The notes under the pieces: model-generated
The model's input: the letters and a program-made list of their open reading frames with translations, nothing else
What the model was told of the DNA's origin: nothing
The model's database searches: none
Source of the DNA: an uncultured Fidelibacterota bacterium
GTDB taxonomy: Bacteria; Fidelibacterota; Marinisomatia; Marinisomatales; UBA1611
Length of the DNA: 64,000 bases
Reading direction: 5' to 3'
NCBI GenBank assembly: GCA_913040915.1
Contig: CAJWHW010000002.1
Coordinates: 22,129-86,128, forward strand
Program-made: the position numbers and the translations under genes
Part shown: piece by piece, positions 1-64,000 of the stretch
Layout of the letters: every line of letters starts with the position of its first letter
How positions within the stretch are numbered: position 1 is the stretch's first letter

Positions 1-438
1 GGCATCAAATGGTTTTGTATATACATGTAAGCTTAAAGCCGGCTTTTTAAATATGTTCTCTACAGAATGAATTTCTGCGGGGCCATCCAAATATCCTGGC
101 TTTCCAACAACTTGGCCATCCATTTTTATTCTTAACGGTAATGAAGATTTAATAATGTAATTACAAAATTGTAATTTTCCTGTTTCAACCCGAGCCCAGC
201 ACTTTTCACCTTCGTGACCATGTATTGGTGCCATTTGATTAGCTCCCCAACATAAAATTAATATTTCAAAATGCTCATCTTTGTATACCAAATTCCTTGT
301 ATAAAATGAATCATGAAAAAAAGTAAATTTTTCTCGATCTTTGTCATTTAATTTATAAGTTTTCAAATAGGATGAAACTTCTGGAACAGGAAAATTCTTT
401 TCAGCAAATTTGTGTAGGTTACGGATTAAATCCTGCAT
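1..438 (-). CDS. cysteine dioxygenase type I-like cupin protein (first 146 codons; gene runs off the window start)
   Basis: Not in the ORF track because there is no stop in the window. The reverse strand from the ATG at 438 reads MQDLIRNLHKFAEKNF...FEILILCWGANQMAPIHGHEGEKCWARVETGKL...PAEIHSVEN...SLHVYTKPFDA. The cupin HxH motif and the SLHVY-x-P motif resemble the bacterial CDO family (recalled from memory, not searched). Confidence 0.55.
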   Translation of the reverse strand, partial: MQDLIRNLHKFAEKNFPVPEVSSYLKTYKLNDKDREKFTFFHDSFYTRNLVYKDEHFEILILCWGANQMAPIHGHEGEKCWARVETGKLQFCNYIIKSSLPLRIKMDGQVVGKPGYLDGPAEIHSVENIFKKPALSLHVYTKPFDA

Positions 439-612
439 TTAATTATCCCTCGGTTTAGTGCATTCATACCAATGATATAAAGATGCTTTTGCAAAAGCTA
501 ACATTCGGTTTTCATCTTTGATATTTTTGTCTTCTTTATCAAGTAATTTCTAAGTCTGTTGATTTAGTTTAGTACCCATATAATGGTGTAATTTATCAAA
601 TAATTGTTTCAA

Positions 613-1035
613 TTATTCTGCTCCGATGATTAAACAATGTTTTCGCCACGCATCTTCTTTTATTTTTCCATCTAAAAAGAATTGCCCAGAACAGTCTAGT
701 AAGGAACTAGCCACGATAGGTAATCCGTGACCACCAAAATGCATTACCAAGACAGATTGAGTAAATTGGGTTTTTGCCACATTAGCAATTTGGCTCATTA
801 CTTTGAAACTAAATAATAGAGCATTGTTTACATCCTCTGGCTTTGTATCAATCTCTATTTGAATTACCTGCTCGTACTTACTCAAATAAAATTGGTAACC
901 CATTAAATCTGGCGCTTCTAGGGATGATTGAAAATATTCCTTAATCATTATGGCTAATTGCTCATCTCCAAACTTGGGAGTGTCACTGAATACGAATGAA
1001 AAAAGTGAAGTTATCAATATCAGTTTTTTTTTCAT
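613..1035 (-). CDS. hypothetical secreted protein
   Basis: 140-aa ORF with an N-terminal signal-like MKKKLILITSLFSFVFS. It overlaps the upstream gene by 4 nt (1032-1035). I recognise no family. Confidence 0.45.
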   Translation of the reverse strand: MKKKLILITSLFSFVFSDTPKFGDEQLAIMIKEYFQSSLEAPDLMGYQFYLSKYEQVIQIEIDTKPEDVNNALLFSFKVMSQIANVAKTQFTQSVLVMHFGGHGLPIVASSLLDCSGQFFLDGKIKEDAWRKHCLIIGAE

Positions 1036-2075
1036 GACCTGAAGTATTTCTTTATTATAATTACCATCAAAAGCAGAAATAAAACTCCAACTGAAATTAA
1101 GGTTTTTCTAAACCGATCTGTAGTATAGATAATTGATTTTGCATCCATCACATAAGTATCCCTAAGAAGAGAATCTAATCCAAACTTCCATATTAAAGTA
1201 TCTTCTTTAATTTCATCTGCATTCGTATTAATAGTGTGCCCAGGGAGAATAGCTTTTATTTCGAAAGAGTCATCCTTTAAGTCTAAAGTTGATTCAAGTA
1301 TGTTTTCATGGATTTCCATAGCCTCAACCAAATTACTGGCAAATTCATGATCCATTTTGAATGGTTTCAGCAAATCAGTGAAAAACGCTGTGCGATTTTT
1401 TTGAATATTCTCAAAATCATTTATAGACTTTATTCTTGAAAATGAATTTTGCAAATGATTTACAAGTCGTTGGTTCCAGATAACTTTTTGGGGAGTTAAT
1501 GAATCACCGGCAATATCATTTAACCCTTTATGCATCAATACTGTTAGCGCTTCTGAAAGCCAATAAAGAGAATCAGGTTTCTCTGATAAAATTGCTTCAT
1601 AAAGTTTCGGATACTCTGTTTCAATATGACGACCATAAAAGATCAATGTAATGGAATATTCTATACTAAAGTATGATTTTCTTGTATTCCGATAAAAAGA
1701 GTAACCTAGGGGAATTAATTTTTCTCCATAAAATAAAATTGCAGTATCTGAACTAAGTCCTTCAGAAGTTAAAATCCAATTTTTTTGATCTTCCTCTTTT
1801 ATGACGCTTAATGATTTTTTCCATCCAAGAAAATTATGAGGATGGAGAAAGTCTTTATCGAAAATATCAGAAGAATCTCCCAAGCTTTCAAATTTAAAAT
1901 AAGTTTGCCCATCGGGGTAGAGTTGAATAAAAATTTTATTTTCGACACATGAGAATAAAACCAAGATTATTGGTAAATAAAGAATATTAAACTGGTGTGC
2001 CATAGATGGAAAGTTAGTGAAGGAAATTGTTTTTTTGGAGAGTTGCACTAAGATATACAAAATTGTTACTTTCAA
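1032..2075 (-). CDS. hypothetical membrane-anchored protein or lipoprotein
   Basis: 347-aa ORF. An internal ATG at 2003 gives MAHQFNILYLPIILVLFSC, a lipobox-like signal. The C-terminal hydrophobic helix is LISVGVLFLLLMVIII. I recognise no family. Confidence 0.45.
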   Translation of the reverse strand: MKVTILYILVQLSKKTISFTNFPSMAHQFNILYLPIILVLFSCVENKIFIQLYPDGQTYFKFESLGDSSDIFDKDFLHPHNFLGWKKSLSVIKEEDQKNWILTSEGLSSDTAILFYGEKLIPLGYSFYRNTRKSYFSIEYSITLIFYGRHIETEYPKLYEAILSEKPDSLYWLSEALTVLMHKGLNDIAGDSLTPQKVIWNQRLVNHLQNSFSRIKSINDFENIQKNRTAFFTDLLKPFKMDHEFASNLVEAMEIHENILESTLDLKDDSFEIKAILPGHTINTNADEIKEDTLIWKFGLDSLLRDTYVMDAKSIIYTTDRFRKTLISVGVLFLLLMVIIIKKYFRS

Positions 2076-2095
2076 TCATACCAAGATGAGGTTCT

Positions 2096-2941
2096 ATGGT
2101 CAAAATTCTAGCCACATACTTAATACTTATCAGCAGTCTCAGTGCTTTTGAGTCCCCAAGGTCTTCTGTAGTTCGGACTGATTATGGATTCATTGATTAT
2201 GCAAATCGGGTTATCGTTTCCCGCGGCACGGCAAATATTATAAAACGAGAGACATCTGAAGGTGATTTAAAAACCATTGAAAAAAATCTGAAATTTTCCA
2301 AAGGGGAAGCCCGGGCCAGGGCACGTGAAAATTTATTAGACTTAATCAAATTAGTAAACTTTGATAGTCGAACAGTTGGTGAAATCATGTTAGGTGATCC
2401 TTTAGTTGGCAGCCGTGTAGGAACTTTGGTGGGAAGTGCTTTTCAACAAGGAGAGATTGAGTATCTTGAACGAAATGAAGTGGCCATAGCTTTAGCAATT
2501 AAAATGTCGGGGCTGGCGGAAATTTTAATAGATGCTGATGGGTACTTGAATGAAGATATTGCCCAATCAACATATCTAATGATGCGAGCAGTTACTCCTA
2601 AAACCAATCGAGCAACTGGAATTGTAATAGATGCTAGAAATATTTATCATATTCCGGCTATGGTTCCAAAAGTATATAATGAAGATGAAAGATTAGTTTA
2701 TGGGCCACGGCATTATACTCGTTCTCGCTCCGTTAATCGAGGCCCTATGGGATATGCCCATTCCATGGAAGATGGGAACGTTAGCCGTCGTGTAGGGAAT
2801 AATCCGCTACTAGTGGAAGCAGTTGCAAATGATGATGATATAAATTTGACTGTTTCTAATTTAGATGCGGAAAGGATTAGAGATGCTGAAAAAAAATTCG
2901 GACTTCTCACAAACTGTAAGGTTCTTGTCCTCCTTAAATAA
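2096..2941 (+). CDS. hypothetical secreted protein
   Basis: 281-aa ORF with signal peptide MVKILATYLILISSLSAF. It is divergent from the 1032-2075 gene. No family recognised. Confidence 0.5.
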   Translation: MVKILATYLILISSLSAFESPRSSVVRTDYGFIDYANRVIVSRGTANIIKRETSEGDLKTIEKNLKFSKGEARARARENLLDLIKLVNFDSRTVGEIMLGDPLVGSRVGTLVGSAFQQGEIEYLERNEVAIALAIKMSGLAEILIDADGYLNEDIAQSTYLMMRAVTPKTNRATGIVIDARNIYHIPAMVPKVYNEDERLVYGPRHYTRSRSVNRGPMGYAHSMEDGNVSRRVGNNPLLVEAVANDDDINLTVSNLDAERIRDAEKKFGLLTNCKVLVLLK

Positions 2942-2999
2942 ATTTGTAATTTTGCCTGATCAGGGTTTGGATTTCAAAATATCCTTATAAAATTCAGGC

Positions 3000-4100
3000 A
3001 TGGAAAAATATAAAACGGCTGTTCTTTTATTACAAGATGGCCGTTTTTTTTCAGGAAGAACATTTGGCGATGAGGGGGAGACTATTGGGGAGGTGTGTTT
3101 TAATACAGGCATGTCCGGCTATCAGGAAATTTTGACTGATCCATCTTATTGCCGTCAAATTGTTACGATGACAACTCCCCATATTGGTAACTATGGAGTG
3201 AACCCTGAAGATATAGAATCAGATAAAATTCAAGTGGCGGGATTTGTTATCAAGGAAGAGACAGAAATTCCATCAAACTGGCGATCTACACAATCCATCG
3301 GGGAATATTTAAAGATAAACCAAATTGTAGGAATTCAGGGAGTAGACACTCGGGCAATCACTCGGCATATCCGGGATAATGGTGCCATGAATGGCATTAT
3401 TTCTACGACTGATTCTAATCTCAATAGTCTAAAAAAAAAATTAGGCAATTCTCCAGAAATGACTGGGCTGGATTTAGCAAAAGAAGTAACCATATCAAAA
3501 CCCATTAAGTGGTCATCAAAATCAAATACGAAGTACAAAGTTGCGGCCATAGATTTTGGAATAAAGACCAATATTCTACGATTATTAGAATCCTATGGTT
3601 GTGAATTAACTGTATTCCCTGCCAATATATCTGCGCAGGACATTTTGGATTTTGATCCGCATGGCGTGTTTCTATCCAATGGTCCGGGCGATCCTTCCGC
3701 TGTTAAGTATGGTATTGAAACAGTAAAATCTTTGTTAGGAATAAAGCCAATCTTTGGAATTTGTCTAGGACATCAGATCTTGGCACTGGCTCTGGGTGCA
3801 AAAACATTCAAGTTGAAATTTGGCCACCGTGGTATCAACCATCCTGTTAAGAATCTTGAAACAGGAACAGTAGAGATCACTAGTCAAAATCATGGATTTG
3901 CAGTGGACCTGGATTCATTACCTGAACAGTTAATCTCCACCCATGTTAATTTAAATGATAATACATCAGAGGGGATTCGCTGTGATGCATTGAATGCATT
4001 TTCAGTGCAGTATCATCCTGAATCCAGTCCAGGGCCACATGACAGTCGCTATCTATTTCAACAATTCATTGAAATGATGAATCGTGCCAAAAAGAACTGA
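3000..4100 (+). CDS. carA: carbamoyl-phosphate synthase small (glutaminase) subunit
   Basis: 366 aa. The N-terminus [32 protein letters not shown] and the GATase motif GICLGHQ are present. It overlaps carB by 17 nt. Confidence 0.95.
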
Positions 4101-7100
4101 TATAGAATCCATATTGATTATTGGTGCCGGTCCCATTGTAATTGGTCAAGCTTGTGAGTTTGACTATTCCGGGACCCAGGCCACACGGGCGTTGAAGGAG
4201 GAAGGGTATCGTGTAATTCTGGTAAATTCTAACCCTGCTACGATCATGACTGATCCGAATCTTGCAGATGCGACTTTCATCGAACCCATTACCCCGGAGT
4301 ATGTGGAAGCTATCATTCAAAAAGAAAAACCGGATGCTATTCTTCCAACTGTAGGTGGGCAGACTGGTCTCAATATTTCAATGGCGCTTCACAAAAAAGG
4401 AATCTTGGAAAAATACGGGGTAAAATTGATTGGAGCTCAGGTTGAAGCCATAGATAAAGCAGAAGATCGTGAACAATTTAAAAAAGCCATGGATGAGGTC
4501 GGTATTGATACGGCTCAGGGCGGATTCATCCATACATGGGATGAGGCGGAAGCTCTGCTAGATGAAATGGAATTCCCAATTATAATCCGACCTTCATTCA
4601 CCATGGGTGGAACCGGTGGTTCTGTAGCCTATAATAATGAGGAATTTCAGGATTTGATTGAAAATGGACTACATGCTAGCCCCATAACAGAAGTATTAGT
4701 TGAGGAATCCTTACTTGGATGGAAAGAATTTGAGCTTGAAGTCATTCGGGATAGTTCAGACAATGCAATCATCATTTGTTCCATAGAAAATATAGATCCC
4801 ATGGGAGTCCATACCGGTGATTCGGTCACCGTTGCTCCGGCTATGACGTTGACTGATAAGGAATACCAGCAGATGCGTAATTGGGCGATTTTATGTTTGC
4901 GAACTATTGGTGTTGAGACTGGTGGTTCTAATGTACAGTTTGCTGTTAATCCGGATAATGGACGTATGATAATAATTGAAATGAACCCAAGGGTCAGCCG
5001 TTCATCTGCCCTAGCATCCAAAGCAACAGGATTCCCAATTGCTAAAGTGGCGGCAAAACTGGCTGTGGGGTTTACCTTGGATGAACTACCCAACGATATC
5101 ACCGGTAAGACTCTTGCTGCTTTTGAGCCCACCATTGATTATATCATAATAAAAGTACCTCGATTTGATTTTGAAAAATTTCCATCAGCGTCAGGACATC
5201 TAGGTGTTCAGATGCAAAGTGTTGGAGAAGTAATGTCCATTGGGCGCACATTTAGAGAATCGATTCAAAAAGCCTATCGTTCATTGGAGGTTGGATTGGA
5301 TGGGCTCGAACCCAAACCTGTAGCCAAAGGAGATCCAGATGTGAACCGAGCTCGCTCATTAGACATGTCTACCTTACGGCATGGAACAGCTTTTCGATTG
5401 CTCAAAATCTGGCAAGCCTTTAAAGAAGGGCAATCAATAGAAGATGTTTTCAATGTAACAAAGATCGATCACTGGTTCTTGAACCAAATTTCTATGTTGA
5501 CCAATCAAATAAAAAATAAATCCCTAATTGAATTAAAAGAGAATGGATTTTCAGATATGCAAATCAGTCGAATTTTGAATAAAACTGAAAAGGAGATTCG
5601 GGCACAGCGCAAAGCTGAAAATGTTTTGCCATCTTTTAAAGTTGTTGATACCTGTGCTGCTGAATTCGTAGCCCAAACCCCCTATTGTTATTCCACCTAT
5701 GATGAAGAAAATGAGATCCAACCCTTAGATGGGAAAAAAGTCATAATTTTAGGAGGCGGACCTAATCGCATTGGACAGGGGATTGAGTTTGATTATTGCT
5801 GTGTACAGGCAGTTTTTGGATTAAAAGATCAGAGTTATAAAACCATTATGGTGAATTGTAATCCGGAAACAGTTAGTACTGATTTTGATTTAGTAGACCG
5901 ACTTTATTTTGAACCGGTGACGTATGAAGATGTACTCAATATTGTTGAGTTTGAAAAGCCAGATGGTGTATTAGTCCAGTTTGGGGGCCAAACACCTCTA
6001 AAAATTGCAAATGCTCTAGCAGATGCCGGTGTACCCGTAATTGGTACATCTCCTGAAAATATTGACCTAGCGGAAGATCGAGAAAAATTTGGGTCAATAT
6101 TAAAAAAGCTGAATATATTATGTCCTAAATATGGTACTGGCCGAACATTAGATGAAGTAGTAACAGTTGCAGAGACAATTGGATTTCCTATTTTAGCTCG
6201 CCCCAGTTATGTTTTGGGAGGCCGAGCTATGGAAATCGTTTACTCAAAGAAACAGTTAATTGATTATATATCTCGAAATGCTGATGTGACGGAAGGGCAT
6301 CCTATATTGATTGACCAATTTTTAGAGGATGCTTTTGAATTTGATGTAGATGCGCTTTGTGATGGTGAGATAGTTCACATCGGTGCTGTAATGCAGCATA
6401 TTGAAGAGGCAGGAATTCATTCTGGCGATTCTGCCTGCGTGTTGCCACCATATCGCATTACTACAGAAGCTATGGATGAAATTATCCGGATTACTCAGGA
6501 TCTGGCTCTAGAATTAAAAGTAATTGGTTTGATTAATCTTCAATTTGCGTATAAGGATGGACAAATCTTTGTTTTGGAAGTAAATCCAAGGGCTAGTCGA
6601 ACAGTTCCCTTTGTTAGTAAAACAACCGATGTTCCTTTGGCGCGGATCGCTGCCCAATTGGCAGTAGGTGCAAAACTATCCGAATTTGAATTAAAACCTT
6701 GGGATGGCAATTCCCATATAGCGGTAAAGGAAGCAGTGCTACCATTCAATAAATTTCCGGAAGAATCCATTTTTTTGAGCCCCGAAATGAAATCCACAGG
6801 AGAAGTAATGGGTATTTCCAATACATTAGGGGATGCATTTAAGCGAGCATCTATAAGTGCCGGGAATATCATACCTAACACAGGAATTGTTTTTTTATCA
6901 GTGAATGATTCCGATAAACTAGATGTCATACCCATCGCACGGGACTTAAAGGAAATTGGTTTTGATCTAGTGGCAACTTTTGGAACAGCGAAAGAACTTC
7001 GTAGAAATGGTATCCATTCAGAAACAGTCTTTAAAGTGGGTGAGGGGCGACCCAATGTTGTGGATGGTATCAAGAATGGGGAAATCAATCTTGTGATCAA

Positions 7101-7272
7101 TACACCCATGGGTGCCCAGGCCCGCTATGATGAAGAATCCATTGGTCGAGCTTGTATTCAAAAAGGGATTATGGCCATTACTACATTGTCTGGAGCAGAA
7201 GCAGCTGTAAGAGCAATTAGATCACATAATTGGCAAATAGAAGTCAATCCCCTTCAGGATTACCATACTTAA
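4084..7272 (+). CDS. carB: carbamoyl-phosphate synthase large subunit
   Basis: 1062 aa. It starts [30 protein letters not shown], has duplicated ATP-grasp halves (a second [16 protein letters not shown]) and an MGS-like C-terminus. Confidence 0.97.
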
Positions 7273-7360
7273 ACTTCTAATTGCTTATTCTAAAATAATT
7301 CAATAGAATTTTTATCAAAATCTGTTTGTTTTATAATCAGGCAAGAAGTAGTAAAACTAA

Positions 7361-8758
7361 ATGATTAAAGAAAATTCAAAAGATCAAATCCAAGAACAAG
7401 ATATTTCATCATCTGAATTGGACAATTTAATTGATGCAAATAAAGATCTCTATGATAAATTAAACCAACTTCCTGAGATTGAAGCCTTACAAGCTTTAGA
7501 TGATGATGATGAAAAACAAACAGAAAAAAAAGAAGAGCGTCAACCTGTTCTGGCTTTCATCCCCAAATTGCAATCTTTATATGCAGATAATGAACTTGTT
7601 CGATATGCTACCTGGGCCTTAATTCTTATTCTATTTTCTACATCTATGCTAACATATCTCGAATATGATATGTTCAAAGCAAGTGTGACAGACCATGTAG
7701 GTGACTCTTTTTTCTTTGGCGGTAAGGAAGCAAACTGGCTAGATACATTTTTCCATACTTTCTGGTGGGCAATTGTCACATTTACAACGGTGGGATATGG
7801 TGATGTCAGTCCTGTAACCCATATTGGGAAATTTCTAACCATTATTATAATGTTATTAAACTTTGGAATCGTTACATTGTTAGGCGGGGCAGTTGCTTCT
7901 GTTTTAGTAGCCCAACGTTTAAAAGGAGATGATACTTTGGACGAAAATAAATATGACGGCCACCTAGTTATTGCAGGATGGAATTCAACCGTACCATCAG
8001 TTCTGAAACTTATTGATGCAAATAAAGATGCTGCAGATGTGGTAATCCTAGTGAATGAAACAGATGAGGATATTATTCAAAGGACTATTACAAATTATGA
8101 ACGTCTTGATATTACTCACATCCCTGAAAATTTTACTCAAGATGCAGTACTGCGCAAAGCATTTTTAGAAAAAGCTAGTACATTCATGATTTTGCCAGAC
8201 AGTTCTGGATTGTTACCTCATGAAGAGCCAGATGAAGACAAGACAGTTCTTACATGTTTAACAGCTAAATCCATCGCTGAATCTTGTAATGTTGTTGCAC
8301 ATGTTATAAATCCTGAAAATGTTTCACATCTCCAAAGAGCGAATGCCAATGAAATAGTTATCCCAGATGAGCATGTACCTCATCTTTTGGCTAAGCATGT
8401 TACTGACCCAGGTGTTCCTCAGTTTTTCGATGATTTAATATTGAAGGAAGAAAAAGATAAAGGTCTACAGGAAGTAAGAATACCCAAGAGTTTAAATGGG
8501 CAAAGTCATAATAAAATTTCTGCTTTTTTTAAATTCAAATATAACTGGCTTTTAGTCGGTTATGCTATTCGAAAAGCTGGATTTAGTTTGGATGAACAAA
8601 TGGGGGAAAGCGGGAGTCCACTTATACGAAATATGATCAAAGAACAATTAGAAGGTGCCGGTGTTAATCTCTCAAGTGATGAACATGTAATTGTTGAAAT
8701 CAACCCTTCGGATGATTATACTATCGATGATAAACATAGTGCATTGGTTTTGAGGTAA
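7361..8758 (+). CDS. 2-TM potassium channel with cytoplasmic RCK/TrkA-N-like domain (MthK-like architecture)
   Basis: 465 aa. The selectivity filter TTVGYGD is flanked by two hydrophobic helices. A Rossmann-like HLVIAGWNSTV follows. The N-terminal ~70 aa are acidic. Confidence 0.8.
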   Translation: MIKENSKDQIQEQDISSSELDNLIDANKDLYDKLNQLPEIEALQALDDDDEKQTEKKEERQPVLAFIPKLQSLYADNELVRYATWALILILFSTSMLTYLEYDMFKASVTDHVGDSFFFGGKEANWLDTFFHTFWWAIVTFTTVGYGDVSPVTHIGKFLTIIIMLLNFGIVTLLGGAVASVLVAQRLKGDDTLDENKYDGHLVIAGWNSTVPSVLKLIDANKDAADVVILVNETDEDIIQRTITNYERLDITHIPENFTQDAVLRKAFLEKASTFMILPDSSGLLPHEEPDEDKTVLTCLTAKSIAESCNVVAHVINPENVSHLQRANANEIVIPDEHVPHLLAKHVTDPGVPQFFDDLILKEEKDKGLQEVRIPKSLNGQSHNKISAFFKFKYNWLLVGYAIRKAGFSLDEQMGESGSPLIRNMIKEQLEGAGVNLSSDEHVIVEINPSDDYTIDDKHSALVLR

Positions 8759-8761
8759 ATT

Positions 8762-9325
8762 ATGAATCCAACAGCAGAACAAATTCAAAAAATAAATCAT
8801 TTCAGTAAAGTACCTGATGAAATGTGTAAAAAAATTGCTTCAGTAGTGGAATTGCATGAATGTAAACCAAAGGACTCTTTGCTCACAGAAGGTGAAACTG
8901 GAGATACAATGATTCTTGTTTTTCAGGGTCAAGTGGAAGTCTCGAAAGATATGATGGTTAAAACTGCAAGCGGAATCGCAACATCAAGAAAACCTATTAT
9001 CCGCTTGGAGACAACTGATCCACCACCTGCATCTGATCCTATAACTGAACCAACAGTATTTGTTGTAGAAGCCCCCGCTTTTGGAATTGGTGAATTTTCA
9101 TTGGTATTAGATGATGCAATACGTACCGCACATGTTCATGCTACGACACCTGTAAAATATGGGATATTGACCCTAAATGATTTTTCTAATATTGTGAAAG
9201 ATAATCCTGAAATAGGTGGGTCTGTTTATTTTGAGGTTGCTAAATCAGCAGTACAAAACTTGGCTACGGCTAGTGCTGATATTTCAAACTTGACTCAGGC
9301 CTTCTTTTTTGCCTTGACCCGATAA
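8762..9325 (+). CDS. standalone cyclic-nucleotide-binding (CNB) domain protein
   Basis: 187 aa, starting 4 nt after the channel gene. The phosphate-binding-cassette-like FGIGEFSLVLDDAIRTA (GE...RTA) is present. A Pro-rich insertion (ETTDPPPASDPITEP) lies in the beta-roll. Confidence 0.7.
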   Translation: MNPTAEQIQKINHFSKVPDEMCKKIASVVELHECKPKDSLLTEGETGDTMILVFQGQVEVSKDMMVKTASGIATSRKPIIRLETTDPPPASDPITEPTVFVVEAPAFGIGEFSLVLDDAIRTAHVHATTPVKYGILTLNDFSNIVKDNPEIGGSVYFEVAKSAVQNLATASADISNLTQAFFFALTR

Positions 9326-9331
9326 ATAATG

Positions 9332-11644
9332 TTATTTTTGAATTTTTAGTTTTTCACCAGACTTCGGTTTCTCTATTGAAACATCCAAAGACCATGCCTT
9401 GATAGCATGCTGAATCAGAGTAACCTCATTTTCATGAATGAAATCATCTGCGTTCGCTATACCAACATAGCAATCGATTAATTTTAATAATTCTTCATTT
9501 TGAAATCTATCATCTGCATAAATGATTTCTAGCGAATCATCAAATTGCTTTTGTCTTGCCTCTTCAGTTTTTAGCGCAATGAATCTTTCTGTTGTTAGTC
9601 CAAAGTCTCTATTAAAACTTTCATTGTCTACACCATCAGAAAAGATTTTGTAACTGTCAAAGATTGCATCTTTCTCTGATTCATCTATTTCTTGATCAGC
9701 AAAGAATGAAATGCATAATAGTGAGTAAAGTATGTCATGGTCAATCTTCCAATCTATAGTAGTATCTTCATCTGTTGTCTCTCGTGCGGCAATCTTTCTT
9801 TGCAATTCTTCCATTCGTTCTTTATCGGCGTCATTCAGATAGCCATCTTGACGTTGTCTTTTCTGCATCAGCTTGTCAACTTCCAGTGACAAAAATTTCA
9901 CATCTCGCTCAAGTGCTTCAAGTCTCTGGTCCATCAGGCTAAATAATAATTCTTTGAATGGATCAATTTGATCTTTCTCAGGTGCAAAATAGATGTTAAG
10001 TGTTCCCCTATCAGTGTCTTCCCAGAATTGTGGACCAAAAATTGATAAAAGAAAACATTGTGTATTTACGTTTGCCTTAAATGTTTTTTCATCAAAATAT
10101 GCAAGATCGTCCAAATAATCTTCTGCTATGGCTGTGGCAAACTCCGATTTCTTAACAGAAAGATAAAATAAGGCTAGGCCAATTTGAATTCTCCTTGTAC
10201 CATTATTGCCACCAAGGATTCCCTTATCAACCTCATCCTTTGAATAGCCTGGGGGTTTATCAAGTTGCAAGATCATTTTTAGTAGGTCCATCTGATCTTC
10301 ATCGCTCCATCCCTTTTCATGTATTAATACTTGGCATTTTCTCAACTCGAAAGTAAGAGTATCTACAACAAAATATAGCCCAGGATTTGCTTCTGCATTC
10401 TTATAGATGTCATTTGCATAAAATTTAAATTTATCATAGCAATATTTTGCCATGTCAACTCTATCTGCCTTGATGTATTCTTGTATCATATTGGAATAAT
10501 GAAATGAGAGATTGTATAGATTCCGGGGCTCGTTATTCTTATATGCATGTTTAATTGCGAACCTAAAAAGGGTGTTAAAACGTATGTTTACATGCCCAAG
10601 GATTATATCATCGTTGTTTTTTAGACAAGTCACTCCAATGTCCACCATTTCTGCAGGAATTAGTGATGCAATATCAAATCGATCATTGGTGATCATTTTA
10701 ATGTATGAACTTCCCAGAAGTCTAAAAGTTTTTACCTCGTAAAAGGTTTTTGAATCAGACATTTCTTGGTATTGAATGTCTGTATAGGTACGAAATGTTG
10801 CATTTGACCTAATGATGTCAGTTAGGTTAAAGAATTTTTCGTTAAAGTTAGATTTATGTTTTATATATAGTTGAATCACCTCACTGATCTCACGAATGAT
10901 ATCAGTCTGGGTTTCTTTAAATTCAGTAAAGGCCAGAAGATCATCCAATTGATCTAGAGAGCCCATAATTTCTTTTTGATATTCTTCTACTACTTCTATA
11001 CTGTCATCCATTGCAGAATAAATCATTTGTTTTTCCATCTTTAGTACAAAGCCTTGAATAATCGATGAAATGGTTGATACCACATTACTTGTTTTGGAAT
11101 ACAATAGAATATAGAATATGTATGGTAATGTGAAAATAGACCCTATGAATAGATATATATATGTGTTCAATACTGAACTTGAAACACGACCGAGGGGTTC
11201 AACATAAAACATGATCAAAACTGCATGAAGTGATGCAATAATTAAAAACCAAACATATATTAGGCTTAGCCAATCTTTAACAAAAAGGTCCATCAATTTG
11301 GGTGATGATTCTGCTGCAATTGCAATTACAATGATAAGTGTTCCAAGCACCATTGCAAGTACCCCCCCCCATATTTCTGGGGCAAAGTCCAAGGCAATTG
11401 TTTCAGGATCAGACAGGTCAATGTTAAATGTGGTGTGAAAATATTCTGTTATTGATGGAAAATATATATGGAATAAAACATCTGAAACTATCATCCCTAA
11501 GAGTACAATAATAAAAGAGATGATAGTCCGATATTTGAACTGGACACTGTTGAGCCTGATAAGTGTTGAATATATTTTTTTCATTACTATATTATTTTTT
11601 CGCCTTACCCAAGTTGGATAACATATTTTTAGAATATCCATCAT
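9332..11644 (-). CDS. large integral membrane protein with coiled-coil and C-terminal TerB-like helical domain
   Basis: 770-aa ORF (alternative start at M21, MKKIYSTL). The first ~190 aa contain several hydrophobic helices. A charged coiled-coil runs around LEALERDVKFLSLEVDKLMQKRQRQ. The C-terminal ~120 aa are homologous to the neighbouring 143-aa protein, including the shared block ADDFIHENE. The overall layout reminds me of DUF2254-type membrane proteins (unverified). Confidence 0.6.
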   Translation of the reverse strand: MMDILKICYPTWVRRKNNIVMKKIYSTLIRLNSVQFKYRTIISFIIVLLGMIVSDVLFHIYFPSITEYFHTTFNIDLSDPETIALDFAPEIWGGVLAMVLGTLIIVIAIAAESSPKLMDLFVKDWLSLIYVWFLIIASLHAVLIMFYVEPLGRVSSSVLNTYIYLFIGSIFTLPYIFYILLYSKTSNVVSTISSIIQGFVLKMEKQMIYSAMDDSIEVVEEYQKEIMGSLDQLDDLLAFTEFKETQTDIIREISEVIQLYIKHKSNFNEKFFNLTDIIRSNATFRTYTDIQYQEMSDSKTFYEVKTFRLLGSSYIKMITNDRFDIASLIPAEMVDIGVTCLKNNDDIILGHVNIRFNTLFRFAIKHAYKNNEPRNLYNLSFHYSNMIQEYIKADRVDMAKYCYDKFKFYANDIYKNAEANPGLYFVVDTLTFELRKCQVLIHEKGWSDEDQMDLLKMILQLDKPPGYSKDEVDKGILGGNNGTRRIQIGLALFYLSVKKSEFATAIAEDYLDDLAYFDEKTFKANVNTQCFLLSIFGPQFWEDTDRGTLNIYFAPEKDQIDPFKELLFSLMDQRLEALERDVKFLSLEVDKLMQKRQRQDGYLNDADKERMEELQRKIAARETTDEDTTIDWKIDHDILYSLLCISFFADQEIDESEKDAIFDSYKIFSDGVDNESFNRDFGLTTERFIALKTEEARQKQFDDSLEIIYADDRFQNEELLKLIDCYVGIANADDFIHENEVTLIQHAIKAWSLDVSIEKPKSGEKLKIQK

Positions 11645-11749
11645 GGGACTCGATTCTAGGGTTAGAATAGAAAAGAAAAACTACAATGAAGATATAATTG
11701 AAACAATAATCCATCTAAAAAATAAAGACAATGTTATTTTTGAGAAATC

Positions 11750-11776
11750 TTGACCTTGCCGGCTACAAATTATAAT
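11750..11776 (+). promoter_or_regulatory. candidate sigma70-type promoter for the 11876 gene
   Basis: TTGACC (11750-11755), a 15-nt spacer, then a perfect TATAAT (11771-11776), about 100 nt upstream of the ATG. The spacer is short, and the promoter consensus of this organism is unknown. Confidence 0.3.
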
Positions 11777-11875
11777 TTTTCATGATGTCTAATCCTTCAT
11801 AAACATATGTTTGTGCTTAAAGGCTGGACACTGAATATTAACCATTACCCAAAACAAAGAATATAAGGGGATTTT

Positions 11876-12307
11876 ATGGCAAACTGGAGTCAACATCACG
11901 ATTTAGTCTATGCTTTCGTCTGTGTATCATTTTTAGCAGATGGTCAAGTCGATGAATCTGAAAAAGAAGCCATGCGTGGCAATGTCAAAGTGATGTTGCC
12001 GGATGTATCTGATGATGCATATAACGCAATGGAAGCTGAGGTCATTGATAAGTTTATTGATTTAGGTGATGAAGCATCACGTACAAATCAATATGGTGAA
12101 TCTTTAACGGCACTCAAAGGATTATTTTCATCCGATGAAGACCGTTTTAAGGTAGTTAAAAACCTGGCTTATATCGCTAGAGCCGATGATTTTATTCATG
12201 AAAATGAAATGGCAATGGTGGAACAGGCTGTAAGTGTTTTAGAGATGACTGATAAAGTTAACCTTGTTAAAACAGAATCAACACTTTTTGTCGATTACAC
12301 AGGTTAA
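11876..12307 (+). CDS. small TerB-like domain protein (paralog of the C-terminus of the 770-aa membrane protein)
   Basis: 143 aa. The segments HHDLVYAFVCVSFLADGQVDESEKEA and ARADDFIHENEMAMVEQAV align with DHDILYSLLCISFFADQEIDESEKDA and ANADDFIHENEVTLIQHAI of the 9332-11644 product. Confidence 0.65.
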   Translation: MANWSQHHDLVYAFVCVSFLADGQVDESEKEAMRGNVKVMLPDVSDDAYNAMEAEVIDKFIDLGDEASRTNQYGESLTALKGLFSSDEDRFKVVKNLAYIARADDFIHENEMAMVEQAVSVLEMTDKVNLVKTESTLFVDYTG

Positions 12308-12332
12308 ATAATATCCAACATAACTTCATGAT

Positions 12333-12364
12333 AACCCCGACTTTAAATGTCGGGGTTGTCGTTT
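12333..12364 (+). terminator. rho-independent terminator after the TerB-like gene
   Basis: 9-bp stem AACCCCGAC/GTCGGGGTT with the 7-nt loop TTTAAAT, followed by the T-rich GTCGTTT. Confidence 0.65.
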
Positions 12365-12384
12365 AGTTGAAGGAGTATTAAAAC

Positions 12385-12570
12385 ATGGATGAACAAAGAG
12401 AAAAAGGTGCATCAAGGCGCAATAGTGATCGTAGAGATAATCATAGGAGAAATGAGCACAGAAGAAAAAGAAATTCAGATGTAGATGTTGAACGAAGAAC
12501 AAAAGTCGATCAAAGAAAAGACTATCAGCGTCAATCTAACAGAAGATCTGGTCAGGAGCGGAGGCATTAA
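12385..12570 (+). CDS. 61-aa highly basic Arg-rich small protein
   Basis: A strong SD, GAAGGAG, lies 9 nt upstream of the ATG, which is unusual in this SD-poor window. The protein has 18 Arg in 61 residues, including seven RR doublets (SRRNSDRRDNHRRNEHRRKR...NRRSGQERRH). Confidence 0.5.
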   Translation: MDEQREKGASRRNSDRRDNHRRNEHRRKRNSDVDVERRTKVDQRKDYQRQSNRRSGQERRH

Positions 12571-12588
12571 TAAAAAGACAATTATTTT

Positions 12589-13017
12589 TTATATATAATT
12601 GATTAATGTTTTTAACGCCTCTAAGTATCCAGGTTTCCCTAAACCTGAAATTTGATCTATGCACTTTTCCTTTATTACTGATATTCTTCTGAATTCCTCT
12701 CTTTGATTTATGTCACTGATGTGGACTTCAACTACTGGAGTCTTTATAGAAGAAATTGCATCTCGAAGTGCATATGAATAATGTGTTAATGCACCTGGGT
12801 TAATAATTATTCCATCAAATTTGTGTACAGAATTGTGAATTTGATCAATAAGATCTCCCTCGTGGTTAGATTGGAACCAAATTATTTCATGCTCAGCTGA
12901 TTCTATTTGAGAGTCAAGCCAAGATTCAATATCATTTAATGAATCGGTTCCATAAATATCAGGTTCTCTTAACCCTAATAGATTGAGATTAGGACCATTT
13001 AAGACTAAAAACTTCAT
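12589..13017 (-). CDS. aroQ: 3-dehydroquinate dehydratase, type II
   Basis: 142 aa. MKFLVLNGPNLNLLGLREPDIYG and IINPGALTHYSYALRDA are typical of type II DHQase. Confidence 0.93.
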   Translation of the reverse strand: MKFLVLNGPNLNLLGLREPDIYGTDSLNDIESWLDSQIESAEHEIIWFQSNHEGDLIDQIHNSVHKFDGIIINPGALTHYSYALRDAISSIKTPVVEVHISDINQREEFRRISVIKEKCIDQISGLGKPGYLEALKTLINYI

Positions 13018-14084
13018 TGAATTACTCGAAGAGATTCTTTGATTAATTGCTCAGAAACTTCTTGAGACGTATTTCCTTTGCCAAGCTTATCTAAAACCAC
13101 AAAATGAAGGATTCCATTTCTAACTTTTTTATCCTTTTTAACAAAAGATAAAATCGTATTTGGGTCTAATTTTTTAACATTAGGCAGTTTAAGTTTATTA
13201 ATTGTATTAAATAAGTGAATTTCATCATCTGCGTTGAGCCGTCCGATTTTTTTGGATATCCACGCTGCACATTTCATTCCTAGAGCTACAGCTTCACCAT
13301 GTCGTATTCGTCCATATCCAGAATACGCTTCCAAAGCATGACCAATGGTGTGACCAAAATTTAATAGTTTTCTCAATCCATCTTCCCGTTCATCTTTAGA
13401 AACAATTTCAGCTTTAATCTCACAAGATCTGAATATCGCTTTTTCAAAAGGAAAATTATTTAAATCATCAAGCCAAAATGATATGTCGTTAAAGAAATTA
13501 CGATCCCATATAGCACCATATTTTATAATTTCACCCAAACCAGCGATAGTCTCTTCTTTGGGCAAAGAGTTCAATATTTTAGGATCCACCAAAACTCCTT
13601 TTGGTTGATAAATAGATCCAATAAGGTTTTTCCCTTCAGCAATATTAATTCCTGTTTTCCCTCCAATTGCAGAATCCACCATAGCCAAAAGCGTTGTGGG
13701 AATTTGATAATAATCAATACCACGCATGAAAGATGATGAAACAAACCCACCTACATCACCGACCACACCACCACCCAATGCCAATACAACTGAAGATCTG
13801 TCACATTTGTATTCAATCATCTGGTTAATTAATTTGCTGAATTCATTTAAGCTTTTAGCAGTCTCTCCTATGGGAAGTGTTAAATAATCTATATCAAAGT
13901 CAGCATTTTTCAGTTCATTCATTAGTTGAAATCCAAATAATTCCATGAGCTTATGTTGAGATATAATTATCCACTTTTGACCGTGATTATGTTCAGACAA
14001 AAGTGCAGGGGCGCTCTGAAGTAGCCCCGATTTTACCTGAATTGGGTAAGAGCGAGTGCCTAGCTTAACTTGGATATTTTTCAT
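13014..14084 (-). CDS. aroB: 3-dehydroquinate synthase
   Basis: 356 aa. It contains LGGGVVGDVGGF, the VDSAIGGKTGIN motif and the metal-site HTIGHALE. Confidence 0.93.
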   Translation of the reverse strand: MKNIQVKLGTRSYPIQVKSGLLQSAPALLSEHNHGQKWIIISQHKLMELFGFQLMNELKNADFDIDYLTLPIGETAKSLNEFSKLINQMIEYKCDRSSVVLALGGGVVGDVGGFVSSSFMRGIDYYQIPTTLLAMVDSAIGGKTGINIAEGKNLIGSIYQPKGVLVDPKILNSLPKEETIAGLGEIIKYGAIWDRNFFNDISFWLDDLNNFPFEKAIFRSCEIKAEIVSKDEREDGLRKLLNFGHTIGHALEAYSGYGRIRHGEAVALGMKCAAWISKKIGRLNADDEIHLFNTINKLKLPNVKKLDPNTILSFVKKDKKVRNGILHFVVLDKLGKGNTSQEVSEQLIKESLRVIQ

Positions 14085-14578
14085 GATTTTAGATTAATTA
14101 AAATTTCATTTGTGATTATTTCAGGAGTTTTTCCATCAGTTTCTATAGTTATATCTGCCGTAGATGAATAATGATCTTTTCGTTTTGACCACAATTCACT
14201 AAGTGAATCTTCTGGGGAATTTTGAGCCAATAGAGGCCTTTTATTTGAATACTTTAATCTATTTGTTAATTCTCTAATGGAAGCTGTTAATAAGATAGTA
14301 GTACCATTTCTTCTAATCAGGTTACGGTTTTCTTCTTTCAGTATAATTCCACCACCACAAGATATAACTGAATCTGAAACTTTTTTAAGATGTTCTGTTT
14401 CTATTTTTCTGAAAATATTTTCTCCATCTATCCTAAATATATCAGAAATAGTCCTTTTTGTACTTTTTTCAATCTCTTCATCTAGGTCAATAAATGGCTT
14501 TTTCACCTTATTTGCTAACAAGATACCTATGGTTGATTTACCTGTACCCATCATTCCAATTATGAAAATGTTCATCAA
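14081..14578 (-). CDS. aroK: shikimate kinase
   Basis: 165 aa with the P-loop IIGMMGTGKSTIG. It has 4-nt overlaps on both sides. Confidence 0.9.
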   Translation of the reverse strand: MMNIFIIGMMGTGKSTIGILLANKVKKPFIDLDEEIEKSTKRTISDIFRIDGENIFRKIETEHLKKVSDSVISCGGGIILKEENRNLIRRNGTTILLTASIRELTNRLKYSNKRPLLAQNSPEDSLSELWSKRKDHYSSTADITIETDGKTPEIITNEILINLKS

Positions 14579-15735
14579 TATTTTGCAGTAGCATTTAAAT
14601 GAGCTTTGAGTTGCTCCATGGAATCGCCTCCAAACTTTTCCAATAATGCATCAACAAGTACAAAACATAACATACTTTCTGCAATGATTGAAGCTGCAGG
14701 TACAGCACATGAATCTGTTCTCTCTTTATGTGCGTTTTTCTTTTCTTTAGTATTAATATCAATAGATCGTAATGGTTTGATAAGAGTTGGGATTGGTTTC
14801 ATTGCAATTTTTAGAACTATAGGCTGGGCATTACTCATCCCACCTTCAATTCCGCCCGCATTATTTGAGTATCGGGTAAATTTTTTCCCATCATAACCAA
14901 TTTCATCATGAACTTCACTACCAAATATTTTTGCGCCTACAAAACCACTGCCAATTTCTATTGCTTTAAATGCATTCACACTCATCATCATTGCTGATAA
15001 GCGCGTTTGTAGTTTTCTATCCCATTGAGTATGTGCACCAAGTCCATAGGGAACCCCTGTTGCAATCACTTCAAAAATCCCTCCTACTGAATCACCTCTT
15101 TCTTTGGCACTTTTGATTTTGTTTATCATTTTTATTTCAGCATCATTATCTAGACAGCGAACATCCGATTCATCTGCTTTTTCACTCAATTGATTTGGTG
15201 TAAGATTCTTGGGCAAAGGATGATCATCCCTTATATCATGAATCTCGATCACTCGGCTTCCAACTTCTATATCCACATCTTCCAATAATTTTCGACAAAT
15301 GGACCCAAGTGCTACACGCATGGCGGTTTCTCGTGCACTGGAACGTTCCAAAACATTACGAATATCATCGAATCCATATTTTTGAACGCCAGCCAGATCT
15401 GCATGCCCGGGTCGTGGGAGAGTTACTTTCCGAATATCACCTTCTACTGGATTTATGGACATTTTCTTAGTCCAGTTTTTCCAATCCTTATTTTTAATAA
15501 TAAGTCCGACAGGTGCACCTATAGTTTTACCATGGCGAATACCAGACCAAATTTCAGCATAATCACTTTCAATTTTCATTCTTCCTCCACGGCCATATCC
15601 CATTTGGCGTCGCTGAAGATGTCTACCTATATATTTTTCAGAAATTTCTAATCCTGCAGGTATGCCATCTAAGATACCTAGCAAACCTTTTCCATGAGAT
15701 TCCCCAGCTGTTAAAAATTTAATTTGTCTTAACAT
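14575..15735 (-). CDS. aroC: chorismate synthase
   Basis: 386 aa. It contains FLTAGESHGKGL, RPGHADL and GGIEGGMSNAQPIV. Confidence 0.95.
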   Translation of the reverse strand: MLRQIKFLTAGESHGKGLLGILDGIPAGLEISEKYIGRHLQRRQMGYGRGGRMKIESDYAEIWSGIRHGKTIGAPVGLIIKNKDWKNWTKKMSINPVEGDIRKVTLPRPGHADLAGVQKYGFDDIRNVLERSSARETAMRVALGSICRKLLEDVDIEVGSRVIEIHDIRDDHPLPKNLTPNQLSEKADESDVRCLDNDAEIKMINKIKSAKERGDSVGGIFEVIATGVPYGLGAHTQWDRKLQTRLSAMMMSVNAFKAIEIGSGFVGAKIFGSEVHDEIGYDGKKFTRYSNNAGGIEGGMSNAQPIVLKIAMKPIPTLIKPLRSIDINTKEKKNAHKERTDSCAVPAASIIAESMLCFVLVDALLEKFGGDSMEQLKAHLNATAKY

Positions 15736-16535
15736 AATTTTAATTTTAATACCTTTTTAATTTTTCCTAAGTCAACTTGTTTAGAAATATTTTGTTTAAA
15801 CCATATATCACAAGATGCCAAACCCTGGGCAATGAACATATCTAAACCAATTACGGTTTTAACTTTAACCTCAATACCTTTTTTAAGCCATTTTGTTTGA
15901 AGAGGGTTGTAAATAGTTTCAACCAGTATATTTTTTTTGCAAAAATTAACACTCGGAATTGATTTAATATCTGGCCACATACCAATTGGAGTGCAGTTTA
16001 TGATTATTTGGTAATGATGCGGCTTGTTTAATTGTTGAACTTGTGTTGTATGTATAGTAGATATTTTTTTTATCCATTTGACAAGGTTCTTTGCTCTTTC
16101 AATAGTACGGTTAACAATTGTTATTGATTTTACTTTTTCCATAATCAGGGCATAAGCTACTGCCCGTGCTGCACCCCCAGCACCAAGGAGCACACAATTT
16201 TGTTCATTTAAATCAATACCATTGATTTCCATGGCTCTGGAAAATCCAATCCAATCAGTATTATAGCCCGTAGAGTTATCTACGCAATTGACAGCACCAA
16301 TGATTTGGGCGGCATCATCCAATCTATCCAAGAAAGGAATAATGGATTCCTTGTGTGGCAGGGTGACATTGAAACCATTTAATTGGTTTGAATTTATAAA
16401 TAAGTCCATTGAATTATCTTCTACCTGAATTTTTTCATATTCAGCTTTAATATTTAATTGTTTATATATTTCGTGATGTAACGTTGTACTCAAACTATGA
16501 GCGATAGGGTCACCAATAACTGCAAATCGTTTCAT
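15729..16535 (-). CDS. aroE: shikimate 5-dehydrogenase
   Basis: 268 aa. It contains VIGDPIAHSLS, FNVTLPHKE and LLGAGGAARAV. Confidence 0.92.
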   Translation of the reverse strand: MKRFAVIGDPIAHSLSTTLHHEIYKQLNIKAEYEKIQVEDNSMDLFINSNQLNGFNVTLPHKESIIPFLDRLDDAAQIIGAVNCVDNSTGYNTDWIGFSRAMEINGIDLNEQNCVLLGAGGAARAVAYALIMEKVKSITIVNRTIERAKNLVKWIKKISTIHTTQVQQLNKPHHYQIIINCTPIGMWPDIKSIPSVNFCKKNILVETIYNPLQTKWLKKGIEVKVKTVIGLDMFIAQGLASCDIWFKQNISKQVDLGKIKKVLKLKLC

Positions 16536-17779
16536 CGACGCAACCTTGCTAATCCATCATAGAACTCTGGATAAGAAATAGAAGCACAGTCCGGATAGTC
16601 TAAAAGCAATTCACCATCACTAATAATTCCTGCAACAGTAAAGGCCATTGCTATCCTGTGATCCCGAAATGTTTCAATTTTTGCACCCTTTAATTGTGTT
16701 GGTCCATGAATAATAAACCCATCTTTAAATTCTTCGATTCTACCACCCATATTTTTCAAATTGCTACAGATGGCATGAATTCTATCACACTCTTTTACAC
16801 GGAGTTCTTCTGCGCCTCTGACCACAGTTTTTCCAATTGCCTGGGTAGCCAAAATTGCAAGTATAGGTAATTCATCAATTATCCCAGGTACATCTTTTTT
16901 GGAAATTGATGTGCCCCTTAACTGTTGATAAACTACCCGTATATTACCTATTGGTTCTCCTGAATTGGTCCATTGTTTGATGCAGGTTATCCTAGCACCC
17001 ATTTTTTGGAGTATACTATAAAAACCAATTCGAGTGGGATTCCTTAAAATACTATTCAGAGTCAAATCCGAGTTTGGAACCATTGCTGCAGCTGCAGCAA
17101 AAAATGCAGCTGTGGATGGATCACCTGGGACCGTAAGTTGTATAGGAGCTAGGGGACGATTAGTTTTGGAAATAATTGTCTTTAGTTTATTAGTTAAGAT
17201 GTTAGCGCCCATACTCTTTAGCATTCGTTCAGTATGATCCCTAGAAAGAATCGGTTCAGTTATTGATGTTTCATTTTTTGAGCCTAAGCCTGCCAGAAGT
17301 ACAGCTGATTTTACTTGGGCACTTGCTATTGGTGAATTATAATGAATATTATTCAGATTACTCTTGTAAATGGTTATAGGCAATTTCCCATGATTACTTT
17401 TTGATTCCAATCCCATTTGTGATAATGGATCTAAAATACGATCCATAGGACGTGAAGAGAGAGAATCATCTCCAATTAAAGTTGCATTAATGCCCTTCAT
17501 GTGTAAAAGTCCTAAAAGCAATCGTGCTGTAGTTCCCGAATTTCCACAGTCTAATGGTTTTGTTGGGTCTAAAAATTTTCCCCCAATCACGATCAAAACA
17601 TCTCCATTATTTTCAAATTGAATACCACAGCTTTTTAGACAGGATATAGTAGTTTGTAAATCGGCACCAGTGGATAAATTAGAAATCCGAGACTCTCCAT
17701 CAGAAATAGCTGCAAACATAAGAGCGCGATGAGAGATTGACTTATCTCCCGGCAATGAGATTTTACCCTGAATGGCCAT
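16532..17779 (-). CDS. aroA: 3-phosphoshikimate 1-carboxyvinyltransferase (EPSP synthase)
   Basis: 415 aa. It contains LPGDKSISHRALMFAA, GNSGTTARLL and the DHRIAMAF motif. Confidence 0.95.
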   Translation of the reverse strand: MAIQGKISLPGDKSISHRALMFAAISDGESRISNLSTGADLQTTISCLKSCGIQFENNGDVLIVIGGKFLDPTKPLDCGNSGTTARLLLGLLHMKGINATLIGDDSLSSRPMDRILDPLSQMGLESKSNHGKLPITIYKSNLNNIHYNSPIASAQVKSAVLLAGLGSKNETSITEPILSRDHTERMLKSMGANILTNKLKTIISKTNRPLAPIQLTVPGDPSTAAFFAAAAAMVPNSDLTLNSILRNPTRIGFYSILQKMGARITCIKQWTNSGEPIGNIRVVYQQLRGTSISKKDVPGIIDELPILAILATQAIGKTVVRGAEELRVKECDRIHAICSNLKNMGGRIEEFKDGFIIHGPTQLKGAKIETFRDHRIAMAFTVAGIISDGELLLDYPDCASISYPEFYDGLARLRR

Positions 17780-19112
17780 TAGACTTTAATTCATCTGCAA
17801 TCAAAAAAGCTAATTCTATAGCCTGATTTGCATTAAGGCGTGGATCACAGTGAGTATGGTAACGGTTTGATAAATCAGATTCAGATATATCATCTAATCC
17901 GCCAGTACATTCTGTCACATTTTGTCCAGTCATTTCTAAATGAATACCTCCTAAATGTGAATCATTATTTTTGTGTATTTTAATATTTTGTTTTACTTCT
18001 TCTAAAATATGATCAAATGGTCGTGTTTTAATTCCACCAGAACTCTTAATTGTATTACCATGCATTGGGTCGCAGGACCAAATAACAGTTCTGCCTTCAG
18101 ACTGTACTTTTTCGACTAGCTTGGGTAAGTAGAATTCAACTTTTTTATGACCAAACCTTGTAATTAATGTAATCCTACCAGCCTGATCATTGGGATTAAG
18201 AATATCGAGAAGCTTAATTAATTCGTCAGCATCTAAAGAAGGACCACACTTAATGCCAATTGGATTATTGATTCCTCGGCAAAATTCTATATGAGCACTT
18301 TCTTCAAATCGCGTCCGATCTCCGATCCAGACAAAATGGGCTGATGTGTTATAAATATCACCAGATGTTGAATCGATTCGAGTCATTGCCTCTTCATATG
18401 GAAGTAATAATGCTTCGTGACTTGTATAATAATGCACTTGCCGGAGTTGAGGTGTATTGCTAGAATTAATTCCTAGTGCATCCATAAAGTTCAAGCTTTC
18501 TTGAATCTGATGAGCTAAATGTCGGTACCTTTCACCCTGCGGACCGCTTTTCACAAAACCCATATTCCAGGAGTTAACATGGCGAAGATCAGCGTAGCCT
18601 CCATCGGCAAAAGCTCGTAGTAAGTTTAAAGTAGATGCGGCTTGAGAATAGGCCTTTAGCATTCGGTCTGGGTCTGGTTGTCGTTTATTTGCTTCAAAAT
18701 GGATATCATTAATTATATCACCAGTGTAGCTTGGGAGTTCTATCCCATTTTTAGTTTCAGTAGGACTTGAACGAGGTTTGGCAAATTGTCCTGCCATTCT
18801 GCCAACTTTAACGACAGGGAGATTGGCTCCAGATGTTAGGATTACTGCCATCTGTAAAATGACCCTAAATGTATCCCGAATATTGTCAGCATTAAATTCT
18901 GTAAAACTTTCTGCGCAATCTCCACCTTGTAAGAGAAAGCCATTGCCTTCTGCCACTTCTGCCAGTGATCGCTTTAAAGAACGAACTTCACCCGCAAAAA
19001 CTAAAGGCGGAAATCCTTTCAATATATTTTCAACTTCACTTAAATGATCTTGATTTGAATAATTTGGAATATGTTTTGCTGTAAAATTCCGCCAACTATC
19101 AGGTTGCCACAT
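17763..19112 (-). CDS. aroG: 3-deoxy-7-phosphoheptulonate (DAHP) synthase, class II (plant-like type)
   Basis: 449 aa. The N-terminus W-PDSWR...HIPNY, then GRMAGQFAKPRS and a C-terminal HLGGIHLEMTG, are characteristic of class II DAHPS. Confidence 0.9.
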   Translation of the reverse strand: MWQPDSWRNFTAKHIPNYSNQDHLSEVENILKGFPPLVFAGEVRSLKRSLAEVAEGNGFLLQGGDCAESFTEFNADNIRDTFRVILQMAVILTSGANLPVVKVGRMAGQFAKPRSSPTETKNGIELPSYTGDIINDIHFEANKRQPDPDRMLKAYSQAASTLNLLRAFADGGYADLRHVNSWNMGFVKSGPQGERYRHLAHQIQESLNFMDALGINSSNTPQLRQVHYYTSHEALLLPYEEAMTRIDSTSGDIYNTSAHFVWIGDRTRFEESAHIEFCRGINNPIGIKCGPSLDADELIKLLDILNPNDQAGRITLITRFGHKKVEFYLPKLVEKVQSEGRTVIWSCDPMHGNTIKSSGGIKTRPFDHILEEVKQNIKIHKNNDSHLGGIHLEMTGQNVTECTGGLDDISESDLSNRYHTHCDPRLNANQAIELAFLIADELKSNGHSG

Positions 19113-19836
19113 TTTTTAATTTCTCCATACGATTATCTAAAGATTCCATTGCCAGTTTGACATTTTTTATCATGTCTTTTGTATAGGGGTTATAAAGTTG
19201 CAGATCTGTATATAATTCCCACGTATCGTTACAGGTTTGATCTACTAAGTCCAGTAGGTCGCGAAACCCTTGAGTGTCAATAACAGTTTTACTGATACCA
19301 TATTCCTTTAGCATTCTACCAAGAAAATGTGTTACTCCCTGAGTTTTAGCGGCCAGTTTATCATGTTGATCTGGAGACATTTCCATAACTTGGATTCCTT
19401 GATCAGTGAAAAATTGTTTCCAGAAAGAAAATTGGTTATGGTGATCTCGAGTATTGTCCATCATCATTTTTAGGCGATTATTCGAAAAATATGAATCGGG
19501 TCCAAACATGGGGTGGGTAGCAATGATACTTACCTGTTCCGGAAGTATCTTTTTCATGACTTCAGTAGGATATTTTTTCACTGAACATACATCAATTACT
19601 AAGGCTTGTTCAGAAAGCTTTGAAGCAATATTCTGGATCACGGATTCAAAGTGCCTTATCGGAACTGCAATGAAAATTACCTCTTCCTTTAAAACAGTGG
19701 TTAAGTCAGCAATTTCCACTCCGGTGAATGTATGAGGAGGGGTCAGGTCGTATGTTTTAATAGCGAACCCTTTTTGTAAAATATTGGCTAGAACTTTTCC
19801 AAATCTGCCAAAACCTATTAATCCTACACTTTTCAT
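19099..19836 (-). CDS. tyrA: prephenate/arogenate dehydrogenase
   Basis: 245 aa. It has the Rossmann motif VGLIGFGRFGKVLA and the HPMFGP motif. No C-terminal ACT domain is present. Confidence 0.85.
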   Translation of the reverse strand: MKSVGLIGFGRFGKVLANILQKGFAIKTYDLTPPHTFTGVEIADLTTVLKEEVIFIAVPIRHFESVIQNIASKLSEQALVIDVCSVKKYPTEVMKKILPEQVSIIATHPMFGPDSYFSNNRLKMMMDNTRDHHNQFSFWKQFFTDQGIQVMEMSPDQHDKLAAKTQGVTHFLGRMLKEYGISKTVIDTQGFRDLLDLVDQTCNDTWELYTDLQLYNPYTKDMIKNVKLAMESLDNRMEKLKNVAT

Positions 19837-20406
19837 TTATTCTCCAAGGTGTTTAACCCCAAGAAATAAGGTCAAATTATGCTTTAGGTCATGAATACTT
19901 TCTTGGAGGATCTCAAGTCCATAAAGGTCTGCGCAAGCTTTATTGGCAATAACACCTGCAGTTGGTGGTAGTTTTCCTTCTGATAACCTTCTTGCTGCTT
20001 CTGCTGTATCATCTTCCTCGATAAGTGGACGTGTCCAAAAATGTTCACTCAGGTAATCTTTACACTGCCGCAGAGCTTGTTGGTGAGAATGGATTTCAGT
20101 CACATCTCCAATATTAGTACCGGTTAATCCTAAAAGATTTTGATTAACAGTGATGTGAAACATTTCTACAATTTCACAGCGATATTTTGCTAAAGCTTCT
20201 ACACTTTCGATCACGACTCCGCCTTGGGCATTTTCCATAGCAAAAACACCATACTCTGTAACACCATTTTCAACACCATGCAGCACAGATTTTGATGAAA
20301 TTTGATAAATAACTTTTGCATCTAAAATTCCGTGGTTTTTTGCAAATTCAGATGCAGCTTCTTCTGAAAAACTTCCTTTTCCGCCTTGTATACCAATAGT
20401 ACTCAT
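19837..20406 (-). CDS. pheA: prephenate dehydratase, catalytic domain only (no ACT domain)
   Basis: 189 aa. It starts IGIQGGKGSFSEEAA and ends 7 residues after an NLTLF (NxTRF-like) motif. tyrA starts at the next base. Confidence 0.85.
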   Translation of the reverse strand: MSTIGIQGGKGSFSEEAASEFAKNHGILDAKVIYQISSKSVLHGVENGVTEYGVFAMENAQGGVVIESVEALAKYRCEIVEMFHITVNQNLLGLTGTNIGDVTEIHSHQQALRQCKDYLSEHFWTRPLIEEDDTAEAARRLSEGKLPPTAGVIANKACADLYGLEILQESIHDLKHNLTLFLGVKHLGE

Positions 20407-21173
20407 AAAATTCCTTTCAGTTCTTTAATAAATTGGTTTGTTTTTGTAATAGGATCATCACAGTTATCCATATTATTAATAATTGCTGATCCTACAACTG
20501 CACCATCCGAATAATTATTAAACCAAACAACATCATCTTTATTACTAATACCAAACCCTACTATAAATGGAGTCGTACTATTTTCACGAACTCTTGTTAA
20601 ATAATTTTTTAAAGCATCCCTTGATATAAGATTATCTCCAGTAATACCTAATATGCTTACTGCATAAATGAGATCTCCTGCTAATATTGAAATGTTTTTA
20701 ATTCGTTCATTAGTTGTATTTGGTGCTACCAACAAGATAGGGGAGATGCCTTTTTCTTTGGCTAACTCACAAAATGACTCGGCCTCATCTAATGGTAAAT
20801 CAGGAAGAATCAAACCATCCACACCTGAAGCAACACAACGATCTAGAAAAATCTCGTGCCCCATTTTTAAGATCGGATTATAATATCCCATCAGGGCTAA
20901 AGGGATGGAAACTTTATTACGTATCTGCGTTGCTTGCTCAAAAATCAAATTTAATGTTATACCATTATCTAAGGCCTGCTGGCTAGATGCTTGAATTATA
21001 GGTCCATCTGCTTGTGGGTCAGAAAATGGAATTCCAATCTCAATCATATCTGCCCCTGCATCAGTGGCAGCACAGACTAACTCTACAGTACTGTCTAAAT
21101 TTGGATATCCTGCTGTTATGAAAGGAATGAGTTTTTTTCGAGGTTCTTTAAATAAAGCTTGAATACCGTTCAT
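20403..21173 (-). CDS. trpA: tryptophan synthase alpha chain
   Basis: 256 aa. It contains [31 protein letters not shown] and GFGIS. Confidence 0.95.
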
Positions 21174-22375
21174 AGTTTTTCTCCTAAGGTTTCAGCAACG
21201 GTATTAACGTCTTTATCACCACGACCAGAAAGGCAGACCAAGACATCTTCATTTGGTTTAATTCCATTATTTGATTGACGTAAATAAGCTATAGCATGAG
21301 CAGTCTCAAGTGCTGGTAGTATACCTTCTTTTTTTGATAACCATTGAAATGCGTCTAATGCTTCCTGGTCTGTGGCAGAGCGGTATTCTATTCTACCTAC
21401 TTCGTTTAAATAACTATGTTCTGGGCCGATGCCAGGATAATCTAGGCCAGCGGAAATGGAATGGGGTAGAATAACCTGCCCATCATTATTTTGAAGTAAA
21501 GTAGAAGCAGCGCCATGCAATACTCCAAATTCTCCTTTATTCATAGTGGCAGCATGTTCTCCAGATTCAAGCCCTTTACCAGCTGCTTCAACTCCAATAA
21601 TCTTTACATCATCTTTCAGAAATGAATAAAATAATCCCATTGCATTTGATCCGCCTCCCACACAGGCAACTAAACGATCTGGTAAAATTTTATCAGATTG
21701 TTGAGAAAATTGTTTTTTTGTCTCCTTCCCAATTATTGATTGAAAGTCTCTTACAAGCATTGGATAAGGATGGGGGCCAACGGTTGAGCCAATTAAATAA
21801 TAGGTGGATTCAACATTAGTTACCCAATCACGGATAGCTTCATTGGTGGCATCCTTTAAAGTCATGCTACCTGAAGACACTGGTCTGACTTCAGCATTAA
21901 GTAATTTCATCCGAAATACATTTAATTTTTGTCTTCGTATGTCTTCTTCGCCCATATAAATAATACATTCTAACCCAAATCGTGCAGCAACCGTAGCGGT
22001 GGCAACGCCATGCTGCCCAGCACCAGTTTCAGCAATAATTCGTTTTTTCCCCATTTGCTTAGCCAATAAGATCTGCCCCAAAGCATTGTTGATTTTATGA
22101 GCTCCGGTATGATTTAGATCTTCTCTCTTTAGCCATATATTAAATTCCAATTCTTTTGAAATACGTTCTGCGAAGTAGAGAGCTGTCTCACGTCCTGAAT
22201 AATGATTAAGTAAATTATTTAACTCATCTTGAAAAAAGCGATCATTTGTTGCCCTAAGATATTGTTTCTCTAATTCTTCTAGAGCTGGAATAAGTGTCTC
22301 GGGTACATACTTTCCACCAAACTTATCAAAATGTCCTCGTTCATCTGGAAGGTTATAATTATCAAATTTTCTCAT
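21170..22375 (-). CDS. trpB: tryptophan synthase beta chain
   Basis: It contains [15 protein letters not shown] and [12 protein letters not shown] prefer the ATG at 22375 ([14 protein letters not shown]). The ORF-track start at 22411 would overlap trpF by 29 nt. Confidence 0.93.
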
Positions 22376-22382
22376 TTTTTTA

Positions 22383-23030
22383 TCATGATTTAAGTAAACC
22401 AGAGAATACATTAAAATTTGTGACAGTATCTCTGATATTTTTAAAAAATAATTTAATTTTTAGGTGATCTTTTATGCCTGGTGATTTTTCTAAACCACTA
22501 TTTAAGTCAATGGCATCAGGTTTCATTAATTTAATTGCCTTCAAAACATTTTCTGAATTAAGTCCGCCAGAAAGGATAATCGGTTTATCTGTTGGATTTA
22601 TAAAAAGTGACCAGTCAAAAGTTTCTCCTGTGCCTCCATATTTATCCTTTGAAAAAGTATCAAATAAAAATGCATCTACATTATAATCATTCATAATTGA
22701 AAAGCTACCTGAATTTCTAATATGAAGTGCTTTTATTACAGGTAATTGAAACTGTTCACAGAATTCCGGTGATTCATCTCCGTGTAATTGAATTATGTTC
22801 AAGGGCACATTTTGGACTGCTTCTAAAATGAATGGCATAGACTGATCAACAAAAACCCCCAGTTTTATTGTTTTATCAGGTAAATGATCTGAAATAAATT
22901 TTGCTTTTTTGATAGTGATAGCACGGGGACTCTTATCATAAAAAATAAATCCAATTGCTGCTGCACCAAATTCTAATGCGCATTGAGCATCTGCAATATT
23001 TGTAATCCCACATACCTTTGTTGCCATCAT
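22383..23030 (-). CDS. trpF: phosphoribosylanthranilate isomerase
   Basis: 215 aa. It contains [19 protein letters not shown] and IQLHGDE. Confidence 0.9.
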
Positions 23031-23788
23031 ACTAATTCTCCCACTAAATCGTCTAAAGCTTTGCCAGGATTTCCAGTTTTCATGAGTGAAGTTCCAACTA
23101 AAACCGCATCATACCCTAAATCATAAACATATTTAAGATCATCGGGAGACTTTATTCCGCTTTCTGCTACTTTTAGAGAAGATCTTGGTAAATAATTTAC
23201 TATCTTTGAAAAATAGGATATATCAGTATTCATTGTTTTTAAATCTCGACAGTTAACACCCACAATTTCTGGTTTAATCTCTCCAATAATTTTTGCATTT
23301 TCATCACTGTGGAATTCTACCAATACATCTAGATTCATTTTATTCCCAATAGCTATTAATTCAGCAATTTTCCTATCATCTAAAGCTTCTGCAATAAGTA
23401 AAAAAGCATCCGCTTTGGCGAAACCTGATTGAATTATTTGACATGGATCAATAATAAAATCCTTACGAAGAATAGGAATAGATACTTCATTCTTTATTGA
23501 TTCTAAAACGTCAATATGTCCGCCGAAAAACTGTTGATCTGTTAATACTGAAATTGCTGAAGCACCTGCTGACTCATAATCCTTAGCAATCTGAATTGGG
23601 TCAGCATTTGGCAGGATTAAGCCTTCACTGGGAGATTTCATTTTAATTTCAGCTATAATCGATAACCTTTGATTTGTAAGAGCATCTTTCAGGCTTAATG
23701 TATGAAATGGTTCAACCCCATTAGCAAAAGGCGGCATGTGCTCTATCTCTTTCTGCTTGATATCTAAAATTTGTTCAAGGATATTCAT
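23027..23788 (-). CDS. trpC: indole-3-glycerol phosphate synthase
   Basis: 253 aa. It contains IIAEIKMKSPS, AISVLTDQQFFGG and LRKDFIIDPCQI. Confidence 0.93.
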   Translation of the reverse strand: MNILEQILDIKQKEIEHMPPFANGVEPFHTLSLKDALTNQRLSIIAEIKMKSPSEGLILPNADPIQIAKDYESAGASAISVLTDQQFFGGHIDVLESIKNEVSIPILRKDFIIDPCQIIQSGFAKADAFLLIAEALDDRKIAELIAIGNKMNLDVLVEFHSDENAKIIGEIKPEIVGVNCRDLKTMNTDISYFSKIVNYLPRSSLKVAESGIKSPDDLKYVYDLGYDAVLVGTSLMKTGNPGKALDDLVGELV

Positions 23789-24780
23789 TTTGTCATTTGT
23801 GATAACACATTTAGTGCCGCACCTGAATCAATAGACTCAGATGCTTTTAATAATCCTTCTTTTAGGGTTTTTGCCTTATTACCTACAACGATCCCAGCAG
23901 CTGCATTAATTAAAACAATATCACGTTTGGGCCCCATTTCACCATTTAAAATGTTTTTAATAATCTTCGCATTTTCTTTTGGGTTGTAACCCATCAGATC
24001 ATCTAAAGAAGCTTGATTTAAACCTAGCTTTCTAGAATCAAATTCGATTGTTGAAACATGCCCACCATTTTGCATTTGGCTGATTTTTGTGGTAGTTGTT
24101 GTAGAGATTTCATCTAAACCATCACGGCCGTGAAAAACCATTACATCTGTAGAACCTAATGCTTTTAATACGTTTGTTTGAACCTCAGTCAAATCAGGAT
24201 GAAAGATGCCCATAGCTTGAGCTTTAACATTTGCAGGATTACACAGGGGACCAAGAATGTTGAAAACTGTTCGTGTGGCTAAAGCAGTTCTTGCTCCAAT
24301 AGCATGTTTCATAGCTGGGTGGTATGCCGGTGCGAACATAAAACCCAATCTATAATTTTCTATATCCTCTAAAAATTTATCTACAGATTTGTCAATAATA
24401 ATTCCTAATTCTTGAAGAACATCGGCCGATCCTGATTTAGATGTCATGGAACGGTTCCCATGTTTTGCAACACGCACACCTGTCCCAGCTACAACAAATG
24501 TTGCTGCAGTGGAGATATTGAATGTACCCGATGCATCACCGCCAGTACCACACATATCAATGGCTGGTGTACTTAGTGGAACTGTAACCATTTTTTCTCT
24601 CATGGCCTTTGCAAAGCCTGTGATTTCATCCACTGTTTCACCTTTAGCCCGAAGCGCTACTAAAAATCCAGAAATTTGTGCATCATTATATTCCCCTGAC
24701 ATAATGGATAGCATTACTCTAAAAGCTTCATCTTTAGAAAGATTTTGTTTATCTAATAATTGTTCTAATATTTGTTTCAT
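23785..24780 (-). CDS. trpD: anthranilate phosphoribosyltransferase
   Basis: 331 aa. It contains DMCGTGGDASGTFNIST, KHGNRSMTSKSGSADVL and NILGPLCNP. Confidence 0.95.
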   Translation of the reverse strand: MKQILEQLLDKQNLSKDEAFRVMLSIMSGEYNDAQISGFLVALRAKGETVDEITGFAKAMREKMVTVPLSTPAIDMCGTGGDASGTFNISTAATFVVAGTGVRVAKHGNRSMTSKSGSADVLQELGIIIDKSVDKFLEDIENYRLGFMFAPAYHPAMKHAIGARTALATRTVFNILGPLCNPANVKAQAMGIFHPDLTEVQTNVLKALGSTDVMVFHGRDGLDEISTTTTTKISQMQNGGHVSTIEFDSRKLGLNQASLDDLMGYNPKENAKIIKNILNGEMGPKRDIVLINAAAGIVVGNKAKTLKEGLLKASESIDSGAALNVLSQMTK

Positions 24781-24834
24781 TGTAAGCTCAAAGACTCTAG
24801 TTATAACTGTAGTTATATTTTTGTTTTAACAAGA

Positions 24835-25404
24835 TCAACATTTTATTGTTAAGAAGTTTTTTATTATTTGTAAACCATTCTCAGTTGCTATGGATTCAGG
24901 ATGAAATTGTAATCCATAGACTGGATCATTTTTGTGTTCTATGGCCATAATTAGGCCATTGTTTAATTCTGCTGTTATTATTAATTCTTTAGGGAGTAAT
25001 TTTTTGTCAGCTACTAATGAATGATAGCGAGTGGCCATAAAAGATCCTGAAAATCCTTTGAATAGAGCAGATCCATTATGTTGAATCTTTGCAGTCTTAC
25101 CATGAACAATCTCCGATGAATGAACTACTGTGCCACCATAAGCAATTGTAATTGCTTGATGGCCAAGACAGACTCCAAGTATAGGAATTTCTTTCCCATA
25201 TTTTTTAATAATATTTACAGAATGACCCGCATTTTCAGGCCTCCCGGGTCCAGGAGAGATGACAATATGAGTTGGATCCCAATGAACAATATCATCCAAT
25301 TCGAATTGATTATTTCGTATCACTTTCACATCTGGATTAAGAACACCGATGTATTGTACCAGATTAAATGTGAAAGAGTCGTAATTATCAATAACTAAGA
25401 TCAT
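24835..25404 (-). CDS. trpG: anthranilate synthase component II (glutamine amidotransferase)
   Basis: 189 aa. It contains MILVIDNYDSFTFNLVQY, GVCLGHQ and LQFHPES. Confidence 0.93.
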   Translation of the reverse strand: MILVIDNYDSFTFNLVQYIGVLNPDVKVIRNNQFELDDIVHWDPTHIVISPGPGRPENAGHSVNIIKKYGKEIPILGVCLGHQAITIAYGGTVVHSSEIVHGKTAKIQHNGSALFKGFSGSFMATRYHSLVADKKLLPKELIITAELNNGLIMAIEHKNDPVYGLQFHPESIATENGLQIIKNFLTIKC

Positions 25405-26885
25405 GCTGCTAATCCATCCTCTGCGAAGTCAATTGCTGACATGATAGCCTTGGCCTTACTTACCGTTTCCTCAAATTCTTTGGTGGGGTCTGAATCATAG
25501 ACAATGCCTGCACCGGACTGAAAATGGACGGATCCATTTTTCATAATCATAGTCCTTATAGCTATACAAGTATTTACATTGCCGGTAAAATCAAAAAACC
25601 CGACAGCACCTGAATAAATATTTCGTCGTTCAGGTTCTAGATCTTTGATTATTTCCATAGCTCGAATTTTGGGAGCACCTGTAACCGTACCAGCAGGGAA
25701 ACCACTCATAAGCGCATCAAATGGATCTTTATGTTCGGCAAGCTTTCCTTTTACATCAGAAACAATATGCATAACGTGGGAATAATTTTCGATTACCATA
25801 TTCTCGGGAATGGTAATTGACCCAAATTCTGAGACACGGCCCACGTCATTTCTGCCCAGATCTAAAAGCATAAGGTGTTCTGCTCTTTCCTTTTCATCAT
25901 TTAATAGTTCGTGCGCTAATTTTTTATCTTCATCAACTGAGTCCCCACGTTTACGCGTGCCTGCAATAGGGCGGATTTCCACATTGCCATCTTCTACTTT
26001 TACTAAGAGTTCAGGTGATGCACCAATAATATCAAAATCATTAATCTTTAAATGGAACATATATGGTGATGGATTAATGTTTCTCAAAGCTCGGTAAAGG
26101 GTTGTAGCCTCTACATCGGTGGCCCTTTCGAACCGCTGACTGAGAACCAGTTGAAAAATATCACCGTTGACAATATACTCTTTAGCTTTAGCCACTGCTT
26201 TCTCAAATTTATTTTGATCAAAATTTGAAATTACTTTACTTTTTTTTACTTGTATTGGCGTCTGATAATCCACATTAGTATGTAGTGATTCGCCAATTAT
26301 ATCTATCTTTGAATGTGCTTTATTAAATTGGAATTCCAAATCTGCTGAATCATCAATATTAACATTTGAGATTACTAATGCAGACCCTTTTAAGTGATCG
26401 AAAGCAATTATGTTTTCAAATAACATAAAGACTGAATCAGGTATATTTAATGCTGAATCTGTGTGAATTGGAATATCTTCGAACCAGGTGATAGTCTCAT
26501 AGCCAAGGTAACCAACTAGTCCACCGGTAAAAGATGGAATCCCGGGAAACTTCATCATTTTATATTGAGATTGAATATCGCGAAGTAAATCTAAAAATGG
26601 TGTTTCCACTTTATTTTTGTTACCATTTTTATAGATAATTGTTTGTCCATTTTTGTGTGTCAATATTTGTTTTGGATTAATTCCTACATAAGAATATCTG
26701 GTATATTGATTCCCTTTTTCTACAGATTCTAGTATGAAAGCATATTTAGCCTTTTGAGATAAATGTATCCATGCTGCCACGGGCGTAAGAAGATCTGCCA
26801 GGATACGTTTATATACAGGTATAGTTCGGTTCCCTTGGGAAACCAAATCTTGAAATTCTTTGTAGGTCAGTTGAGTTTTATCCAT
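25401..26885 (-). CDS. trpE: anthranilate synthase component I
   Basis: It contains LADLLTPVAAW, PSPYMF and GAVGFFDF-GN. I prefer the ATG at 26885 (MDKTQL). The ORF-track TTG at 26894 lies inside the terminator T-tract. Confidence 0.95.
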   Translation of the reverse strand: MDKTQLTYKEFQDLVSQGNRTIPVYKRILADLLTPVAAWIHLSQKAKYAFILESVEKGNQYTRYSYVGINPKQILTHKNGQTIIYKNGNKNKVETPFLDLLRDIQSQYKMMKFPGIPSFTGGLVGYLGYETITWFEDIPIHTDSALNIPDSVFMLFENIIAFDHLKGSALVISNVNIDDSADLEFQFNKAHSKIDIIGESLHTNVDYQTPIQVKKSKVISNFDQNKFEKAVAKAKEYIVNGDIFQLVLSQRFERATDVEATTLYRALRNINPSPYMFHLKINDFDIIGASPELLVKVEDGNVEIRPIAGTRKRGDSVDEDKKLAHELLNDEKERAEHLMLLDLGRNDVGRVSEFGSITIPENMVIENYSHVMHIVSDVKGKLAEHKDPFDALMSGFPAGTVTGAPKIRAMEIIKDLEPERRNIYSGAVGFFDFTGNVNTCIAIRTMIMKNGSVHFQSGAGIVYDSDPTKEFEETVSKAKAIMSAIDFAEDGLAA

Positions 26886-26892
26886 TTTGCGC

Positions 26893-26921
26893 AAAAAAAA
26901 ACCCCGATCATTGCCGGGGTT
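26893..26921 (-). terminator. intrinsic terminator of the aromatic (trp-type) attenuator, 7 nt upstream of the trpE ATG
   Basis: The minus-strand RNA reads AACCCCGG-CAAUGA-UCGGGG followed by U9 (plus-strand A-run 26893-26901). The stem has five G-C pairs and one G-U pair, and the two flanking A residues can pair with the first two U residues. Confidence 0.8.
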
Positions 26922-26955
26922 AAAGTGCAGTCAATATATACAGGTATCCCTGGGA

Positions 26956-27024
26956 CTACGTAACCCCTTTAAGGCTAAAAAACCAATACCAGTTGTAATA
27001 ATTTTCTATGTTTTTGTAATTCAT
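26956..27024 (-). CDS. aromatic-codon leader peptide (22 aa) of the trpE...aroQ operon
   Basis: The minus strand reads ATG AAT TAC AAA AAC ATA GAA AAT TAT TAC AAC TGG TAT TGG TTT TTT AGC CTT AAA GGG GTT ACG TAG, which is MNYKNIENYYNWYWFFSLKGVT. Seven of eight consecutive codons are Tyr, Trp or Phe. Its last codons carry GGGGUUA (26967-26961), which is complementary to the 5' terminator arm UAACCCC (26922-26916). Confidence 0.7.
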   Translation of the reverse strand: MNYKNIENYYNWYWFFSLKGVT

Positions 27025-27064
27025 AGCATCAAATATTAAGGAAAAGTGAGAACTGTATCCAACA

Positions 27065-27337
27065 TTATTTATTTTTTTGAAATTTTTTTGAAATTTTATA
27101 AACAGGATCAAAAATTGAAGCAATATCTTCTTTATTTAGCTTTCCATCCAATTTATTGGCAAGATGCTCTATAATTTCTTTTTCTCGATTTGGATCATGG
27201 ATTTTAATATTATTGGATGCTTTGATTTCACCAATCTGTTTTGAAATAGAAAAACGCTTTAAAAGAAAATCTAATATTTGATTATCTAAATAATCAATTT
27301 TGTCTCGCAGTGAATCAATTTTCTCTTTTGGGTTCAT
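27065..27337 (-). CDS. chorismate mutase, monofunctional AroQ class
   Basis: 90 aa, all-helical. LRDKIDYLDNQILDFLLKRFSISKQIGEIK is typical of an AroQ chorismate mutase. Confidence 0.85.
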   Translation of the reverse strand: MNPKEKIDSLRDKIDYLDNQILDFLLKRFSISKQIGEIKASNNIKIHDPNREKEIIEHLANKLDGKLNKEDIASIFDPVYKISKKFQKNK

Positions 27338-27394
27338 GAATTAAACTACACAAATCATAAATTGGTTAGAAAGTGAAATAATCAAAATATTTAA

Positions 27395-28537
27395 TTAAGT
27401 TTGTTCCAATGCCTGTTTGAGGTCAGCAATAATATCTTTGTGGTTTTCTATCCCCACGGAAATTCGCACTAAACCATCTGTGAGGCCTCGGGCATCTCGT
27501 TCTTTTTTCGGGACATCCGCATGGGTCATGGTAGCAGGGTGAGTGATCATGGTTTCCACAGAACCCAAACTTTCTGCTAACTTTGCCAATTGAACAGAAT
27601 TCATCACAATTTTTGCTGCGGGGATGCCGCCAATTAATTCAAAAGAAATCATACCACTATATCCGGACATTTGTTTTTTGGCAATAGCGTGGCAAGGATG
27701 AGAAGGGAGTCCAGGATATGCTACCCGGAATACTTTAGGATGAGCCTCTAAATATTCCGCTACTGCTTGGGCATTTGAAAAATGCTTTTTCATTCGTATA
27801 TCCAATGTTTTAACACCGAGAATGGTGAGCCAGCAATCAAAGGGCCCGGGAACGGCGCCAATGGTTTTTTGGATGAATTTCAGTTTTTCAAACAAGTCTT
27901 CCCTATTGGTAATTACTACGCCCCCAATCAATTGGTTATGGCCGCTTAAATATTTGGTAGTACTGTGCATCACCAAATCTGCACCGAATTCCATTGGTCG
28001 GAGGAAAACAGGTGTAGCAAAGGTAGAATCCACTCCAAATAAGATATTATGTTTTTTAGCAATTTCACCAACAGCTTCAAGATCTGTGATCTTTAATAAT
28101 GGGTTTGTGGGTGTTTCTATCCAAATTAATTTTGTTTTGGGTTGAATTGCATTTTCAACATTTGTAGGAATGGAAGAATCTACATACGTGAAATGTAAAT
28201 CATAATTCACTAAGATCTGGTTAAAATACCGGGACACGCCACCGTAAACATCATCGGAACAAATGATATGGTCGCCTGCTTTCAACAATTTTAAAACACC
28301 ATCCACAGCGGACATACCACTAGCAAAGGCAATTCCAAATTGTCCTCCATCAAGCTCGGCTAAAATTTCTTCCATAACCTGTCTTGTGGGGTTGGATGAA
28401 CGGGTATAGTCAAATCCTTTATCTTGGCCAACTTCTTCCAAAACGTAAGTGGCTGTTTGGTAGACAGGCGGTAGGATAGACCCAGTAGTAGGATCAGGTT
28501 CTGTACCTGCCTGGACAACTTTTGTATCAAATTTCAT
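27395..28537 (-). CDS. Cys/Met-metabolism PLP enzyme (cystathionine gamma-synthase, beta-lyase or gamma-lyase family)
   Basis: 380 aa. It contains TKVVQAG..PDPTTGSILPPVYQTATY and the lysine motif HSTTKYLSGH. The exact reaction cannot be assigned from sequence alone. Confidence 0.85.
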   Translation of the reverse strand: MKFDTKVVQAGTEPDPTTGSILPPVYQTATYVLEEVGQDKGFDYTRSSNPTRQVMEEILAELDGGQFGIAFASGMSAVDGVLKLLKAGDHIICSDDVYGGVSRYFNQILVNYDLHFTYVDSSIPTNVENAIQPKTKLIWIETPTNPLLKITDLEAVGEIAKKHNILFGVDSTFATPVFLRPMEFGADLVMHSTTKYLSGHNQLIGGVVITNREDLFEKLKFIQKTIGAVPGPFDCWLTILGVKTLDIRMKKHFSNAQAVAEYLEAHPKVFRVAYPGLPSHPCHAIAKKQMSGYSGMISFELIGGIPAAKIVMNSVQLAKLAESLGSVETMITHPATMTHADVPKKERDARGLTDGLVRISVGIENHKDIIADLKQALEQT

Positions 28538-28560
28538 AAAAGATCCTGTGTTCTAATTCA

Positions 28561-29853
28561 TTATTTTGCCAGTAAATATTCCTTTAGGTCAGAAAATTTT
28601 TTGGACATTTTTATGGATTTTTTTTCTTTTTTTATAGTAATCTGCAATGAATCTGGCAGGGATGTTTTAAATCCAGTAATGGGTTCAATCACATCTGCAA
28701 ATTTCCCCGGGTGGGCTGTGGATAAAACAACTCCCGTTGATATTGAATTTGTTTTCTCTCTATATTTTTTTAATCCCAAGACACCAACTGAAGTGTGTGG
28801 ATCAATCAAATAGCCAAATTCATCTTGAATACTTTTAATAGATTCTTTTGTCTCTTCATCAGGGAAGCTCCAACTGGCAATATCCATTTTTACTTGCCTT
28901 ATATTATCGTGAAATAAGTCTATTATTCGATCCAAATTACTGGGCACACCAACATCCATTGCATTAGATATTGTTTGTACAGCATCTTGATGTTGAATTA
29001 TTCCACTGCTTAAAAAGTGTGGGAAAGTATCATTTGCATTTGTGGAAGCTATAAATTTCTCAACTGGAACTCCCATACGGTTTGCGAAAAGCCCCCCGGT
29101 TAAATTCCCAAAGTTTCCACTAGGAATGCTAAATATTATTGGCTTGTATTTACTGCAGTGTTTCCAAGCCCAGGCATAATAAACCGATTGAGGCAATAGT
29201 CTAGCTATATTAATTGAATTAGCAGAACTTAATGATAAACTACTACGCAAATCGATATCTTGAAAAGAAGCTTTAACTAATCGTTGGCAATCATCAAAGG
29301 AGCCATCTATTTCTAAAGCAGTAATATTGCCACCCAAAGTTGTAATTTGTTTTTCCTGAATGGCACTTACTCGATTGGAAGGATAAAGAATAATAACATC
29401 AATGCCATCTACATTAAAAAAACCGTTTGCAACGGCACTTCCAGTATCACCAGATGTAGCTACTAATATCTTTAACCTATCACCATTATTTTCAAGAAAA
29501 TAAGACATCGTTTGAGCCATAAACCGTGCAGCAAAATCCTTGAAGGCGAGTGTCGGCCCGTGAAATAACTCCAATATAGAATCGGTTTTATTTAATTCTT
29601 TAATTTGCATGGGAAAATTAAATGCCAATTCACAAATATCAGTTAATTGAGCATGTGTTAAATCACCTTCTGTGAATGGATAAATCATACCAACAGCTAA
29701 TTCGGGGTAACTAAAATCAGATTTAAAAAAGTCTATCCCTAATTGAGGAATAGTTGCAGGCATATAAAGTCCACCATCCGGCGCTAATCCATGGAACAAT
29801 GCTTCCTTGAATCCGACTGAAATAGCCTTATTATTTGTACTGTAAAAGCGCAA
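28561..29853 (-). CDS. thrC: threonine synthase
   Basis: 430 aa. It contains GLAPDGGLYMP, HGPTLAFKDFA and ATSGDTGSA. Confidence 0.93.
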   Translation of the reverse strand: MRFYSTNNKAISVGFKEALFHGLAPDGGLYMPATIPQLGIDFFKSDFSYPELAVGMIYPFTEGDLTHAQLTDICELAFNFPMQIKELNKTDSILELFHGPTLAFKDFAARFMAQTMSYFLENNGDRLKILVATSGDTGSAVANGFFNVDGIDVIILYPSNRVSAIQEKQITTLGGNITALEIDGSFDDCQRLVKASFQDIDLRSSLSLSSANSINIARLLPQSVYYAWAWKHCSKYKPIIFSIPSGNFGNLTGGLFANRMGVPVEKFIASTNANDTFPHFLSSGIIQHQDAVQTISNAMDVGVPSNLDRIIDLFHDNIRQVKMDIASWSFPDEETKESIKSIQDEFGYLIDPHTSVGVLGLKKYREKTNSISTGVVLSTAHPGKFADVIEPITGFKTSLPDSLQITIKKEKKSIKMSKKFSDLKEYLLAK

Positions 29854-29856
29854 GTA

Positions 29857-30792
29857 TCAGTCCAAAATTTCCGGTGGTTTTGTATGAATTGGTGTACTAT
29901 AAGCAGTACTTTCAAGTCCAGCGTTTTTAAATGTATTCACCATTATTAGTCCTATTTTCTCCGCAGTCTCTATTGAATCTGATAAAGCGAAAATAGCAGG
30001 CCCAGAGCCAGAAATACCGCAGCCGATTGCCCCGGCATCTATTGCGGATTGTCGAACAGATTTGTAACCGGGTATAAGTTCTGCTCGAACAGGTTCAGCA
30101 AAAAGATCCACCATTGAACGGCTCAAAAGATCAAAATCAGATTTATGAAGGCCTAAAGTAAAACCTGCCAAGTTTCCGGCCTGCTCAACTGCAGATTTTA
30201 AAGAAACTCGTTTAGGTAGCATACGCCGTGCGTCAAGAGTATTCACGCTAAAATCAGGTAATACTGCTGTACTGAATAAATTTTTTGGAACTGGTAAATT
30301 CAGAACATCTAAAGGTTCATAACTGCGAATCAGGATGATTCCGCCGAAAAGAGCAGGTGCAATATTATCTGCATGTAATCCACCCGATGCAACTGCTTCT
30401 CCTGCCATACCATGAGCTAACAATTCACTATTTTTGAATGGATTATTCAATAATTCATTTAAACCCACAACAGCTGCAGCTGCACTGGCAGAACTAGAAC
30501 CCAACCCGCTTCCTGGTGGAATACCTTTTTCAATATGAACCTTAAATCCTTGATTACTACCCAAAGTATCAAGAAAAGATAATATAGCTTTACCTGCAGT
30601 ATTATTTTCAGGATTAACAGGGATTGATTCATATTTTATACCCGAAATTGAAATTTCTATTACCGATTTTTCATGTTTTTTAATTGTAACAATATCTCCC
30701 GGTTTTGTAATGGCGTAACCAATACAATCAAAACCGCAAGATACGTTAGCGACTGAAGCCGTTGCTTGGACTCGAATTGAATTATTGAACAT
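29857..30792 (-). CDS. thrB: homoserine kinase
   Basis: It contains the GHMP kinase motif PPGSGLGSSSASAAA. I prefer the ATG at 30792 (MFNNSIRVQATASVANVSCGFD). The ORF-track start at 30876 would run about 95 nt into asd. Confidence 0.9.
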   Translation of the reverse strand: MFNNSIRVQATASVANVSCGFDCIGYAITKPGDIVTIKKHEKSVIEISISGIKYESIPVNPENNTAGKAILSFLDTLGSNQGFKVHIEKGIPPGSGLGSSSASAAAAVVGLNELLNNPFKNSELLAHGMAGEAVASGGLHADNIAPALFGGIILIRSYEPLDVLNLPVPKNLFSTAVLPDFSVNTLDARRMLPKRVSLKSAVEQAGNLAGFTLGLHKSDFDLLSRSMVDLFAEPVRAELIPGYKSVRQSAIDAGAIGCGISGSGPAIFALSDSIETAEKIGLIMVNTFKNAGLESTAYSTPIHTKPPEILD

Positions 30793-31888
30793 GGATATAT
30801 CCTTTTTGAACAAGTAGTTCTGCCATAAGAATGGCACCACCAGCGGCACCTCGAACTGTATTGTGCGACAATCCAATAAATCGAATATTAAAAAACATAT
30901 CCTCTGTTATTCGCCCAACTGTTACAGTCATGCCATTTCCCAAATCTCGATCTAATTTAGGTTGGGGACGATCTATTTCATCCAAAACAATAATAGGAAT
31001 TTTTGGGGCTGATGGGAAATGCATAGCTTGTGGTTCTCCTATAAATGAAGATAAAATTAATTTGAACTCATCTATAGTAGGGGCAATATCAACAAATCCA
31101 ATATGTACTACAGCAGTATGTCCATCTATTACTGGTACACGTGTACATACTGCATTTATAGCTAATCCCTTGAATTGCTCAATACCGCTTTCCGTTACTT
31201 CACCAAATATTTTTAATGGTTCTTTTTCTGTCTTTTCTTCTTCTCCACCAATATAGGGTACAACATTATCTTTTAAATCTGGATTGGTTAATGCTTTATA
31301 GCCAGCACCTGACAATGCTTGAAGGGTGGTCACTTGTACGCGATCCACCGGAAACCCTGCTTGTTTTAATGCTTCTAAAACAATAATATATGATTGAATT
31401 GAACAATTAGGTTTAACTGCTACAAAACCAGAGTTTGGTAAATTTCGAATCATCTGTTGGATAGGAATCACCTCTGCATGATGAGGATTTATTTCAGGAA
31501 TGATCATAGGTACATCACGGGTTTGACGATTAGCAGAACTAGTGGAAATAACAGCGTATCCTTTTTTTGCATACCCAAATTCAAAATCACGTGTATCCTG
31601 TTTTTTTTGTAAGTCTAACGCAGAAAATACACAGACTACATCCTCAGGTATTGATTCAAAATCATTCACATCCCGAACAATCAAGTTAGCAATTGAATCA
31701 GGAATCTGTGTATCTATAGCCCATTTCTCACTAGTTGCTTCCCTGTAAGTTTTTCCGGAAGAATGCTTGGATGCAGCAACGTCTATAACGTCAAACCATG
31801 GGTGGTTTTCCAATAATTTTAAGAAGTTTTGACCGACCATTCCAGTAGCACCTAAAACACTTACTTTAATATTTTTTTTTAGTAACAT
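30782..31888 (-). CDS. asd: aspartate-semialdehyde dehydrogenase
   Basis: 368 aa. It contains VLGATGMVGQ and the active-site region KPNCSIQ. It overlaps the thrA stop by 10 nt. Confidence 0.9.
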   Translation of the reverse strand: MLLKKNIKVSVLGATGMVGQNFLKLLENHPWFDVIDVAASKHSSGKTYREATSEKWAIDTQIPDSIANLIVRDVNDFESIPEDVVCVFSALDLQKKQDTRDFEFGYAKKGYAVISTSSANRQTRDVPMIIPEINPHHAEVIPIQQMIRNLPNSGFVAVKPNCSIQSYIIVLEALKQAGFPVDRVQVTTLQALSGAGYKALTNPDLKDNVVPYIGGEEEKTEKEPLKIFGEVTESGIEQFKGLAINAVCTRVPVIDGHTAVVHIGFVDIAPTIDEFKLILSSFIGEPQAMHFPSAPKIPIIVLDEIDRPQPKLDRDLGNGMTVTVGRITEDMFFNIRFIGLSHNTVRGAAGGAILMAELLVQKGYIHVQ

Positions 31889-34263
31889 TTTAAAATATCT
31901 CCTAATACACCAGCAGCAGTGACTTCAGCTCCGGCACCATGTCCTTTTATAACCATGGGGGTATCTTTATATCTTTTAGTCGTAAACATAATAAAGTTTT
32001 CACGTCCATTTTGATGATAAAAAGGGTTTTTAATTCCCACTGCTTTCAATTTCACTGTTACATTTTGCCCATCCCAGGTGGCAATATATCGTAACGCCTT
32101 ATCCTCTCTAGAAGCTGAAATATACATGTTTAAAAATTGGTCATCATATTTGGATAATTGCTCTAAAAACTCATCAATGGAAAATGCCGGATCCATATTT
32201 TCTGGAATTAAGCTTTGAATAGATACATCATCAAACTCTAATTGTGCACCAGTCTCTCGGGCCAAAATGAGAATTTTTCTTCCCACATCCACACCATTCA
32301 AGTCATCTCTTGGGTCTGGTTCTGTGTACCCGTTTTCCTGTGCATATTTTACCAACTTACTAAATGCAATTGAACCATCAAATCGACTGAATAAATAGCT
32401 TAGCGTCCCAGACATAATTCCTTCAATTTTTTCAACTGTATCACCTGTTGCCAATAAAGTTTGTAATGTTTCAACAATAGGGAGACCTGCGCCAACATTT
32501 GTTTCATATTTAAATTGAGAACCGGCAGCATTTGAATTTTCACGAATTAAATCATAATAATTCTGATTCATGGAATTGGCCAGTTTGCTAGCAGATACAA
32601 CAGAAATTCCTTTTTTTAAAATGTTTGCTATTTTTTTTGCGATTATAGGTGATGATGTTACATCCACAAATACGGGGTTAAGAGACTGAGCTGCATAAGA
32701 AATAAATGATTCTAAATCGACTGTATCACCACTTGCTAATTCTTCTACATAATTTTGGGAATCTAATCCATTTGGATTAATAATCATTTTTTGACTATTT
32801 ATTATACCGCATATATTTATGGAATTATTATCCTGAATTAACTTTATTAAATCTGAGCCAACCAACCCAACCCCAGCAATAAATACATTTATAATAGCAT
32901 TGTTTGAAAAAATATATTGATGCAAAGATCGAATGGCTGATTTGACTTCATCATTTTTAATAATAAAGGATATATTTCTTTCCGAAGATCCTTGAGCAAT
33001 AGCAACCACATTCACATTTTTTTCTCCAAGAACGGAAAATAGTTTCCCGGAAATTCCAGGTGTATGGCGCATCCCCTCGCCTACAACAGCAATGAGAGAA
33101 AGATCATTTTCAATATTAATAGTATCTATAAAATGGTTTTTCAGTTCAAACAAAAATTCTTTCTTCAAAAGTGATTCAGCTAGATCAACTTCTTTAGGTT
33201 GGATAGCAAAACAAATGGAATGCTCGCTAAACACTTGAGATACAAGAATAATATTTATTTTCTTTTTGGCTAGTGCATCAAATACACGTCCAATAACTCC
33301 AAAACGTCCCACCATACCGGCTCCTTGGAATCGGATTAAGGAAACATTATACAAAGATGAGATACCCACGGCAAAATGGTCATCCCTTGCACGGTCCTGT
33401 GTAATAGCCGTTCCTGGATTATCCGGTTCAAATGTATTTTTAATACGGATCGGAATAGATTTATATAAAGCAGGAATCATAGTGGGTGGGAAAATAACTT
33501 TTGCCCCGGCATGAGCCAATTCCATGGCTTCTTCATAAGTAATATGAGAAATGGTTTTTGCATCAAAAACCACATTGGGATCGGCAGACAAAATACCGTT
33601 TACATCAGTCCAGATTTCTATTTCATTTACATCTAAAGCAGCGCCAAAAATGGATGCGGTATAGTCTGAACCGCTCCTTCCAAAAGTTGTTGTTTCTCCT
33701 AATTCAGTGGCACCAATGAATCCAGTAATTATCCTTGTTTTTGATTCATCTTTCCATTCATTACGAATATTATTGTAAGATTTTTGATAATGAACAAATG
33801 CATTTCCGAAATGATCATCTGTTAAAATAACCTTTCGCGCATCCAAATATGTTGCATTTATTCCTTTTTCGATACATACTTCCGTAATAATTATTGCAGA
33901 TAATTGCTCACCAATACTTAGTGCTGCATCTTTTAATTGCAGTGTACATTTTTTCTTTTTGGCAATTGTACTTAATATAAGACATAATTCATTTTCTATT
34001 TCTTGGATAGTATTAAACAATAGTTCTTTTTCAAGATGAAGATCATGAATAGTTTTCCGATGCCTATCAAAAAACAATTGTAAATCATTATTATAATCAG
34101 CGTCCCGTTCTGCACATGAGATTAATTGAATGAGTTGATCCGTAATGCCACCAAACGCAGATACAACTACACCACATGGATGTTCAGATGAAATAAGCTG
34201 CACCACTTGCTCAATTCGTTGGGACGTTTTTACGGATGATCCGCCAAATTTGAGAATTTTCAT
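31879..34263 (-). CDS. thrA: bifunctional aspartokinase / homoserine dehydrogenase
   Basis: 794 aa. The N-terminus MKILKFGGSSV is an amino-acid kinase. Central ACT-like repeats are followed by a C-terminal homoserine dehydrogenase (GAGLPIVETL, TEPDPRDDLNG-DV). Confidence 0.93.
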   Translation of the reverse strand: MKILKFGGSSVKTSQRIEQVVQLISSEHPCGVVVSAFGGITDQLIQLISCAERDADYNNDLQLFFDRHRKTIHDLHLEKELLFNTIQEIENELCLILSTIAKKKKCTLQLKDAALSIGEQLSAIIITEVCIEKGINATYLDARKVILTDDHFGNAFVHYQKSYNNIRNEWKDESKTRIITGFIGATELGETTTFGRSGSDYTASIFGAALDVNEIEIWTDVNGILSADPNVVFDAKTISHITYEEAMELAHAGAKVIFPPTMIPALYKSIPIRIKNTFEPDNPGTAITQDRARDDHFAVGISSLYNVSLIRFQGAGMVGRFGVIGRVFDALAKKKINIILVSQVFSEHSICFAIQPKEVDLAESLLKKEFLFELKNHFIDTINIENDLSLIAVVGEGMRHTPGISGKLFSVLGEKNVNVVAIAQGSSERNISFIIKNDEVKSAIRSLHQYIFSNNAIINVFIAGVGLVGSDLIKLIQDNNSINICGIINSQKMIINPNGLDSQNYVEELASGDTVDLESFISYAAQSLNPVFVDVTSSPIIAKKIANILKKGISVVSASKLANSMNQNYYDLIRENSNAAGSQFKYETNVGAGLPIVETLQTLLATGDTVEKIEGIMSGTLSYLFSRFDGSIAFSKLVKYAQENGYTEPDPRDDLNGVDVGRKILILARETGAQLEFDDVSIQSLIPENMDPAFSIDEFLEQLSKYDDQFLNMYISASREDKALRYIATWDGQNVTVKLKAVGIKNPFYHQNGRENFIMFTTKRYKDTPMVIKGHGAGAEVTAAGVLGDILKCY

Positions 34264-34337
34264 TTTAATACTAATTAAATAGGTTTATCGTTAGTCGAAA
34301 TATTACGGTTAATAAAAGTTTTACATGCTAAAAAGTG

Positions 34338-34517
34338 CTAATTGGAAATCAAAATATTACCAAATTCCTTTAATGAGAATAGGTTCACAGCATGATCCGC
34401 ATTGTTGAATATATATGATGTTGAAGAAAAAATTCGGACTGCTCTAGCGTTTGTGCCTGCCATCGGTTCCTGCCTGGTATGGAACTGTAATTTATCAAAA
34501 TGATTATTATTGCACAT
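34338..34517 (-). CDS. possible 59-aa small ORF between the SAM riboswitch and thrA (uncertain)
   Basis: It falls below the ORF-track size cut-off. The minus strand reads AAGGAAAAATATCT-ATG TGC AAT AAT AAT..., which is MCNNNHFDKLQFHTRQEPMAGTNARAVRIFSSTSYIFNNADHAVNLFSLKEFGNILISN. It has an SD-like AAGGA 9 nt upstream. No homology recognised. Confidence 0.2.
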   Translation of the reverse strand: MCNNNHFDKLQFHTRQEPMAGTNARAVRIFSSTSYIFNNADHAVNLFSLKEFGNILISN

Positions 34518-34657
34518 AGATATTTTTCCTTATTTTGTGTTATTTATTGGTTTGTTACTAATATTTATGAATTAGTTATTCATAATAAATACAAAACGTA
34601 ATTGATAGCTTGTTGGGATAATATGTTAGAGGGCAAGAGACATTACAGCAGTATCTG

Positions 34658-34770
34658 TCTTATCAGTCTTCTAAAAAACTCGAAGCAGGAATTAGCACCT
34701 TGAACCGCATTGTACGGAGATGGTTGCTAAGGTATCTTAGGGCCTGATCCCTCCACCTTTCTGGATAAAA
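34658..34770 (-). promoter_or_regulatory. SAM-I (S-box) riboswitch
   Basis: The minus strand reads UUUUAUCCAGAAAGGUGGAGGGAUCAGGCCCUAAGAUACCUUAGCAACCAUCUCCGUACAAUGCGGUUCAAGGUGCUAAUUCCUGCUUCGAGUUUUUUAGAAGACUGAUAAGA. It matches the S-box core elements AUC-AGA-GG-GGAGGGA--GGCCC--GA--CC--GCAACC...AAGGUGCUAAUUCC-GC...GAUAAG. The P1 halves UUAUC(C)AG and CUGAUAA pair with each other. Confidence 0.85.
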
Positions 34771-34964
34771 TCCGGTACTGATCTGTCAAAAAGCATAAAA
34801 AACTTCTTTTAAATGTTAAATATGAAAATAAAATAATGCAAGATAACATTAATATATTTAACTATACTCCATCATTTTCTATAATTTTTTTATAAATAAA
34901 AGGAATATGATTTATATTTGAATGTTGCCCTTTATAAGAATTTGTTATAAACTTTTAGCCAATT

Positions 34965-35048
34965 ATGAACATACGACGACGCCATAACCATCATCTTAAC
35001 ACTTTGATTAATAACAATAATAATATGAGTGGGGGCGAAGCTTTGTAA
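34965..35048 (+). CDS. Asn-codon leader peptide (27 aa) upstream of asnB
   Basis: The sequence ATG AAC ATA CGA CGA CGC CAT AAC CAT CAT CTT AAC ACT TTG ATT AAT AAC AAT AAT AAT ATG AGT GGG GGC GAA GCT TTG TAA encodes MNIRRRHNHHLNTLINNNNNMSGGEAL. It has 8 Asn, five of them consecutive (35010-35024). Confidence 0.6.
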   Translation: MNIRRRHNHHLNTLINNNNNMSGGEAL

Positions 35049-35073
35049 CCATAAGGTTAAGCTTTAATAAAAA

Positions 35074-35108
35074 CCTCCAGGGATTTTAATTCATGGGGGT
35101 TTTTTTTT
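35074..35108 (+). terminator. intrinsic terminator of the candidate asnB attenuator
   Basis: CCTCCA (35074-35079) pairs with TGGGGG (35094-35099) in a 6-bp stem with one G-U pair and a 14-nt loop. It is followed directly by T9 (35100-35108), 23 nt before the asnB ATG. Confidence 0.7.
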
Positions 35109-35131
35109 ATATCAAATAAAAGGAAAAAATT

Positions 35132-36721
35132 ATGTGTGGCATATTTTTATATAAAGGTAGAAAACAAGATTGGAATTCATTGGAACCTGATATTAAACGG
35201 ATTGGTTATCGCGGCCCAGATAATACACACCATGAAATGATTGGCAATGATATATTATTAGCTTTCCATCGATTAGCTATCATGGGCACAAGTGAAATGG
35301 GCGATCAACCGATGAAACATCCCAATGATGCTTCGCTCACTCTGATCTGTAATGGTGAAATTTATAATTATAAAAATTTAGCTAAAAAATATAGCTTTAA
35401 TTTGAAGACAGGCTCTGATTGTGAAATTATTTTATTCATGTTTAAACAATTTGGTATTCAAAGAACTGTAAAGGAATTAGATGGCGTTTTCATGTTCGTA
35501 TTATATGAAGCAAATACTGGTCTACTTTTTGCTGGCCGGGATCCCATGGGTGTTCGTCCGGGGTTTATCGGTCGAAATGGAGATGAGATTATGATTGCAT
35601 CAGAAGCAAAATCCATGGTGAATCATTCTTCAAGTATTATTCCATTTCCCCCAGGGCATTGGTGGTGTTCGAACCTTTCAGATATATTCAATCCTTATTT
35701 TCTTTATAATAAAATCAAAATTCAAGAAAACACCGAAGAAGATATTTGTAATAAAATCCAGTTATTATTAACAGCTGCAGTTAAGAAACGGCTTATGACA
35801 GAACGTGATATTGGGTGTTTATTATCTGGTGGTTTGGATTCGAGTTTAATTTGTGCTCTTGTGAATAAGTATTATGAAGGACCAAAACTAAATACATTTT
35901 CTATTGGACTTGTAGGGAGCATTGACCTTGAATATGCACAAGATGTGTCCTCTCATTTGAAATCAAAACACCACCAGATAGAAGTATCTCAAAATGAGTT
36001 TTTAGATGCAATTGAAACTGTGATTTATAATATTGAATCTTATGATACTACTACAGTCAGAGCCAGTGTAGGCAATTACCTCGTTTCAAAATATATTTCA
36101 GATAATTCTGATTGCAAGGTGATTTTTAACGGTGATGGCAGTGATGAGGTATGTTGTGGATATGTATATTTAAGGAATGCACCATCACCAGTTGATTTGC
36201 AAAAAGAAAATGAAAGGCTGGTTGAAGAGATTCATTATTTTGATGTGCTGCGCTCAGACCGCAGTATTAGTTCTAATGGTTTGGAAGCACGGACGCCTTT
36301 TTTGGATAAAACATTTGTGAAGTATTATTTATCAATTCCTGCGGAATTAAAGTTATTTGATGGGGCACAAAGATTAGAAAAATATTTATTAAGAAAAGCT
36401 TTTGATGATCAGGGACTTTTACCAGATAAAGTTTTATGGCGTCGGAAATGTGCTTTTTCAGATGGTGTAAGTTCGCAGAATAATTCCTGGCATCATATTA
36501 TCCAATCATTTGTAGACCAAAAAATTAGTGATGAAGAATTTCAGCGAGAAAGCACTAAGATCACACATTGCACTCCTCAATTAAAAGAGAGTTATTACTA
36601 TCGTAAAGTATTCAATAGCTTCTTTGAGAATCATGAGAATTTAATTCCTCATTTCTGGATGCCTAAGTGGTCCAATACGATAGACCCTTCAGCTAGAGAA
36701 TTAAGTGGGTACAAAGAATAA
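35132..36721 (+). CDS. asnB: asparagine synthetase (glutamine-hydrolysing)
   Basis: 529 aa. The N-terminal nucleophile MCGI is present, with the PP-loop LLSGGLDSS. An SD, AAAGGA, lies 7 nt upstream. Confidence 0.93.
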   Translation: MCGIFLYKGRKQDWNSLEPDIKRIGYRGPDNTHHEMIGNDILLAFHRLAIMGTSEMGDQPMKHPNDASLTLICNGEIYNYKNLAKKYSFNLKTGSDCEIILFMFKQFGIQRTVKELDGVFMFVLYEANTGLLFAGRDPMGVRPGFIGRNGDEIMIASEAKSMVNHSSSIIPFPPGHWWCSNLSDIFNPYFLYNKIKIQENTEEDICNKIQLLLTAAVKKRLMTERDIGCLLSGGLDSSLICALVNKYYEGPKLNTFSIGLVGSIDLEYAQDVSSHLKSKHHQIEVSQNEFLDAIETVIYNIESYDTTTVRASVGNYLVSKYISDNSDCKVIFNGDGSDEVCCGYVYLRNAPSPVDLQKENERLVEEIHYFDVLRSDRSISSNGLEARTPFLDKTFVKYYLSIPAELKLFDGAQRLEKYLLRKAFDDQGLLPDKVLWRRKCAFSDGVSSQNNSWHHIIQSFVDQKISDEEFQRESTKITHCTPQLKESYYYRKVFNSFFENHENLIPHFWMPKWSNTIDPSARELSGYKE

Positions 36722-36816
36722 ATTATTTAATTATATTAATAATAAAATAAAATATATTTATTATTTGTTAAATTAAATTAAATGAATAATATTATAGACA
36801 GGAAATAATTAAAATA

Positions 36817-36984
36817 ATGTACGATACTGCAATAAATAAAATTAGCATTACGGGGATGAAGCCAATTGGGCTTTGTGACCGCGAAATTCTATGCCAAATG
36901 GTTACTATATTGCAATCCATTATTCGGTACCTAAGTATATCAATTTTGGTACTTATTATTACCTTCGCCGTTTTGATCGCCTAG
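36817..36984 (+). CDS. Ile/Leu/Val-rich short ORF upstream of ilvB (candidate ilv leader peptide or small membrane peptide)
   Basis: 55 codons, below the ORF-track cut-off: MYDTAINKISITGMKPIGLCDREILCQMVTILQSIIRYLSISILVLIITFAVLIA. From the internal ATG at 36898 it gives a 28-aa peptide with 16 Ile/Leu/Val residues, including ISILVLII. No downstream intrinsic terminator was found. Confidence 0.3.
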   Translation: MYDTAINKISITGMKPIGLCDREILCQMVTILQSIIRYLSISILVLIITFAVLIA

Positions 36985-37217
36985 TTAAAACAAATACATT
37001 CAGGTGATTCAAACGGTGAAAAAACTCTCCCCGATTAATTAGTCCATCCCTGAAGTATCTAATCTGGCAATTCGAACTGGTAAAATAGTTTGCGTAGTAT
37101 TTATTGTTGCGTTGAAAAAGGGACTTGATGAGTTTAGATCAAATAAAGTAGGATTTGAACATGCGTCCCACAGAAGCCCTTTGCGGGCTGCGAGCACAGT
37201 ATTAAAGTAGTGGAGAC

Positions 37218-38945
37218 ATGAAAATGGAAAAACGAACTCTAACAGGAGCAGAAATTATTTGGGAATGTGTGACTAAAGAAGATGTGGGTGTGGTTTTTGG
37301 ATATCCAGGAGGTGCAATCCTACCGGCATATGATGCTTTGAATAATTATCGGGATAAAATTCACCATGTGTTAGTGCGCCATGAACAGGGCGCGACACAT
37401 ATGGCTGATGGGTATGCACGTGCTAGTGGAAATGTGGGGGTAGCTATAGCGACATCAGGACCAGGAGCAACCAATATGGTCACAGGTTTGGCTACTGCAA
37501 AATTAGATTCTGTCCCCATTGTATGTATTACAGGTCAAGTTCCCCGGACTGCCATTGGATCAGATGCGTTTCAAGAAGTAGATATTTATGGTACAGTTTT
37601 TCCGGTGACAAAACATAGTTATTTAGTTATGGATATAAAAGACTTGGCCCCAACTATTAAGGAAGCATTTGCAGTGGCACGTTCCGGTAGGCCTGGTCCG
37701 GTTCTGATTGATATCCCTAAAGATATCCAAACTGAAACAATAGAATTTATTTATCCCAGTGAGCCTGTGAGATTGCCGGGAAATAATAAACTACAAATCT
37801 CCACTGAAAAACAAATTAACGATGCAATCAACTTAATAAATAATGCAAAAAAACCAGTTATTCTTGCAGGACATGGTATTCTTCTATCTGGCGCTTCTCG
37901 AGAAGTGATAAAATTGGCAGAAACTGCATCAATTCCCATTGGCTGGACTTTATTGGGTTCAGGAAGTGTCCCTGCCAGCCACCCACTGAATATGGGTATG
38001 ATGGGCATGCATGGCGAATTTGCAGTGAATAATGCGATCCAAGATGCGGATCTATTAATTGCCTGTGGAATGCGTTTTGATGATCGTGTTACAGGTAATG
38101 TAAAAACCTATTCACCCAATTCAAAAAAAATTCACATTGAAATTGATCCATCAGAAATCAATAAGAATGTCCCTGCCGATGTAGGTATTGCCGGAGATCT
38201 ACGAACTATTTTACTTCAACTTCTTCCGTTGGTAAAACAACGGAAAAATGAAGACTGGCTTAAAATAATTTCTTCTTGGCAATCTGAATCTATGGAAAGA
38301 GATATCATCAATGTCCAAACAGATACCCTCTACGGGGCCCAAGTGATTCGTGATATCTGGAAAGAGACCAGGGGTGATGCGCTTATTGTAACAGATGTAG
38401 GCCAGCACCAAATGCTTGAAGCACAGTATTATGCTCATGAAGAGCCCAACACATTATTAACCTCTGGTGGTTTGGGGACGATGGGTTTCAGTTTACCGGC
38501 GGCAATAGGTGCTAGTTTCACAAATAGAAATAAAGATATTTGGGTTATTGTCGGAGATGGTAGTATCCAGATGACAATTACTGAATTGGCTACTGCAGTA
38601 CAAGAGAATGCTAATATAAAAATTGCCATAATTAATAATGGTTACTTGGGCATGGTTCGTCAGTGGCAGCAGCTATTTTATGATGCCCGTTATGCTGAAA
38701 CACCCATTAGTAGCCCCGATTATTTAAAGATTTCAGAGGCGTATGGTCTGCCAGGCCATAGGGTACAAACCCGTGCTGAGATTCCTAATGTAATTAATAT
38801 GGCAAAAAAAAATGAAGGCCCCGTCCTTATAGAGTTTGTAGTGGAGCAACATGATATGGTTTATCCTATGGTGCCAGCTGGCGCTGATTTGAATGCTATG
38901 ATCAACAGGCCGAAAAATAAGCAATTTCAAGAAATAGAAGAATAA
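37218..38945 (+). CDS. ilvB: acetolactate synthase (acetohydroxyacid synthase) large subunit
   Basis: 575 aa. It contains GAEIIWECV..VFGYPGGAILPAYDAL and the ThDP motif GDGSIQMTITELAT. An ATG at 37224 is an alternative start with better spacing from GGAG. Confidence 0.95.
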   Translation: MKMEKRTLTGAEIIWECVTKEDVGVVFGYPGGAILPAYDALNNYRDKIHHVLVRHEQGATHMADGYARASGNVGVAIATSGPGATNMVTGLATAKLDSVPIVCITGQVPRTAIGSDAFQEVDIYGTVFPVTKHSYLVMDIKDLAPTIKEAFAVARSGRPGPVLIDIPKDIQTETIEFIYPSEPVRLPGNNKLQISTEKQINDAINLINNAKKPVILAGHGILLSGASREVIKLAETASIPIGWTLLGSGSVPASHPLNMGMMGMHGEFAVNNAIQDADLLIACGMRFDDRVTGNVKTYSPNSKKIHIEIDPSEINKNVPADVGIAGDLRTILLQLLPLVKQRKNEDWLKIISSWQSESMERDIINVQTDTLYGAQVIRDIWKETRGDALIVTDVGQHQMLEAQYYAHEEPNTLLTSGGLGTMGFSLPAAIGASFTNRNKDIWVIVGDGSIQMTITELATAVQENANIKIAIINNGYLGMVRQWQQLFYDARYAETPISSPDYLKISEAYGLPGHRVQTRAEIPNVINMAKKNEGPVLIEFVVEQHDMVYPMVPAGADLNAMINRPKNKQFQEIEE

Positions 38946-38960
38946 AGGAATTAATAAGTA

Positions 38961-39512
38961 ATGAAGCAAACCTTAATCGTATTTGTTCAGGATGAGCCTG
39001 GCGTATTAAATAGGATCTCCAGTCATATCCGACGGCGAAACTTTAATATTGAAAGTCTGGTGGCAGGCCGGACCGAAAAGAAAGGTATTACCAGAATGAC
39101 CGTTGTGTTAAATGAACCTGACCAAACCAAACAACGGATTGTAGTCAATAGTTTAAAACAACTTATTGATGTATATGATGTAATTGATGCGACCAAAATT
39201 GAAAGCCATATACGAGAATATGCATTGGTTAAAGTTGCCATAAAGAAAAATGATTTGGCAGATGTGGAAAAAGTAGTTAAAAGTATTCATGGTAATATTA
39301 TTGAAAGTAGTGATGATGCTACCATCTTTGAATTGACGGGTTATGAAGAAGAAGTAGAATTAGCAATTTCGCAACTTGAGCGATATAACGTATTAGAAAT
39401 TGTTCGTTCAGGGAAAGTAGCCATGGCTTCCGGTAATTACGCGGAAAATCAGCCTGAGTTAAACAAGACAGAACCAAATTGGTCAACCCGTAGAATTCTG
39501 GAATCCTTTTAA
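38961..39512 (+). CDS. ilvN: acetolactate synthase small (regulatory) subunit
   Basis: 183 aa with the ACT domain LIVFVQDEPGVLNRISSHIRRRNFNIESL. Confidence 0.92.
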   Translation: MKQTLIVFVQDEPGVLNRISSHIRRRNFNIESLVAGRTEKKGITRMTVVLNEPDQTKQRIVVNSLKQLIDVYDVIDATKIESHIREYALVKVAIKKNDLADVEKVVKSIHGNIIESSDDATIFELTGYEEEVELAISQLERYNVLEIVRSGKVAMASGNYAENQPELNKTEPNWSTRRILESF

Positions 39513-39544
39513 CAAAAGCTTTGAATTAAATCTTTGGAGACAAA

Positions 39545-40588
39545 ATGAAAGAATTAAATATTAATGGATATTCTGAAACCATTATTGAACGGTCAGATTT
39601 TCCACAAGAAAAATGTAAAGCTATATTAAAAGATGAAGTTACAGCCATCCTTGGATATGGCCCACAAGGTTATGGTCAAGGAATGAATATGCGTGATCAG
39701 GGGTATAATGTCATCTTGGGGCTACGCCGCGGACTTAGTTGGGATAAGGCTTTAAGTGATGGATGGCTGGAAGGTGAAAATCTTTTTGAAATTTCTGATG
39801 CCGCAAAGCGAGGGACTATAATTCAATTTCTACTTTCTGATGCTGGACAAATTCAAGCATGGCCTACAGTTAAAGAGCACTTGAACGAAGGTGATGCTCT
39901 TTATTTTTCACACGGTTTCGGTGTTGTCTTTAATGATCACACTAATATTGTTACACCAGATAATATAGATGTAATGCTCGTAGCTCCCAAAGGTAGCGGT
40001 TTAACAGTGCGAACGCATTTTAAATCGGGACGCGGAATTAATGCTTCATTTGCAATCCATCAGGATTTTACAGGTAAGGCTAGAGACCGTTGTATTGCAA
40101 CAGCATTTGCAATAGGCTCAGGGCATTTATTCGAAACGACTTTTGAAAAGGAAGTCCATAGTGATTTGACTGGTGAAAGATGTGTATTAATGGGACTTCT
40201 TCAAGGAGCCTTTTTAGCACAATATGAAGTCTTACGTGAAAATGGACATTCTCCATCTGAGGCTTATAATGAAACGATCGAAGAAGCATTACAAAGTCTT
40301 TATCCGCTGGTAGCAGAAAATGGTATGGATTGGATGTATGCAAATTGCTCTACAACAGCTCAGCGTGGAGCTTTGGATTGGGCACCCAAATTCAGAGATA
40401 CCTTAAAACCAGTTATTGAAGAATGTTATCAAAAAGTATTGAGCGGCGAAGAAGCCAAACGTGCAATTGAATCCAACTCAAAATTAGATTACAGGGAGAC
40501 ACTGGAAAAAGAATTAGCTGCAATTAATGATCAGGAAATGTGGGTTGCTGGAAAGGAATTACGGCAATTGCGCCCAGAGAATCTCTAA
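39545..40588 (+). CDS. ilvC: ketol-acid reductoisomerase
   Basis: 347 aa. It contains ILGYGPQGYGQGMNMRDQG and the class I KARI core. Confidence 0.93.
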   Translation: MKELNINGYSETIIERSDFPQEKCKAILKDEVTAILGYGPQGYGQGMNMRDQGYNVILGLRRGLSWDKALSDGWLEGENLFEISDAAKRGTIIQFLLSDAGQIQAWPTVKEHLNEGDALYFSHGFGVVFNDHTNIVTPDNIDVMLVAPKGSGLTVRTHFKSGRGINASFAIHQDFTGKARDRCIATAFAIGSGHLFETTFEKEVHSDLTGERCVLMGLLQGAFLAQYEVLRENGHSPSEAYNETIEEALQSLYPLVAENGMDWMYANCSTTAQRGALDWAPKFRDTLKPVIEECYQKVLSGEEAKRAIESNSKLDYRETLEKELAAINDQEMWVAGKELRQLRPENL

Positions 40589-40595
40589 TCATATT

Positions 40596-41714
40596 ATGAA
40601 ATCATTAAAATTAACAATTCTTCCAGGTGATGGTATAGGCCCAGAAGTAATGGATGCCGCCCTGGGTATCTTGGATGTTATAGGTGCTCACTATAACCTG
40701 AATTTTGAATTTCAGTCAGAATTAATGGGCGGGGCATCAATTGATCGATGTGGCGAGCCTATTACTGTAGATGTTTTGGAAAAATGCAAGGCATCTGATG
40801 CTGTACTTTTAGGTGCTGTGGGAGGACTTAAGTGGGATGACTTACCTCCAGAAAAAAAACCTGAAAAAGGGTTGTTACGCCTTAGGGAAGAGTTAGGATT
40901 GTTTTGCAATCTTCGCCCTGCGAAGATTTATACCCCATTGGCAGATGCATCAACACTTAAAAGGGATGTAATTGTAGGCTCGGATATAATGGTGGTCCGT
41001 GAATTAACAAGTGGAATTTATTTTGGTGAGCCTAGGGGCCTTAATCGAGATGAAGGTTATAATACACTTTATTATAAAAGAAATGAGGTAGAGAGGATTG
41101 CCAAATCAGCCTTTAAGCTAGCGCAAAAACGTAATGGCCATGTTACATCAGTAGATAAGTCCAATGTATTAGATAGTTCGCAGTTTTGGCGGAATATTGT
41201 TCATGAAGTTCATAAGGATTTTAAAGATGTTCCTTTAACAGACATGCTTGTTGATAATGCTGCTATGCAATTAGTACGTGATCCTAAGCAGTTTGATGTC
41301 GTAGTCACTCAAAATTTATTCGGGGATATATTAAGTGATATTACCGCTATACTTACCGGCAGTTTAGGTATGCTTCCATCGGCCAGTATTGGTGATACCC
41401 ATGCCTTATATGAGCCTGTCCATGGGACAGCACCAGATATTGCCGGACAAAATAAAGCTAATCCGATTGCCATGATTAGTTCCGTAGCCATGATGTTGGA
41501 AATCACTCTAAATCTGCCTCAGGCAGCATTGGAGTTAAATCAAGCGATTGAATCCGTATTAAATGAAGGATATAGGACTTTGGATATTGCATCTGAAGGT
41601 TCGATCATTATTTCAACAACTGATATGAGGGATCAAATAATCCAAACCTTTGAAAAAAATGTAGTTCAAGTTACTAATATGTCTTCTCAAGAATTTGTAA
41701 AGGAAAAAAGATGA
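40596..41714 (+). CDS. leuB: 3-isopropylmalate dehydrogenase
   Basis: It contains MKSLKLTILPGDGIGPEV, VRELTSGIYFG and NLFGDILSD. The ORF-track start at 40527 overlaps the ilvC end and is rejected. Confidence 0.94.
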   Translation: MKSLKLTILPGDGIGPEVMDAALGILDVIGAHYNLNFEFQSELMGGASIDRCGEPITVDVLEKCKASDAVLLGAVGGLKWDDLPPEKKPEKGLLRLREELGLFCNLRPAKIYTPLADASTLKRDVIVGSDIMVVRELTSGIYFGEPRGLNRDEGYNTLYYKRNEVERIAKSAFKLAQKRNGHVTSVDKSNVLDSSQFWRNIVHEVHKDFKDVPLTDMLVDNAAMQLVRDPKQFDVVVTQNLFGDILSDITAILTGSLGMLPSASIGDTHALYEPVHGTAPDIAGQNKANPIAMISSVAMMLEITLNLPQAALELNQAIESVLNEGYRTLDIASEGSIIISTTDMRDQIIQTFEKNVVQVTNMSSQEFVKEKR

Positions 41715-43288
41715 GTGAAAAAATTATAGTATTTGATACAACATTGCGGGATGGTGAACAAGCGCCAGGTGCATCCCTCAACGTATATGAAAAGTTGGAA
41801 ATTGCAAAACAAATGGAGCGACTTAATGTGGATGTTATTGAAGCAGGATTCCCAGTCTCATCGCAAGCACAGTTTGAAGCTGTCCAGCGGATTGCTGATT
41901 CTGTTGATGCAACCATCGCTGGTTTAGCTCGGACAATTGAAGCTGATATAGATGCTTGTAGGAAGGCGTTGCAAGGTGCTGATCTCTCTCGTATTCATAC
42001 ATTTATTGGCACATCTGATATCCATCTACAGGGAAAATTTGGAGCAGCTCGTTATGGGAAATCACTAAAAGAGAAAAGAAAGACCATAATGAAAATGGCT
42101 CATAATGCGGTTCGATATGCAAAAACATTTACAGATGATGTCGAATTTTCTCCTGAAGATGCAGGAAGAACAGATATTGGCTATTTATCAGAAGTGATAG
42201 AAACTGTTATTTCTGCCGGAGCGACCACTGTGAATATCCCTGACACAACCGGCTACACTATGCCGGAAGAATTCGGTGCCAAGATTGCAGAAATAAAAAG
42301 TAGAGTGAGTAATATTAATAAAGCTGTGATAAGCGTCCATTGCCACAATGACCTTGGGCTTGCAGTAGCAAATTCATTAAGTGCCATATCTAATGGTGCG
42401 CGGCAAGTAGAATGCACTATTAATGGCATAGGTGAACGAGCAGGAAATGCCAGTATGGAAGAAATTGTGATGGCACTTAATGTTCGTTCCAATTTTTGGG
42501 ATTTTCATACAAATATCAACACCGAAGAAATATATAATACCAGCCGTATGGTTTCTGGGTTTACAGGAATGTTGGTTCAGCCTAATAAAGCTATCGTAGG
42601 AGAAAATGCATTTGCTCATGAATCGGGGATACACCAGGATGGTATGTTAAAGAATAGGCATACCTATGAGATTATGACCCCAGAATCGGTAGGCATTGTT
42701 AAAAATAAAATTATTTTGGGACGTCACTCAGGCCGCCATGGACTTTCAGCACGTATGGAAGCACTTGGTTATGAGATATCAGATGAAAACATGGATAATC
42801 TTTATGAGAGATTTTTAGAGTTGGCTGATAAAAAGAAAGAAATTTATGATGAAGATCTCCGGGTACTTATGGGAGATAAAGCTGAAAGTGATAATGGATT
42901 TTATCATCTTGATTATCTCCATGTTAACCTAGGGACTACAACGATTGCTACTGCTACAGTCAGGATTAAATCTAAAAACAAAATCTGTGAAGAATCAGCA
43001 ACAGGTGATGGCCCTGTAGATGCTTGTTTTCGTGCGATCAGCCGAGCGATTAATTTCCAAGAGCAGGTAAAACTGGAGCATTACCAGGTACGCTCTATTA
43101 CAGCTGGGAAAGGTGCTCTTGGTGAAGTTACCACTCGTCTAAATATCCTTGGCACCGCATATACAGGAAAGGGAGTATCCACAGACACGATCCGTGCCAG
43201 TGCAAAATCTTACCTGCATGCTCTAAATCATTTTGAGTCCATGAAAGATATGGATAATCTTTTTGAAAAAATTACTGAAACTATCTAA
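41711..43288 (+). CDS. leuA: 2-isopropylmalate synthase
   Basis: 525 aa. It contains [13 protein letters not shown] and [14 protein letters not shown], with a C-terminal LeuA dimerisation/regulatory domain. Confidence 0.93.
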
Positions 43289-43290
43289 TT

Positions 43291-44682
43291 ATGGCTGGTA
43301 GTACCTTATATGATAAACTTTGGGATATCCATACAGTACGTAACAATGAAGATGGAACAAGTCTTCTTTATATTGATCGCCAGCTAATCCATGAAGTAAC
43401 ATCACCACAAGCCTTTGAAGGATTAAAGCTAACTGGTCGTAATCTTTGGCGATCTACTGCTAATGTGGCTGTTCCAGACCACAATATTCCTACCCAAAAC
43501 AGGGATGAAGGAATTACTGATCCTGTATCCAAGTTGCAGGTAGATACTTTGGATAAAAATTGTGATACATTCAATATTATGGAATTTAAAATGTCAAATC
43601 CAAACCAAGGGATAGTACATGTTATAGGACCTGAACAAGGATTAACATTACCTGGGATGACTATTGTTTGTGGGGATTCCCATACATCTACCCATGGTGC
43701 CCTTGGTGCTCTAGCTTTTGGGATTGGTACATCAGAAGTGGAGCATGTGTTAGCTACTCAATGTCTTATCCAGAAAAAATCAAAAAATATGCTGGTTAAA
43801 GTAGATGGACAATTGCAATCAGGTGTAACAGCAAAAGATTTGATTCTAGCTATTATTGGGAATATTGGCACATCAGGCGGGACAGGACATACCATTGAAT
43901 TTTCCGGTGAGACAATCCGTTCTTTATCAATGGAAGGACGCATGACAATATGCAACATGGCAATTGAAGCGGGTGCACGTGCTGGATTGATAGCTGTCGA
44001 TGAAAAAACTCTTAATTATGTGGAAGGGAAACCTTACGCCCCAAAAGGGAATATGTGGTTAAAGGCAGTTAATTATTGGCAGACTCTTCAAAGTGACTCA
44101 GATGCTATTTTTGATAAAATAGTAGAAATGGATGCTAATAAAATCAAGCCCATGGTTACTTGGGGCACATCTCCAGAAATGGTAACAGATGTGGATGGGG
44201 TCATTCCTGTTTCTGCGAGGGGCTCGATGCCACAGGCCTTGTCTTATATGGGTCTTAAGGAAGGTACAGCCATAAAAGATATCACATTGGATAAAGTTTT
44301 TATTGGTTCCTGCACAAATTCACGAATTGAAGATCTTCGTGAAGCAGCTAGGATTGTAATTGGTAAAAAAGTAGCGAACTCAATAAAATTAGCTATGGTT
44401 GTCCCCGGTTCGGGACCAGTCAAATATCAAGCAGAGAAGGAGGGGTTAGACAAGATATTTTTAGATGCAGGATTTGAATGGCGTGAGCCAGGCTGTTCTA
44501 TGTGTTTGGCTATGAATTCTGACCGTTTAAATCCGGGTGAGCGTTGTGCATCAACATCTAACCGAAACTTTGAAGGGCGTCAGGGGAGAGGTGGTCGGAC
44601 CCATTTAGTAAGTCCAGCCATGGCAGCTGCAGCTGCTATAAATGGTCACTTTGTCAATGTAGCTAGAGATTGGAATAAATAA
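43291..44682 (+). CDS. leuC: 3-isopropylmalate dehydratase large subunit
   Basis: 463 aa. It contains [17 protein letters not shown] and the aconitase Cys ligands ([15 protein letters not shown]). Confidence 0.95.
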
Positions 44683-44683
44683 A

Positions 44684-45328
44684 ATGGAAAAATTTCAAAC
44701 TTTTACTGGAATAGTTGCTCCTCTAGATCGTGCTAATATTGATACGGATGCCATTATTCCAAAACAATTTTTAAAATCTATTAAACGAACTGGCTTTGGT
44801 CCAAACCTATTTGATGAATGGCGATATTTAGATACTGGCGAACCGGGCCAAGATTGTAGTAACCGGCCACTGAATAAGGATTTTGTTCTAAATAAAAAAC
44901 GATTTATAGATGCTTCAATTTTATTAACAGGTGAAAATTTTGGATGTGGATCCAGTCGAGAACATGCACCCTGGGCCTTGTTGGATTATGGTATTAAAAC
45001 AGTTATTGCAGAAAGTTTTGCAGATATTTTTTACAATAACTGTTTTAAAAATGGAATCCTTCCTATTACCTTGGGGAAAAATCTCATCCAGAGTCTTTTT
45101 AAAAAAACTGAAGCCGAAAAAGGGTTTTTTCTAATAGTAGATCTAGAAAAGCAGTTATTAACAGATCCCAAAGGTGAATCTTTAGGCTTTCAATTAGAAG
45201 CTTTCAGAAAGAGCATACTATTGAAAGGGCTTGATGAGATTGGATCAACGCTAACTTATAAGGAAGAGATACAAAAATTTGAATTACACCATAAAAAAGG
45301 GCAGCCGTGGCTGTTTACAAACAGATGA
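44684..45328 (+). CDS. leuD: 3-isopropylmalate dehydratase small subunit
   Basis: 214 aa. It contains [18 protein letters not shown] and [17 protein letters not shown]. Confidence 0.94.
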
Positions 45329-46944
45329 ATAAAAAATTAAAAAAAATCGAATTATTTGATACGACACTCAGAGATGGGACTCAAGGAGAAGGAGTTAATC
45401 TTTCCGTGGATGATAAATTACGGATTGCTGCTAAGCTAGATGAATTTGGCATTAATATTATTGAGGGTGGCTGGCCTGGGAGTAACCCAAAGGATCAGGA
45501 ATTTTTTCAGCGTTCAAGCGAATTAAATTTGCAACAAGCACAAATATGTGCTTTTGGTTCAACAGCACGTTGGCCAGATAAAATTGAATCTGATCCTAAT
45601 CTAAATGCACTGTTAGATGCTGAAACACCAGTGATTACACTTTTTGGAAAAACTTGGGAGCTTCATTCTGAAAAAGGCCTGGGATTAAATGAATATGAGA
45701 ATGCCCAGCTTATTGAAAAATCAATCTCTTTTTTAGTAAAAGAGGGAAAACGAGTCATTTTTGATGCTGAGCACTTTTTTGATGGATATAAGGCTTCTCC
45801 ATCATTTGCATTATCGATGTTAGAAGCAGCACAAAGAGGTGGAGCAGATACTCTAGTATTATGTGATACAAATGGCGGCTCCTTACCAGGGTTTATTAAA
45901 AATGCTACCGATAAAGTAGCTAGGAAATATAATACTCGTGTTGGAATTCATGTTCATAATGATGGAGGTCTCGCTACAGCAAATACATTAGCTGCTGTTG
46001 AGGCAGGAGTCACGCATGTCCAGGGGACGATTAATGGTGTTGGTGAACGATGTGGGAATGCGAATCTGGGTATAATCATACCTAATCTAATTTTGAAAAT
46101 GGATTATGAGACTCAATCAAAAATCAATTTAGAAAATTTGACACATTTAACCCATTTTGTGTATGGCAGCATGAATCGTCATCCCGATGATCAAGCCCCT
46201 TATGTTGGAAAATCAGCCTTCGCACACAAGGGGGGTATTCATGTTAGTGCGGTAATGAAAGATAGTAGAATGTATGAACATATTGACCCTAAGGTTATTG
46301 GAAACCACCAAAGGGTACTCATATCAGACCTAGCTGGACAAAGTAATATTCGATTCAAGGCAGATGAACTTAATGTGGCATTAAATGGAGATAATAAATT
46401 AACAAAGGATATAGTCCTTCATATTAAATCCTTGGAACACGAAGGTTACCAATTTGAAGGAGCTGAGGCTTCTTTCGAACTTATGCTTCTTGAAAGAAAG
46501 GGTGCTTTTACACCGTTTTTTGATGTAATGAGTTCCAGAGTTAATGTGAACTATGATCATTCTGGACATAATAAAGCAGATGCCATGTTGAAAGTTGTTG
46601 TAGATGGTGAAGTTGAGCAAACAGCTGCAGATGGTGTAGGCCCAGTTGATGCTTTAAATAATGCATTAAAAAAAGCATTAATTCGATTTTATCCTCAATT
46701 GAATGAATTAAAACTTACTGATTATAAAGTTCGTGTATTAAATGAAGAGGACGGCACTAGTGCCAAAGTTCGTGTCTTGATTGAAAGTTCGGATGGCATA
46801 GCTAGTTGGACAACCATTGGTGTTTCAGAAAATATTATTGAAGCCACATGGCAGGCACTGAGGGATAGTTTTAATTATCGTTTATTAAAGACAGAAGTAA
46901 ATCAGAAAATAAATATAAATAAAAAAGAAAAAACACATGCCTAA
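45325..46944 (+). CDS. cimA: citramalate synthase-type LeuA homolog (probable (R)-citramalate synthase)
   Basis: The start ATGA overlaps the leuD stop. [23 protein letters not shown] and [16 protein letters not shown] are typical of the CimA/LeuA-related subfamily as I remember it. A LeuA-dimer-like C-terminus is present. Confidence 0.75.
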
Positions 46945-47017
46945 TCATTGGGAAAAATATGGCTTAATGGTGAAACACTCCATATAACTACCAGGTTTTA
47001 ATTTTTAATTATTAAAA

Positions 47018-50000
47018 ATGTATAAGGAAAAGAAAATTTATTCTTTATATAACCCACAGGTCTTTCACGATGCCTGTGGTATTGGATTCATTGTAACAAG
47101 ATCTGGAAAACCAGAGAAAAGAATACTTCCTTTAGCTATAAAATCATTAAAACGACTATCTCACCGTGGAGCAAAGTCTTATGATCGGAAATCTGGTGAT
47201 GGTTCAGGTATCCTTATAGACTTACCGAAAACATTTTTTAGAACTGTTCTTCGTAATGAGTTTAATAAGTCTATTCCCGGAAGAGAAATTTTAGCAGTAG
47301 CTATGGTTTTCACAACTGCATATGAGCGGAAGTGGCTTGAAAAACTATTTGCAATACAATTAAAGGAATCGGGATTTCGCTTACATGCAGTCAGGTGTGT
47401 TCCTACAGAAAATAAATCTTTAGGTGAGCTTGCCTTTAAAACTAAACCTATAATATTACAGTTCATTGTTTCTGGAAAAAAAATCAGGAAAAAGAATTTT
47501 GAGACTAGTTTGTATCTTCTAAGAAAAATAATTGAGAAAAAGATATTAAATGAAAGAAAAAAATCATACATCTGTTCTTTTTCATCAAAAATAATTGTGT
47601 ATAAGGGGCTGATGGCATCAGCACAGCTCGATCAGTTTTACCTTGATCTTCGCGATAAGGATTTTGTTGTAAAAATGGTTTTATTTCACGAACGCTTTTC
47701 TACTAATACAGGATCTGCTTGGGCCATGGCCCAGCCGTTTCAAATGGTTGCTCACAATGGTGAATTCAATACCATAAAAGGAAACAGGTTATGGATGAAA
47801 GCTCGTGAAAAAGAAATTTCATCAAAATTTTGGGGATCAGATTTAGATAACTTAAAACCAATAATAGAACCTACCGGAAGCGATTCAAAAAGTTTTGATA
47901 ATGTATTGGAGTTTCTAGTAAGAAGTGGGCGGAATATTTTTGATAGTATTATGATTATGATTCCGGATACATATTCTCAAAAAAAGAAATACTACAGTAA
48001 CAGAAATATGAATAGAAAAATGCGTGATTATTTTGTATATCATGAAAACTTTATAGAACCATGGGATGGCCCTGCTGCAGTTGTTTACACCGATGGTGAC
48101 TTTATAGGTGCTAAAATGGATCGTAATGGTTTACGTCCTCTAAGATATACTATTACAAAGGATAATCTTGTCATAATGGCATCAGAAGCGGGTATTCTTG
48201 AAGTGGATGATGATAACCTAATTCTTCACCACCATATGAAATCGGAAGAAATATTTGGCGTATCTCTATCTGATGGCGCAATTATAAAAAATAAAGAATT
48301 GAAAATTAGGGAGGCATCAAAAAAACCCTATGGTCAGCTCTTAAAAAATAATTTGCACGTTTTAAATAGACAAAACACTTCCGATGAATTTGGAATATTT
48401 GGAATACCTCCAGATGGGTTTGATCAGCGTTTAAGAGTTGCGCTTGGATGGTCAAAGGAAGATCTCACTAAATTTTTAATTCCAATGGCTACAAATAGAA
48501 GAGAACCATTGGGATCAATGGGGGATGATACTCCTTTGGCTGCAATTTCACAAATTGACCGCAGGTTTTATGATTATTTTAAACAGTGGTTTGCACAGGT
48601 TACAAATCCACCAATTGATTCGATAAGAGAACGATCTGTCATGAGCTTATATAAATACCTCGGTAGTGAGGATAATTTATTAAATACTCGACCGACATTT
48701 AATGGAGCTATAAGAATAACGAGCCCAGTATTATCACCAAATGAAATTTTAAAACTCCATGGCTATAAAGATTGGTTTATGCATAAAAAATTTATTTGTC
48801 ACTATAAAAAATCTGCGAACCTAGGTTTAAAACTGCAACGAATTAATTATAATTCTGCAAAATCTGTAGAAAATGGGGCAAAGATTATTTTTTTAAGTGA
48901 TGAGGGATTAAAATGTGGCGCCTTGCCTATACCAATGCCCCTGGTTGTTTCATCCGTACATAATTATTTAGTTAAGAAAAAGTTAAGAAGTAATGTTTCA
49001 ATTATTTGCATTGCGGGTGATGTTGTTGAAGACCATCACATTGCAGTTTTAATAGCTTTAGGCGCTAGCGCGGTATATCCCTATATGGCTTATGAACTAA
49101 TCAGAGAATATTTTAATGATGATGATTGGGCTGAAAAAATGAGTAACTATCGTTATGCACTTGAAAAAGGGTTACTCAAGATTATGTCCAAAATGGGAAT
49201 ATCTACTATAAGTAGCTATCATGGTAGTATGTTGCTACATTCTATAGGACTGGGTCCAAAAATTTCCAAATCTCATTTCCCTACTATTCCAAGCTATTTA
49301 GGTGGGGTTGAGATTGAAAATATTCATAATTCTTTATTGAAACGTCATGAGATTGCTTTTGATGTAAAAAAGAATGGAATGGTAGAAAAAGGATTATACA
49401 GGTATAGAAAAAAGGGCGAGGCTCATGGGTTTAGCCCTGTAAATTTTAAAAAAATACAATCTGTATCCGAAAATAATAAGGTTACCAAATCCTCTGCTGA
49501 AATTGATATTGTTTATATTAGAGATTTTTTCAAGATAGTAAGTAAAAGAATTTCTATTAATATTGATATGGTAGAGTCATCAGAATCAATTCTTAAGCGA
49601 ATTGGGTCAGGTGGAATCTCCTTTGGAGCAATTTCTGAAAAATCTCATCGGGAACTTGCTAGAGGCTTTACTTTAGTTGGCGCAAGAAGTAATACAGGAG
49701 AAGGAGGTGAGTTGGAAGACCGTTACAGTGTATCTAATCCTGATAAAAATGTGAATTCTTATGTAAAACAGATTGCGAGTGGAAGATTTGGAGTCAATGT
49801 TGAGTACCTTACGGCAGCACGCGAAATACAAATAAAAATGGCACAGGGTGCGAAACCAGGTGAAGGAGGGCAACTTCCTGGGTTCAAAGTTTCAAATCTA
49901 ATTGCTTCAGCCAGATCATCAACACCTGGCATGCCATTAATTAGTCCACCACCTCACCATGATATATATAGTATTGAAGACATCAAACAATTAATTTATG

Positions 50001-51511
50001 ATTTAAAAGTAGTAAACCCGCGTGCAAAAGTATCTGTAAAGCTAGTGGCTCAACCAGGTATTGGTACAATTGCATCTGGAGTTGTAAAGGCAGGCGCCGA
50101 TATTATTTTGATTTCTGGTGCAGATGGAGGGACAGGAGCAAGTCCATTAGGTTCTTTAAAACATGCAGGTTTCCCTTGGGAATATGGGTTAGCAGAATCT
50201 CACCAGGTTCTTCATGCAAATGGGCTTCGTGACAGAGTTATACTTAGGGTAGATGGTGGAATTAAATGGGCAAGAGACATTATCATTGCGGCTATTCTTG
50301 GTGCGGAGGAATACGATTTTGGTACTGCTGCTTTAGTTTCTTTAGGGTGCATTATGGCTAGACAATGTCATTTAAATACTTGTCCTGCAGGCATTGCTAC
50401 AAATGATGAAAAATATATGAAAAAATTTAAGGGCAAAGCTGAGAATATTAGTTATTATTTAGAAAATATTACCCAGGAAATAAGATTAGAATTATCTGAA
50501 ATGGGGTATATGCATTTGCAGTCGATTATAGGGCGTACAGATTTATTAAGTATCAATAGAAAGTATAATGGATATATGAAAAGTCGCGGACTCAATTTTG
50601 ATATCCTGTTAAATAAAGGTGCAAAAAATGGATTGCCATTACAATCTGATATGAAAGTACAATATACCGATGTAAGGCAGAAAAAAACCATTGATGAAGA
50701 AATTATCAATGAAATACGATCGGAAATGTTAACTCATGGTCATGCTGTTATTTATAAAAATATAAAAAACACTGATAGAGCAATTGGTGCGCGTATATCA
50801 GGTGAAATTTCTTTTCTTTATGGAAGAAATAATTTTAAAGGGAGTATTCAGTGCCGTTTATTTGGTACAGCCGGACAAAGTTTTGGCGCATTTTTAAGTA
50901 AAGGCATAGAATTACGTTTAAAAGGGATTGCCAATGATTATGTCGGCAAAGGCATGTCATCAGGTTTGATTACTATTCGTATGCCCGAAAAAATTCGTAG
51001 ACAGGATAAAGACCATACCGTTATTGGAAATGTGGCCCTCTATGGAGCGACGGGAGGTCAAATATTTGTTGCAGGTAGAGGAGGTGAAAGATTTGCCGTT
51101 AGGAATAGCGGCGCATCTGGTGTTATTGAAGGGATAGGTAACCATGGATGTGAATACATGACACAGGGAACAATCATTATTCTTGGGCAAATAGGGAAAA
51201 ATTTCGGCGCAGGCATGACAGGCGGTGTTGCTTATGTTTATTCCAAGAAAAAAAAGCTAGAAAACTATATAAATAAAGATTTTATTAATGAAGTTAATTT
51301 GGATAAAAAGGATCAAAGCTTGGTTTTAAGGCTACTAAGGAACCACAATTTTCACACTGATTCATCTATAGGTAAAAAGATTATAAATAACTGGGATAAT
51401 GAAATAATATTTTTTAAGAAATTAATACCAACTGCCATGGATATTGTGGATTTGGACAATATTTATAATTTACATGTGGCGGATCGAATCAATGTGGTTT
51501 TAAATGAGTAG
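47018..51511 (+). CDS. gltB: glutamate synthase large subunit
   Basis: 1497 aa. It has the N-terminal amidotransferase with HDACGIGF, an FMN/Fe-S central domain and a C-terminal GXGXG beta-helix domain. No gltD is adjacent in this window. Confidence 0.95.
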   Translation: MYKEKKIYSLYNPQVFHDACGIGFIVTRSGKPEKRILPLAIKSLKRLSHRGAKSYDRKSGDGSGILIDLPKTFFRTVLRNEFNKSIPGREILAVAMVFTTAYERKWLEKLFAIQLKESGFRLHAVRCVPTENKSLGELAFKTKPIILQFIVSGKKIRKKNFETSLYLLRKIIEKKILNERKKSYICSFSSKIIVYKGLMASAQLDQFYLDLRDKDFVVKMVLFHERFSTNTGSAWAMAQPFQMVAHNGEFNTIKGNRLWMKAREKEISSKFWGSDLDNLKPIIEPTGSDSKSFDNVLEFLVRSGRNIFDSIMIMIPDTYSQKKKYYSNRNMNRKMRDYFVYHENFIEPWDGPAAVVYTDGDFIGAKMDRNGLRPLRYTITKDNLVIMASEAGILEVDDDNLILHHHMKSEEIFGVSLSDGAIIKNKELKIREASKKPYGQLLKNNLHVLNRQNTSDEFGIFGIPPDGFDQRLRVALGWSKEDLTKFLIPMATNRREPLGSMGDDTPLAAISQIDRRFYDYFKQWFAQVTNPPIDSIRERSVMSLYKYLGSEDNLLNTRPTFNGAIRITSPVLSPNEILKLHGYKDWFMHKKFICHYKKSANLGLKLQRINYNSAKSVENGAKIIFLSDEGLKCGALPIPMPLVVSSVHNYLVKKKLRSNVSIICIAGDVVEDHHIAVLIALGASAVYPYMAYELIREYFNDDDWAEKMSNYRYALEKGLLKIMSKMGISTISSYHGSMLLHSIGLGPKISKSHFPTIPSYLGGVEIENIHNSLLKRHEIAFDVKKNGMVEKGLYRYRKKGEAHGFSPVNFKKIQSVSENNKVTKSSAEIDIVYIRDFFKIVSKRISINIDMVESSESILKRIGSGGISFGAISEKSHRELARGFTLVGARSNTGEGGELEDRYSVSNPDKNVNSYVKQIASGRFGVNVEYLTAAREIQIKMAQGAKPGEGGQLPGFKVSNLIASARSSTPGMPLISPPPHHDIYSIEDIKQLIYDLKVVNPRAKVSVKLVAQPGIGTIASGVVKAGADIILISGADGGTGASPLGSLKHAGFPWEYGLAESHQVLHANGLRDRVILRVDGGIKWARDIIIAAILGAEEYDFGTAALVSLGCIMARQCHLNTCPAGIATNDEKYMKKFKGKAENISYYLENITQEIRLELSEMGYMHLQSIIGRTDLLSINRKYNGYMKSRGLNFDILLNKGAKNGLPLQSDMKVQYTDVRQKKTIDEEIINEIRSEMLTHGHAVIYKNIKNTDRAIGARISGEISFLYGRNNFKGSIQCRLFGTAGQSFGAFLSKGIELRLKGIANDYVGKGMSSGLITIRMPEKIRRQDKDHTVIGNVALYGATGGQIFVAGRGGERFAVRNSGASGVIEGIGNHGCEYMTQGTIIILGQIGKNFGAGMTGGVAYVYSKKKKLENYINKDFINEVNLDKKDQSLVLRLLRNHNFHTDSSIGKKIINNWDNEIIFFKKLIPTAMDIVDLDNIYNLHVADRINVVLNE

Positions 51512-51757
51512 TTATTTAAGGATCAATAATGCCATTATTTCATATATTTATAATATATAGTTAAAATACATTATATATTAATTATTATAAAGTTATTAAT
51601 TATATAATAATAATATATTTATACATATTACTTTATAATTTTATAATATTCTTGATTATTATTCTTATTAAAATTAATATTATATGTTAATATCATTAAT
51701 ATAATAATATTATAATGATATTATATAAATATATTTAATATTATAAGGGATGAGGCT
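51512..51757. other. extreme AT tract (roughly 94% A+T by my hand count over 51541-51740) upstream of the porin-amtB-glnK cluster
   Basis: About 200 bp consist almost solely of ATA/TAT/TTA words with many short palindromes such as TAATATTA. It is the probable promoter/regulator-binding region. No specific site is identifiable. Confidence 0.5.
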
Positions 51758-52393
51758 ATGTCAAAAAAAATAATCTTACACTTCTTAGTAATTATTTCAG
51801 GGTTCACAACTATTTATGGAGAATGGGGAGTTTCATGTGATATATATAGTCGATATGTGTGGAGAGGTACTGATTTTGGAAATAGCCCATCGATTCAGCC
51901 CGGTATTTCATATACTACAGGTCCCTTAACTTTGGGTGCGTGGAGTGCATGGCAATATAGCGGAAGTGGAAATGAGAATGACTTATATGTGACTTACACA
52001 ATCGGCGATTATTCATTAACCTTTACAGATTATTATTTCCCAGGACCCTCTTCTAGTGGTGATTTCACCGTATTTGCACCAGATACAGGAGCTCACAATA
52101 TAGAAATATCTCTTGGCGGTTCCTTTAGTGGGGTAGGGTTAACAGCAGCAATGTTTATTATTGAGCCAGGTTTTTATGGTGCATTCGAAGATGAAAAAGC
52201 TCCAATGTCAAAATACATTAATCTTTCTTATGGCTCTTTCATGATTGGTTTAGGAAATGGAGGCTATACATCTGATGGTGGGTTTACGGCGATTGAATTA
52301 GGGGTATCCGCGAGCAATGATAAATTTAAATGCTCATGGATTTTAAATCCTGATTCTGGTTTGGCCTTTCTTATTATCGGTATGAGTCTATAA
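51758..52393 (+). CDS. small outer-membrane beta-barrel protein, TorF/Gcw_chp-like putative porin
   Basis: 211 aa with a signal peptide. It has alternating aromatic/Gly beta-strand patterns and SRYVWRGTDFG near the N-terminus. Its position just upstream of amtB-glnK matches where such porins occur in other bacteria (from memory). Confidence 0.55.
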   Translation: MSKKIILHFLVIISGFTTIYGEWGVSCDIYSRYVWRGTDFGNSPSIQPGISYTTGPLTLGAWSAWQYSGSGNENDLYVTYTIGDYSLTFTDYYFPGPSSSGDFTVFAPDTGAHNIEISLGGSFSGVGLTAAMFIIEPGFYGAFEDEKAPMSKYINLSYGSFMIGLGNGGYTSDGGFTAIELGVSASNDKFKCSWILNPDSGLAFLIIGMSL

Positions 52394-52414
52394 AATAATA
52401 TAGGAATCAAAAAA

Positions 52415-53719
52415 ATGAAAAAAATTAGAATTTTATTTATTTGTTTATTTTGCACGAATTTTTCATTATTACTTGCTAATAGTGATCCAACAACTTCAGA
52501 TGCCATATTTACTGTTAATAATACCTGGATGCTCGTTGCAACAATTTTAGTATTTATAATGCATTTAGGATTTGCAAGTTTAGAGGCAGGACTTACTCGA
52601 TCAAAAAATACAGTAAACATTCTTTTTAAAAATGTTTCTATCATTGCCATTGGTATTTTGAGTTATGCTATTTGTGGATTTAACTTAATGTATCCAGGTG
52701 ATTTCAATAGCTACTTTGGATTTGCCGGTTTTGGTATAAATAATCCAGTAGGTTCGGCAGGGTTGATTGATTATGCTGGTGGAGCTTATACTTATTTCAC
52801 AGATTTTATATTTCAAGCTATGTTCGCTGCAACAGCTGCAACTATTGTTTCTGGAGCTGTGGCAGAAAGAATAAAGCTATCATCATTCCTGATATTCTCA
52901 GCTGTATATGTAGCAATAATATATCCCATAGCAGGTTCTTGGAAGTGGGGTGGAGGCTGGTTAGATCAACTTGGTTTTTATGATTTTGCAGGATCTACTT
53001 TGGTACATGGTGTTGGAGGTTGGGCTGCACTTGTAGGCGCAATTATACTAGGACCTAGAATTGGTAAATATGGGAAAAATGGAAAAATGAAACCAATTTT
53101 AGGCCATAATATGCCACTTGCAACTATTGGTGTTTTTCTTTTATGGTTTGGTTGGTATGGATTTAATGGAGGGTCAGTACTTTCTGCAGATCCTGGTGCT
53201 GTATCTTTAGTGTTTGTTACTACCACTTTAGCAGCAGCAGCGGGTGTGATTGGAGCAATGGCTACGTCTTGGTTTATAAGTCAAAAACCAGATTTATCAA
53301 TGATATTAAATGGTTCATTATCTGGGTTGGTTGGTATCACAGCTGGTGCAGACGTTATCAGTCCAATGAACTCTGTATTAGTTGGTTTTATTTCGGGTAT
53401 CATTGTGGTTTTATTTGTAATACAATTAGATAAATTAAAAATTGATGATCCTGTTGGCGCTATATCTGTCCACCTTGTTTGCGGTATCTGGGGAACTCTT
53501 GCTGTCGGTATTTTTAGTCCCCTACACAGTTTATATGTTCAAGCGTTGGGTATTTTAGCATATGGATTTATCAGTCTTATTGGTTCAATTCTGATCTTTT
53601 TAGCATTGAAACATACCATTGGCCTAAGAGTCTCAGAAGATGAAGAAATTATAGGACTTGATATTGGAGAACATGATATGGAGTCATATGCTGGCTTTGA
53701 AATTTTCACTGTAGAATAG
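52415..53719 (+). CDS. amtB: ammonium transporter
   Basis: 434 aa, polytopic. It contains DFAGSTLVHGVGGWAAL and twin-His region motifs (HLVCGIWGTL). Confidence 0.93.
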   Translation: MKKIRILFICLFCTNFSLLLANSDPTTSDAIFTVNNTWMLVATILVFIMHLGFASLEAGLTRSKNTVNILFKNVSIIAIGILSYAICGFNLMYPGDFNSYFGFAGFGINNPVGSAGLIDYAGGAYTYFTDFIFQAMFAATAATIVSGAVAERIKLSSFLIFSAVYVAIIYPIAGSWKWGGGWLDQLGFYDFAGSTLVHGVGGWAALVGAIILGPRIGKYGKNGKMKPILGHNMPLATIGVFLLWFGWYGFNGGSVLSADPGAVSLVFVTTTLAAAAGVIGAMATSWFISQKPDLSMILNGSLSGLVGITAGADVISPMNSVLVGFISGIIVVLFVIQLDKLKIDDPVGAISVHLVCGIWGTLAVGIFSPLHSLYVQALGILAYGFISLIGSILIFLALKHTIGLRVSEDEEIIGLDIGEHDMESYAGFEIFTVE

Positions 53720-53731
53720 GAGAATTTATTA

Positions 53732-54076
53732 ATGAAACTAATTATTGCAATTATTCAGCCGGAAGAATTACCGGCAATTAAAGAAGAACTTCTCAAAAGG
53801 AAAATTTACAAGTTTACCATTTCCAATGTTAGAGGTCAGGGAAAAGAAATTCCGGTAAAGGAGGTCTATCGAGGCATATCTCATGAAATTAGTCTATTAA
53901 AAAAAGTTAGGCTTGAGATTGCAGTCAATGATGATTTTGTAGAAGCTGCTATAGAAGCTATTACTACAGTAGCCAAAAAGGATAAGGATAAAGGCCGAGG
54001 TAAGATATTTATTCTTGCTATTGAAGAGTGTATCCGTATACGAACTGGTGAAAAAGGTAAGGAAGCAATTGGGTGA
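53732..54076 (+). CDS. glnK: nitrogen regulatory protein P-II
   Basis: 114 aa. MKLIIAIIQPEEL and a T-loop with VYRG are present. It lies immediately downstream of amtB. Confidence 0.9.
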   Translation: MKLIIAIIQPEELPAIKEELLKRKIYKFTISNVRGQGKEIPVKEVYRGISHEISLLKKVRLEIAVNDDFVEAAIEAITTVAKKDKDKGRGKIFILAIEECIRIRTGEKGKEAIG

Positions 54077-54360
54077 AAATTAATTATGGATAATCTATAT
54101 TATTTTTCGTAAACCAGAGTTGGCAAGTAAATCTCATCAAAAATTTATTTCTTCACCCAGAGATTTGTCAATTTACTAATCAGATTTGATCGCGGTTCCC
54201 AAACTTTAATAATATTTAATATAAATTGTGATTTAATTCTTGTAAATAAACACTGGTAACTATATTAAATTACTAAATATATATTATTATATTGAACAAA
54301 TACTTAATATTACTATATAATTAACAATATTATTTTAATAATTTAAATAAAGAATAGAAA

Positions 54361-55380
54361 ATTAATATTCCTATAAATATAGCACTTTTTGGATTTGGTC
54401 GTATTGGAAGAAATCTATTCCGATTAGCAAGTAAAGATCCCCGTTTTAACATAGTTGCTATTAGCGAACACAGTCATGTGGAAGCATTGCACTACCTGTT
54501 GGTTCGTGATTCCGTGCATGGCGCACTAGATGATAATGATATCCAGTTAGATGGAGACTCCTTCATTGTTCATGGGAAAAAAATACGTATTCTGCCAGGG
54601 AAAAAACCAGGAGAAGTTCCTTGGATTACGTTGGGCGTGGATGTCGTTGTTGATGCTACAGGTAAATATTTAAAACGTGATGAATTAAATAAACACATTA
54701 AAGCCGGAGCAAAACGTGTTATTGTTTCCCGTATGCCCGAAGATGAAATTGATCGAATTATTATTCATGGTGTAAATGAGGATACCATATCAAAATCAGA
54801 TAAAATTATTTCTGCTACATCCTCTACAACCCAGGTATTAGCTCTTATGTTGAAAATTCTCAATCAGCACTATTCTGTAAAGCGAGCAATGATGACTACC
54901 GTACATGCGTTTACATCGGATCAGCCTTTGGTGGACGCAATAGGACTGGATTTACGTAGATGCCGATCAGCAGTTAAAAATATTATTCCCAATACTACTT
55001 CTGCTCCGGAGATAGTTGAGAAATTGATGCCAGAATTCACTGGGAAAATTGATGGAATAGCATTCAATGTTCCAGTTCCAAATGGATCTTGTGTTGACTT
55101 GACTACAGAACTGGAATTGATGCCTACTGTAGATGAAATAAACCAGACATTGAAAGAAGAATCAGAAAATACATATAAAGGTATTATGGGCTACACAGAT
55201 GATCCTATTGTTTCCTGCGATGTAATTGGCCGTGATGAGACTATGGTTTTTGATGCTCAGGCTACCATGATTAACTCAAAATCCTTATTGAAAACAATTT
55301 GCTGGTATGATAATGGTTGGGGATTCTCAAAAAGAATTTTGGATACGATCGAACTTTATGCCAAGGAAAATATTCGCTAA
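54361..55380 (+). CDS. GAPDH-family paralog with catalytic Cys replaced by Ser and no canonical start codon (pseudoenzyme or decaying gene)
   Basis: The frame is open from 54358, after a TAG at 54355. It encodes INIPINIALFGFGRIGRNLF (Rossmann), but the first ATG/GTG/TTG is the GTG at 54478 used by the ORF track. The active-site region reads SATSSTTQVLA, versus SNASCTTNCLA in the downstream paralog. Other GAPDH motifs are intact (TVHAFTSDQ, WYDNGWGFS). Confidence 0.6.
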   Translation: MNIPINIALFGFGRIGRNLFRLASKDPRFNIVAISEHSHVEALHYLLVRDSVHGALDDNDIQLDGDSFIVHGKKIRILPGKKPGEVPWITLGVDVVVDATGKYLKRDELNKHIKAGAKRVIVSRMPEDEIDRIIIHGVNEDTISKSDKIISATSSTTQVLALMLKILNQHYSVKRAMMTTVHAFTSDQPLVDAIGLDLRRCRSAVKNIIPNTTSAPEIVEKLMPEFTGKIDGIAFNVPVPNGSCVDLTTELELMPTVDEINQTLKEESENTYKGIMGYTDDPIVSCDVIGRDETMVFDAQATMINSKSLLKTICWYDNGWGFSKRILDTIELYAKENIR

Positions 55381-56381
55381 TGAAAATTGCAATAAATGGA
55401 TTTGGAAGAATTGGAAGGTCTGTATTCAGAGTTCTTAATAATAATAAAGAAATTGAAATCGTAGCCATCAACGATATTTTCGATAAAGGTTCCCTCGTAT
55501 ATTTACTGAAATATGATACCGTCATGGGTCGGTTCCCTGGAGATGTCTCCTTAAATGGGGATCTGTTGATTACAGCTAATCAAAGGGTAAAATTATTGGC
55601 AGAACGAATTCCTAGGCAATTACCCTGGCATGAATTAGGAGTAGATATTGTTATAGAATCTACAGGAATATTCCGGCAAAGATCCCAATTGGAGGATCAC
55701 ATTTCTGCTGGAGCAAAAAGGGTAATTTTAACTGTTCCTGCGAAAGATGAAATTGATTATACTGTTGTATTGGGTGTAAATGATAATGGTTTAACAAAAA
55801 ATCATCGTATCGTATCCAATGCCAGTTGCACTACAAATTGTTTAGCACCTATGGCGAAAGTACTCCATGAAGCATTTGGAATTGAGTTAGGTATAATCAA
55901 TACGATTCATGCATATACCAATGACCAGCGTTTGGCTGATGTTCCTCATTCAGACTGGAGAAGGAGTCGTGCTGCGGCTGAAAATGTAATTCCTACAACA
56001 ACGGGTGCTGCACGTGCTGTGGGTAAAGTATTACCGGAGCTTAATGGTAAACTAGATGGAATAGCTATGCGAGTACCGGTTCCAGATGGCTCGGTCGTAG
56101 ATTTCAATGTACGTTTACAACATGAAGTCACAGTTGAAACAATTAATGATGCTGTACGATCGGCTGCAGATGATGGTCCCATTTCAAAAGTATTACAATA
56201 TTCTAATTTACCAGTTGTATCAACAGACATTATTGGGAATAAGTATTCTTCCATTTTTGATGCACCATTTACAAGGGTAATTAAGGGAAATTTTGTAAAA
56301 ACACTGAATTGGTATGATAATGAATGGGGATATGCCAGCAGAGTAGTGGATCTTATAGGATTGCTAGGAAAATTGATCTAA
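55380..56381 (+). CDS. gap: glyceraldehyde-3-phosphate dehydrogenase (type I)
   Basis: It contains MKIAINGFGRIGR, SNASCTTNCLAP, TIHAYTNDQ and WYDNEWGYS. The start overlaps the upstream stop (TAATG). The ORF-track start at 55317 is rejected. Confidence 0.93.
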   Translation: MKIAINGFGRIGRSVFRVLNNNKEIEIVAINDIFDKGSLVYLLKYDTVMGRFPGDVSLNGDLLITANQRVKLLAERIPRQLPWHELGVDIVIESTGIFRQRSQLEDHISAGAKRVILTVPAKDEIDYTVVLGVNDNGLTKNHRIVSNASCTTNCLAPMAKVLHEAFGIELGIINTIHAYTNDQRLADVPHSDWRRSRAAAENVIPTTTGAARAVGKVLPELNGKLDGIAMRVPVPDGSVVDFNVRLQHEVTVETINDAVRSAADDGPISKVLQYSNLPVVSTDIIGNKYSSIFDAPFTRVIKGNFVKTLNWYDNEWGYASRVVDLIGLLGKLI

Positions 56382-56623
56382 TTCAAGCAAACAGCAATAT
56401 AGCTTACTGGCATTTTTTAGCATTGTAGGTATATGTTTTTAACAAATAAATTTATTGCCTGCTCGTTCTATGGTTTTGTATCAGACCATATTTATTAAGG
56501 CTAGAATTCTCCTATATCATTATCAACAATTACAGTCAATTCTGTGGTATAGTTTTTTCATCAATCTTTTAAAATGACTTGTTCAAATACTTATAATACT
56601 GGAATAATAATTATATAACTAAG

Positions 56624-59392
56624 ATGTTAGTAAAGGATAAATTATTTACTTTTGCACAGCAATGCGGTATATCGGATCAAATGCAATCTAGATCAGTATT
56701 GATATTTGAATTACTGGAAACAGTTTTTTATAGGTTAGATAACTCTAAAGAACTTGAATTTAAGACTATATTAAATTCTCTTCTATCTATAGGAGATCAT
56801 ACTTCTTTGAATAATTCCATATTATCAACTCTGGAAACATGGTCAAATGAAGATCTATATCAAGTATTGAAATTTATGGGAACCTACTTTCACTTACTTA
56901 ACCAAGCAGAGCTAAGTGAAATTATATCAATAAATAGAAATCGATCAAATAATGCTACATTCGATATTCCCAAAGCTGATTCTATTTTTGCTAGCATTAA
57001 AATGTTAAAACAGAAAAACATAAATTTTGATGAAGCAATGTCAATTCTTAAAAGTATTAAGATACACCCTACATTTACAGCCCATCCTACGGAATCTAGA
57101 AGGCAATCCTCCATAGATAAACAAAAATATATTATTAAAAAGATTAATCAAATTTTATTTGATCCAATTGGCGAAAAAGAAAAAGAAAACCTTATGAATG
57201 AGGTAAAGCGACTATGTACATTGCTTATGATGACAGATGATATCCGTTCGCACAGAATATCCATAAGAGATGAAATAAATAATACAATAAATAATACCTT
57301 AGATGCGCTTTGGAATGCGGTACCCAGACTTTCACATGATATTGCATCAGCATTTGAAATCTATTATAACAAAAAAATCACTATTCCTAATTTCATTAGA
57401 TTCCATAATTGGGTAGGGGGGGATAGAGACGGCAATCCTGAAGTAACTCATGATATTACTGAATATGCAATCCAAACTCAAAAAATACATATAGCGGGGA
57501 AATATATCGATGCGTTGAATATGCTATACGATGACCTAAGCATAACAGTAAAAGACCAAACAAAGCTTATAAAGTTACAGAATTCTATTGAAGCTGATAT
57601 AATCAATTTGGATATAGATGAAAAAATTCAAAAACAGCTCAAACTAGAACCATTCCGACTAAAGATATTGTGTCTGAAACAAAAATTAGAGCGTCATAAA
57701 GAAAAATTAACCATCCATTACAAAAACCCAGATTATATATCTAAAGAATTCATATCTGAACTGAAGATTATCCAATCATCTCTCAAATTATTATCAACTA
57801 AAAATAAAATTGATATTGGACCTATCAGCGATTTAATAATTCAAGCAGAAATATTTGGTTTTAACATGATGAGCTTGGATATACGTGAACATTCAGATGT
57901 ACACGAAGAAGTGATCCATGAAATATTAAAAAAAATAAATTGTAAAGTGAATTATAAAGCTTTGGATGAATCCAATAAAAATGAAATTTTGATTGAAAGT
58001 ATCAAATTTCAACAGGAGTTGAACCAAACATTTATAAATAACTTATCTGAAAAATCCAAAGAGACTCTCCATACTTTTCTAGTTATCAAAAATGAGTTAT
58101 TGATTGACCCAGATTCAATATCATCATATATCGTAAGTATGACTCATGCAAAAAGTGATATTCTTGAAGTGCTTTTTTTAGCCAAACTTACAGGGGTTCT
58201 GCATTATCAAGATGGTAAAATGAACTGTGGACTCCATATTGTGCCCCTATATGAAACTATTAATGATCTTAAATCAGCACCTAAGCAATTTGCTGAGTTA
58301 TTAGATGATAACATTTATAAAAACTATATACAAAGTCAGGGTTTATTTCAAGAAATTATGCTCGGTTATTCAGATAGCAACAAGGATGGAGGTATGGGTA
58401 CTGCCCAATATTCTCTGTACAAATGTCAAGAAAGACTGGCTAAAATTTGTAAAGAAAATTGTATTGATTATAGATTATTCCATGGACGTGGCGGATCAAT
58501 AAGTAGAGGTGGAGGAAAATCAAATAAAGCAATAATTAGTTTACCTCCTAATTGTCATAATGGGAAAATACGGATGACAGAACAAGGTGAAGTGATTTCT
58601 TATCGGTATGGATCTTCTCGAATTGCAAAAAGGCATCTAGAACAAATTATCCATGCCCAAATGATTGGATTGGTTGGTATTATAAATGATGAAATAGAAT
58701 TTGAAAATCCGCTCAACTTAGACATTTCAATTAGAGCCTATGATTCCTATAAGAAAAATATAATGAATCAACAGTGTTGGAATTATTTTGTAAATGCAAC
58801 TCCCATTAATCATATTAGTAATTTACCAATTGCTTCAAGACCTGCAGCAAGAAAAACTTTTTCAGATGAATCAACAGGGTTTTATGATTTAAGGGCAATC
58901 CCCTGGGTATTTTCTTGGACACAGTTAAGATATAATCTTACCGGTTGGTTTGGTTTAGGAACAGCATTATCCCATTTGATTGAAAAATCGTCAAAATTAA
59001 ATGAATTAAAAACGTTATATAAAAAATCAAAATTTTTAAAACAACTTATGGATAATATGTCTTTTGAAATGGCTCGTTCCAGATTACACATATCAGAATT
59101 ATATTCGAAGACTAAAAGTGAAAAAGCATTCCATGCTATTTTAATGAGTGAATATAAACTTTGTTTGAATGCCTATAAGGATATAAGCGACTATGAAAAT
59201 TTACTAGATAGAAATCCTGTTATTTCAAATTCTATTGCATTCCGAAATCCGTTTACTGATCTATTAAACATCATTCAAGTTATCCTGTTAAGACGTCAAA
59301 TGGAAAATAAAGATCTTACAGATCATGATTTGGACAAATCAATTTTTATGTCAATCAATGCAATTGCAGCAGCAATGCAAACCACAGGTTAA
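56624..59392 (+). CDS. ppc: phosphoenolpyruvate carboxylase
   Basis: 922 aa. It contains FTAHPTE, GYSDSNKDGG and FHGRGGSISRGGG, and ends in the C-terminal QTTG. Confidence 0.95.
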   Translation: MLVKDKLFTFAQQCGISDQMQSRSVLIFELLETVFYRLDNSKELEFKTILNSLLSIGDHTSLNNSILSTLETWSNEDLYQVLKFMGTYFHLLNQAELSEIISINRNRSNNATFDIPKADSIFASIKMLKQKNINFDEAMSILKSIKIHPTFTAHPTESRRQSSIDKQKYIIKKINQILFDPIGEKEKENLMNEVKRLCTLLMMTDDIRSHRISIRDEINNTINNTLDALWNAVPRLSHDIASAFEIYYNKKITIPNFIRFHNWVGGDRDGNPEVTHDITEYAIQTQKIHIAGKYIDALNMLYDDLSITVKDQTKLIKLQNSIEADIINLDIDEKIQKQLKLEPFRLKILCLKQKLERHKEKLTIHYKNPDYISKEFISELKIIQSSLKLLSTKNKIDIGPISDLIIQAEIFGFNMMSLDIREHSDVHEEVIHEILKKINCKVNYKALDESNKNEILIESIKFQQELNQTFINNLSEKSKETLHTFLVIKNELLIDPDSISSYIVSMTHAKSDILEVLFLAKLTGVLHYQDGKMNCGLHIVPLYETINDLKSAPKQFAELLDDNIYKNYIQSQGLFQEIMLGYSDSNKDGGMGTAQYSLYKCQERLAKICKENCIDYRLFHGRGGSISRGGGKSNKAIISLPPNCHNGKIRMTEQGEVISYRYGSSRIAKRHLEQIIHAQMIGLVGIINDEIEFENPLNLDISIRAYDSYKKNIMNQQCWNYFVNATPINHISNLPIASRPAARKTFSDESTGFYDLRAIPWVFSWTQLRYNLTGWFGLGTALSHLIEKSSKLNELKTLYKKSKFLKQLMDNMSFEMARSRLHISELYSKTKSEKAFHAILMSEYKLCLNAYKDISDYENLLDRNPVISNSIAFRNPFTDLLNIIQVILLRRQMENKDLTDHDLDKSIFMSINAIAAAMQTTG

Positions 59393-59530
59393 TTCATTAA
59401 AATTATATATTGTCATTAGAGATAATTATAAAACATAAAAAAAGTCTGTATAGAGTTGATATATACATCCCTTGCTGTAAATCTTTTAGGGAAGTCTTTG
59501 GTTCAATAAATTGCTAATTTATCTTTTAAT

Positions 59531-59558
59531 AAAAAAGGCGTTAAATAACGCCTTTTTT
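59531..59558. terminator. bidirectional rho-independent terminator between convergent ppc and glnII
   Basis: AAAAAA-GGCGTT-AAAT-AACGCC-TTTTTT. The 6-bp stem has an A-tract on one side and a T-tract on the other, so it can serve both strands. Confidence 0.8.
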
Positions 59559-59574
59559 ATTTTTTGAGATTAAT

Positions 59575-60585
59575 CTAACTACATGTGGTTTCAATTAATG
59601 CAGCACATACTTTATAGGGATCCATATTTGCAGAAGGTCTGCGATCTTCAAGATATCCATAACCATCATTAGCAGTACCCATAGGAATACGAATAGATGC
59701 TCCACGGTCACTTACACCATATCTAAATTCTTTGATAGAGCAAGTTTCATGTAATCCTGTGAGCCGTTCTTCATTATGAGCTCCATAAATAGCTATGTGT
59801 TGATCATGCTTTTTACCTAATGCATCACAGGCGGCTTCAATTACCTTTAAACCTCCTTCTGTTCGCATGGACTTAGTACTGAAATTGGTATGTGCACCGG
59901 CACCATTCCAATCTCCTTTAACCGGCTTGGGGTGTAATGTAGCGCTCACTCCATAATCTTCAGCAATCCGGTACAATAGCCAGCGGGATAGCCACAACTG
60001 ATCTGCAACATCAAGTGGTCCTAAAGGTCCTACTTGATATTCCCACTGCCCCGGCATGACTTCTGCATTGATTCCAGAAATTTCTAACCCAGCATCAATA
60101 CATAACTCTAAGTGATCCTCAACAATATCACGGCCATATACTTCATCTGCGCCAACTCCACAGTAAAAAGGGCCCTGTGGTGCAGGGTAACCACCTTCAG
60201 GCCAACCAAGAGGTACACGTCCCTGGAAAAAGGTATATTCCTGTTCTATACCAAACCAAGGCTCATGCTCAGCATATTTTTCAGTTACAACTCGTAAATG
60301 AGCTCGCGTATTTGATTCATGAATAGAACCATCTGCATTCATAACTTCACACATGACCAATAGATTCTCTCCTCCACGAATTGGATCCTGTATAAAGTAG
60401 ACTGGTTTCAGCATACAGTCACTATCTTCTCCTGCAGCCTGCATGGTGCTTGATCCATCAAAACCCCAGTCTGGCAAATCAGAAAGAGAATTTACTTTCC
60501 CAGAAATTATTTTAGTTTTGGATCTGAGTTTCTGGGTTGGTTCATGCCCATCCATCCATATATATTCAACTTTTACTTTACTCAA
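59575..60585 (-). CDS. glnII: glutamine synthetase, type II (GSII, eukaryote-like)
   Basis: 336 aa. The N-terminus is SKVKVEYIWMDGHEPTQKLRSKTK. It uses a TTG start with AAGGAG 8 nt upstream, and lies 33 nt downstream of the Lrp-family gene. Confidence 0.9.
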   Translation of the reverse strand: MSKVKVEYIWMDGHEPTQKLRSKTKIISGKVNSLSDLPDWGFDGSSTMQAAGEDSDCMLKPVYFIQDPIRGGENLLVMCEVMNADGSIHESNTRAHLRVVTEKYAEHEPWFGIEQEYTFFQGRVPLGWPEGGYPAPQGPFYCGVGADEVYGRDIVEDHLELCIDAGLEISGINAEVMPGQWEYQVGPLGPLDVADQLWLSRWLLYRIAEDYGVSATLHPKPVKGDWNGAGAHTNFSTKSMRTEGGLKVIEAACDALGKKHDQHIAIYGAHNEERLTGLHETCSIKEFRYGVSDRGASIRIPMGTANDGYGYLEDRRPSANMDPYKVCAALIETTCS

Positions 60586-60618
60586 TTTTGTTTCTCCTTA
60601 TTTATACTATGGTGTTGA

Positions 60619-61086
60619 TTAATTAAAAACGGGAATATTCTGTATCAATTTATATGATGATAGAATTAACTGTGTTTCTGTACGTATGACTCCGGGCCAA
60701 CTTTGAATATTACGTAATAGTTCTTCAAGGCTATGGGAATTCCGAGTTACCACTAAAAGACTATGAGATCCATTCCCTGTTGTACTGAAGCACTGAATTA
60801 CTTCTGGTGTTTTTTCGACAGATTGTATGAATTTTTTGTAATGAATTGACGATTCAGATATAACAGTAATAAGGGCGGATACATCCAAATTTAGCTTTTT
60901 AGGATCCAAAACAGCATGGATACCCTGAATAATACCTGAATCCTGCAATTTTTTTATTCGTTCTGTAACAGTGGGAATTGAAATATTTAATTTATCTGCT
61001 ATATGACTTGCAGCAATACGACCATCTTCCTGCAGTAATTCTAAAATTTTCCGATCTATATTATCTATTTTCATTAAGTAATTCAA
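60619..61086 (-). CDS. Lrp/AsnC family transcriptional regulator
   Basis: 155 aa (TTG start in the ORF track; alternative ATG at 61074). It has the HTH ILELLQEDGRIAASHIADKLNISIPTVTERIKKL and a C-terminal RAM/AsnC_trans_reg domain. Confidence 0.88.
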   Translation of the reverse strand: MNYLMKIDNIDRKILELLQEDGRIAASHIADKLNISIPTVTERIKKLQDSGIIQGIHAVLDPKKLNLDVSALITVISESSIHYKKFIQSVEKTPEVIQCFSTTGNGSHSLLVVTRNSHSLEELLRNIQSWPGVIRTETQLILSSYKLIQNIPVFN

Positions 61087-61132
61087 TTTGCCCCTTCTTA
61101 ATATTATTAATATTTAGTATAAAACAATAATA

Positions 61133-61165
61133 AATATTTATTTAATATTTATTTAATATTTATTA
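61133..61165. repeat. three tandem 11-bp repeats (AATATTTATTT x2 plus AATATTTATTA) in the Lrp-gene intergenic region
   Basis: Read directly at 61133-61143, 61144-61154 and 61155-61165. The spacing is one helical turn, and the repeats lie 47-79 nt upstream of the 60619-61086 gene. Confidence 0.7.
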
Positions 61166-61291
61166 TTATTAATGTATAAACGCAATTATATTGATAATAT
61201 TTATTATAAATCTTACCAATAAATGAAAACTAGATTATTTAATTTTTTTAATACAAAAGTGTTTAAATCAAATAAGTATTTAAAATAATAA

Positions 61292-61747
61292 TTATGATTT
61301 TATAGGCAATTTTTGTCGGATGTTATATTTTGATAATATGACTTGGGTTTCTGTACGTGTAACATTTGGCCAACTCTGTATATTTCGTAATAATTCTTCA
61401 AGTGTTTTTGAGTTTTCCGTTGCCACCCATAGCATTAGTGATCCTAACCCGGTAGTACTGAAACATTGAATTATTTCGGGGGTCTTTTTGGCGTTTTCAA
61501 TAACTTTTTTATAGTTTGTTGATGATGATGAAATTACCGTTATCATAGCTGTCACATCCAGCCCTACTGATCTAGGATCAATTACTGCCTGAAAGGCTTG
61601 AATAACAGATCCTTCCTGCAGTTTGCGTATTCTTTCTGTGATTGTAGGGACAGTTAAATTTAATTCTTTAGCAATTTCGCTAGCTGTTTTTCGACCATCT
61701 TCCTGTAAGCTTATCAGAATCTGACGATCAATACGATCAATTTTCAT
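61292..61747 (-). CDS. Lrp/AsnC family transcriptional regulator (tandem paralog)
   Basis: 151 aa. MKIDRIDRQILISLQEDGRKTASEIAKELNLTVPTITERIRKL is present. It shares EELLRNIQSWP and QCFSTTG with the neighbouring paralog. Confidence 0.88.
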   Translation of the reverse strand: MKIDRIDRQILISLQEDGRKTASEIAKELNLTVPTITERIRKLQEGSVIQAFQAVIDPRSVGLDVTAMITVISSSSTNYKKVIENAKKTPEIIQCFSTTGLGSLMLWVATENSKTLEELLRNIQSWPNVTRTETQVILSKYNIRQKLPIKS

Positions 61748-62108
61748 TTATAATTAATATTATTATTACACTAACTAGTTTAATCTGGATTATTAAATGA
61801 ATCAAGTTAATAAGGTTTGCATAGAATATTAATAAAAATTTTATTTAGCAAAAAGTTATTCATCTATATAACCTGTTTATAATGAAACCTATTATTACAA
61901 CATAATTGAGTTGAAAAAAGATTGTTAAAATATAATAAATACCATACTCAGTCCTAAAATCTATTTTTGATAAGGGAGAAAAATCAAATTTTATTTCGGC
62001 ATTAAAGAAAATAGTATTTGAATTTTTTATGTAATTCTGCTGTATTCTAATAATAAACCCTCTCATATATATTTATTAATTTCTTTATCAATATTTACGT
62101 TAGCAATA

Positions 62109-63401
62109 ATGAGTACTCCAACGAAACGTATCGCATTCCATACTTTGGGATGTAAACTGAATTTTTCTGAAACTGCAACTATTTCCAGAGATTTTACTCG
62201 CCATGGATTTGAGCAGGTTGACTATAGAGATCAAGCTGATGTATATGTTCTGAATACTTGCTCTGTTACTGAAAATGCAGATAAGGAAGCCCGAAAACTC
62301 ATTCGTCAGGCAAAGCGACGAAATCCTAATTCATCTATTGCTGTCATTGGTTGCTATGCCCAACTCAATCCCAATGAGATAGCTAATATCGATGGAGTAG
62401 ATCTTATCTTGGGAGCTGAAGAAAAGTTTAATTTAATTAAATATTTAGATCAATTTGAATTCAATGATAGTGCTACGATTATTCAATCGAATATTGATTA
62501 TGTCCATAAATTTAAACCATCTTATTCTTCTGGTGAACGGACGCGTGCTTTTCTTAAAGTGCAGGATGGCTGTGATTACACCTGTTCTTTTTGTACTATA
62601 CCTTTGGCCCGGGGTAAGAGCCGCAGTGGTACTATAGAAAAGACAATGGAGATGGCGAATCAAGTTGCAGCCACCAAAACCAAAGAGATCGTACTAACTG
62701 GTGTGAATATCGGCGATTTTGGTAAAGGAACAGATGAGACATTTTTTGATCTCATTCAACAATTAGATGATTTAAAGGGCATTGATAGAATACGCCTTTC
62801 TTCTATTGAACCTAATTTACTGACAGATGATATCATTGAGTTTTGTGCAGGTTCAAAGAAGTTTATGCATCATTTCCATATTCCGCTCCAATCTGGATCA
62901 AATAAAATTTTGAGTACCATGCGTCGACGCTATAAATCAGAATTATATAAAAATAGAGTTGAAAAAATCAAACAAATGATTCCAGATGCGTGCATTGGCG
63001 TAGATGTGATCGTTGGCTTTCCAGGTGAAACAAATGATGATTTTCTAGACACGTATAATTTTTTAAATGAATTGGATATTGCTTATCTCCATGTATTCAC
63101 TTACTCAGAACGCCTTAATACCGATGCTATGAAAATACGTAAAAGTGTACCCAAAGAAATACGGGTGCAAAGAAGTAAAATGTTGCACATATTATCTGAT
63201 AAAAAACAACGGTATTTTAATAATCAATTTATAGATACAACACGTCTAGTTTTGTTTGAGAATAGTAAGAATGGAGAACTTTATGGCTACACTGATAATT
63301 ATATTCAAGTCCGGATAAATGGTGACATTAAGTTAATTAACTCTATTCTTCCAGTAAAGTTATTATCAAATCATGGCAACATGGTTGATGGAAATATATA
63401 A
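62109..63401 (+). CDS. mtaB: tRNA methylthiotransferase, MtaB-like radical SAM enzyme
   Basis: 430 aa. It has the N-terminal UPF0004 Cys triad (HTLGCKLN, NTCSV, GCY), the radical SAM CxxxCxxC (CDYTCSFC) and a TRAM-like C-terminus. Confidence 0.85.
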   Translation: MSTPTKRIAFHTLGCKLNFSETATISRDFTRHGFEQVDYRDQADVYVLNTCSVTENADKEARKLIRQAKRRNPNSSIAVIGCYAQLNPNEIANIDGVDLILGAEEKFNLIKYLDQFEFNDSATIIQSNIDYVHKFKPSYSSGERTRAFLKVQDGCDYTCSFCTIPLARGKSRSGTIEKTMEMANQVAATKTKEIVLTGVNIGDFGKGTDETFFDLIQQLDDLKGIDRIRLSSIEPNLLTDDIIEFCAGSKKFMHHFHIPLQSGSNKILSTMRRRYKSELYKNRVEKIKQMIPDACIGVDVIVGFPGETNDDFLDTYNFLNELDIAYLHVFTYSERLNTDAMKIRKSVPKEIRVQRSKMLHILSDKKQRYFNNQFIDTTRLVLFENSKNGELYGYTDNYIQVRINGDIKLINSILPVKLLSNHGNMVDGNI

Positions 63402-63443
63402 TATCTTTTTTCATTTTATTATAAGTTTGTATTTAAATAAATA

Positions 63444-64000
63444 ATGATACGATTAGAAAGTCTTTCTAAATCTTATCCGGAAGGTAATTTATTCTCAAAT
63501 GTAAATATTTTTATAAAAAAAGGCATGCGGACAGGTCTTGTGGGCCCAAACGGATCAGGTAAGACTACTTTACTTCGATTAATGCTTGAAAAAGAATCCC
63601 CTGACTCTGGAATTGTTCAAAAAGATAAATCTATTACTATCGGTTATCTGGCACAGGATATTGTAACTGGAACAAATCTCTCTATTTTGGAAGAAGTCTT
63701 AAGAGCTTTCCCTGAAATGCAGGAGATTGAAGTAAAAATGCTGACATTATCTAATGCACTAACAAATGATCCTGACAATATAGAATTAGTAAATCAACTT
63801 GGGGAAACCCAGAATCGATTTGAAGCTTTAGGTGGTTGGAAAATTGAAGAAAGAGCAAAAAAAATTCTAAGTGGTTTAGGATTCTCAGATAACAAATTCA
63901 ATGAACCCATGGATGTTTTTTCCGGTGGATGGCGGATGCGTGTAGCTTTAGCATCCATTCTATTAAAAGAACCGGACATTTTATTTTTGGATGAGCCGAC
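63444..64000 (+). CDS. ABC-F family ATPase (N-terminal part; gene runs off the window end)
   Basis: Not in the ORF track. The ATG at 63444 gives MIRLESLSKSYPEGNLFSNVNIFIKKGMRTGLVGPNGSGKTTLLRL...FSGGWRMRVALASILLKEPDILFLDEP. Walker A and the signature/Walker B are present with ABC-F-type spacing. Confidence 0.85.
   Translation, partial: MIRLESLSKSYPEGNLFSNVNIFIKKGMRTGLVGPNGSGKTTLLRLMLEKESPDSGIVQKDKSITIGYLAQDIVTGTNLSILEEVLRAFPEMQEIEVKMLTLSNALTNDPDNIELVNQLGETQNRFEALGGWKIEERAKKILSGLGFSDNKFNEPMDVFSGGWRMRVALASILLKEPDILFLDEP

Follow-up and report, generated by a model that had tools for sequence, protein, structure and literature searches.

Leader-peptide attenuation has been worked out almost wholly in Proteobacteria, Firmicutes and Actinobacteria, and its textbook form requires an intrinsic terminator. 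The leader ORFs of the classical branched-chain systems comprise 14-32 codons, and to our knowledge amino-acid attenuation and attenuation by an upstream ORF and Rho have been met as separate cases. In E. coli ilvL-ilvGMEDA and ivbL-ilvBN and in the ilvB leaders of Corynebacterium, Mycobacterium and Streptomyces, an upstream ORF with Ile/Leu/Val codons stands directly before the operon, and in the classical branched-chain attenuators segment 1 overlaps the end of this ORF while the 1:2 and 2:3 helices exclude each other. The actinobacterial ilvB leaders possess terminators (PMC1262725). In the case of mgtA/mgtL and corA/corL, translation of the upstream ORF controls a conformation which masks or unmasks a Rho site (PMC12360218). 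A further case, described in 2005, concerns a predicted leader peptide rich in amino-acid codons; as no terminator could be recognized, Rho-dependent attenuation was put forward by elimination (PMC1262725).

The locus considered here lies in a window of 64,000 nucleotides, the whole stretch of DNA that was analysed, and is, to judge from its genes and its relatives, the leader of the branched-chain amino-acid operon ilvBNC-leuBACD-cimA of a Marinimicrobia (SAR406) bacterium (Table 1). It shares with the classical branched-chain attenuators what reads as a short Ile/Leu/Val-codon-rich ORF directly 5' of the cognate operon, the overlap of segment 1 with the end of this ORF and the mutually exclusive 1:2 and 2:3 helices. 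It differs from them in that a 3:4 terminator hairpin with U-tract is missing and in that segment 4 complements segment 1, not segment 3, which gives rise to a nested alternative fold. Sequence similarity to known leader peptide models and to Rfam leader families was not found.

Table 1. Features of the leader region and of the start of the operon; positions are those of the window.
Feature	Position	Strand	Basis
Putative promoter of the leader transcript, TTGTTA (36765-36770), 16-nt spacer, TAATAT (36787-36792)	36764..36794	+	alignment to relatives; low confidence
Leader ORF, 55 codons, MYDTAINKISITGMKPIGLCDREILCQMVTILQSIIRYLSISILVLIITFAVLIA and stop	36817..36984	+	ORF list and homologous ORFs in relatives
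Proposed regulatory codon run Ile-Leu-Val-Leu-Ile-Ile	36943..36960	+	invariant alignment columns
Segment 1, 5' arm of hairpin P1	36965..36982	+	RNAalifold, covariation in relatives
Segment 2, 3' arm of P1 (37002-37007, 37012-37019)	36999..37019	+	RNAalifold, covariation, single-sequence folds, duplex energies
Segment 3, C-rich, G-poor	37025..37054	+	folds, duplex energies, pair counts
Segment 4, UGGCAAUUCGAACUGGUA, second complement of segment 1 (long-range 1:4)	37065..37082	+	duplex energies
ilvD relic, 5' ~65 nt fused to the last ~6 codons (...TVLK and stop)	37128..37210	+	nhmmer and tblastn homology to relatives
ilvB, first intact gene of the ilvBNC-leuBACD-cimA operon	37218..38945	+	Pfam TPP enzyme N, M and C domains

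An earlier note, made from the sequence of the window alone, had described the 55-codon ORF with its peptide and had counted 16 Ile/Leu/Val residues in the 28-residue tail that begins at ATG 36898, and direct reading and translation bear out both. The internal ATG which the note had considered as a start is nevertheless unconserved, the conserved start being ATG 36817, which aligns with the starts in the relatives L037 and L023. Homologous ORFs with the same end position are present in all 63 related leaders (50 distinct) of Marinimicrobia (SAR406); they comprise 44-55 codons, or up to 77 in three GC-rich relatives if GTG/TTG starts are counted, and end with ...L(I/V)L(V/I)IIG(L)AV.... Within the proposed regulatory codon run, which stops 4 nt 5' of the base of hairpin P1, AUU-AUU (36955-36960) is invariant across all relatives (ATTATT columns of alignments A1 and A2). 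The sequence of the peptide itself is, on the evidence of codon variation, barely constrained, with the N-terminal two thirds evolving nearly neutrally: replacement versus synonymous changes in four groups of close relatives amount to 16 versus 4, 7 versus 4, 16 versus 8 and 6 versus 7. In one lineage the stop comes three codons early, yet the downstream nucleotides, which pair in P1, are kept.

Searches of Pfam and NCBIfam with five leader peptides of the family gave no relevant match at E<=10, an exact-sequence look-up of the 55-residue product returned no called gene, and the leader ORF is uncalled in the six public assemblies examined. The putative promoter aligns with TTGACA...TACTAT of L037 and L023, the closest leader relatives; it does not appear in the list of a simple scan because only 8 of 12 positions match, and no promoter-like site was found by simple scan on the + strand between the leader ORF and ilvB.

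In 24 genome loci, and likewise in each of the 42 metagenome loci (of 45) with readable downstream DNA, the leader ORF is located 108-146 nt 5' of ilvD; in loci with readable downstream DNA the element was never found away from ilvD or, in the present genome, an ilvD stump. It occurs as one copy per locus, as a second copy, sought in the window and in the loci of the relatives, was not found and reverse-strand matches merely reflect the palindromic P1. Inspection of the upstream regions of relatives, a check that the earlier note had recommended, showed the ORF, its Ile/Leu/Val-rich end and the covarying hairpin to be kept before the operon in every relative found. The leader switch is absent from Rfam, Pfam and NCBIfam: in an Rfam search of the whole window at gathering thresholds, only a SAM riboswitch at 34657-34771 reached threshold and nothing was found at the leader, while in permissive mode the best matches within 36600-37400 were LOOT (E=2.3) and CrcZ (E=6), both at chance level.

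By comparison with its relatives, the operon ancestrally begins with ilvD, a gene that has been deleted in this genome. About 1.6 kb have been lost from inside ilvD, the sequence at the 3' junction of the relic matches the ilvD ends of relatives, and no other IlvD-like sequence was found within the window. The remaining 83-nt stump has decayed, with a 1-nt deletion in its 5' part, upon which the frame reads MSLDQIK and stop. In addition, it has replaced about 7 residues that all or nearly all relatives keep. Sixteen metagenome contigs carry the same IlvB; the six that were read come from six different samples, possess an identical leader and no called ilvD, and are near-identical, with no micro-variation to analyse.

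As a consequence of the deletion the leader now runs into ilvB across a gene stump of ~90 nt. The real start of ilvB is probably ATG 37224, which is located 8 nt after GGAG (37212-37215), as the IlvB proteins of relatives align from query residue 3 onward. The 233 nt counted previously between the stop of the ORF and ATG 37218 are as stated, but of the structured leader of 230 nt that had been seen in them, only ~143 nt stand as leader, the remaining ~90 nt being ilvD remnant. Because they are located inside the ilvD relic and thus represent coding debris, the pairing of GGGAC with GUCCC (37164-37168) and the hairpin AGCCC-UUUGC-GGGCU, the latter within relic codons for ...EHAPHRSLLRA, are rejected as leader helices. 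Two of the three helices put forward in the earlier note are therefore remnant coding sequence; the 2:3 and 1:4 switch pairings had been missed, as had the loss of ilvD. In intact ilvD genes the inner hairpin AGCCC...GGGCU is 77% paired, but the Arg-Ser-Leu-Leu-Arg codons dictate 4 of its 6 pairs, and the leftover covariation, interpretable for the inner helix only, is confounded by third-position G+C content.

The third of these helices, CCGUUUUGA with UCAAACGG, is a real pairing, although its 3' strand is located at 37009-37016 and not at about 37017-37024. It belongs to the longer hairpin P1 (1:2), in which 36965-36972 pairs with 37012-37019 and 36977-36982 with 37002-37007, and for which 14 pairs are predicted by RNAalifold; segment 1 hereby takes in the final six sense codons together with the first nucleotide of the stop TAG (36982-36984). 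When tested in the alignment, 97.8% of the cells of P1 were paired, compared to 23-64% in slid controls, 7 pairs carried changes in both partners and the observed value was reached by 0 of 500 shuffles, which amounts to a strong covariation signal for P1 in the relatives.

The alternative to P1 is formed by segment 3, of which CUCUCCCCG (37025-37033) pairs with CGGUGA of segment 2 and CCUGAA (37049-37054) with UUCAGG (36999-37004). All 21 sequences folded without segment 1 adopted this same 2:3 fold. Duplexes of segments 2 and 3 reach -9.3 kcal/mol with their own partner versus -6.9 kcal/mol with the partners of other sequences (permutation p<1e-4), and in alignment A2 the 2:3 helix is paired in 77% of its cells and altered in both partners in 18, with a covariation score of 0.302 versus 0.141 in shuffles, 0 of 500 reaching it. 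The shuffle and permutation controls used for the pairings leave phylogenetic relatedness in place. RNAalifold returned no consensus helix for everything 3' of the 5' arm nor for segments 2 and 3 alone; between subgroups the MAFFT alignment is shifted by one column, and the loop closed by the 6-bp 2:3 helix is large. The case for 2:3 is consequently built on the single-sequence folds, the own-versus-other duplex test and the pair counts in A2. The 1:2 and 2:3 helices share columns 57-59 of A2 (window 37002-37004) and are thus mutually exclusive, as in a classical attenuator.

The long-range 1:4 pairing likewise prefers its own partner, with a family mean of -18.5 kcal/mol versus -15.9 kcal/mol for other partners (permutation p<2e-4), although it reaches only -12.4 kcal/mol in the window compared to -18 to -24 kcal/mol in most relatives. 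In the relatives the P1 fold and the nested fold (2:3 together with 1:4) are nearly iso-energetic (-45.5 versus -44.7 kcal/mol). In the window, on the other hand, the nested fold is predicted to be 8-10 kcal/mol less stable than P1, so that the window copy may switch poorly. While the leaders of the 2005 case are without any conserved helices (PMC1262725), three covarying pairings define the switch in the present family.

It is likely that these features constitute a ribosome-sensed leader-peptide switch. The upstream ORF, the last third of which is dense in Ile, Leu and Val codons, would be translated, and if charged Ile/Leu/Val tRNA is scarce, the ribosome would halt within the codon run, with the base of segment 1 hidden beneath it. 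The C-rich segment 3 could then pair with the released segment 2, while the uncovered part of segment 1 could pair with segment 4 and lock the nested fold, which would represent the ON state. Upon fast translation, or if translation is absent, P1 would form and segment 3 would stay single-stranded and serve as a loading site for Rho, leading to premature termination before the first structural gene. Both folds have the support of covariation; their coupling to the position of the ribosome is a model, and with a ribosome modelled as stalled exactly on AUU-AUU the upper P1 stem is predicted to stay intact in the window, which makes the proposed geometry of the switch provisional.

With respect to the read-out, an intrinsic terminator is absent. 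The earlier note had remarked on the missing canonical terminator, and the gap indeed contains no T-run of 4 or more, with 0 terminator-like sites in 36400-37500; a 3:4 terminator before the first gene, as a classical attenuator would possess, was sought and not found. By elimination, we infer that the read-out is probably premature termination of the Rho type via the exposed C-rich, G-poor patch, an assignment that we make tentatively. The 45 nt from 37020 contain 13 C and 4 G, which places them in the top 2.9% of the window, and across the family the mean content of the 45 nt 3' of P1 is 14.7 C and 3.5 G, which at the median ranks at about the top 1% within the locus of the sequence concerned. 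The patch is nevertheless short, at about 45 nt, and segment 3 owes part of its C content to its pairing with segment 2, which is rich in G. The predicted unpaired fraction of segment 3 is 0.69 in the P1 fold versus 0.48 in the nested fold; for the whole region 3' of P1 the two folds differ to a modest degree (0.56 versus 0.47), the longest open stretches measuring 18 and 16 nt.

The closest parallel to such a read-out would be Salmonella mgtA/mgtL and corA/corL and, more distantly, tnaC and speFL, where the speed of translation of the upstream ORF picks the fold and a C-rich stretch is exposed without an intrinsic terminator, as is proposed by analogy for the present leader. The signal, however, would be the charging of Ile/Leu/Val tRNA for a biosynthetic operon instead of Mg2+/proline or an exit-tunnel ligand, the phylum is a different one, a sequence relationship does not exist and the dependence on Rho is putative. 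The full model, a leader-peptide switch with Rho loading at segment 3, comes close to an even chance. The suggestion in the earlier note of an ilv-type leader peptide with a non-classical read-out agrees with the comparative evidence, namely the conserved ORF, the covarying hairpin and the lack of a consistent terminator.

Alternatively, the two folds may gate the access of the ribosome to the start of the first gene, with no premature termination or with polarity as a secondary effect only, whereby the P1 fold would leave segment 3 or 4 to pair with the ribosome-binding region, which the nested fold would open. The predicted openness of the start region is higher with the nested fold (0.62) than with the P1 fold (0.46), which is true of 36 of 49 leaders, and suitable partners can be pointed out: UCCAUU, the 3' end of segment 4 in many group-2 leaders, could bind AAUGGA/AAUGAGA just 5' of the ilvD AUG, and CCCU of segment 3 could bind AGGG of the Shine-Dalgarno sequence in L037 and the window, with Shine-Dalgarno-like motifs being present in 21 of 46 genes of the organism versus 13% in the background. 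The opening amounts to 0.147 in natural sequences, however, against 0.126 +/- 0.026 with shuffled start regions, so that it is a general consequence of segments 3 and 4 being engaged in pairing, and sequestration of the start site is not supported. A mask for the stalled ribosome likewise causes no change (0.52 versus 0.52). Moreover, the start site in the window belongs to a dead 7-codon ORF 67 nt 5' of ilvB, yet the leader ORF, P1 and 2:3 are intact. Translational attenuation is on these grounds unlikely.

The deletion of ilvD raises the question whether the leader in this genome is a decaying leftover which regulated the ancestral ilvD and lost its function together with it. Indicative of decay are the weak 1:4 pairing (-12.4 kcal/mol, where the closest leaders show -18 to -23 kcal/mol), the nested fold 8-10 kcal/mol below the stability of P1 as compared to about +/-5 kcal/mol in L037, L023, L094, L098 and L103, and the absence of a 5' hairpin that precedes the ORF in relatives. 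On the other hand, the ORF remains open over its 168 nt and no break is seen in any of the 14 P1 pairs or in the 6-bp 2:3 helix, while the 83-nt stump next to the leader is already frameshifted; a number of substitutions in segment 1 have counterparts in segment 4 (UUCUGG:CCGGAA in L037 versus UUUGA:UCGAA here), and the identical leader recurs in six contigs from six samples. As the leader ORF stayed intact while the adjoining stump decayed, we argue that selection still maintains the leader and that its action extends to transcription of the entire operon, and consider a mere leftover quite unlikely.

A very unlikely explanation is that of a classical transcription attenuator with an atypical and unrecognized intrinsic terminator, such as a weak stem, a broken U-tract or a factor-assisted site. 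The 1:2/2:3 logic is exactly that of classical attenuators, a few relatives show weak candidates of a hairpin with a U-rich stretch (e.g. GGUCUGAUUGGACU-UUUUG in L032), and in 40 kb of the genome canonical terminators are not enriched over shuffles (13 versus 13.9, and 13 versus 11.5), which may mean that termination signals are generally unconventional in this organism. Under loose criteria for a hairpin followed by a U-tract, however, 33 of 49 leaders gave no candidate and the candidates of the others are located at non-homologous positions and weaker than -10 kcal/mol. A 3:4 partner for segment 3 was not found, segment 4 being complementary to segment 1, and the trp attenuator of the same window displays a textbook terminator with a perfect 8-bp stem followed by T9. 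Highly improbable, finally, is a small tail-anchored membrane peptide with a function of its own and incidental RNA helices, as had once been considered: the C-terminal ~20 residues are hydrophobic and of membrane-spanning length and the conserved length of 44-55 codons is above that of typical leader peptides, but the near-neutral N-terminal two thirds do not display purifying selection, one lineage cuts the C-terminus by three residues with the nucleotides conserved, P1 and 2:3 covary, the ORF was found only immediately 5' of ilvD or, here, its stump and never independently of ilv genes, and Pfam and NCBIfam gave no match.

The preferred reading, a leader-peptide switch read out by Rho, thus concerns a phylum-specific and strongly covarying element in an abundant uncultured lineage of the ocean, in which the sensing half of the classical attenuator, the codon run and the competition of 1:2 with 2:3, has been kept and the terminator has not. 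Possibly, though we put this forward with some doubt, it represents an undescribed class of Marinimicrobia attenuators with an Ile/Leu/Val-sensing upstream ORF of ~50 codons, a bistable leader without an intrinsic terminator and a Rho-dependent or novel read-out, which still works after deletion of the first gene. If the read-out is by Rho, amino-acid attenuation and attenuation by an upstream ORF and Rho would be united in one element, and the RNA motif could enter annotation libraries. For the annotation of this genome, the 90 nt 5' of ilvB are to be read as a pseudogene remnant, preceded by a leader ORF that gene calling passed over. The ilvD stump constitutes a natural experiment: the gene that originally followed the leader has decayed and the leader has not, an outcome that speaks for control of the transcript as a whole. 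The population itself must draw its dihydroxy-acid dehydratase activity from a gene at another site, or else lack it.

The earlier note gave the 55-codon ORF upstream of ilvB, with its peptide and Ile/Leu/Val-rich tail, correctly, and the upstream regions of Marinimicrobia (SAR406) relatives show ORF and tail conserved before ilvD in 24 genome and 42 metagenome loci. In the genomes the ORF ends at the homologous position 108-146 nt before ilvD (tails, for example, LLILVIIGLAVQIA and ILVLIITIAVLVA before the stop) and is mostly 44-55 codons long, reaching 53-77 codons in three GC-rich relatives, two of them initiating at GTG or TTG codons. Searching metagenomes with a degenerate DNA pattern of the element yields 45 loci, all with the ORF, and ilvD follows in all 42 that have enough downstream DNA. 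Profile search finds one element copy per locus and no second copy elsewhere in the window; gene callers do not call the ORF in public assemblies, and known leader-peptide models gave no match to leader peptides.

Over its N-terminal two thirds the peptide varies freely within groups of close relatives, with variable sites on all three codon positions and with amino-acid-changing versus synonymous-only variable codons numbering 16 versus 4, 7 versus 4, 6 versus 7 and 16 versus 8 in four such groups; the last 20 codons scarcely change. AUU-AUU never varies in alignments A1 and A2, and one lineage (loci L031, L039, L081, L108 and L114) has its stop three codons early and keeps the nucleotides after it. 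This is the pattern to be expected of a leader peptide whose translation matters and whose 3' end is constrained as RNA, and the free N-terminus and the early stop with retained nucleotides are unlike a functional membrane peptide, the alternative previously entertained. With a conserved ORF, an ILV-rich tail and a covarying helix, the leader-peptide interpretation is well supported, and the ORF probably encodes such a peptide.

Part of the distance between ORF and ilvB is a gene remnant. In every Marinimicrobia relative inspected, 4-26 nt separate the end of ilvD from ilvB, and a nucleotide search with 36722-37217 matches the region 5' of relatives' ilvD plus the first ~70 nt of that gene, over the whole query in loci L037 (E=5e-48) and L023 (E=2e-38) and from about position 36920 on in ~20 further loci. 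The window reads MSLDQIK and a stop, then in a different frame KVGFEHASHRSPLRAASTVLK and a stop, while relatives' IlvD begins MRSDxIKKGFEHAPHRSLLRATG and ends GAVLK, which identifies an ilvD stump. Its 5' part of ~65 nt has lost 1 nt and differs at about seven residues that all or nearly all relatives share; it is joined to the last ~6 codons, which puts the loss at about 1.6 kb, and the window contains no further IlvD-like sequence. An identical IlvB occurs on 16 metagenome contigs, and the six read, each from a different sample, share an identical leader without a called ilvD between asnB and ilvB; the ilvD-less arrangement is therefore not an assembly error.

The observation in the earlier note is thus confirmed in part, for the ORF and one of its three helices. 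Since they sit in this dead coding sequence, the other two, GGGAC:GUCCC and the hairpin AGCCC-UUUGC-GGGCU, are gene-remnant artefacts. In intact ilvD the counterpart of the AGCCC-UUUGC-GGGCU hairpin is largely dictated by Arg-Ser-Leu-Leu-Arg codons. Relatives' ilvD nt 37-71 (alignment A4 of the 5' coding region; window 37164-37194) show a hairpin tendency over His-Arg-Ser-Leu-Leu-Arg codons, with 77% of cells paired; columns 15/30 hold CG in 13, UA in 10 and UG in 7 sequences. The tendency is mostly due to amino-acid sequence and third-position G+C content, though selection on an RNA structure may contribute.

Downstream follow ilvB, ilvN, ilvC, leuB, leuA, leuC, leuD and a second LeuA-like, cimA-type synthase; IlvB has its best identity (86%) with Candidatus Neomarinimicrobiota (Marinimicrobia, SAR406) MAG proteins. 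ATG 37224 is more likely the ilvB start than ATG 37218: GGAG 37212-37215 stands 8 nt before it, and the alignment of relatives' IlvB begins at the third residue of the longer ORF. The gene 5' of the leader ORF is asnB (C-terminus IDPSARELQDYQE), as in several relatives (L001, L003, L004, L021, L034, L041), so this synteny is older than the ilvD deletion.

Features of the leader and of other loci in the window
Feature	Position	Strand	Basis or remark
Leader ORF	36817-36984		168 nt
Segments 1, 2, 3, 4	36965-36982, 36999-37019, 37025-37054, 37065-37082		leader RNA arms
P1 (1:2)	36965-36972:37012-37019 and 36977-36982:37002-37007	+	RNAalifold, covariation
2:3	36999-37004:37049-37054 and 37014-37019:37025-37033	+	
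ilvD stump	37128-37210		
ilvB	first intact gene after leader		TPP enzyme domains
ilvN	after ilvB		ACT and ALS small-subunit domains
Region with asnB C-terminus	36640-36721		
SAM riboswitch	34657-34771	-	RF00162, 73.8 bits
Aspartokinase/homoserine dehydrogenase gene	31879-34263		bifunctional
trp attenuator	27024-26900	-	
497-aa ORF	25401-26894		
GAPDH ORFs	54478-55380, 55317-56381		tandem, overlapping
Glutamine-synthetase-like ORF	59575-60585	-	336 aa, TTG start
Lrp/AsnC-family genes	60619-61086, 61292-61747	-	neighbouring

The surviving helix, P1, takes in the final six sense codons and reaches one base into the stop codon; the pairing CCGUUUUGA:UCAAACGG noted at the ORF end lies within it, its 3' strand ~8 nt further upstream than noted. 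RNAalifold finds P1 with 7 of 14 pairs compensated, and in an independent 26-sequence alignment 97.8% of cells are paired with 7 pairs changed on both sides, a value reached by 0 of 500 shuffles (slid controls, 23-64%). Upon removal of segment 1, 20 of 21 sequences share the fold 2:3, in which UUCAGG, GGUAGG, AACAGG or GACAGG of segment 2 pairs with CCUGAA, CCUACC, CCUGUU or CCUGUC ~45 nt downstream and encloses a small hairpin of type CGG.GAG...CUC.CCG. This duplex averages -9.3 kcal/mol with its own partner versus -6.9 with other partners (permutation p<1e-4) and is 77% paired on A2, with 18 double-change cells (0 of 500 shuffles reach the observed value); RNAalifold by itself does not call it.

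The entire segment 1 is also complementary to segment 4, 25-45 nt before the ilvD AUG (CCAAAUCG:CGAUUUGG versus CAAGUC:GGCUUG), at -18.5 kcal/mol with its own versus -15.9 with other partners (p<2e-4). With these three pairings supported, the leader can take either the P1 fold, leaving segments 3 and 4 free, or a nested fold with 2:3 within 1:4. Relatives' ensemble energies are near-equal (-45.5 versus -44.7 kcal/mol), P1 being more stable in 26 of 49 leaders; the window favours P1 by 8-10 kcal/mol because 1:4 there reaches only -12.4 kcal/mol.

As noted before, a canonical terminator is missing: the 233 nt from the ORF stop to ATG 37218 hold no T-run of at least 4, and a consensus scan of 36400-37500 finds no terminator-like site. 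We infer a read-out, tentatively of the Rho type, in which the exposed C-rich stretch after P1 would drive termination, and a ribosome stall would free segment 2 to pair as 2:3, masking that stretch so that transcription would read through. A 45-nt stretch 3' of P1 has on average 14.7 C against 3.5 G. Ranked against other stretches of each sequence's own locus, it stands at about the top 1% (median), and in the sequence analysed here at the top 2.9%, although the patch is short and its composition partly forced by segment 2 pairing. Predicted single-strandedness of segment 3 is 0.69 in the P1 fold versus 0.48 in the nested fold, with little difference over the whole downstream region (0.56 versus 0.47). 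Support for Rho-type termination is indirect; the model fits physiological logic and is in keeping with the known uORF/Rho leaders mgtA and corA (PMC12360218) and with an earlier Rho-type proposal for terminator-less Cys leaders of Mycobacterium (PMC1262725).

Translational read-out by start-site sequestration is unlikely. In the nested fold the ilvD start region has a higher predicted openness (0.62 versus 0.46; 36 of 49 leaders), but shuffles open alike (natural 0.147 versus shuffled 0.126 +/- 0.026) and a stalled-ribosome mask leaves it unaffected, giving no evidence of selection for sequestration; in the window, moreover, the start site concerned is that of a dead 7-codon ORF.

It is also improbable that the window's leader is vestigial. 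Its 1:4 pairing is weaker than in relatives and it lacks the hairpin found just before their ORF, yet the ORF remains open, P1 has kept every pair and the 2:3 helix is unbroken beside a stump with a frameshift and many conserved-residue replacements, which suggests a leader still under selection and thereby a read-out acting on the whole transcript. The 5' UTR hairpin covaries and lies ~10-45 nt before the ORF start in L001, L003, L004, L016, L027, L030, L031, L032 and others (GCUAUCC-AGCGA-UGGAUAGC, GUUAUCU-CUGUAC-AGAUAAC, UAUUAUUC-AACAA-AGAAUAAUA); in L037 and L023 this position is taken by another hairpin, and the window has none at ~36795-36816.

An atypical intrinsic terminator is the least probable of the three read-outs, as a consistent hairpin with U-rich tail occurs in 0 of 49 leaders under loose criteria, 33 being without candidate and the remainder having weak ones at non-homologous positions.

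The window also carries a textbook trp attenuator with leader ORF MNYKNIENYYNWYWFFSLKGVT (Trp-Tyr-Trp-Phe-Phe) and terminator AACCCCGG...CCGGGGTT then T9 (given also as AACCCCGGCAATGATCGGGGTT plus T9), directly before the 497-aa ORF, which we take to be trpE. It is the only strong terminator in 20001-60000, operon ends included, and canonical hairpin plus T-run terminators there are not enriched over shuffles (13 versus 13.9; 13 versus 11.5), which suggests that termination in this genome relies mostly on other signals.

Rfam gives nothing credible in 36600-37400, its sole match in the window being the SAM riboswitch 5' of the bifunctional aspartokinase/homoserine dehydrogenase gene. Branched-chain amino-acid genes elsewhere in bacteria are regulated by Lrp-type proteins; two Lrp/AsnC-family regulator genes lie ~14 kb past the ilv-leu operon end. 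Of the NAD-binding domain profile, the first GAPDH ORF aligns only to the final two thirds (positions 37-100); a truncated duplicate, a frameshift or a wrongly called start may explain this. The glutamine-synthetase-like ORF aligns only to positions 5-156 of 344 of the catalytic domain profile, its first half, and may be a truncated gene or pseudogene.

Absent from current RNA and protein family libraries, the leader is a variant on a known kind of regulator, new in form and conserved across an uncultured phylum.

Follow-up and report, generated by a model that had tools for sequence, protein, structure and literature searches.

The locus considered here raises the question of whether a GAPDH-like gene that has neither the nucleophilic cysteine nor a canonical start codon, and that lies immediately upstream of a canonical gap gene, is a dead copy or encodes a working protein, and in the latter case what that protein does. 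The two genes occupy the following positions in the window, the whole 64,000-nt stretch of DNA that was analysed:

54355 to 54357, + strand: in-frame TAG that closes the frame two codons before the start (sequence read)
54361 to 55380, + strand: predicted coding sequence of the GAPDH-like paralog, 339 residues plus stop, with an active site that appears dead or rewired
55380 to 56381, + strand: canonical type I gap (SCTTNC, H176, R231, WYDNEWGY), TIGR01534 score 424.4 against a cutoff of 367.2

The paralog frame is open from 54358 to 55380 after the TAG (340 codons, ending in TAA at 55378-55380), and the chance of 340 stop-free codons at the base composition of the window is ~1e-11, in agreement with the argument of the initial annotation that such a frame speaks against a dead pseudogene. 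The translation carries the Pfam domains Gp_dh_N (E = 6.6e-27) and Gp_dh_C (E = 4.1e-49), both of which are also found in the downstream gap, with which it shares 40% identity across 332 residues (E = 4e-93); it encodes a complete GAPDH fold, and both its length and its fold are those of GAPDH with no added domain. An AlphaFold (AF2) monomer model (pLDDT 86; TM 0.86-0.88 against solved GAPDHs; pLDDT <50 in the S-loop, residues 185-207) confirms an intact GAPDH fold and is silent on NAD binding and oligomerisation. Relative to type I GAPDH (GapA; TIGR01534; Geobacillus stearothermophilus 1GD1), the paralog matches in length and two-domain fold, with 41% identity to 1GD1, and retains the GxGxxG loop, S148, T150, H176, T179, R195 and N313; it differs in the absence of Cys149, Arg231 and Glu314, in a position 209 at which Gly is not conserved, in a score (324.6) under the TIGR01534 type I equivalog cutoff of 367.2, and in always being accompanied by a true gap, which it precedes. 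Epd/GapB-Ec (erythrose-4-phosphate dehydrogenase) is likewise a GAPDH paralog from a glycolytic gene cluster, with changed specificity, but Epd keeps the catalytic Cys, whereas our paralog is without it and reached 268-278 bits with the Epd models TIGR01532 and NF010058, whose cutoffs are 530-539 (278 against 539, for example).

The missing Cys149 and the missing canonical start codon are what a pseudogene might display, and the initial annotation had listed a very recent inactivation among its readings. Against this, the ortholog was an intact, uninterrupted ORF in all of the ~80 species-level Marinimicrobia (SAR406) loci, orthologs with the same substitutions reached down to 49% identity, and dN/dS was 0.043-0.073 for the paralog and 0.050-0.062 for the partner gap, values of ~0.05 that are far from the neutral expectation near 1. 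The paralog and gap thus appear to be under equally strong purifying selection in Marinimicrobia, and the comparison that had been proposed, a search for orthologs with the same Cys-to-Ser change and a dN/dS estimate, came out in favour of a conserved, full-length GAPDH paralog without nucleophilic Cys or canonical start (dN/dS 0.04-0.07). Because the gene is under strong selection and is paired with gap, it is to be read as encoding a working protein and not as a dead gene; with a family that spans several phyla, the pseudogene alternative, and with it that of a very recent inactivation, is refuted. A sequencing or assembly error that masks an ATG or a Cys codon, for which only the oddity itself speaks, is refuted as well, since many assemblies produced independently by different projects (L001-L012; P0001, 99% identical) show this Ser and this ATT too.

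The residues by which the paralog departs from, or agrees with, a functional GAPDH are located as follows:

54391 to 54411, + strand: Rossmann dinucleotide-binding loop GFGRIGR, invariant in 77 of 77 orthologs
54820 to 54837, + strand: active-site hexapeptide SSTTQV in place of SCTTNC (C149S, N152Q, C153V)
54904 to 54906, + strand: retained His176 codon CAT, H in 77 of 77 orthologs
55066 to 55068, + strand: Asn codon AAT at the Arg231 position, N in 77 of 77 orthologs
55315 to 55317, + strand: Gly codon GGT at the Glu314 position (WYDNE motif), G in 77 of 77 orthologs

The active-site motif of the paralog is SATSSTTQVLAL, as opposed to SNASCTTNCLAP in the matching stretch of gap (55380-56381). 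Ser148 is encoded by TCC (54820-22), residue 149 by TCT (54823-25, Ser) and residue 153 by GTA (Val), codons that bear out the reported replacement of the nucleophilic Cys by Ser and of the second Cys by Val; the catalytic His region TVHAFTSDQ, the RRCRSAVKNIIPNTT segment and WYDNGWGFS, described as retained, are all present in the translation. The weight placed on the Cys-to-Ser exchange as the key change was justified only in part. Residue 149 is indeed Ser in 75 of the 77 orthologs (the exceptions are two Marinimicrobia species, with Thr in L001/L009, seen on 13 contigs, and Ala in L062), but it is N31S, R231N and E314G that are invariant in all 77 and that define the family. By comparison, position 231 is R in 54/54 partner gaps and 98/98 canonical representatives, and position 314 is E in 54/54 and 96/98, respectively; the surroundings of position 231 read FNVPVPN in the paralog versus MRVPVPD in gap. 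Arg231 in canonical GAPDH forms the substrate C3-phosphate (Ps) site, and the Ps anion site of the paralog has retained Thr179 and lost Arg231. C149S, N152Q, P156L and T206N are near-invariant among the orthologs, while GxGxxG, R10, T96, G97, S148, T150, H176, T179, R195, R197 and N313 are invariant; position 32 is acidic throughout, with D in 61 orthologs and E in the other 16 (Glu in the window). Position 209 is hypervariable in the family (W/S/G/F), with T208 mostly kept, and the window paralog has Ser for Gly209 and Ser for Asn31. Judged from these alignments, the family hallmark is the invariant set R231N, E314G and N31S together with a hypervariable position 209, and the Cys-to-Ser change is not defining.

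Relatives of the paralog were also found outside Marinimicrobia, in loci whose source names include Acidobacteriota, Thermoanaerobaculia and Eisenbacteria. The paralog directly preceded a canonical gap in all six of these loci that had downstream DNA, and the flanks differed (the P0137 contig is too short for neighbours); gap was the sole conserved neighbour across phyla, with no other pathway gene co-occurring. In a neighbour-joining tree the family formed one clade (bootstrap 74/100), with the Marinimicrobia branch at 100/100. The paralog-gap module is kept by SAR406/Marinimicrobia and by no fewer than two further bacterial phyla. A full-text literature search (GAPDH pseudoenzymes, Cys-less paralogs, Marinimicrobia GAPDH, C149S and inactive heterotetramers) returned no description of the family, which may still be published, and no NCBIfam model for it was found. 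Residue 149 in the relatives from other phyla is often Cys and otherwise Val, Ile, Asn or Gly, and N231 and G314 stay. Since residue 149 varies in this way (S/T/A within Marinimicrobia) around a fixed N231 and G314, the thiol is dispensable in the family, and the same variability argues against an enzyme with Ser as its new nucleophile and favours a function without need of residue 149.

A broader version of the enzyme hypothesis is that the paralog is a stand-alone oxidoreductase of non-thiol chemistry, using NAD(P), His176 as general base and a substrate without C3-phosphate contact, and merely co-expressed with gap. The invariance of the Rossmann loop, D/E32, H176, T179, R195 and N313 is consistent with this, as are replacements (Q152, N206, N231, G314) that are invariant and not drifting, selection as strong as that on gap, a weak start codon of the kind that would suit an enzyme required at low level, and the retention of Cys149 in many relatives. 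Residue 149 varies freely across the family, however (S, T, A, C, V, I, N, G), and position 209 is hypervariable, so that its members do not share one catalytic apparatus at the classical site; GAPDH engineered to carry C149S has essentially no activity, and no pathway gene other than gap accompanies the paralog across phyla. We regard an independent oxidoreductase as unlikely.

The second oddity of the gene is its start, for which the comparative evidence points to the following codon:

54361 to 54363, + strand: ATT, predicted initiation codon (near-cognate AUU), from ortholog comparison

The 5' in-frame codons are AAA ATT AAT ATT CCT ATA AAT ATA GCA, and the frame agrees with the initial annotation in containing no ATG, GTG or TTG before GTG 54478, downstream of GFGRIGR, and in offering ATT (54361, 54367) and ATA (54373, 54379) as candidates. 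The orthologs likewise have a stop codon (TAA, TAG or TGA) in this frame, 1-5 codons ahead of the ATT that corresponds to 54361. Counting back nine codons from the F of FGFGRIGR leads to ATT 54361. This position is ATG in 49/82 loci, and in the nearest ortholog that has an ATG there, L013/P0011, that ATG and the ATT of the window line up (MQTPINIAL versus INIPINIAL). The start-position ATT is identical across 7/7 species of the window's subclade, but because 6/25 conserved Ile columns are likewise codon-invariant, ATT invariance alone is weak evidence. Replacement of the ATG by ATT, ATA, CTG or TTG is found in one subclade only, and there the partner gap keeps its ATG. These comparative data indicate that translation starts at ATT 54361, with MNIPINIALFGFGR as the predicted Met-initiated N-terminal peptide.

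Initiation at GTG 54478 would instead yield a truncated protein without the Rossmann loop. This is the first canonical start, and automatic callers picked GTG or TTG in close relatives, giving products of 300 or 317 aa, as in the annotation of P0001. The 39 codons upstream of GTG 54478, however, encode the invariant GFGRIGRN and showed dN/dS of 0.028-0.044 (11-17 synonymous versus 2-5 non-synonymous differences), and the GTG/TTG codons chosen by the callers are internal Val/Leu codons in ATG-bearing orthologs; with the dinucleotide-binding loop thus lying upstream of the first canonical start codon and inside a selected N-terminus, we rejected the truncated start on the dN/dS of these codons and consider it very improbable. 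Translation via a uORF was also rejected, the 120 nt upstream having no ATG and in-frame stops intervening.

Near-cognates (ATT/ATA/CTG/TTG) initiate at ~1-2% of AUG in E. coli, and infC and pcnB are bacterial genes initiated at AUU (bioRxiv 10.1101/063800). The paralog resembles these in that a near-cognate AUU is conserved at the predicted point of initiation. The codon at its ATG-homologous site is non-canonical, no canonical start offers itself instead, and the N-terminus is under selection; the paralog differs in belonging to an unrelated gene family and in that a whole subclade shows ATT/ATA/CTG/TTG where other clades have ATG. If the paralog is made from the near-cognate AUU at 54361, its level would, given such a start, probably be low. 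The weak start in the window's clade argues against a 1:1 stoichiometry with Gap there.

The arrangement of the paralog with gap is described by three further features:

54292 to 54321, + strand: promoter-like site TTGAAC-18 nt-TATAAT (consensus scan, 10/12 matches)
55363 to 55367, + strand: AAGGA, Shine-Dalgarno-like element for gap inside the 3' end of the paralog (sequence read)
55378 to 55382, + strand: TAATG stop/start overlap of paralog and gap, one base shared (sequence read)

A canonical gap lies directly downstream of the paralog in every Marinimicrobia locus with enough downstream DNA, and junction spacing among 54 loci was -4 (ATGA) in 32, -1 in 15 and 0 to +5 in 7, with a Shine-Dalgarno-like motif for gap at the equivalent place in 51/54. 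GC3 and the share of C-ending two-fold codons, taken as a proxy of expression, did not differ between paralog and gap (Wilcoxon p = 0.7-0.96) and thus said nothing on their relative levels. No true paralog-gap fusion was found; the only candidate, P0270 (673 aa), was rejected as a frameshift artefact because its middle is an Arg-rich, out-of-frame stretch. The spacer after glnK, given earlier as roughly 280 bp, measured 284 bp (glnK ends at 54076). Within it, the promoter-like site lies ~40 nt before the start, and a similar TTGAnn...ATACTTAA block occurs upstream of the orthologs L001, L007 and L012; consensus match and conservation together suggest that this putative site probably serves as the pair's own promoter. 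A terminator scan between glnK and the paralog-gap pair gave nothing meaningful, and an Rfam scan of 53700-56700 gave no RNA family.

What emerges is a translated, strongly selected GAPDH-fold protein that would be unable to oxidise glyceraldehyde-3-phosphate by the classical thiol-dependent route, because Cys149, the Ps-site Arg231 and Glu314 are gone and the Pi-site position 209 is unconstrained. The dinucleotide-binding Rossmann loop, acidic residue 32, His176, Thr179, Arg195 and Asn313 are retained, and the paralog, whose stop overlaps the gap start, would be co-transcribed with gap. Loss of catalytic residues with retention of the fold, purifying selection and adjacency to an active gap are all found here, and the most likely role is that of a partner of Gap which would bind NAD(H) without being catalytic and would be physically associated with Gap, either as a subunit of a mixed tetramer or as a regulator tuning Gap activity. 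On the sequence evidence, we give about an even chance to this reading of the paralog as an NAD(H)-binding protein, inactive as GAPDH and tied to Gap as a probable partner or regulatory subunit. Several observations count against this reading: no true paralog-gap fusion was found and the start is weak in the window's clade; the invariant Q152, N231, G314 and N206 and the kept His176, Thr179 and Arg195 also fit a re-tooled active enzyme; the Cys149-bearing relatives in other phyla could be active on another substrate; and linkage to a glycolytic gene alone does not imply physical interaction (E. coli epd adjoins pgk and fbaA).

GAPDH folds are known to moonlight, and the paralog might be a binder or sensor of NAD(H) or a metabolite that is independent of Gap, acting on nucleic acid or another protein and placed beside gap for co-regulation only. 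Such a role is consistent with dinucleotide-binding residues that are kept and catalytic and anion-site residues that are lost; yet the sequence, with the length and fold of GAPDH, suggests no new binding surface or added domain, and the tight stop/start overlap with gap is kept across very long evolutionary distances. We judge an independent binder to be rather improbable.

The proposed partnership with Gap is modelled on dead paralogs that act as subunits of other enzymes. The AdoMetDC prozyme and bacterial HisZ/HisG are dead-paralog subunits for which heteromer formation and activation were experimentally shown. The same was demonstrated for trypanosomatid deoxyhypusine synthase, which has a catalytically dead paralog (PMC3663545). 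Our paralog shares with these systems the loss of catalytic residues, continued selection and co-occurrence with the active copy; the difference is that the heteromers are established there, whereas association with Gap is deduced here from obligatory gene linkage. In the chloroplast A2B2 GAPDH, two paralogs (GapA/GapB) also function together, one of them regulatory, and related structures were among the matches of the paralog; GapB, however, has catalytic activity of its own and exerts its regulation by means of a C-terminal extension, while the paralog has neither catalytic residues nor an extension. The C149S and C149A mutants of G. stearothermophilus GAPDH (PDB 1NQ5/1NQO and 1NPT/1NQA), among the best sequence and structure matches of the paralog, are folded, NAD-binding tetramers with Ser or Ala at the nucleophile position; these laboratory-made proteins keep R231, G209 and E314, which the natural paralog has lost while evolving under selection. 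More tentatively, and with doubt prevailing, one may picture an ancient, hitherto undescribed GAPDH pseudoenzyme, fixed with gap as a module in Marinimicrobia, Acidobacteriota, Eisenbacteria and other lineages, that forms mixed tetramers with Gap and tunes glycolytic/gluconeogenic flux through its NAD(H) site, its dosage being throttled in one oceanic Marinimicrobia clade by near-cognate starts (AUU, AUA, CUG) that are possibly IF3-responsive.

Few enzymes have been studied as thoroughly as GAPDH, and these paralogs are labelled 'type I GAPDH' or truncated by automatic annotation: gene callers mis-start the paralog at GTG/TTG and so remove the NAD-binding loop, and metabolic reconstructions that count two GAPDHs in paralog-bearing genomes would be wrong. 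The clade-wide ATG to ATT/ATA/CTG/TTG series constitutes a clean natural data set on near-cognate initiation outside E. coli. The host group comprises abundant ocean bacteria (SAR406) without a cultured model, and should the paralog prove to be a partner of Gap, this would be a multi-phylum bacterial case in which an enzyme is under the control of its own dead copy.

The GAPDH paralog lies in a frame that follows a TAG (54355-57), continues for 340 open codons and closes with a TAA (55378-80), a run whose chance at the base composition of the window is ~1e-11. It opens with the codons AAA ATT AAT ATT CCT ATA AAT ATA GCA CTT TTT GGA TTT GGT CGT ATT GGA AGA, and its first in-frame ATG, GTG or TTG is the GTG at 54478; the ORF listing accordingly gives only 54478..55380. 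The pair comprises:

54361..55380, forward strand, GAPDH paralog
55380-56381, forward strand, canonical GAPDH gene (gap)

Sequence, translation and a domain search that found both GAPDH domains in the product bore out the initial annotation of a full-length paralog with Ser for Cys149 and no ATG, GTG or TTG ahead of 54478. The product shared 40% identity over 332 residues with the downstream gap and 41% with G. stearothermophilus GAPDH, and its active-site hexapeptide was SSTTQV versus SCTTNC in gap. The residue inventory of that annotation was right on the Cys-to-Ser change but overlooked Arg231 to Asn (FNVPVPN versus MRVPVPD in gap), Glu314 to Gly, Gly209 to Ser and Asn31 to Ser, as well as the TAATG in which the paralog stop shares a base with the gap ATG. 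An AlphaFold2 model built from 49 aligned sequences was a confident GAPDH fold (pLDDT 86, pTM 0.87) with TM scores of 0.86-0.88 to solved GAPDHs, C149S and C149A mutants among them; pLDDT fell below 50 only in the S-loop (residues 185-207), and no meaning is attached to this dip, as tetramer contacts order that loop and the alignment was shallow.

Orthologs carrying the same Cys-to-Ser change were found: the best 120 protein matches (67-99% identity; source names Marinimicrobia or Neomarinimicrobiota) lacked Cys at position 149 in 120/120 cases, and nearly all had Ser, with Thr in proteins P0003 and P0005. A locus scan limited to one genome per species yielded 80 loci, all from Marinimicrobia/Fidelibacterota MAGs and SAGs (49-92% identity), in every one of which the paralog ORF was uninterrupted, and canonical gap (ASCTTNC, MRVPVPDG) stood immediately 3' in every locus with enough DNA. 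The two genes met in an ATGA overlap (32 loci), a one-base overlap (15) or at 0 to +5 nt (7), and an SD-like purine run was present inside the paralog 3' end in 51/54 loci. At locus L007, neighbors were called in two pieces (92-1168 and 2582-4210; tRNA methyltransferase domains, and arginyl-tRNA synthetase N and core domains), which suggests frameshifts or poorer assembly quality of that contig; paralog and gap were both intact there. Nei-Gojobori dN/dS against close orthologs was 0.043-0.073 for the paralog, far from neutral and the same as for the partner gap (0.050-0.062). The very recent inactivation entertained initially therefore fails, and with uninterrupted orthologs and low dN/dS a pseudogene was rejected with near certainty; sequencing error was rejected more firmly still.

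Residues were compared among 77 orthologs, 54 partner gaps and 98 canonical representatives.

Residues of the paralog at canonical GAPDH positions
Replaced in 77/77 orthologs: N31S, R231N, E314G, P156L, T206N
Replaced in most orthologs: C149S (75/77), N152Q (74/77), E94D (96%)
Unconstrained: position 209 (W/S/G/F and others)
Invariant as in GAPDH: GxGxxG, R10, I11, T96, G97, S148, T150, T151, H176, T179, D181, Q182, R195, R197, Y311, D312, N313
Acidic residue 32: D in 61, E in 16

Judged by these alignments, and taking the roles of these positions to be those of established GAPDH enzymology, the paralog has lost the classical nucleophile and Ps site together with part of the Pi site, and its dinucleotide pocket seems mostly preserved. 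That the replaced pocket residues do not vary would suit a new, non-thiol oxidoreductase, a reading we consider unlikely but a serious contender; residue 149 is, however, Thr in L001/L009 (a sequence on 13 contigs) and Ala in L062, and Ser therefore is not an essential new nucleophile.

An exhaustive HMMER search over 1.84 billion cluster representatives extended the family beyond Marinimicrobia. Cys149 was missing in 19 of the best 134 near-full-length representatives; most of these 19 also lacked Arg231, and the Cys149-less sequences grouped together in a tree. Searching with a profile of the non-Marinimicrobia members brought up 120 proteins, which carry the names Acidobacteriota, Thermoanaerobaculia, Polarisedimenticolaceae or Eisenbacteria; nearly all had N231 (a few C or K), all but two had G314 and just one had Gly at 209, while most kept Cys149 (SCTANA, SCTAHC) and the others had V, I, N, S or G. 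Neighbor-joining bootstrap values were 74/100 for the whole N231 family and 100/100 for the Marinimicrobia branch with P0122. The paralog was directly 5' of canonical gap in 6/6 non-Marinimicrobia lineages with downstream DNA (L088, L090, L091, L092, L093, L094), all GC-rich genomes with unrelated flanks. P0270 (673 aa, 579-kb contig) was rejected as a paralog-gap fusion, its Arg-rich out-of-frame middle marking a frameshift or assembly artefact that still displays the tandem order. NCBIfam held no model for the family, whose TIGR01534 scores (310-383) fell on both sides of the cutoff of 367.2, which is why part of the family bears the label type I GAPDH and the rest only 'NAD-binding domain-containing protein'. 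The Acidobacteriota and Eisenbacteria relatives that keep Cys149 and His176 (P0271-P0389, L092-L094) and share N231, G314 and a non-Gly 209 score just above that cutoff, and annotation treats them as ordinary type I GAPDH.

Gene finders annotated the closest relatives as 300- or 317-aa proteins because in their DNA a stop 1-5 codons 5' of a conserved ATT closes the frame and no canonical start precedes GFGRIGR. ATT 54361, one of the candidate starts proposed initially, is favored by alignment: it lies nine codons ahead of the F in FGFGRIGR, where 49/82 loci have ATG, among them the nearest ATG-bearing ortholog, L013/P0011 (MQTPINIAL vs INIPINIAL). A truncated product initiated at GTG 54478 is highly improbable, since the 39 codons from ATT 54361 up to that GTG had a dN/dS of 0.028-0.044 (11-17 synonymous vs 2-5 non-synonymous differences) and are therefore translated. 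From the sequence comparisons we conclude that translation begins at ATT 54361, presumably with an N-terminal Met and at low efficiency. Weak starts were confined to one subclade of the paralog tree:

TTG: about 10 species
CTG: L017, L083
ATT: the window, six close species, L014
ATA: L022

Other clades used ATG, rarely GTG, and the partner gap of weak-start loci retained ATG with the single exception of L001. There (6951-7955, the same as L009) canonical gap itself appears TTG-initiated, with ATT where other species have ATG, so weak starts would occur on both genes of that pair. The ATT, ATA and CTG of the subclade are the same near-cognates that in E. coli initiate at about 1-2% (0.02-3%) of AUG, where AUU serves as the start of infC and pcnB only (bioRxiv 10.1101/063800). 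An SD-like AGGA/AGGAG was found 6-9 nt 5' of the paralog start in L005, L022, L016, L017 and L083; the window has no more than AAAGAA there. Since roughly one in three of the window's long ORFs carries an SD-like motif, this weak SD is not unusual.

Upstream and flanking features of the window were as follows:

47018-54076, gltB, amtB, glnK
51758-52393, 211-aa ORF directly 5' of amtB, signal-peptide-like N-terminus
54292-54321, promoter-like sigma-70-like TTGAAC-18-TATAAT, some 40 nt 5' of ATT 54361
56624-59392, ppc

A similar 'TTGAnn...ATACTTAAnATT' block precedes the orthologs in L001, L007 and L012, and the motif suggests a dedicated promoter for the pair, independent of amtB-glnK. In L016, L017, L020, L024, L027 and L083, a conserved ~50-nt non-coding block, ATACTTTAATTTATTGGTTATTWTATAATAACAAAAAAATATTAAATTC, lies 50-80 nt 5' of the paralog start, with a 16-bp palindrome, GTTATTATATAATAAC, inside it; an operator for some regulator is one possibility. 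The pair adjoins nitrogen-assimilation genes in several genomes, with otherwise variable flanks: in the window these are the gltB, amtB, glnK and ppc listed above, and glnA is just 3' in L001 and L007, accompanied by AsnC/Lrp-type regulators, two in L001 (region 8228-10390) and one in L007 (region 8155-9488). The 211-aa ORF is a candidate gene for an outer-membrane or porin-like protein.

The paralog is translated, selected and tied to gap across phyla, and is incapable of thiol-dependent G3P oxidation. We give an even chance to its being a predicted non-catalytic partner of Gap that would bind NAD(H) without catalysis and either join Gap in mixed tetramers or regulate it, because gap is the only neighbor conserved over very long distances, mostly with stop/start overlap, because the catalytic position drifts while fold and S-loop sequence are strongly conserved, and because dead paralogs that activate or regulate an active twin have precedent (PMC3663545). 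However, the putative association with Gap is drawn from gene linkage, the weak start in the window's clade disfavors equimolar assembly, and the invariant replaced pocket residues suit a re-tooled enzyme equally well. A binder or sensor acting independently of Gap is judged unlikely, on nearly the same footing as the new oxidoreductase. The GAPDH fold and the general notion of a pseudoenzyme partner are already known; a GAPDH lineage with N231/G314, a fixed paralog-gap module across several phyla and clade-wide near-cognate starts of the paralog were not found in searchable literature or curated families. The gene would come as a moderate surprise to a specialist in GAPDH or SAR406.
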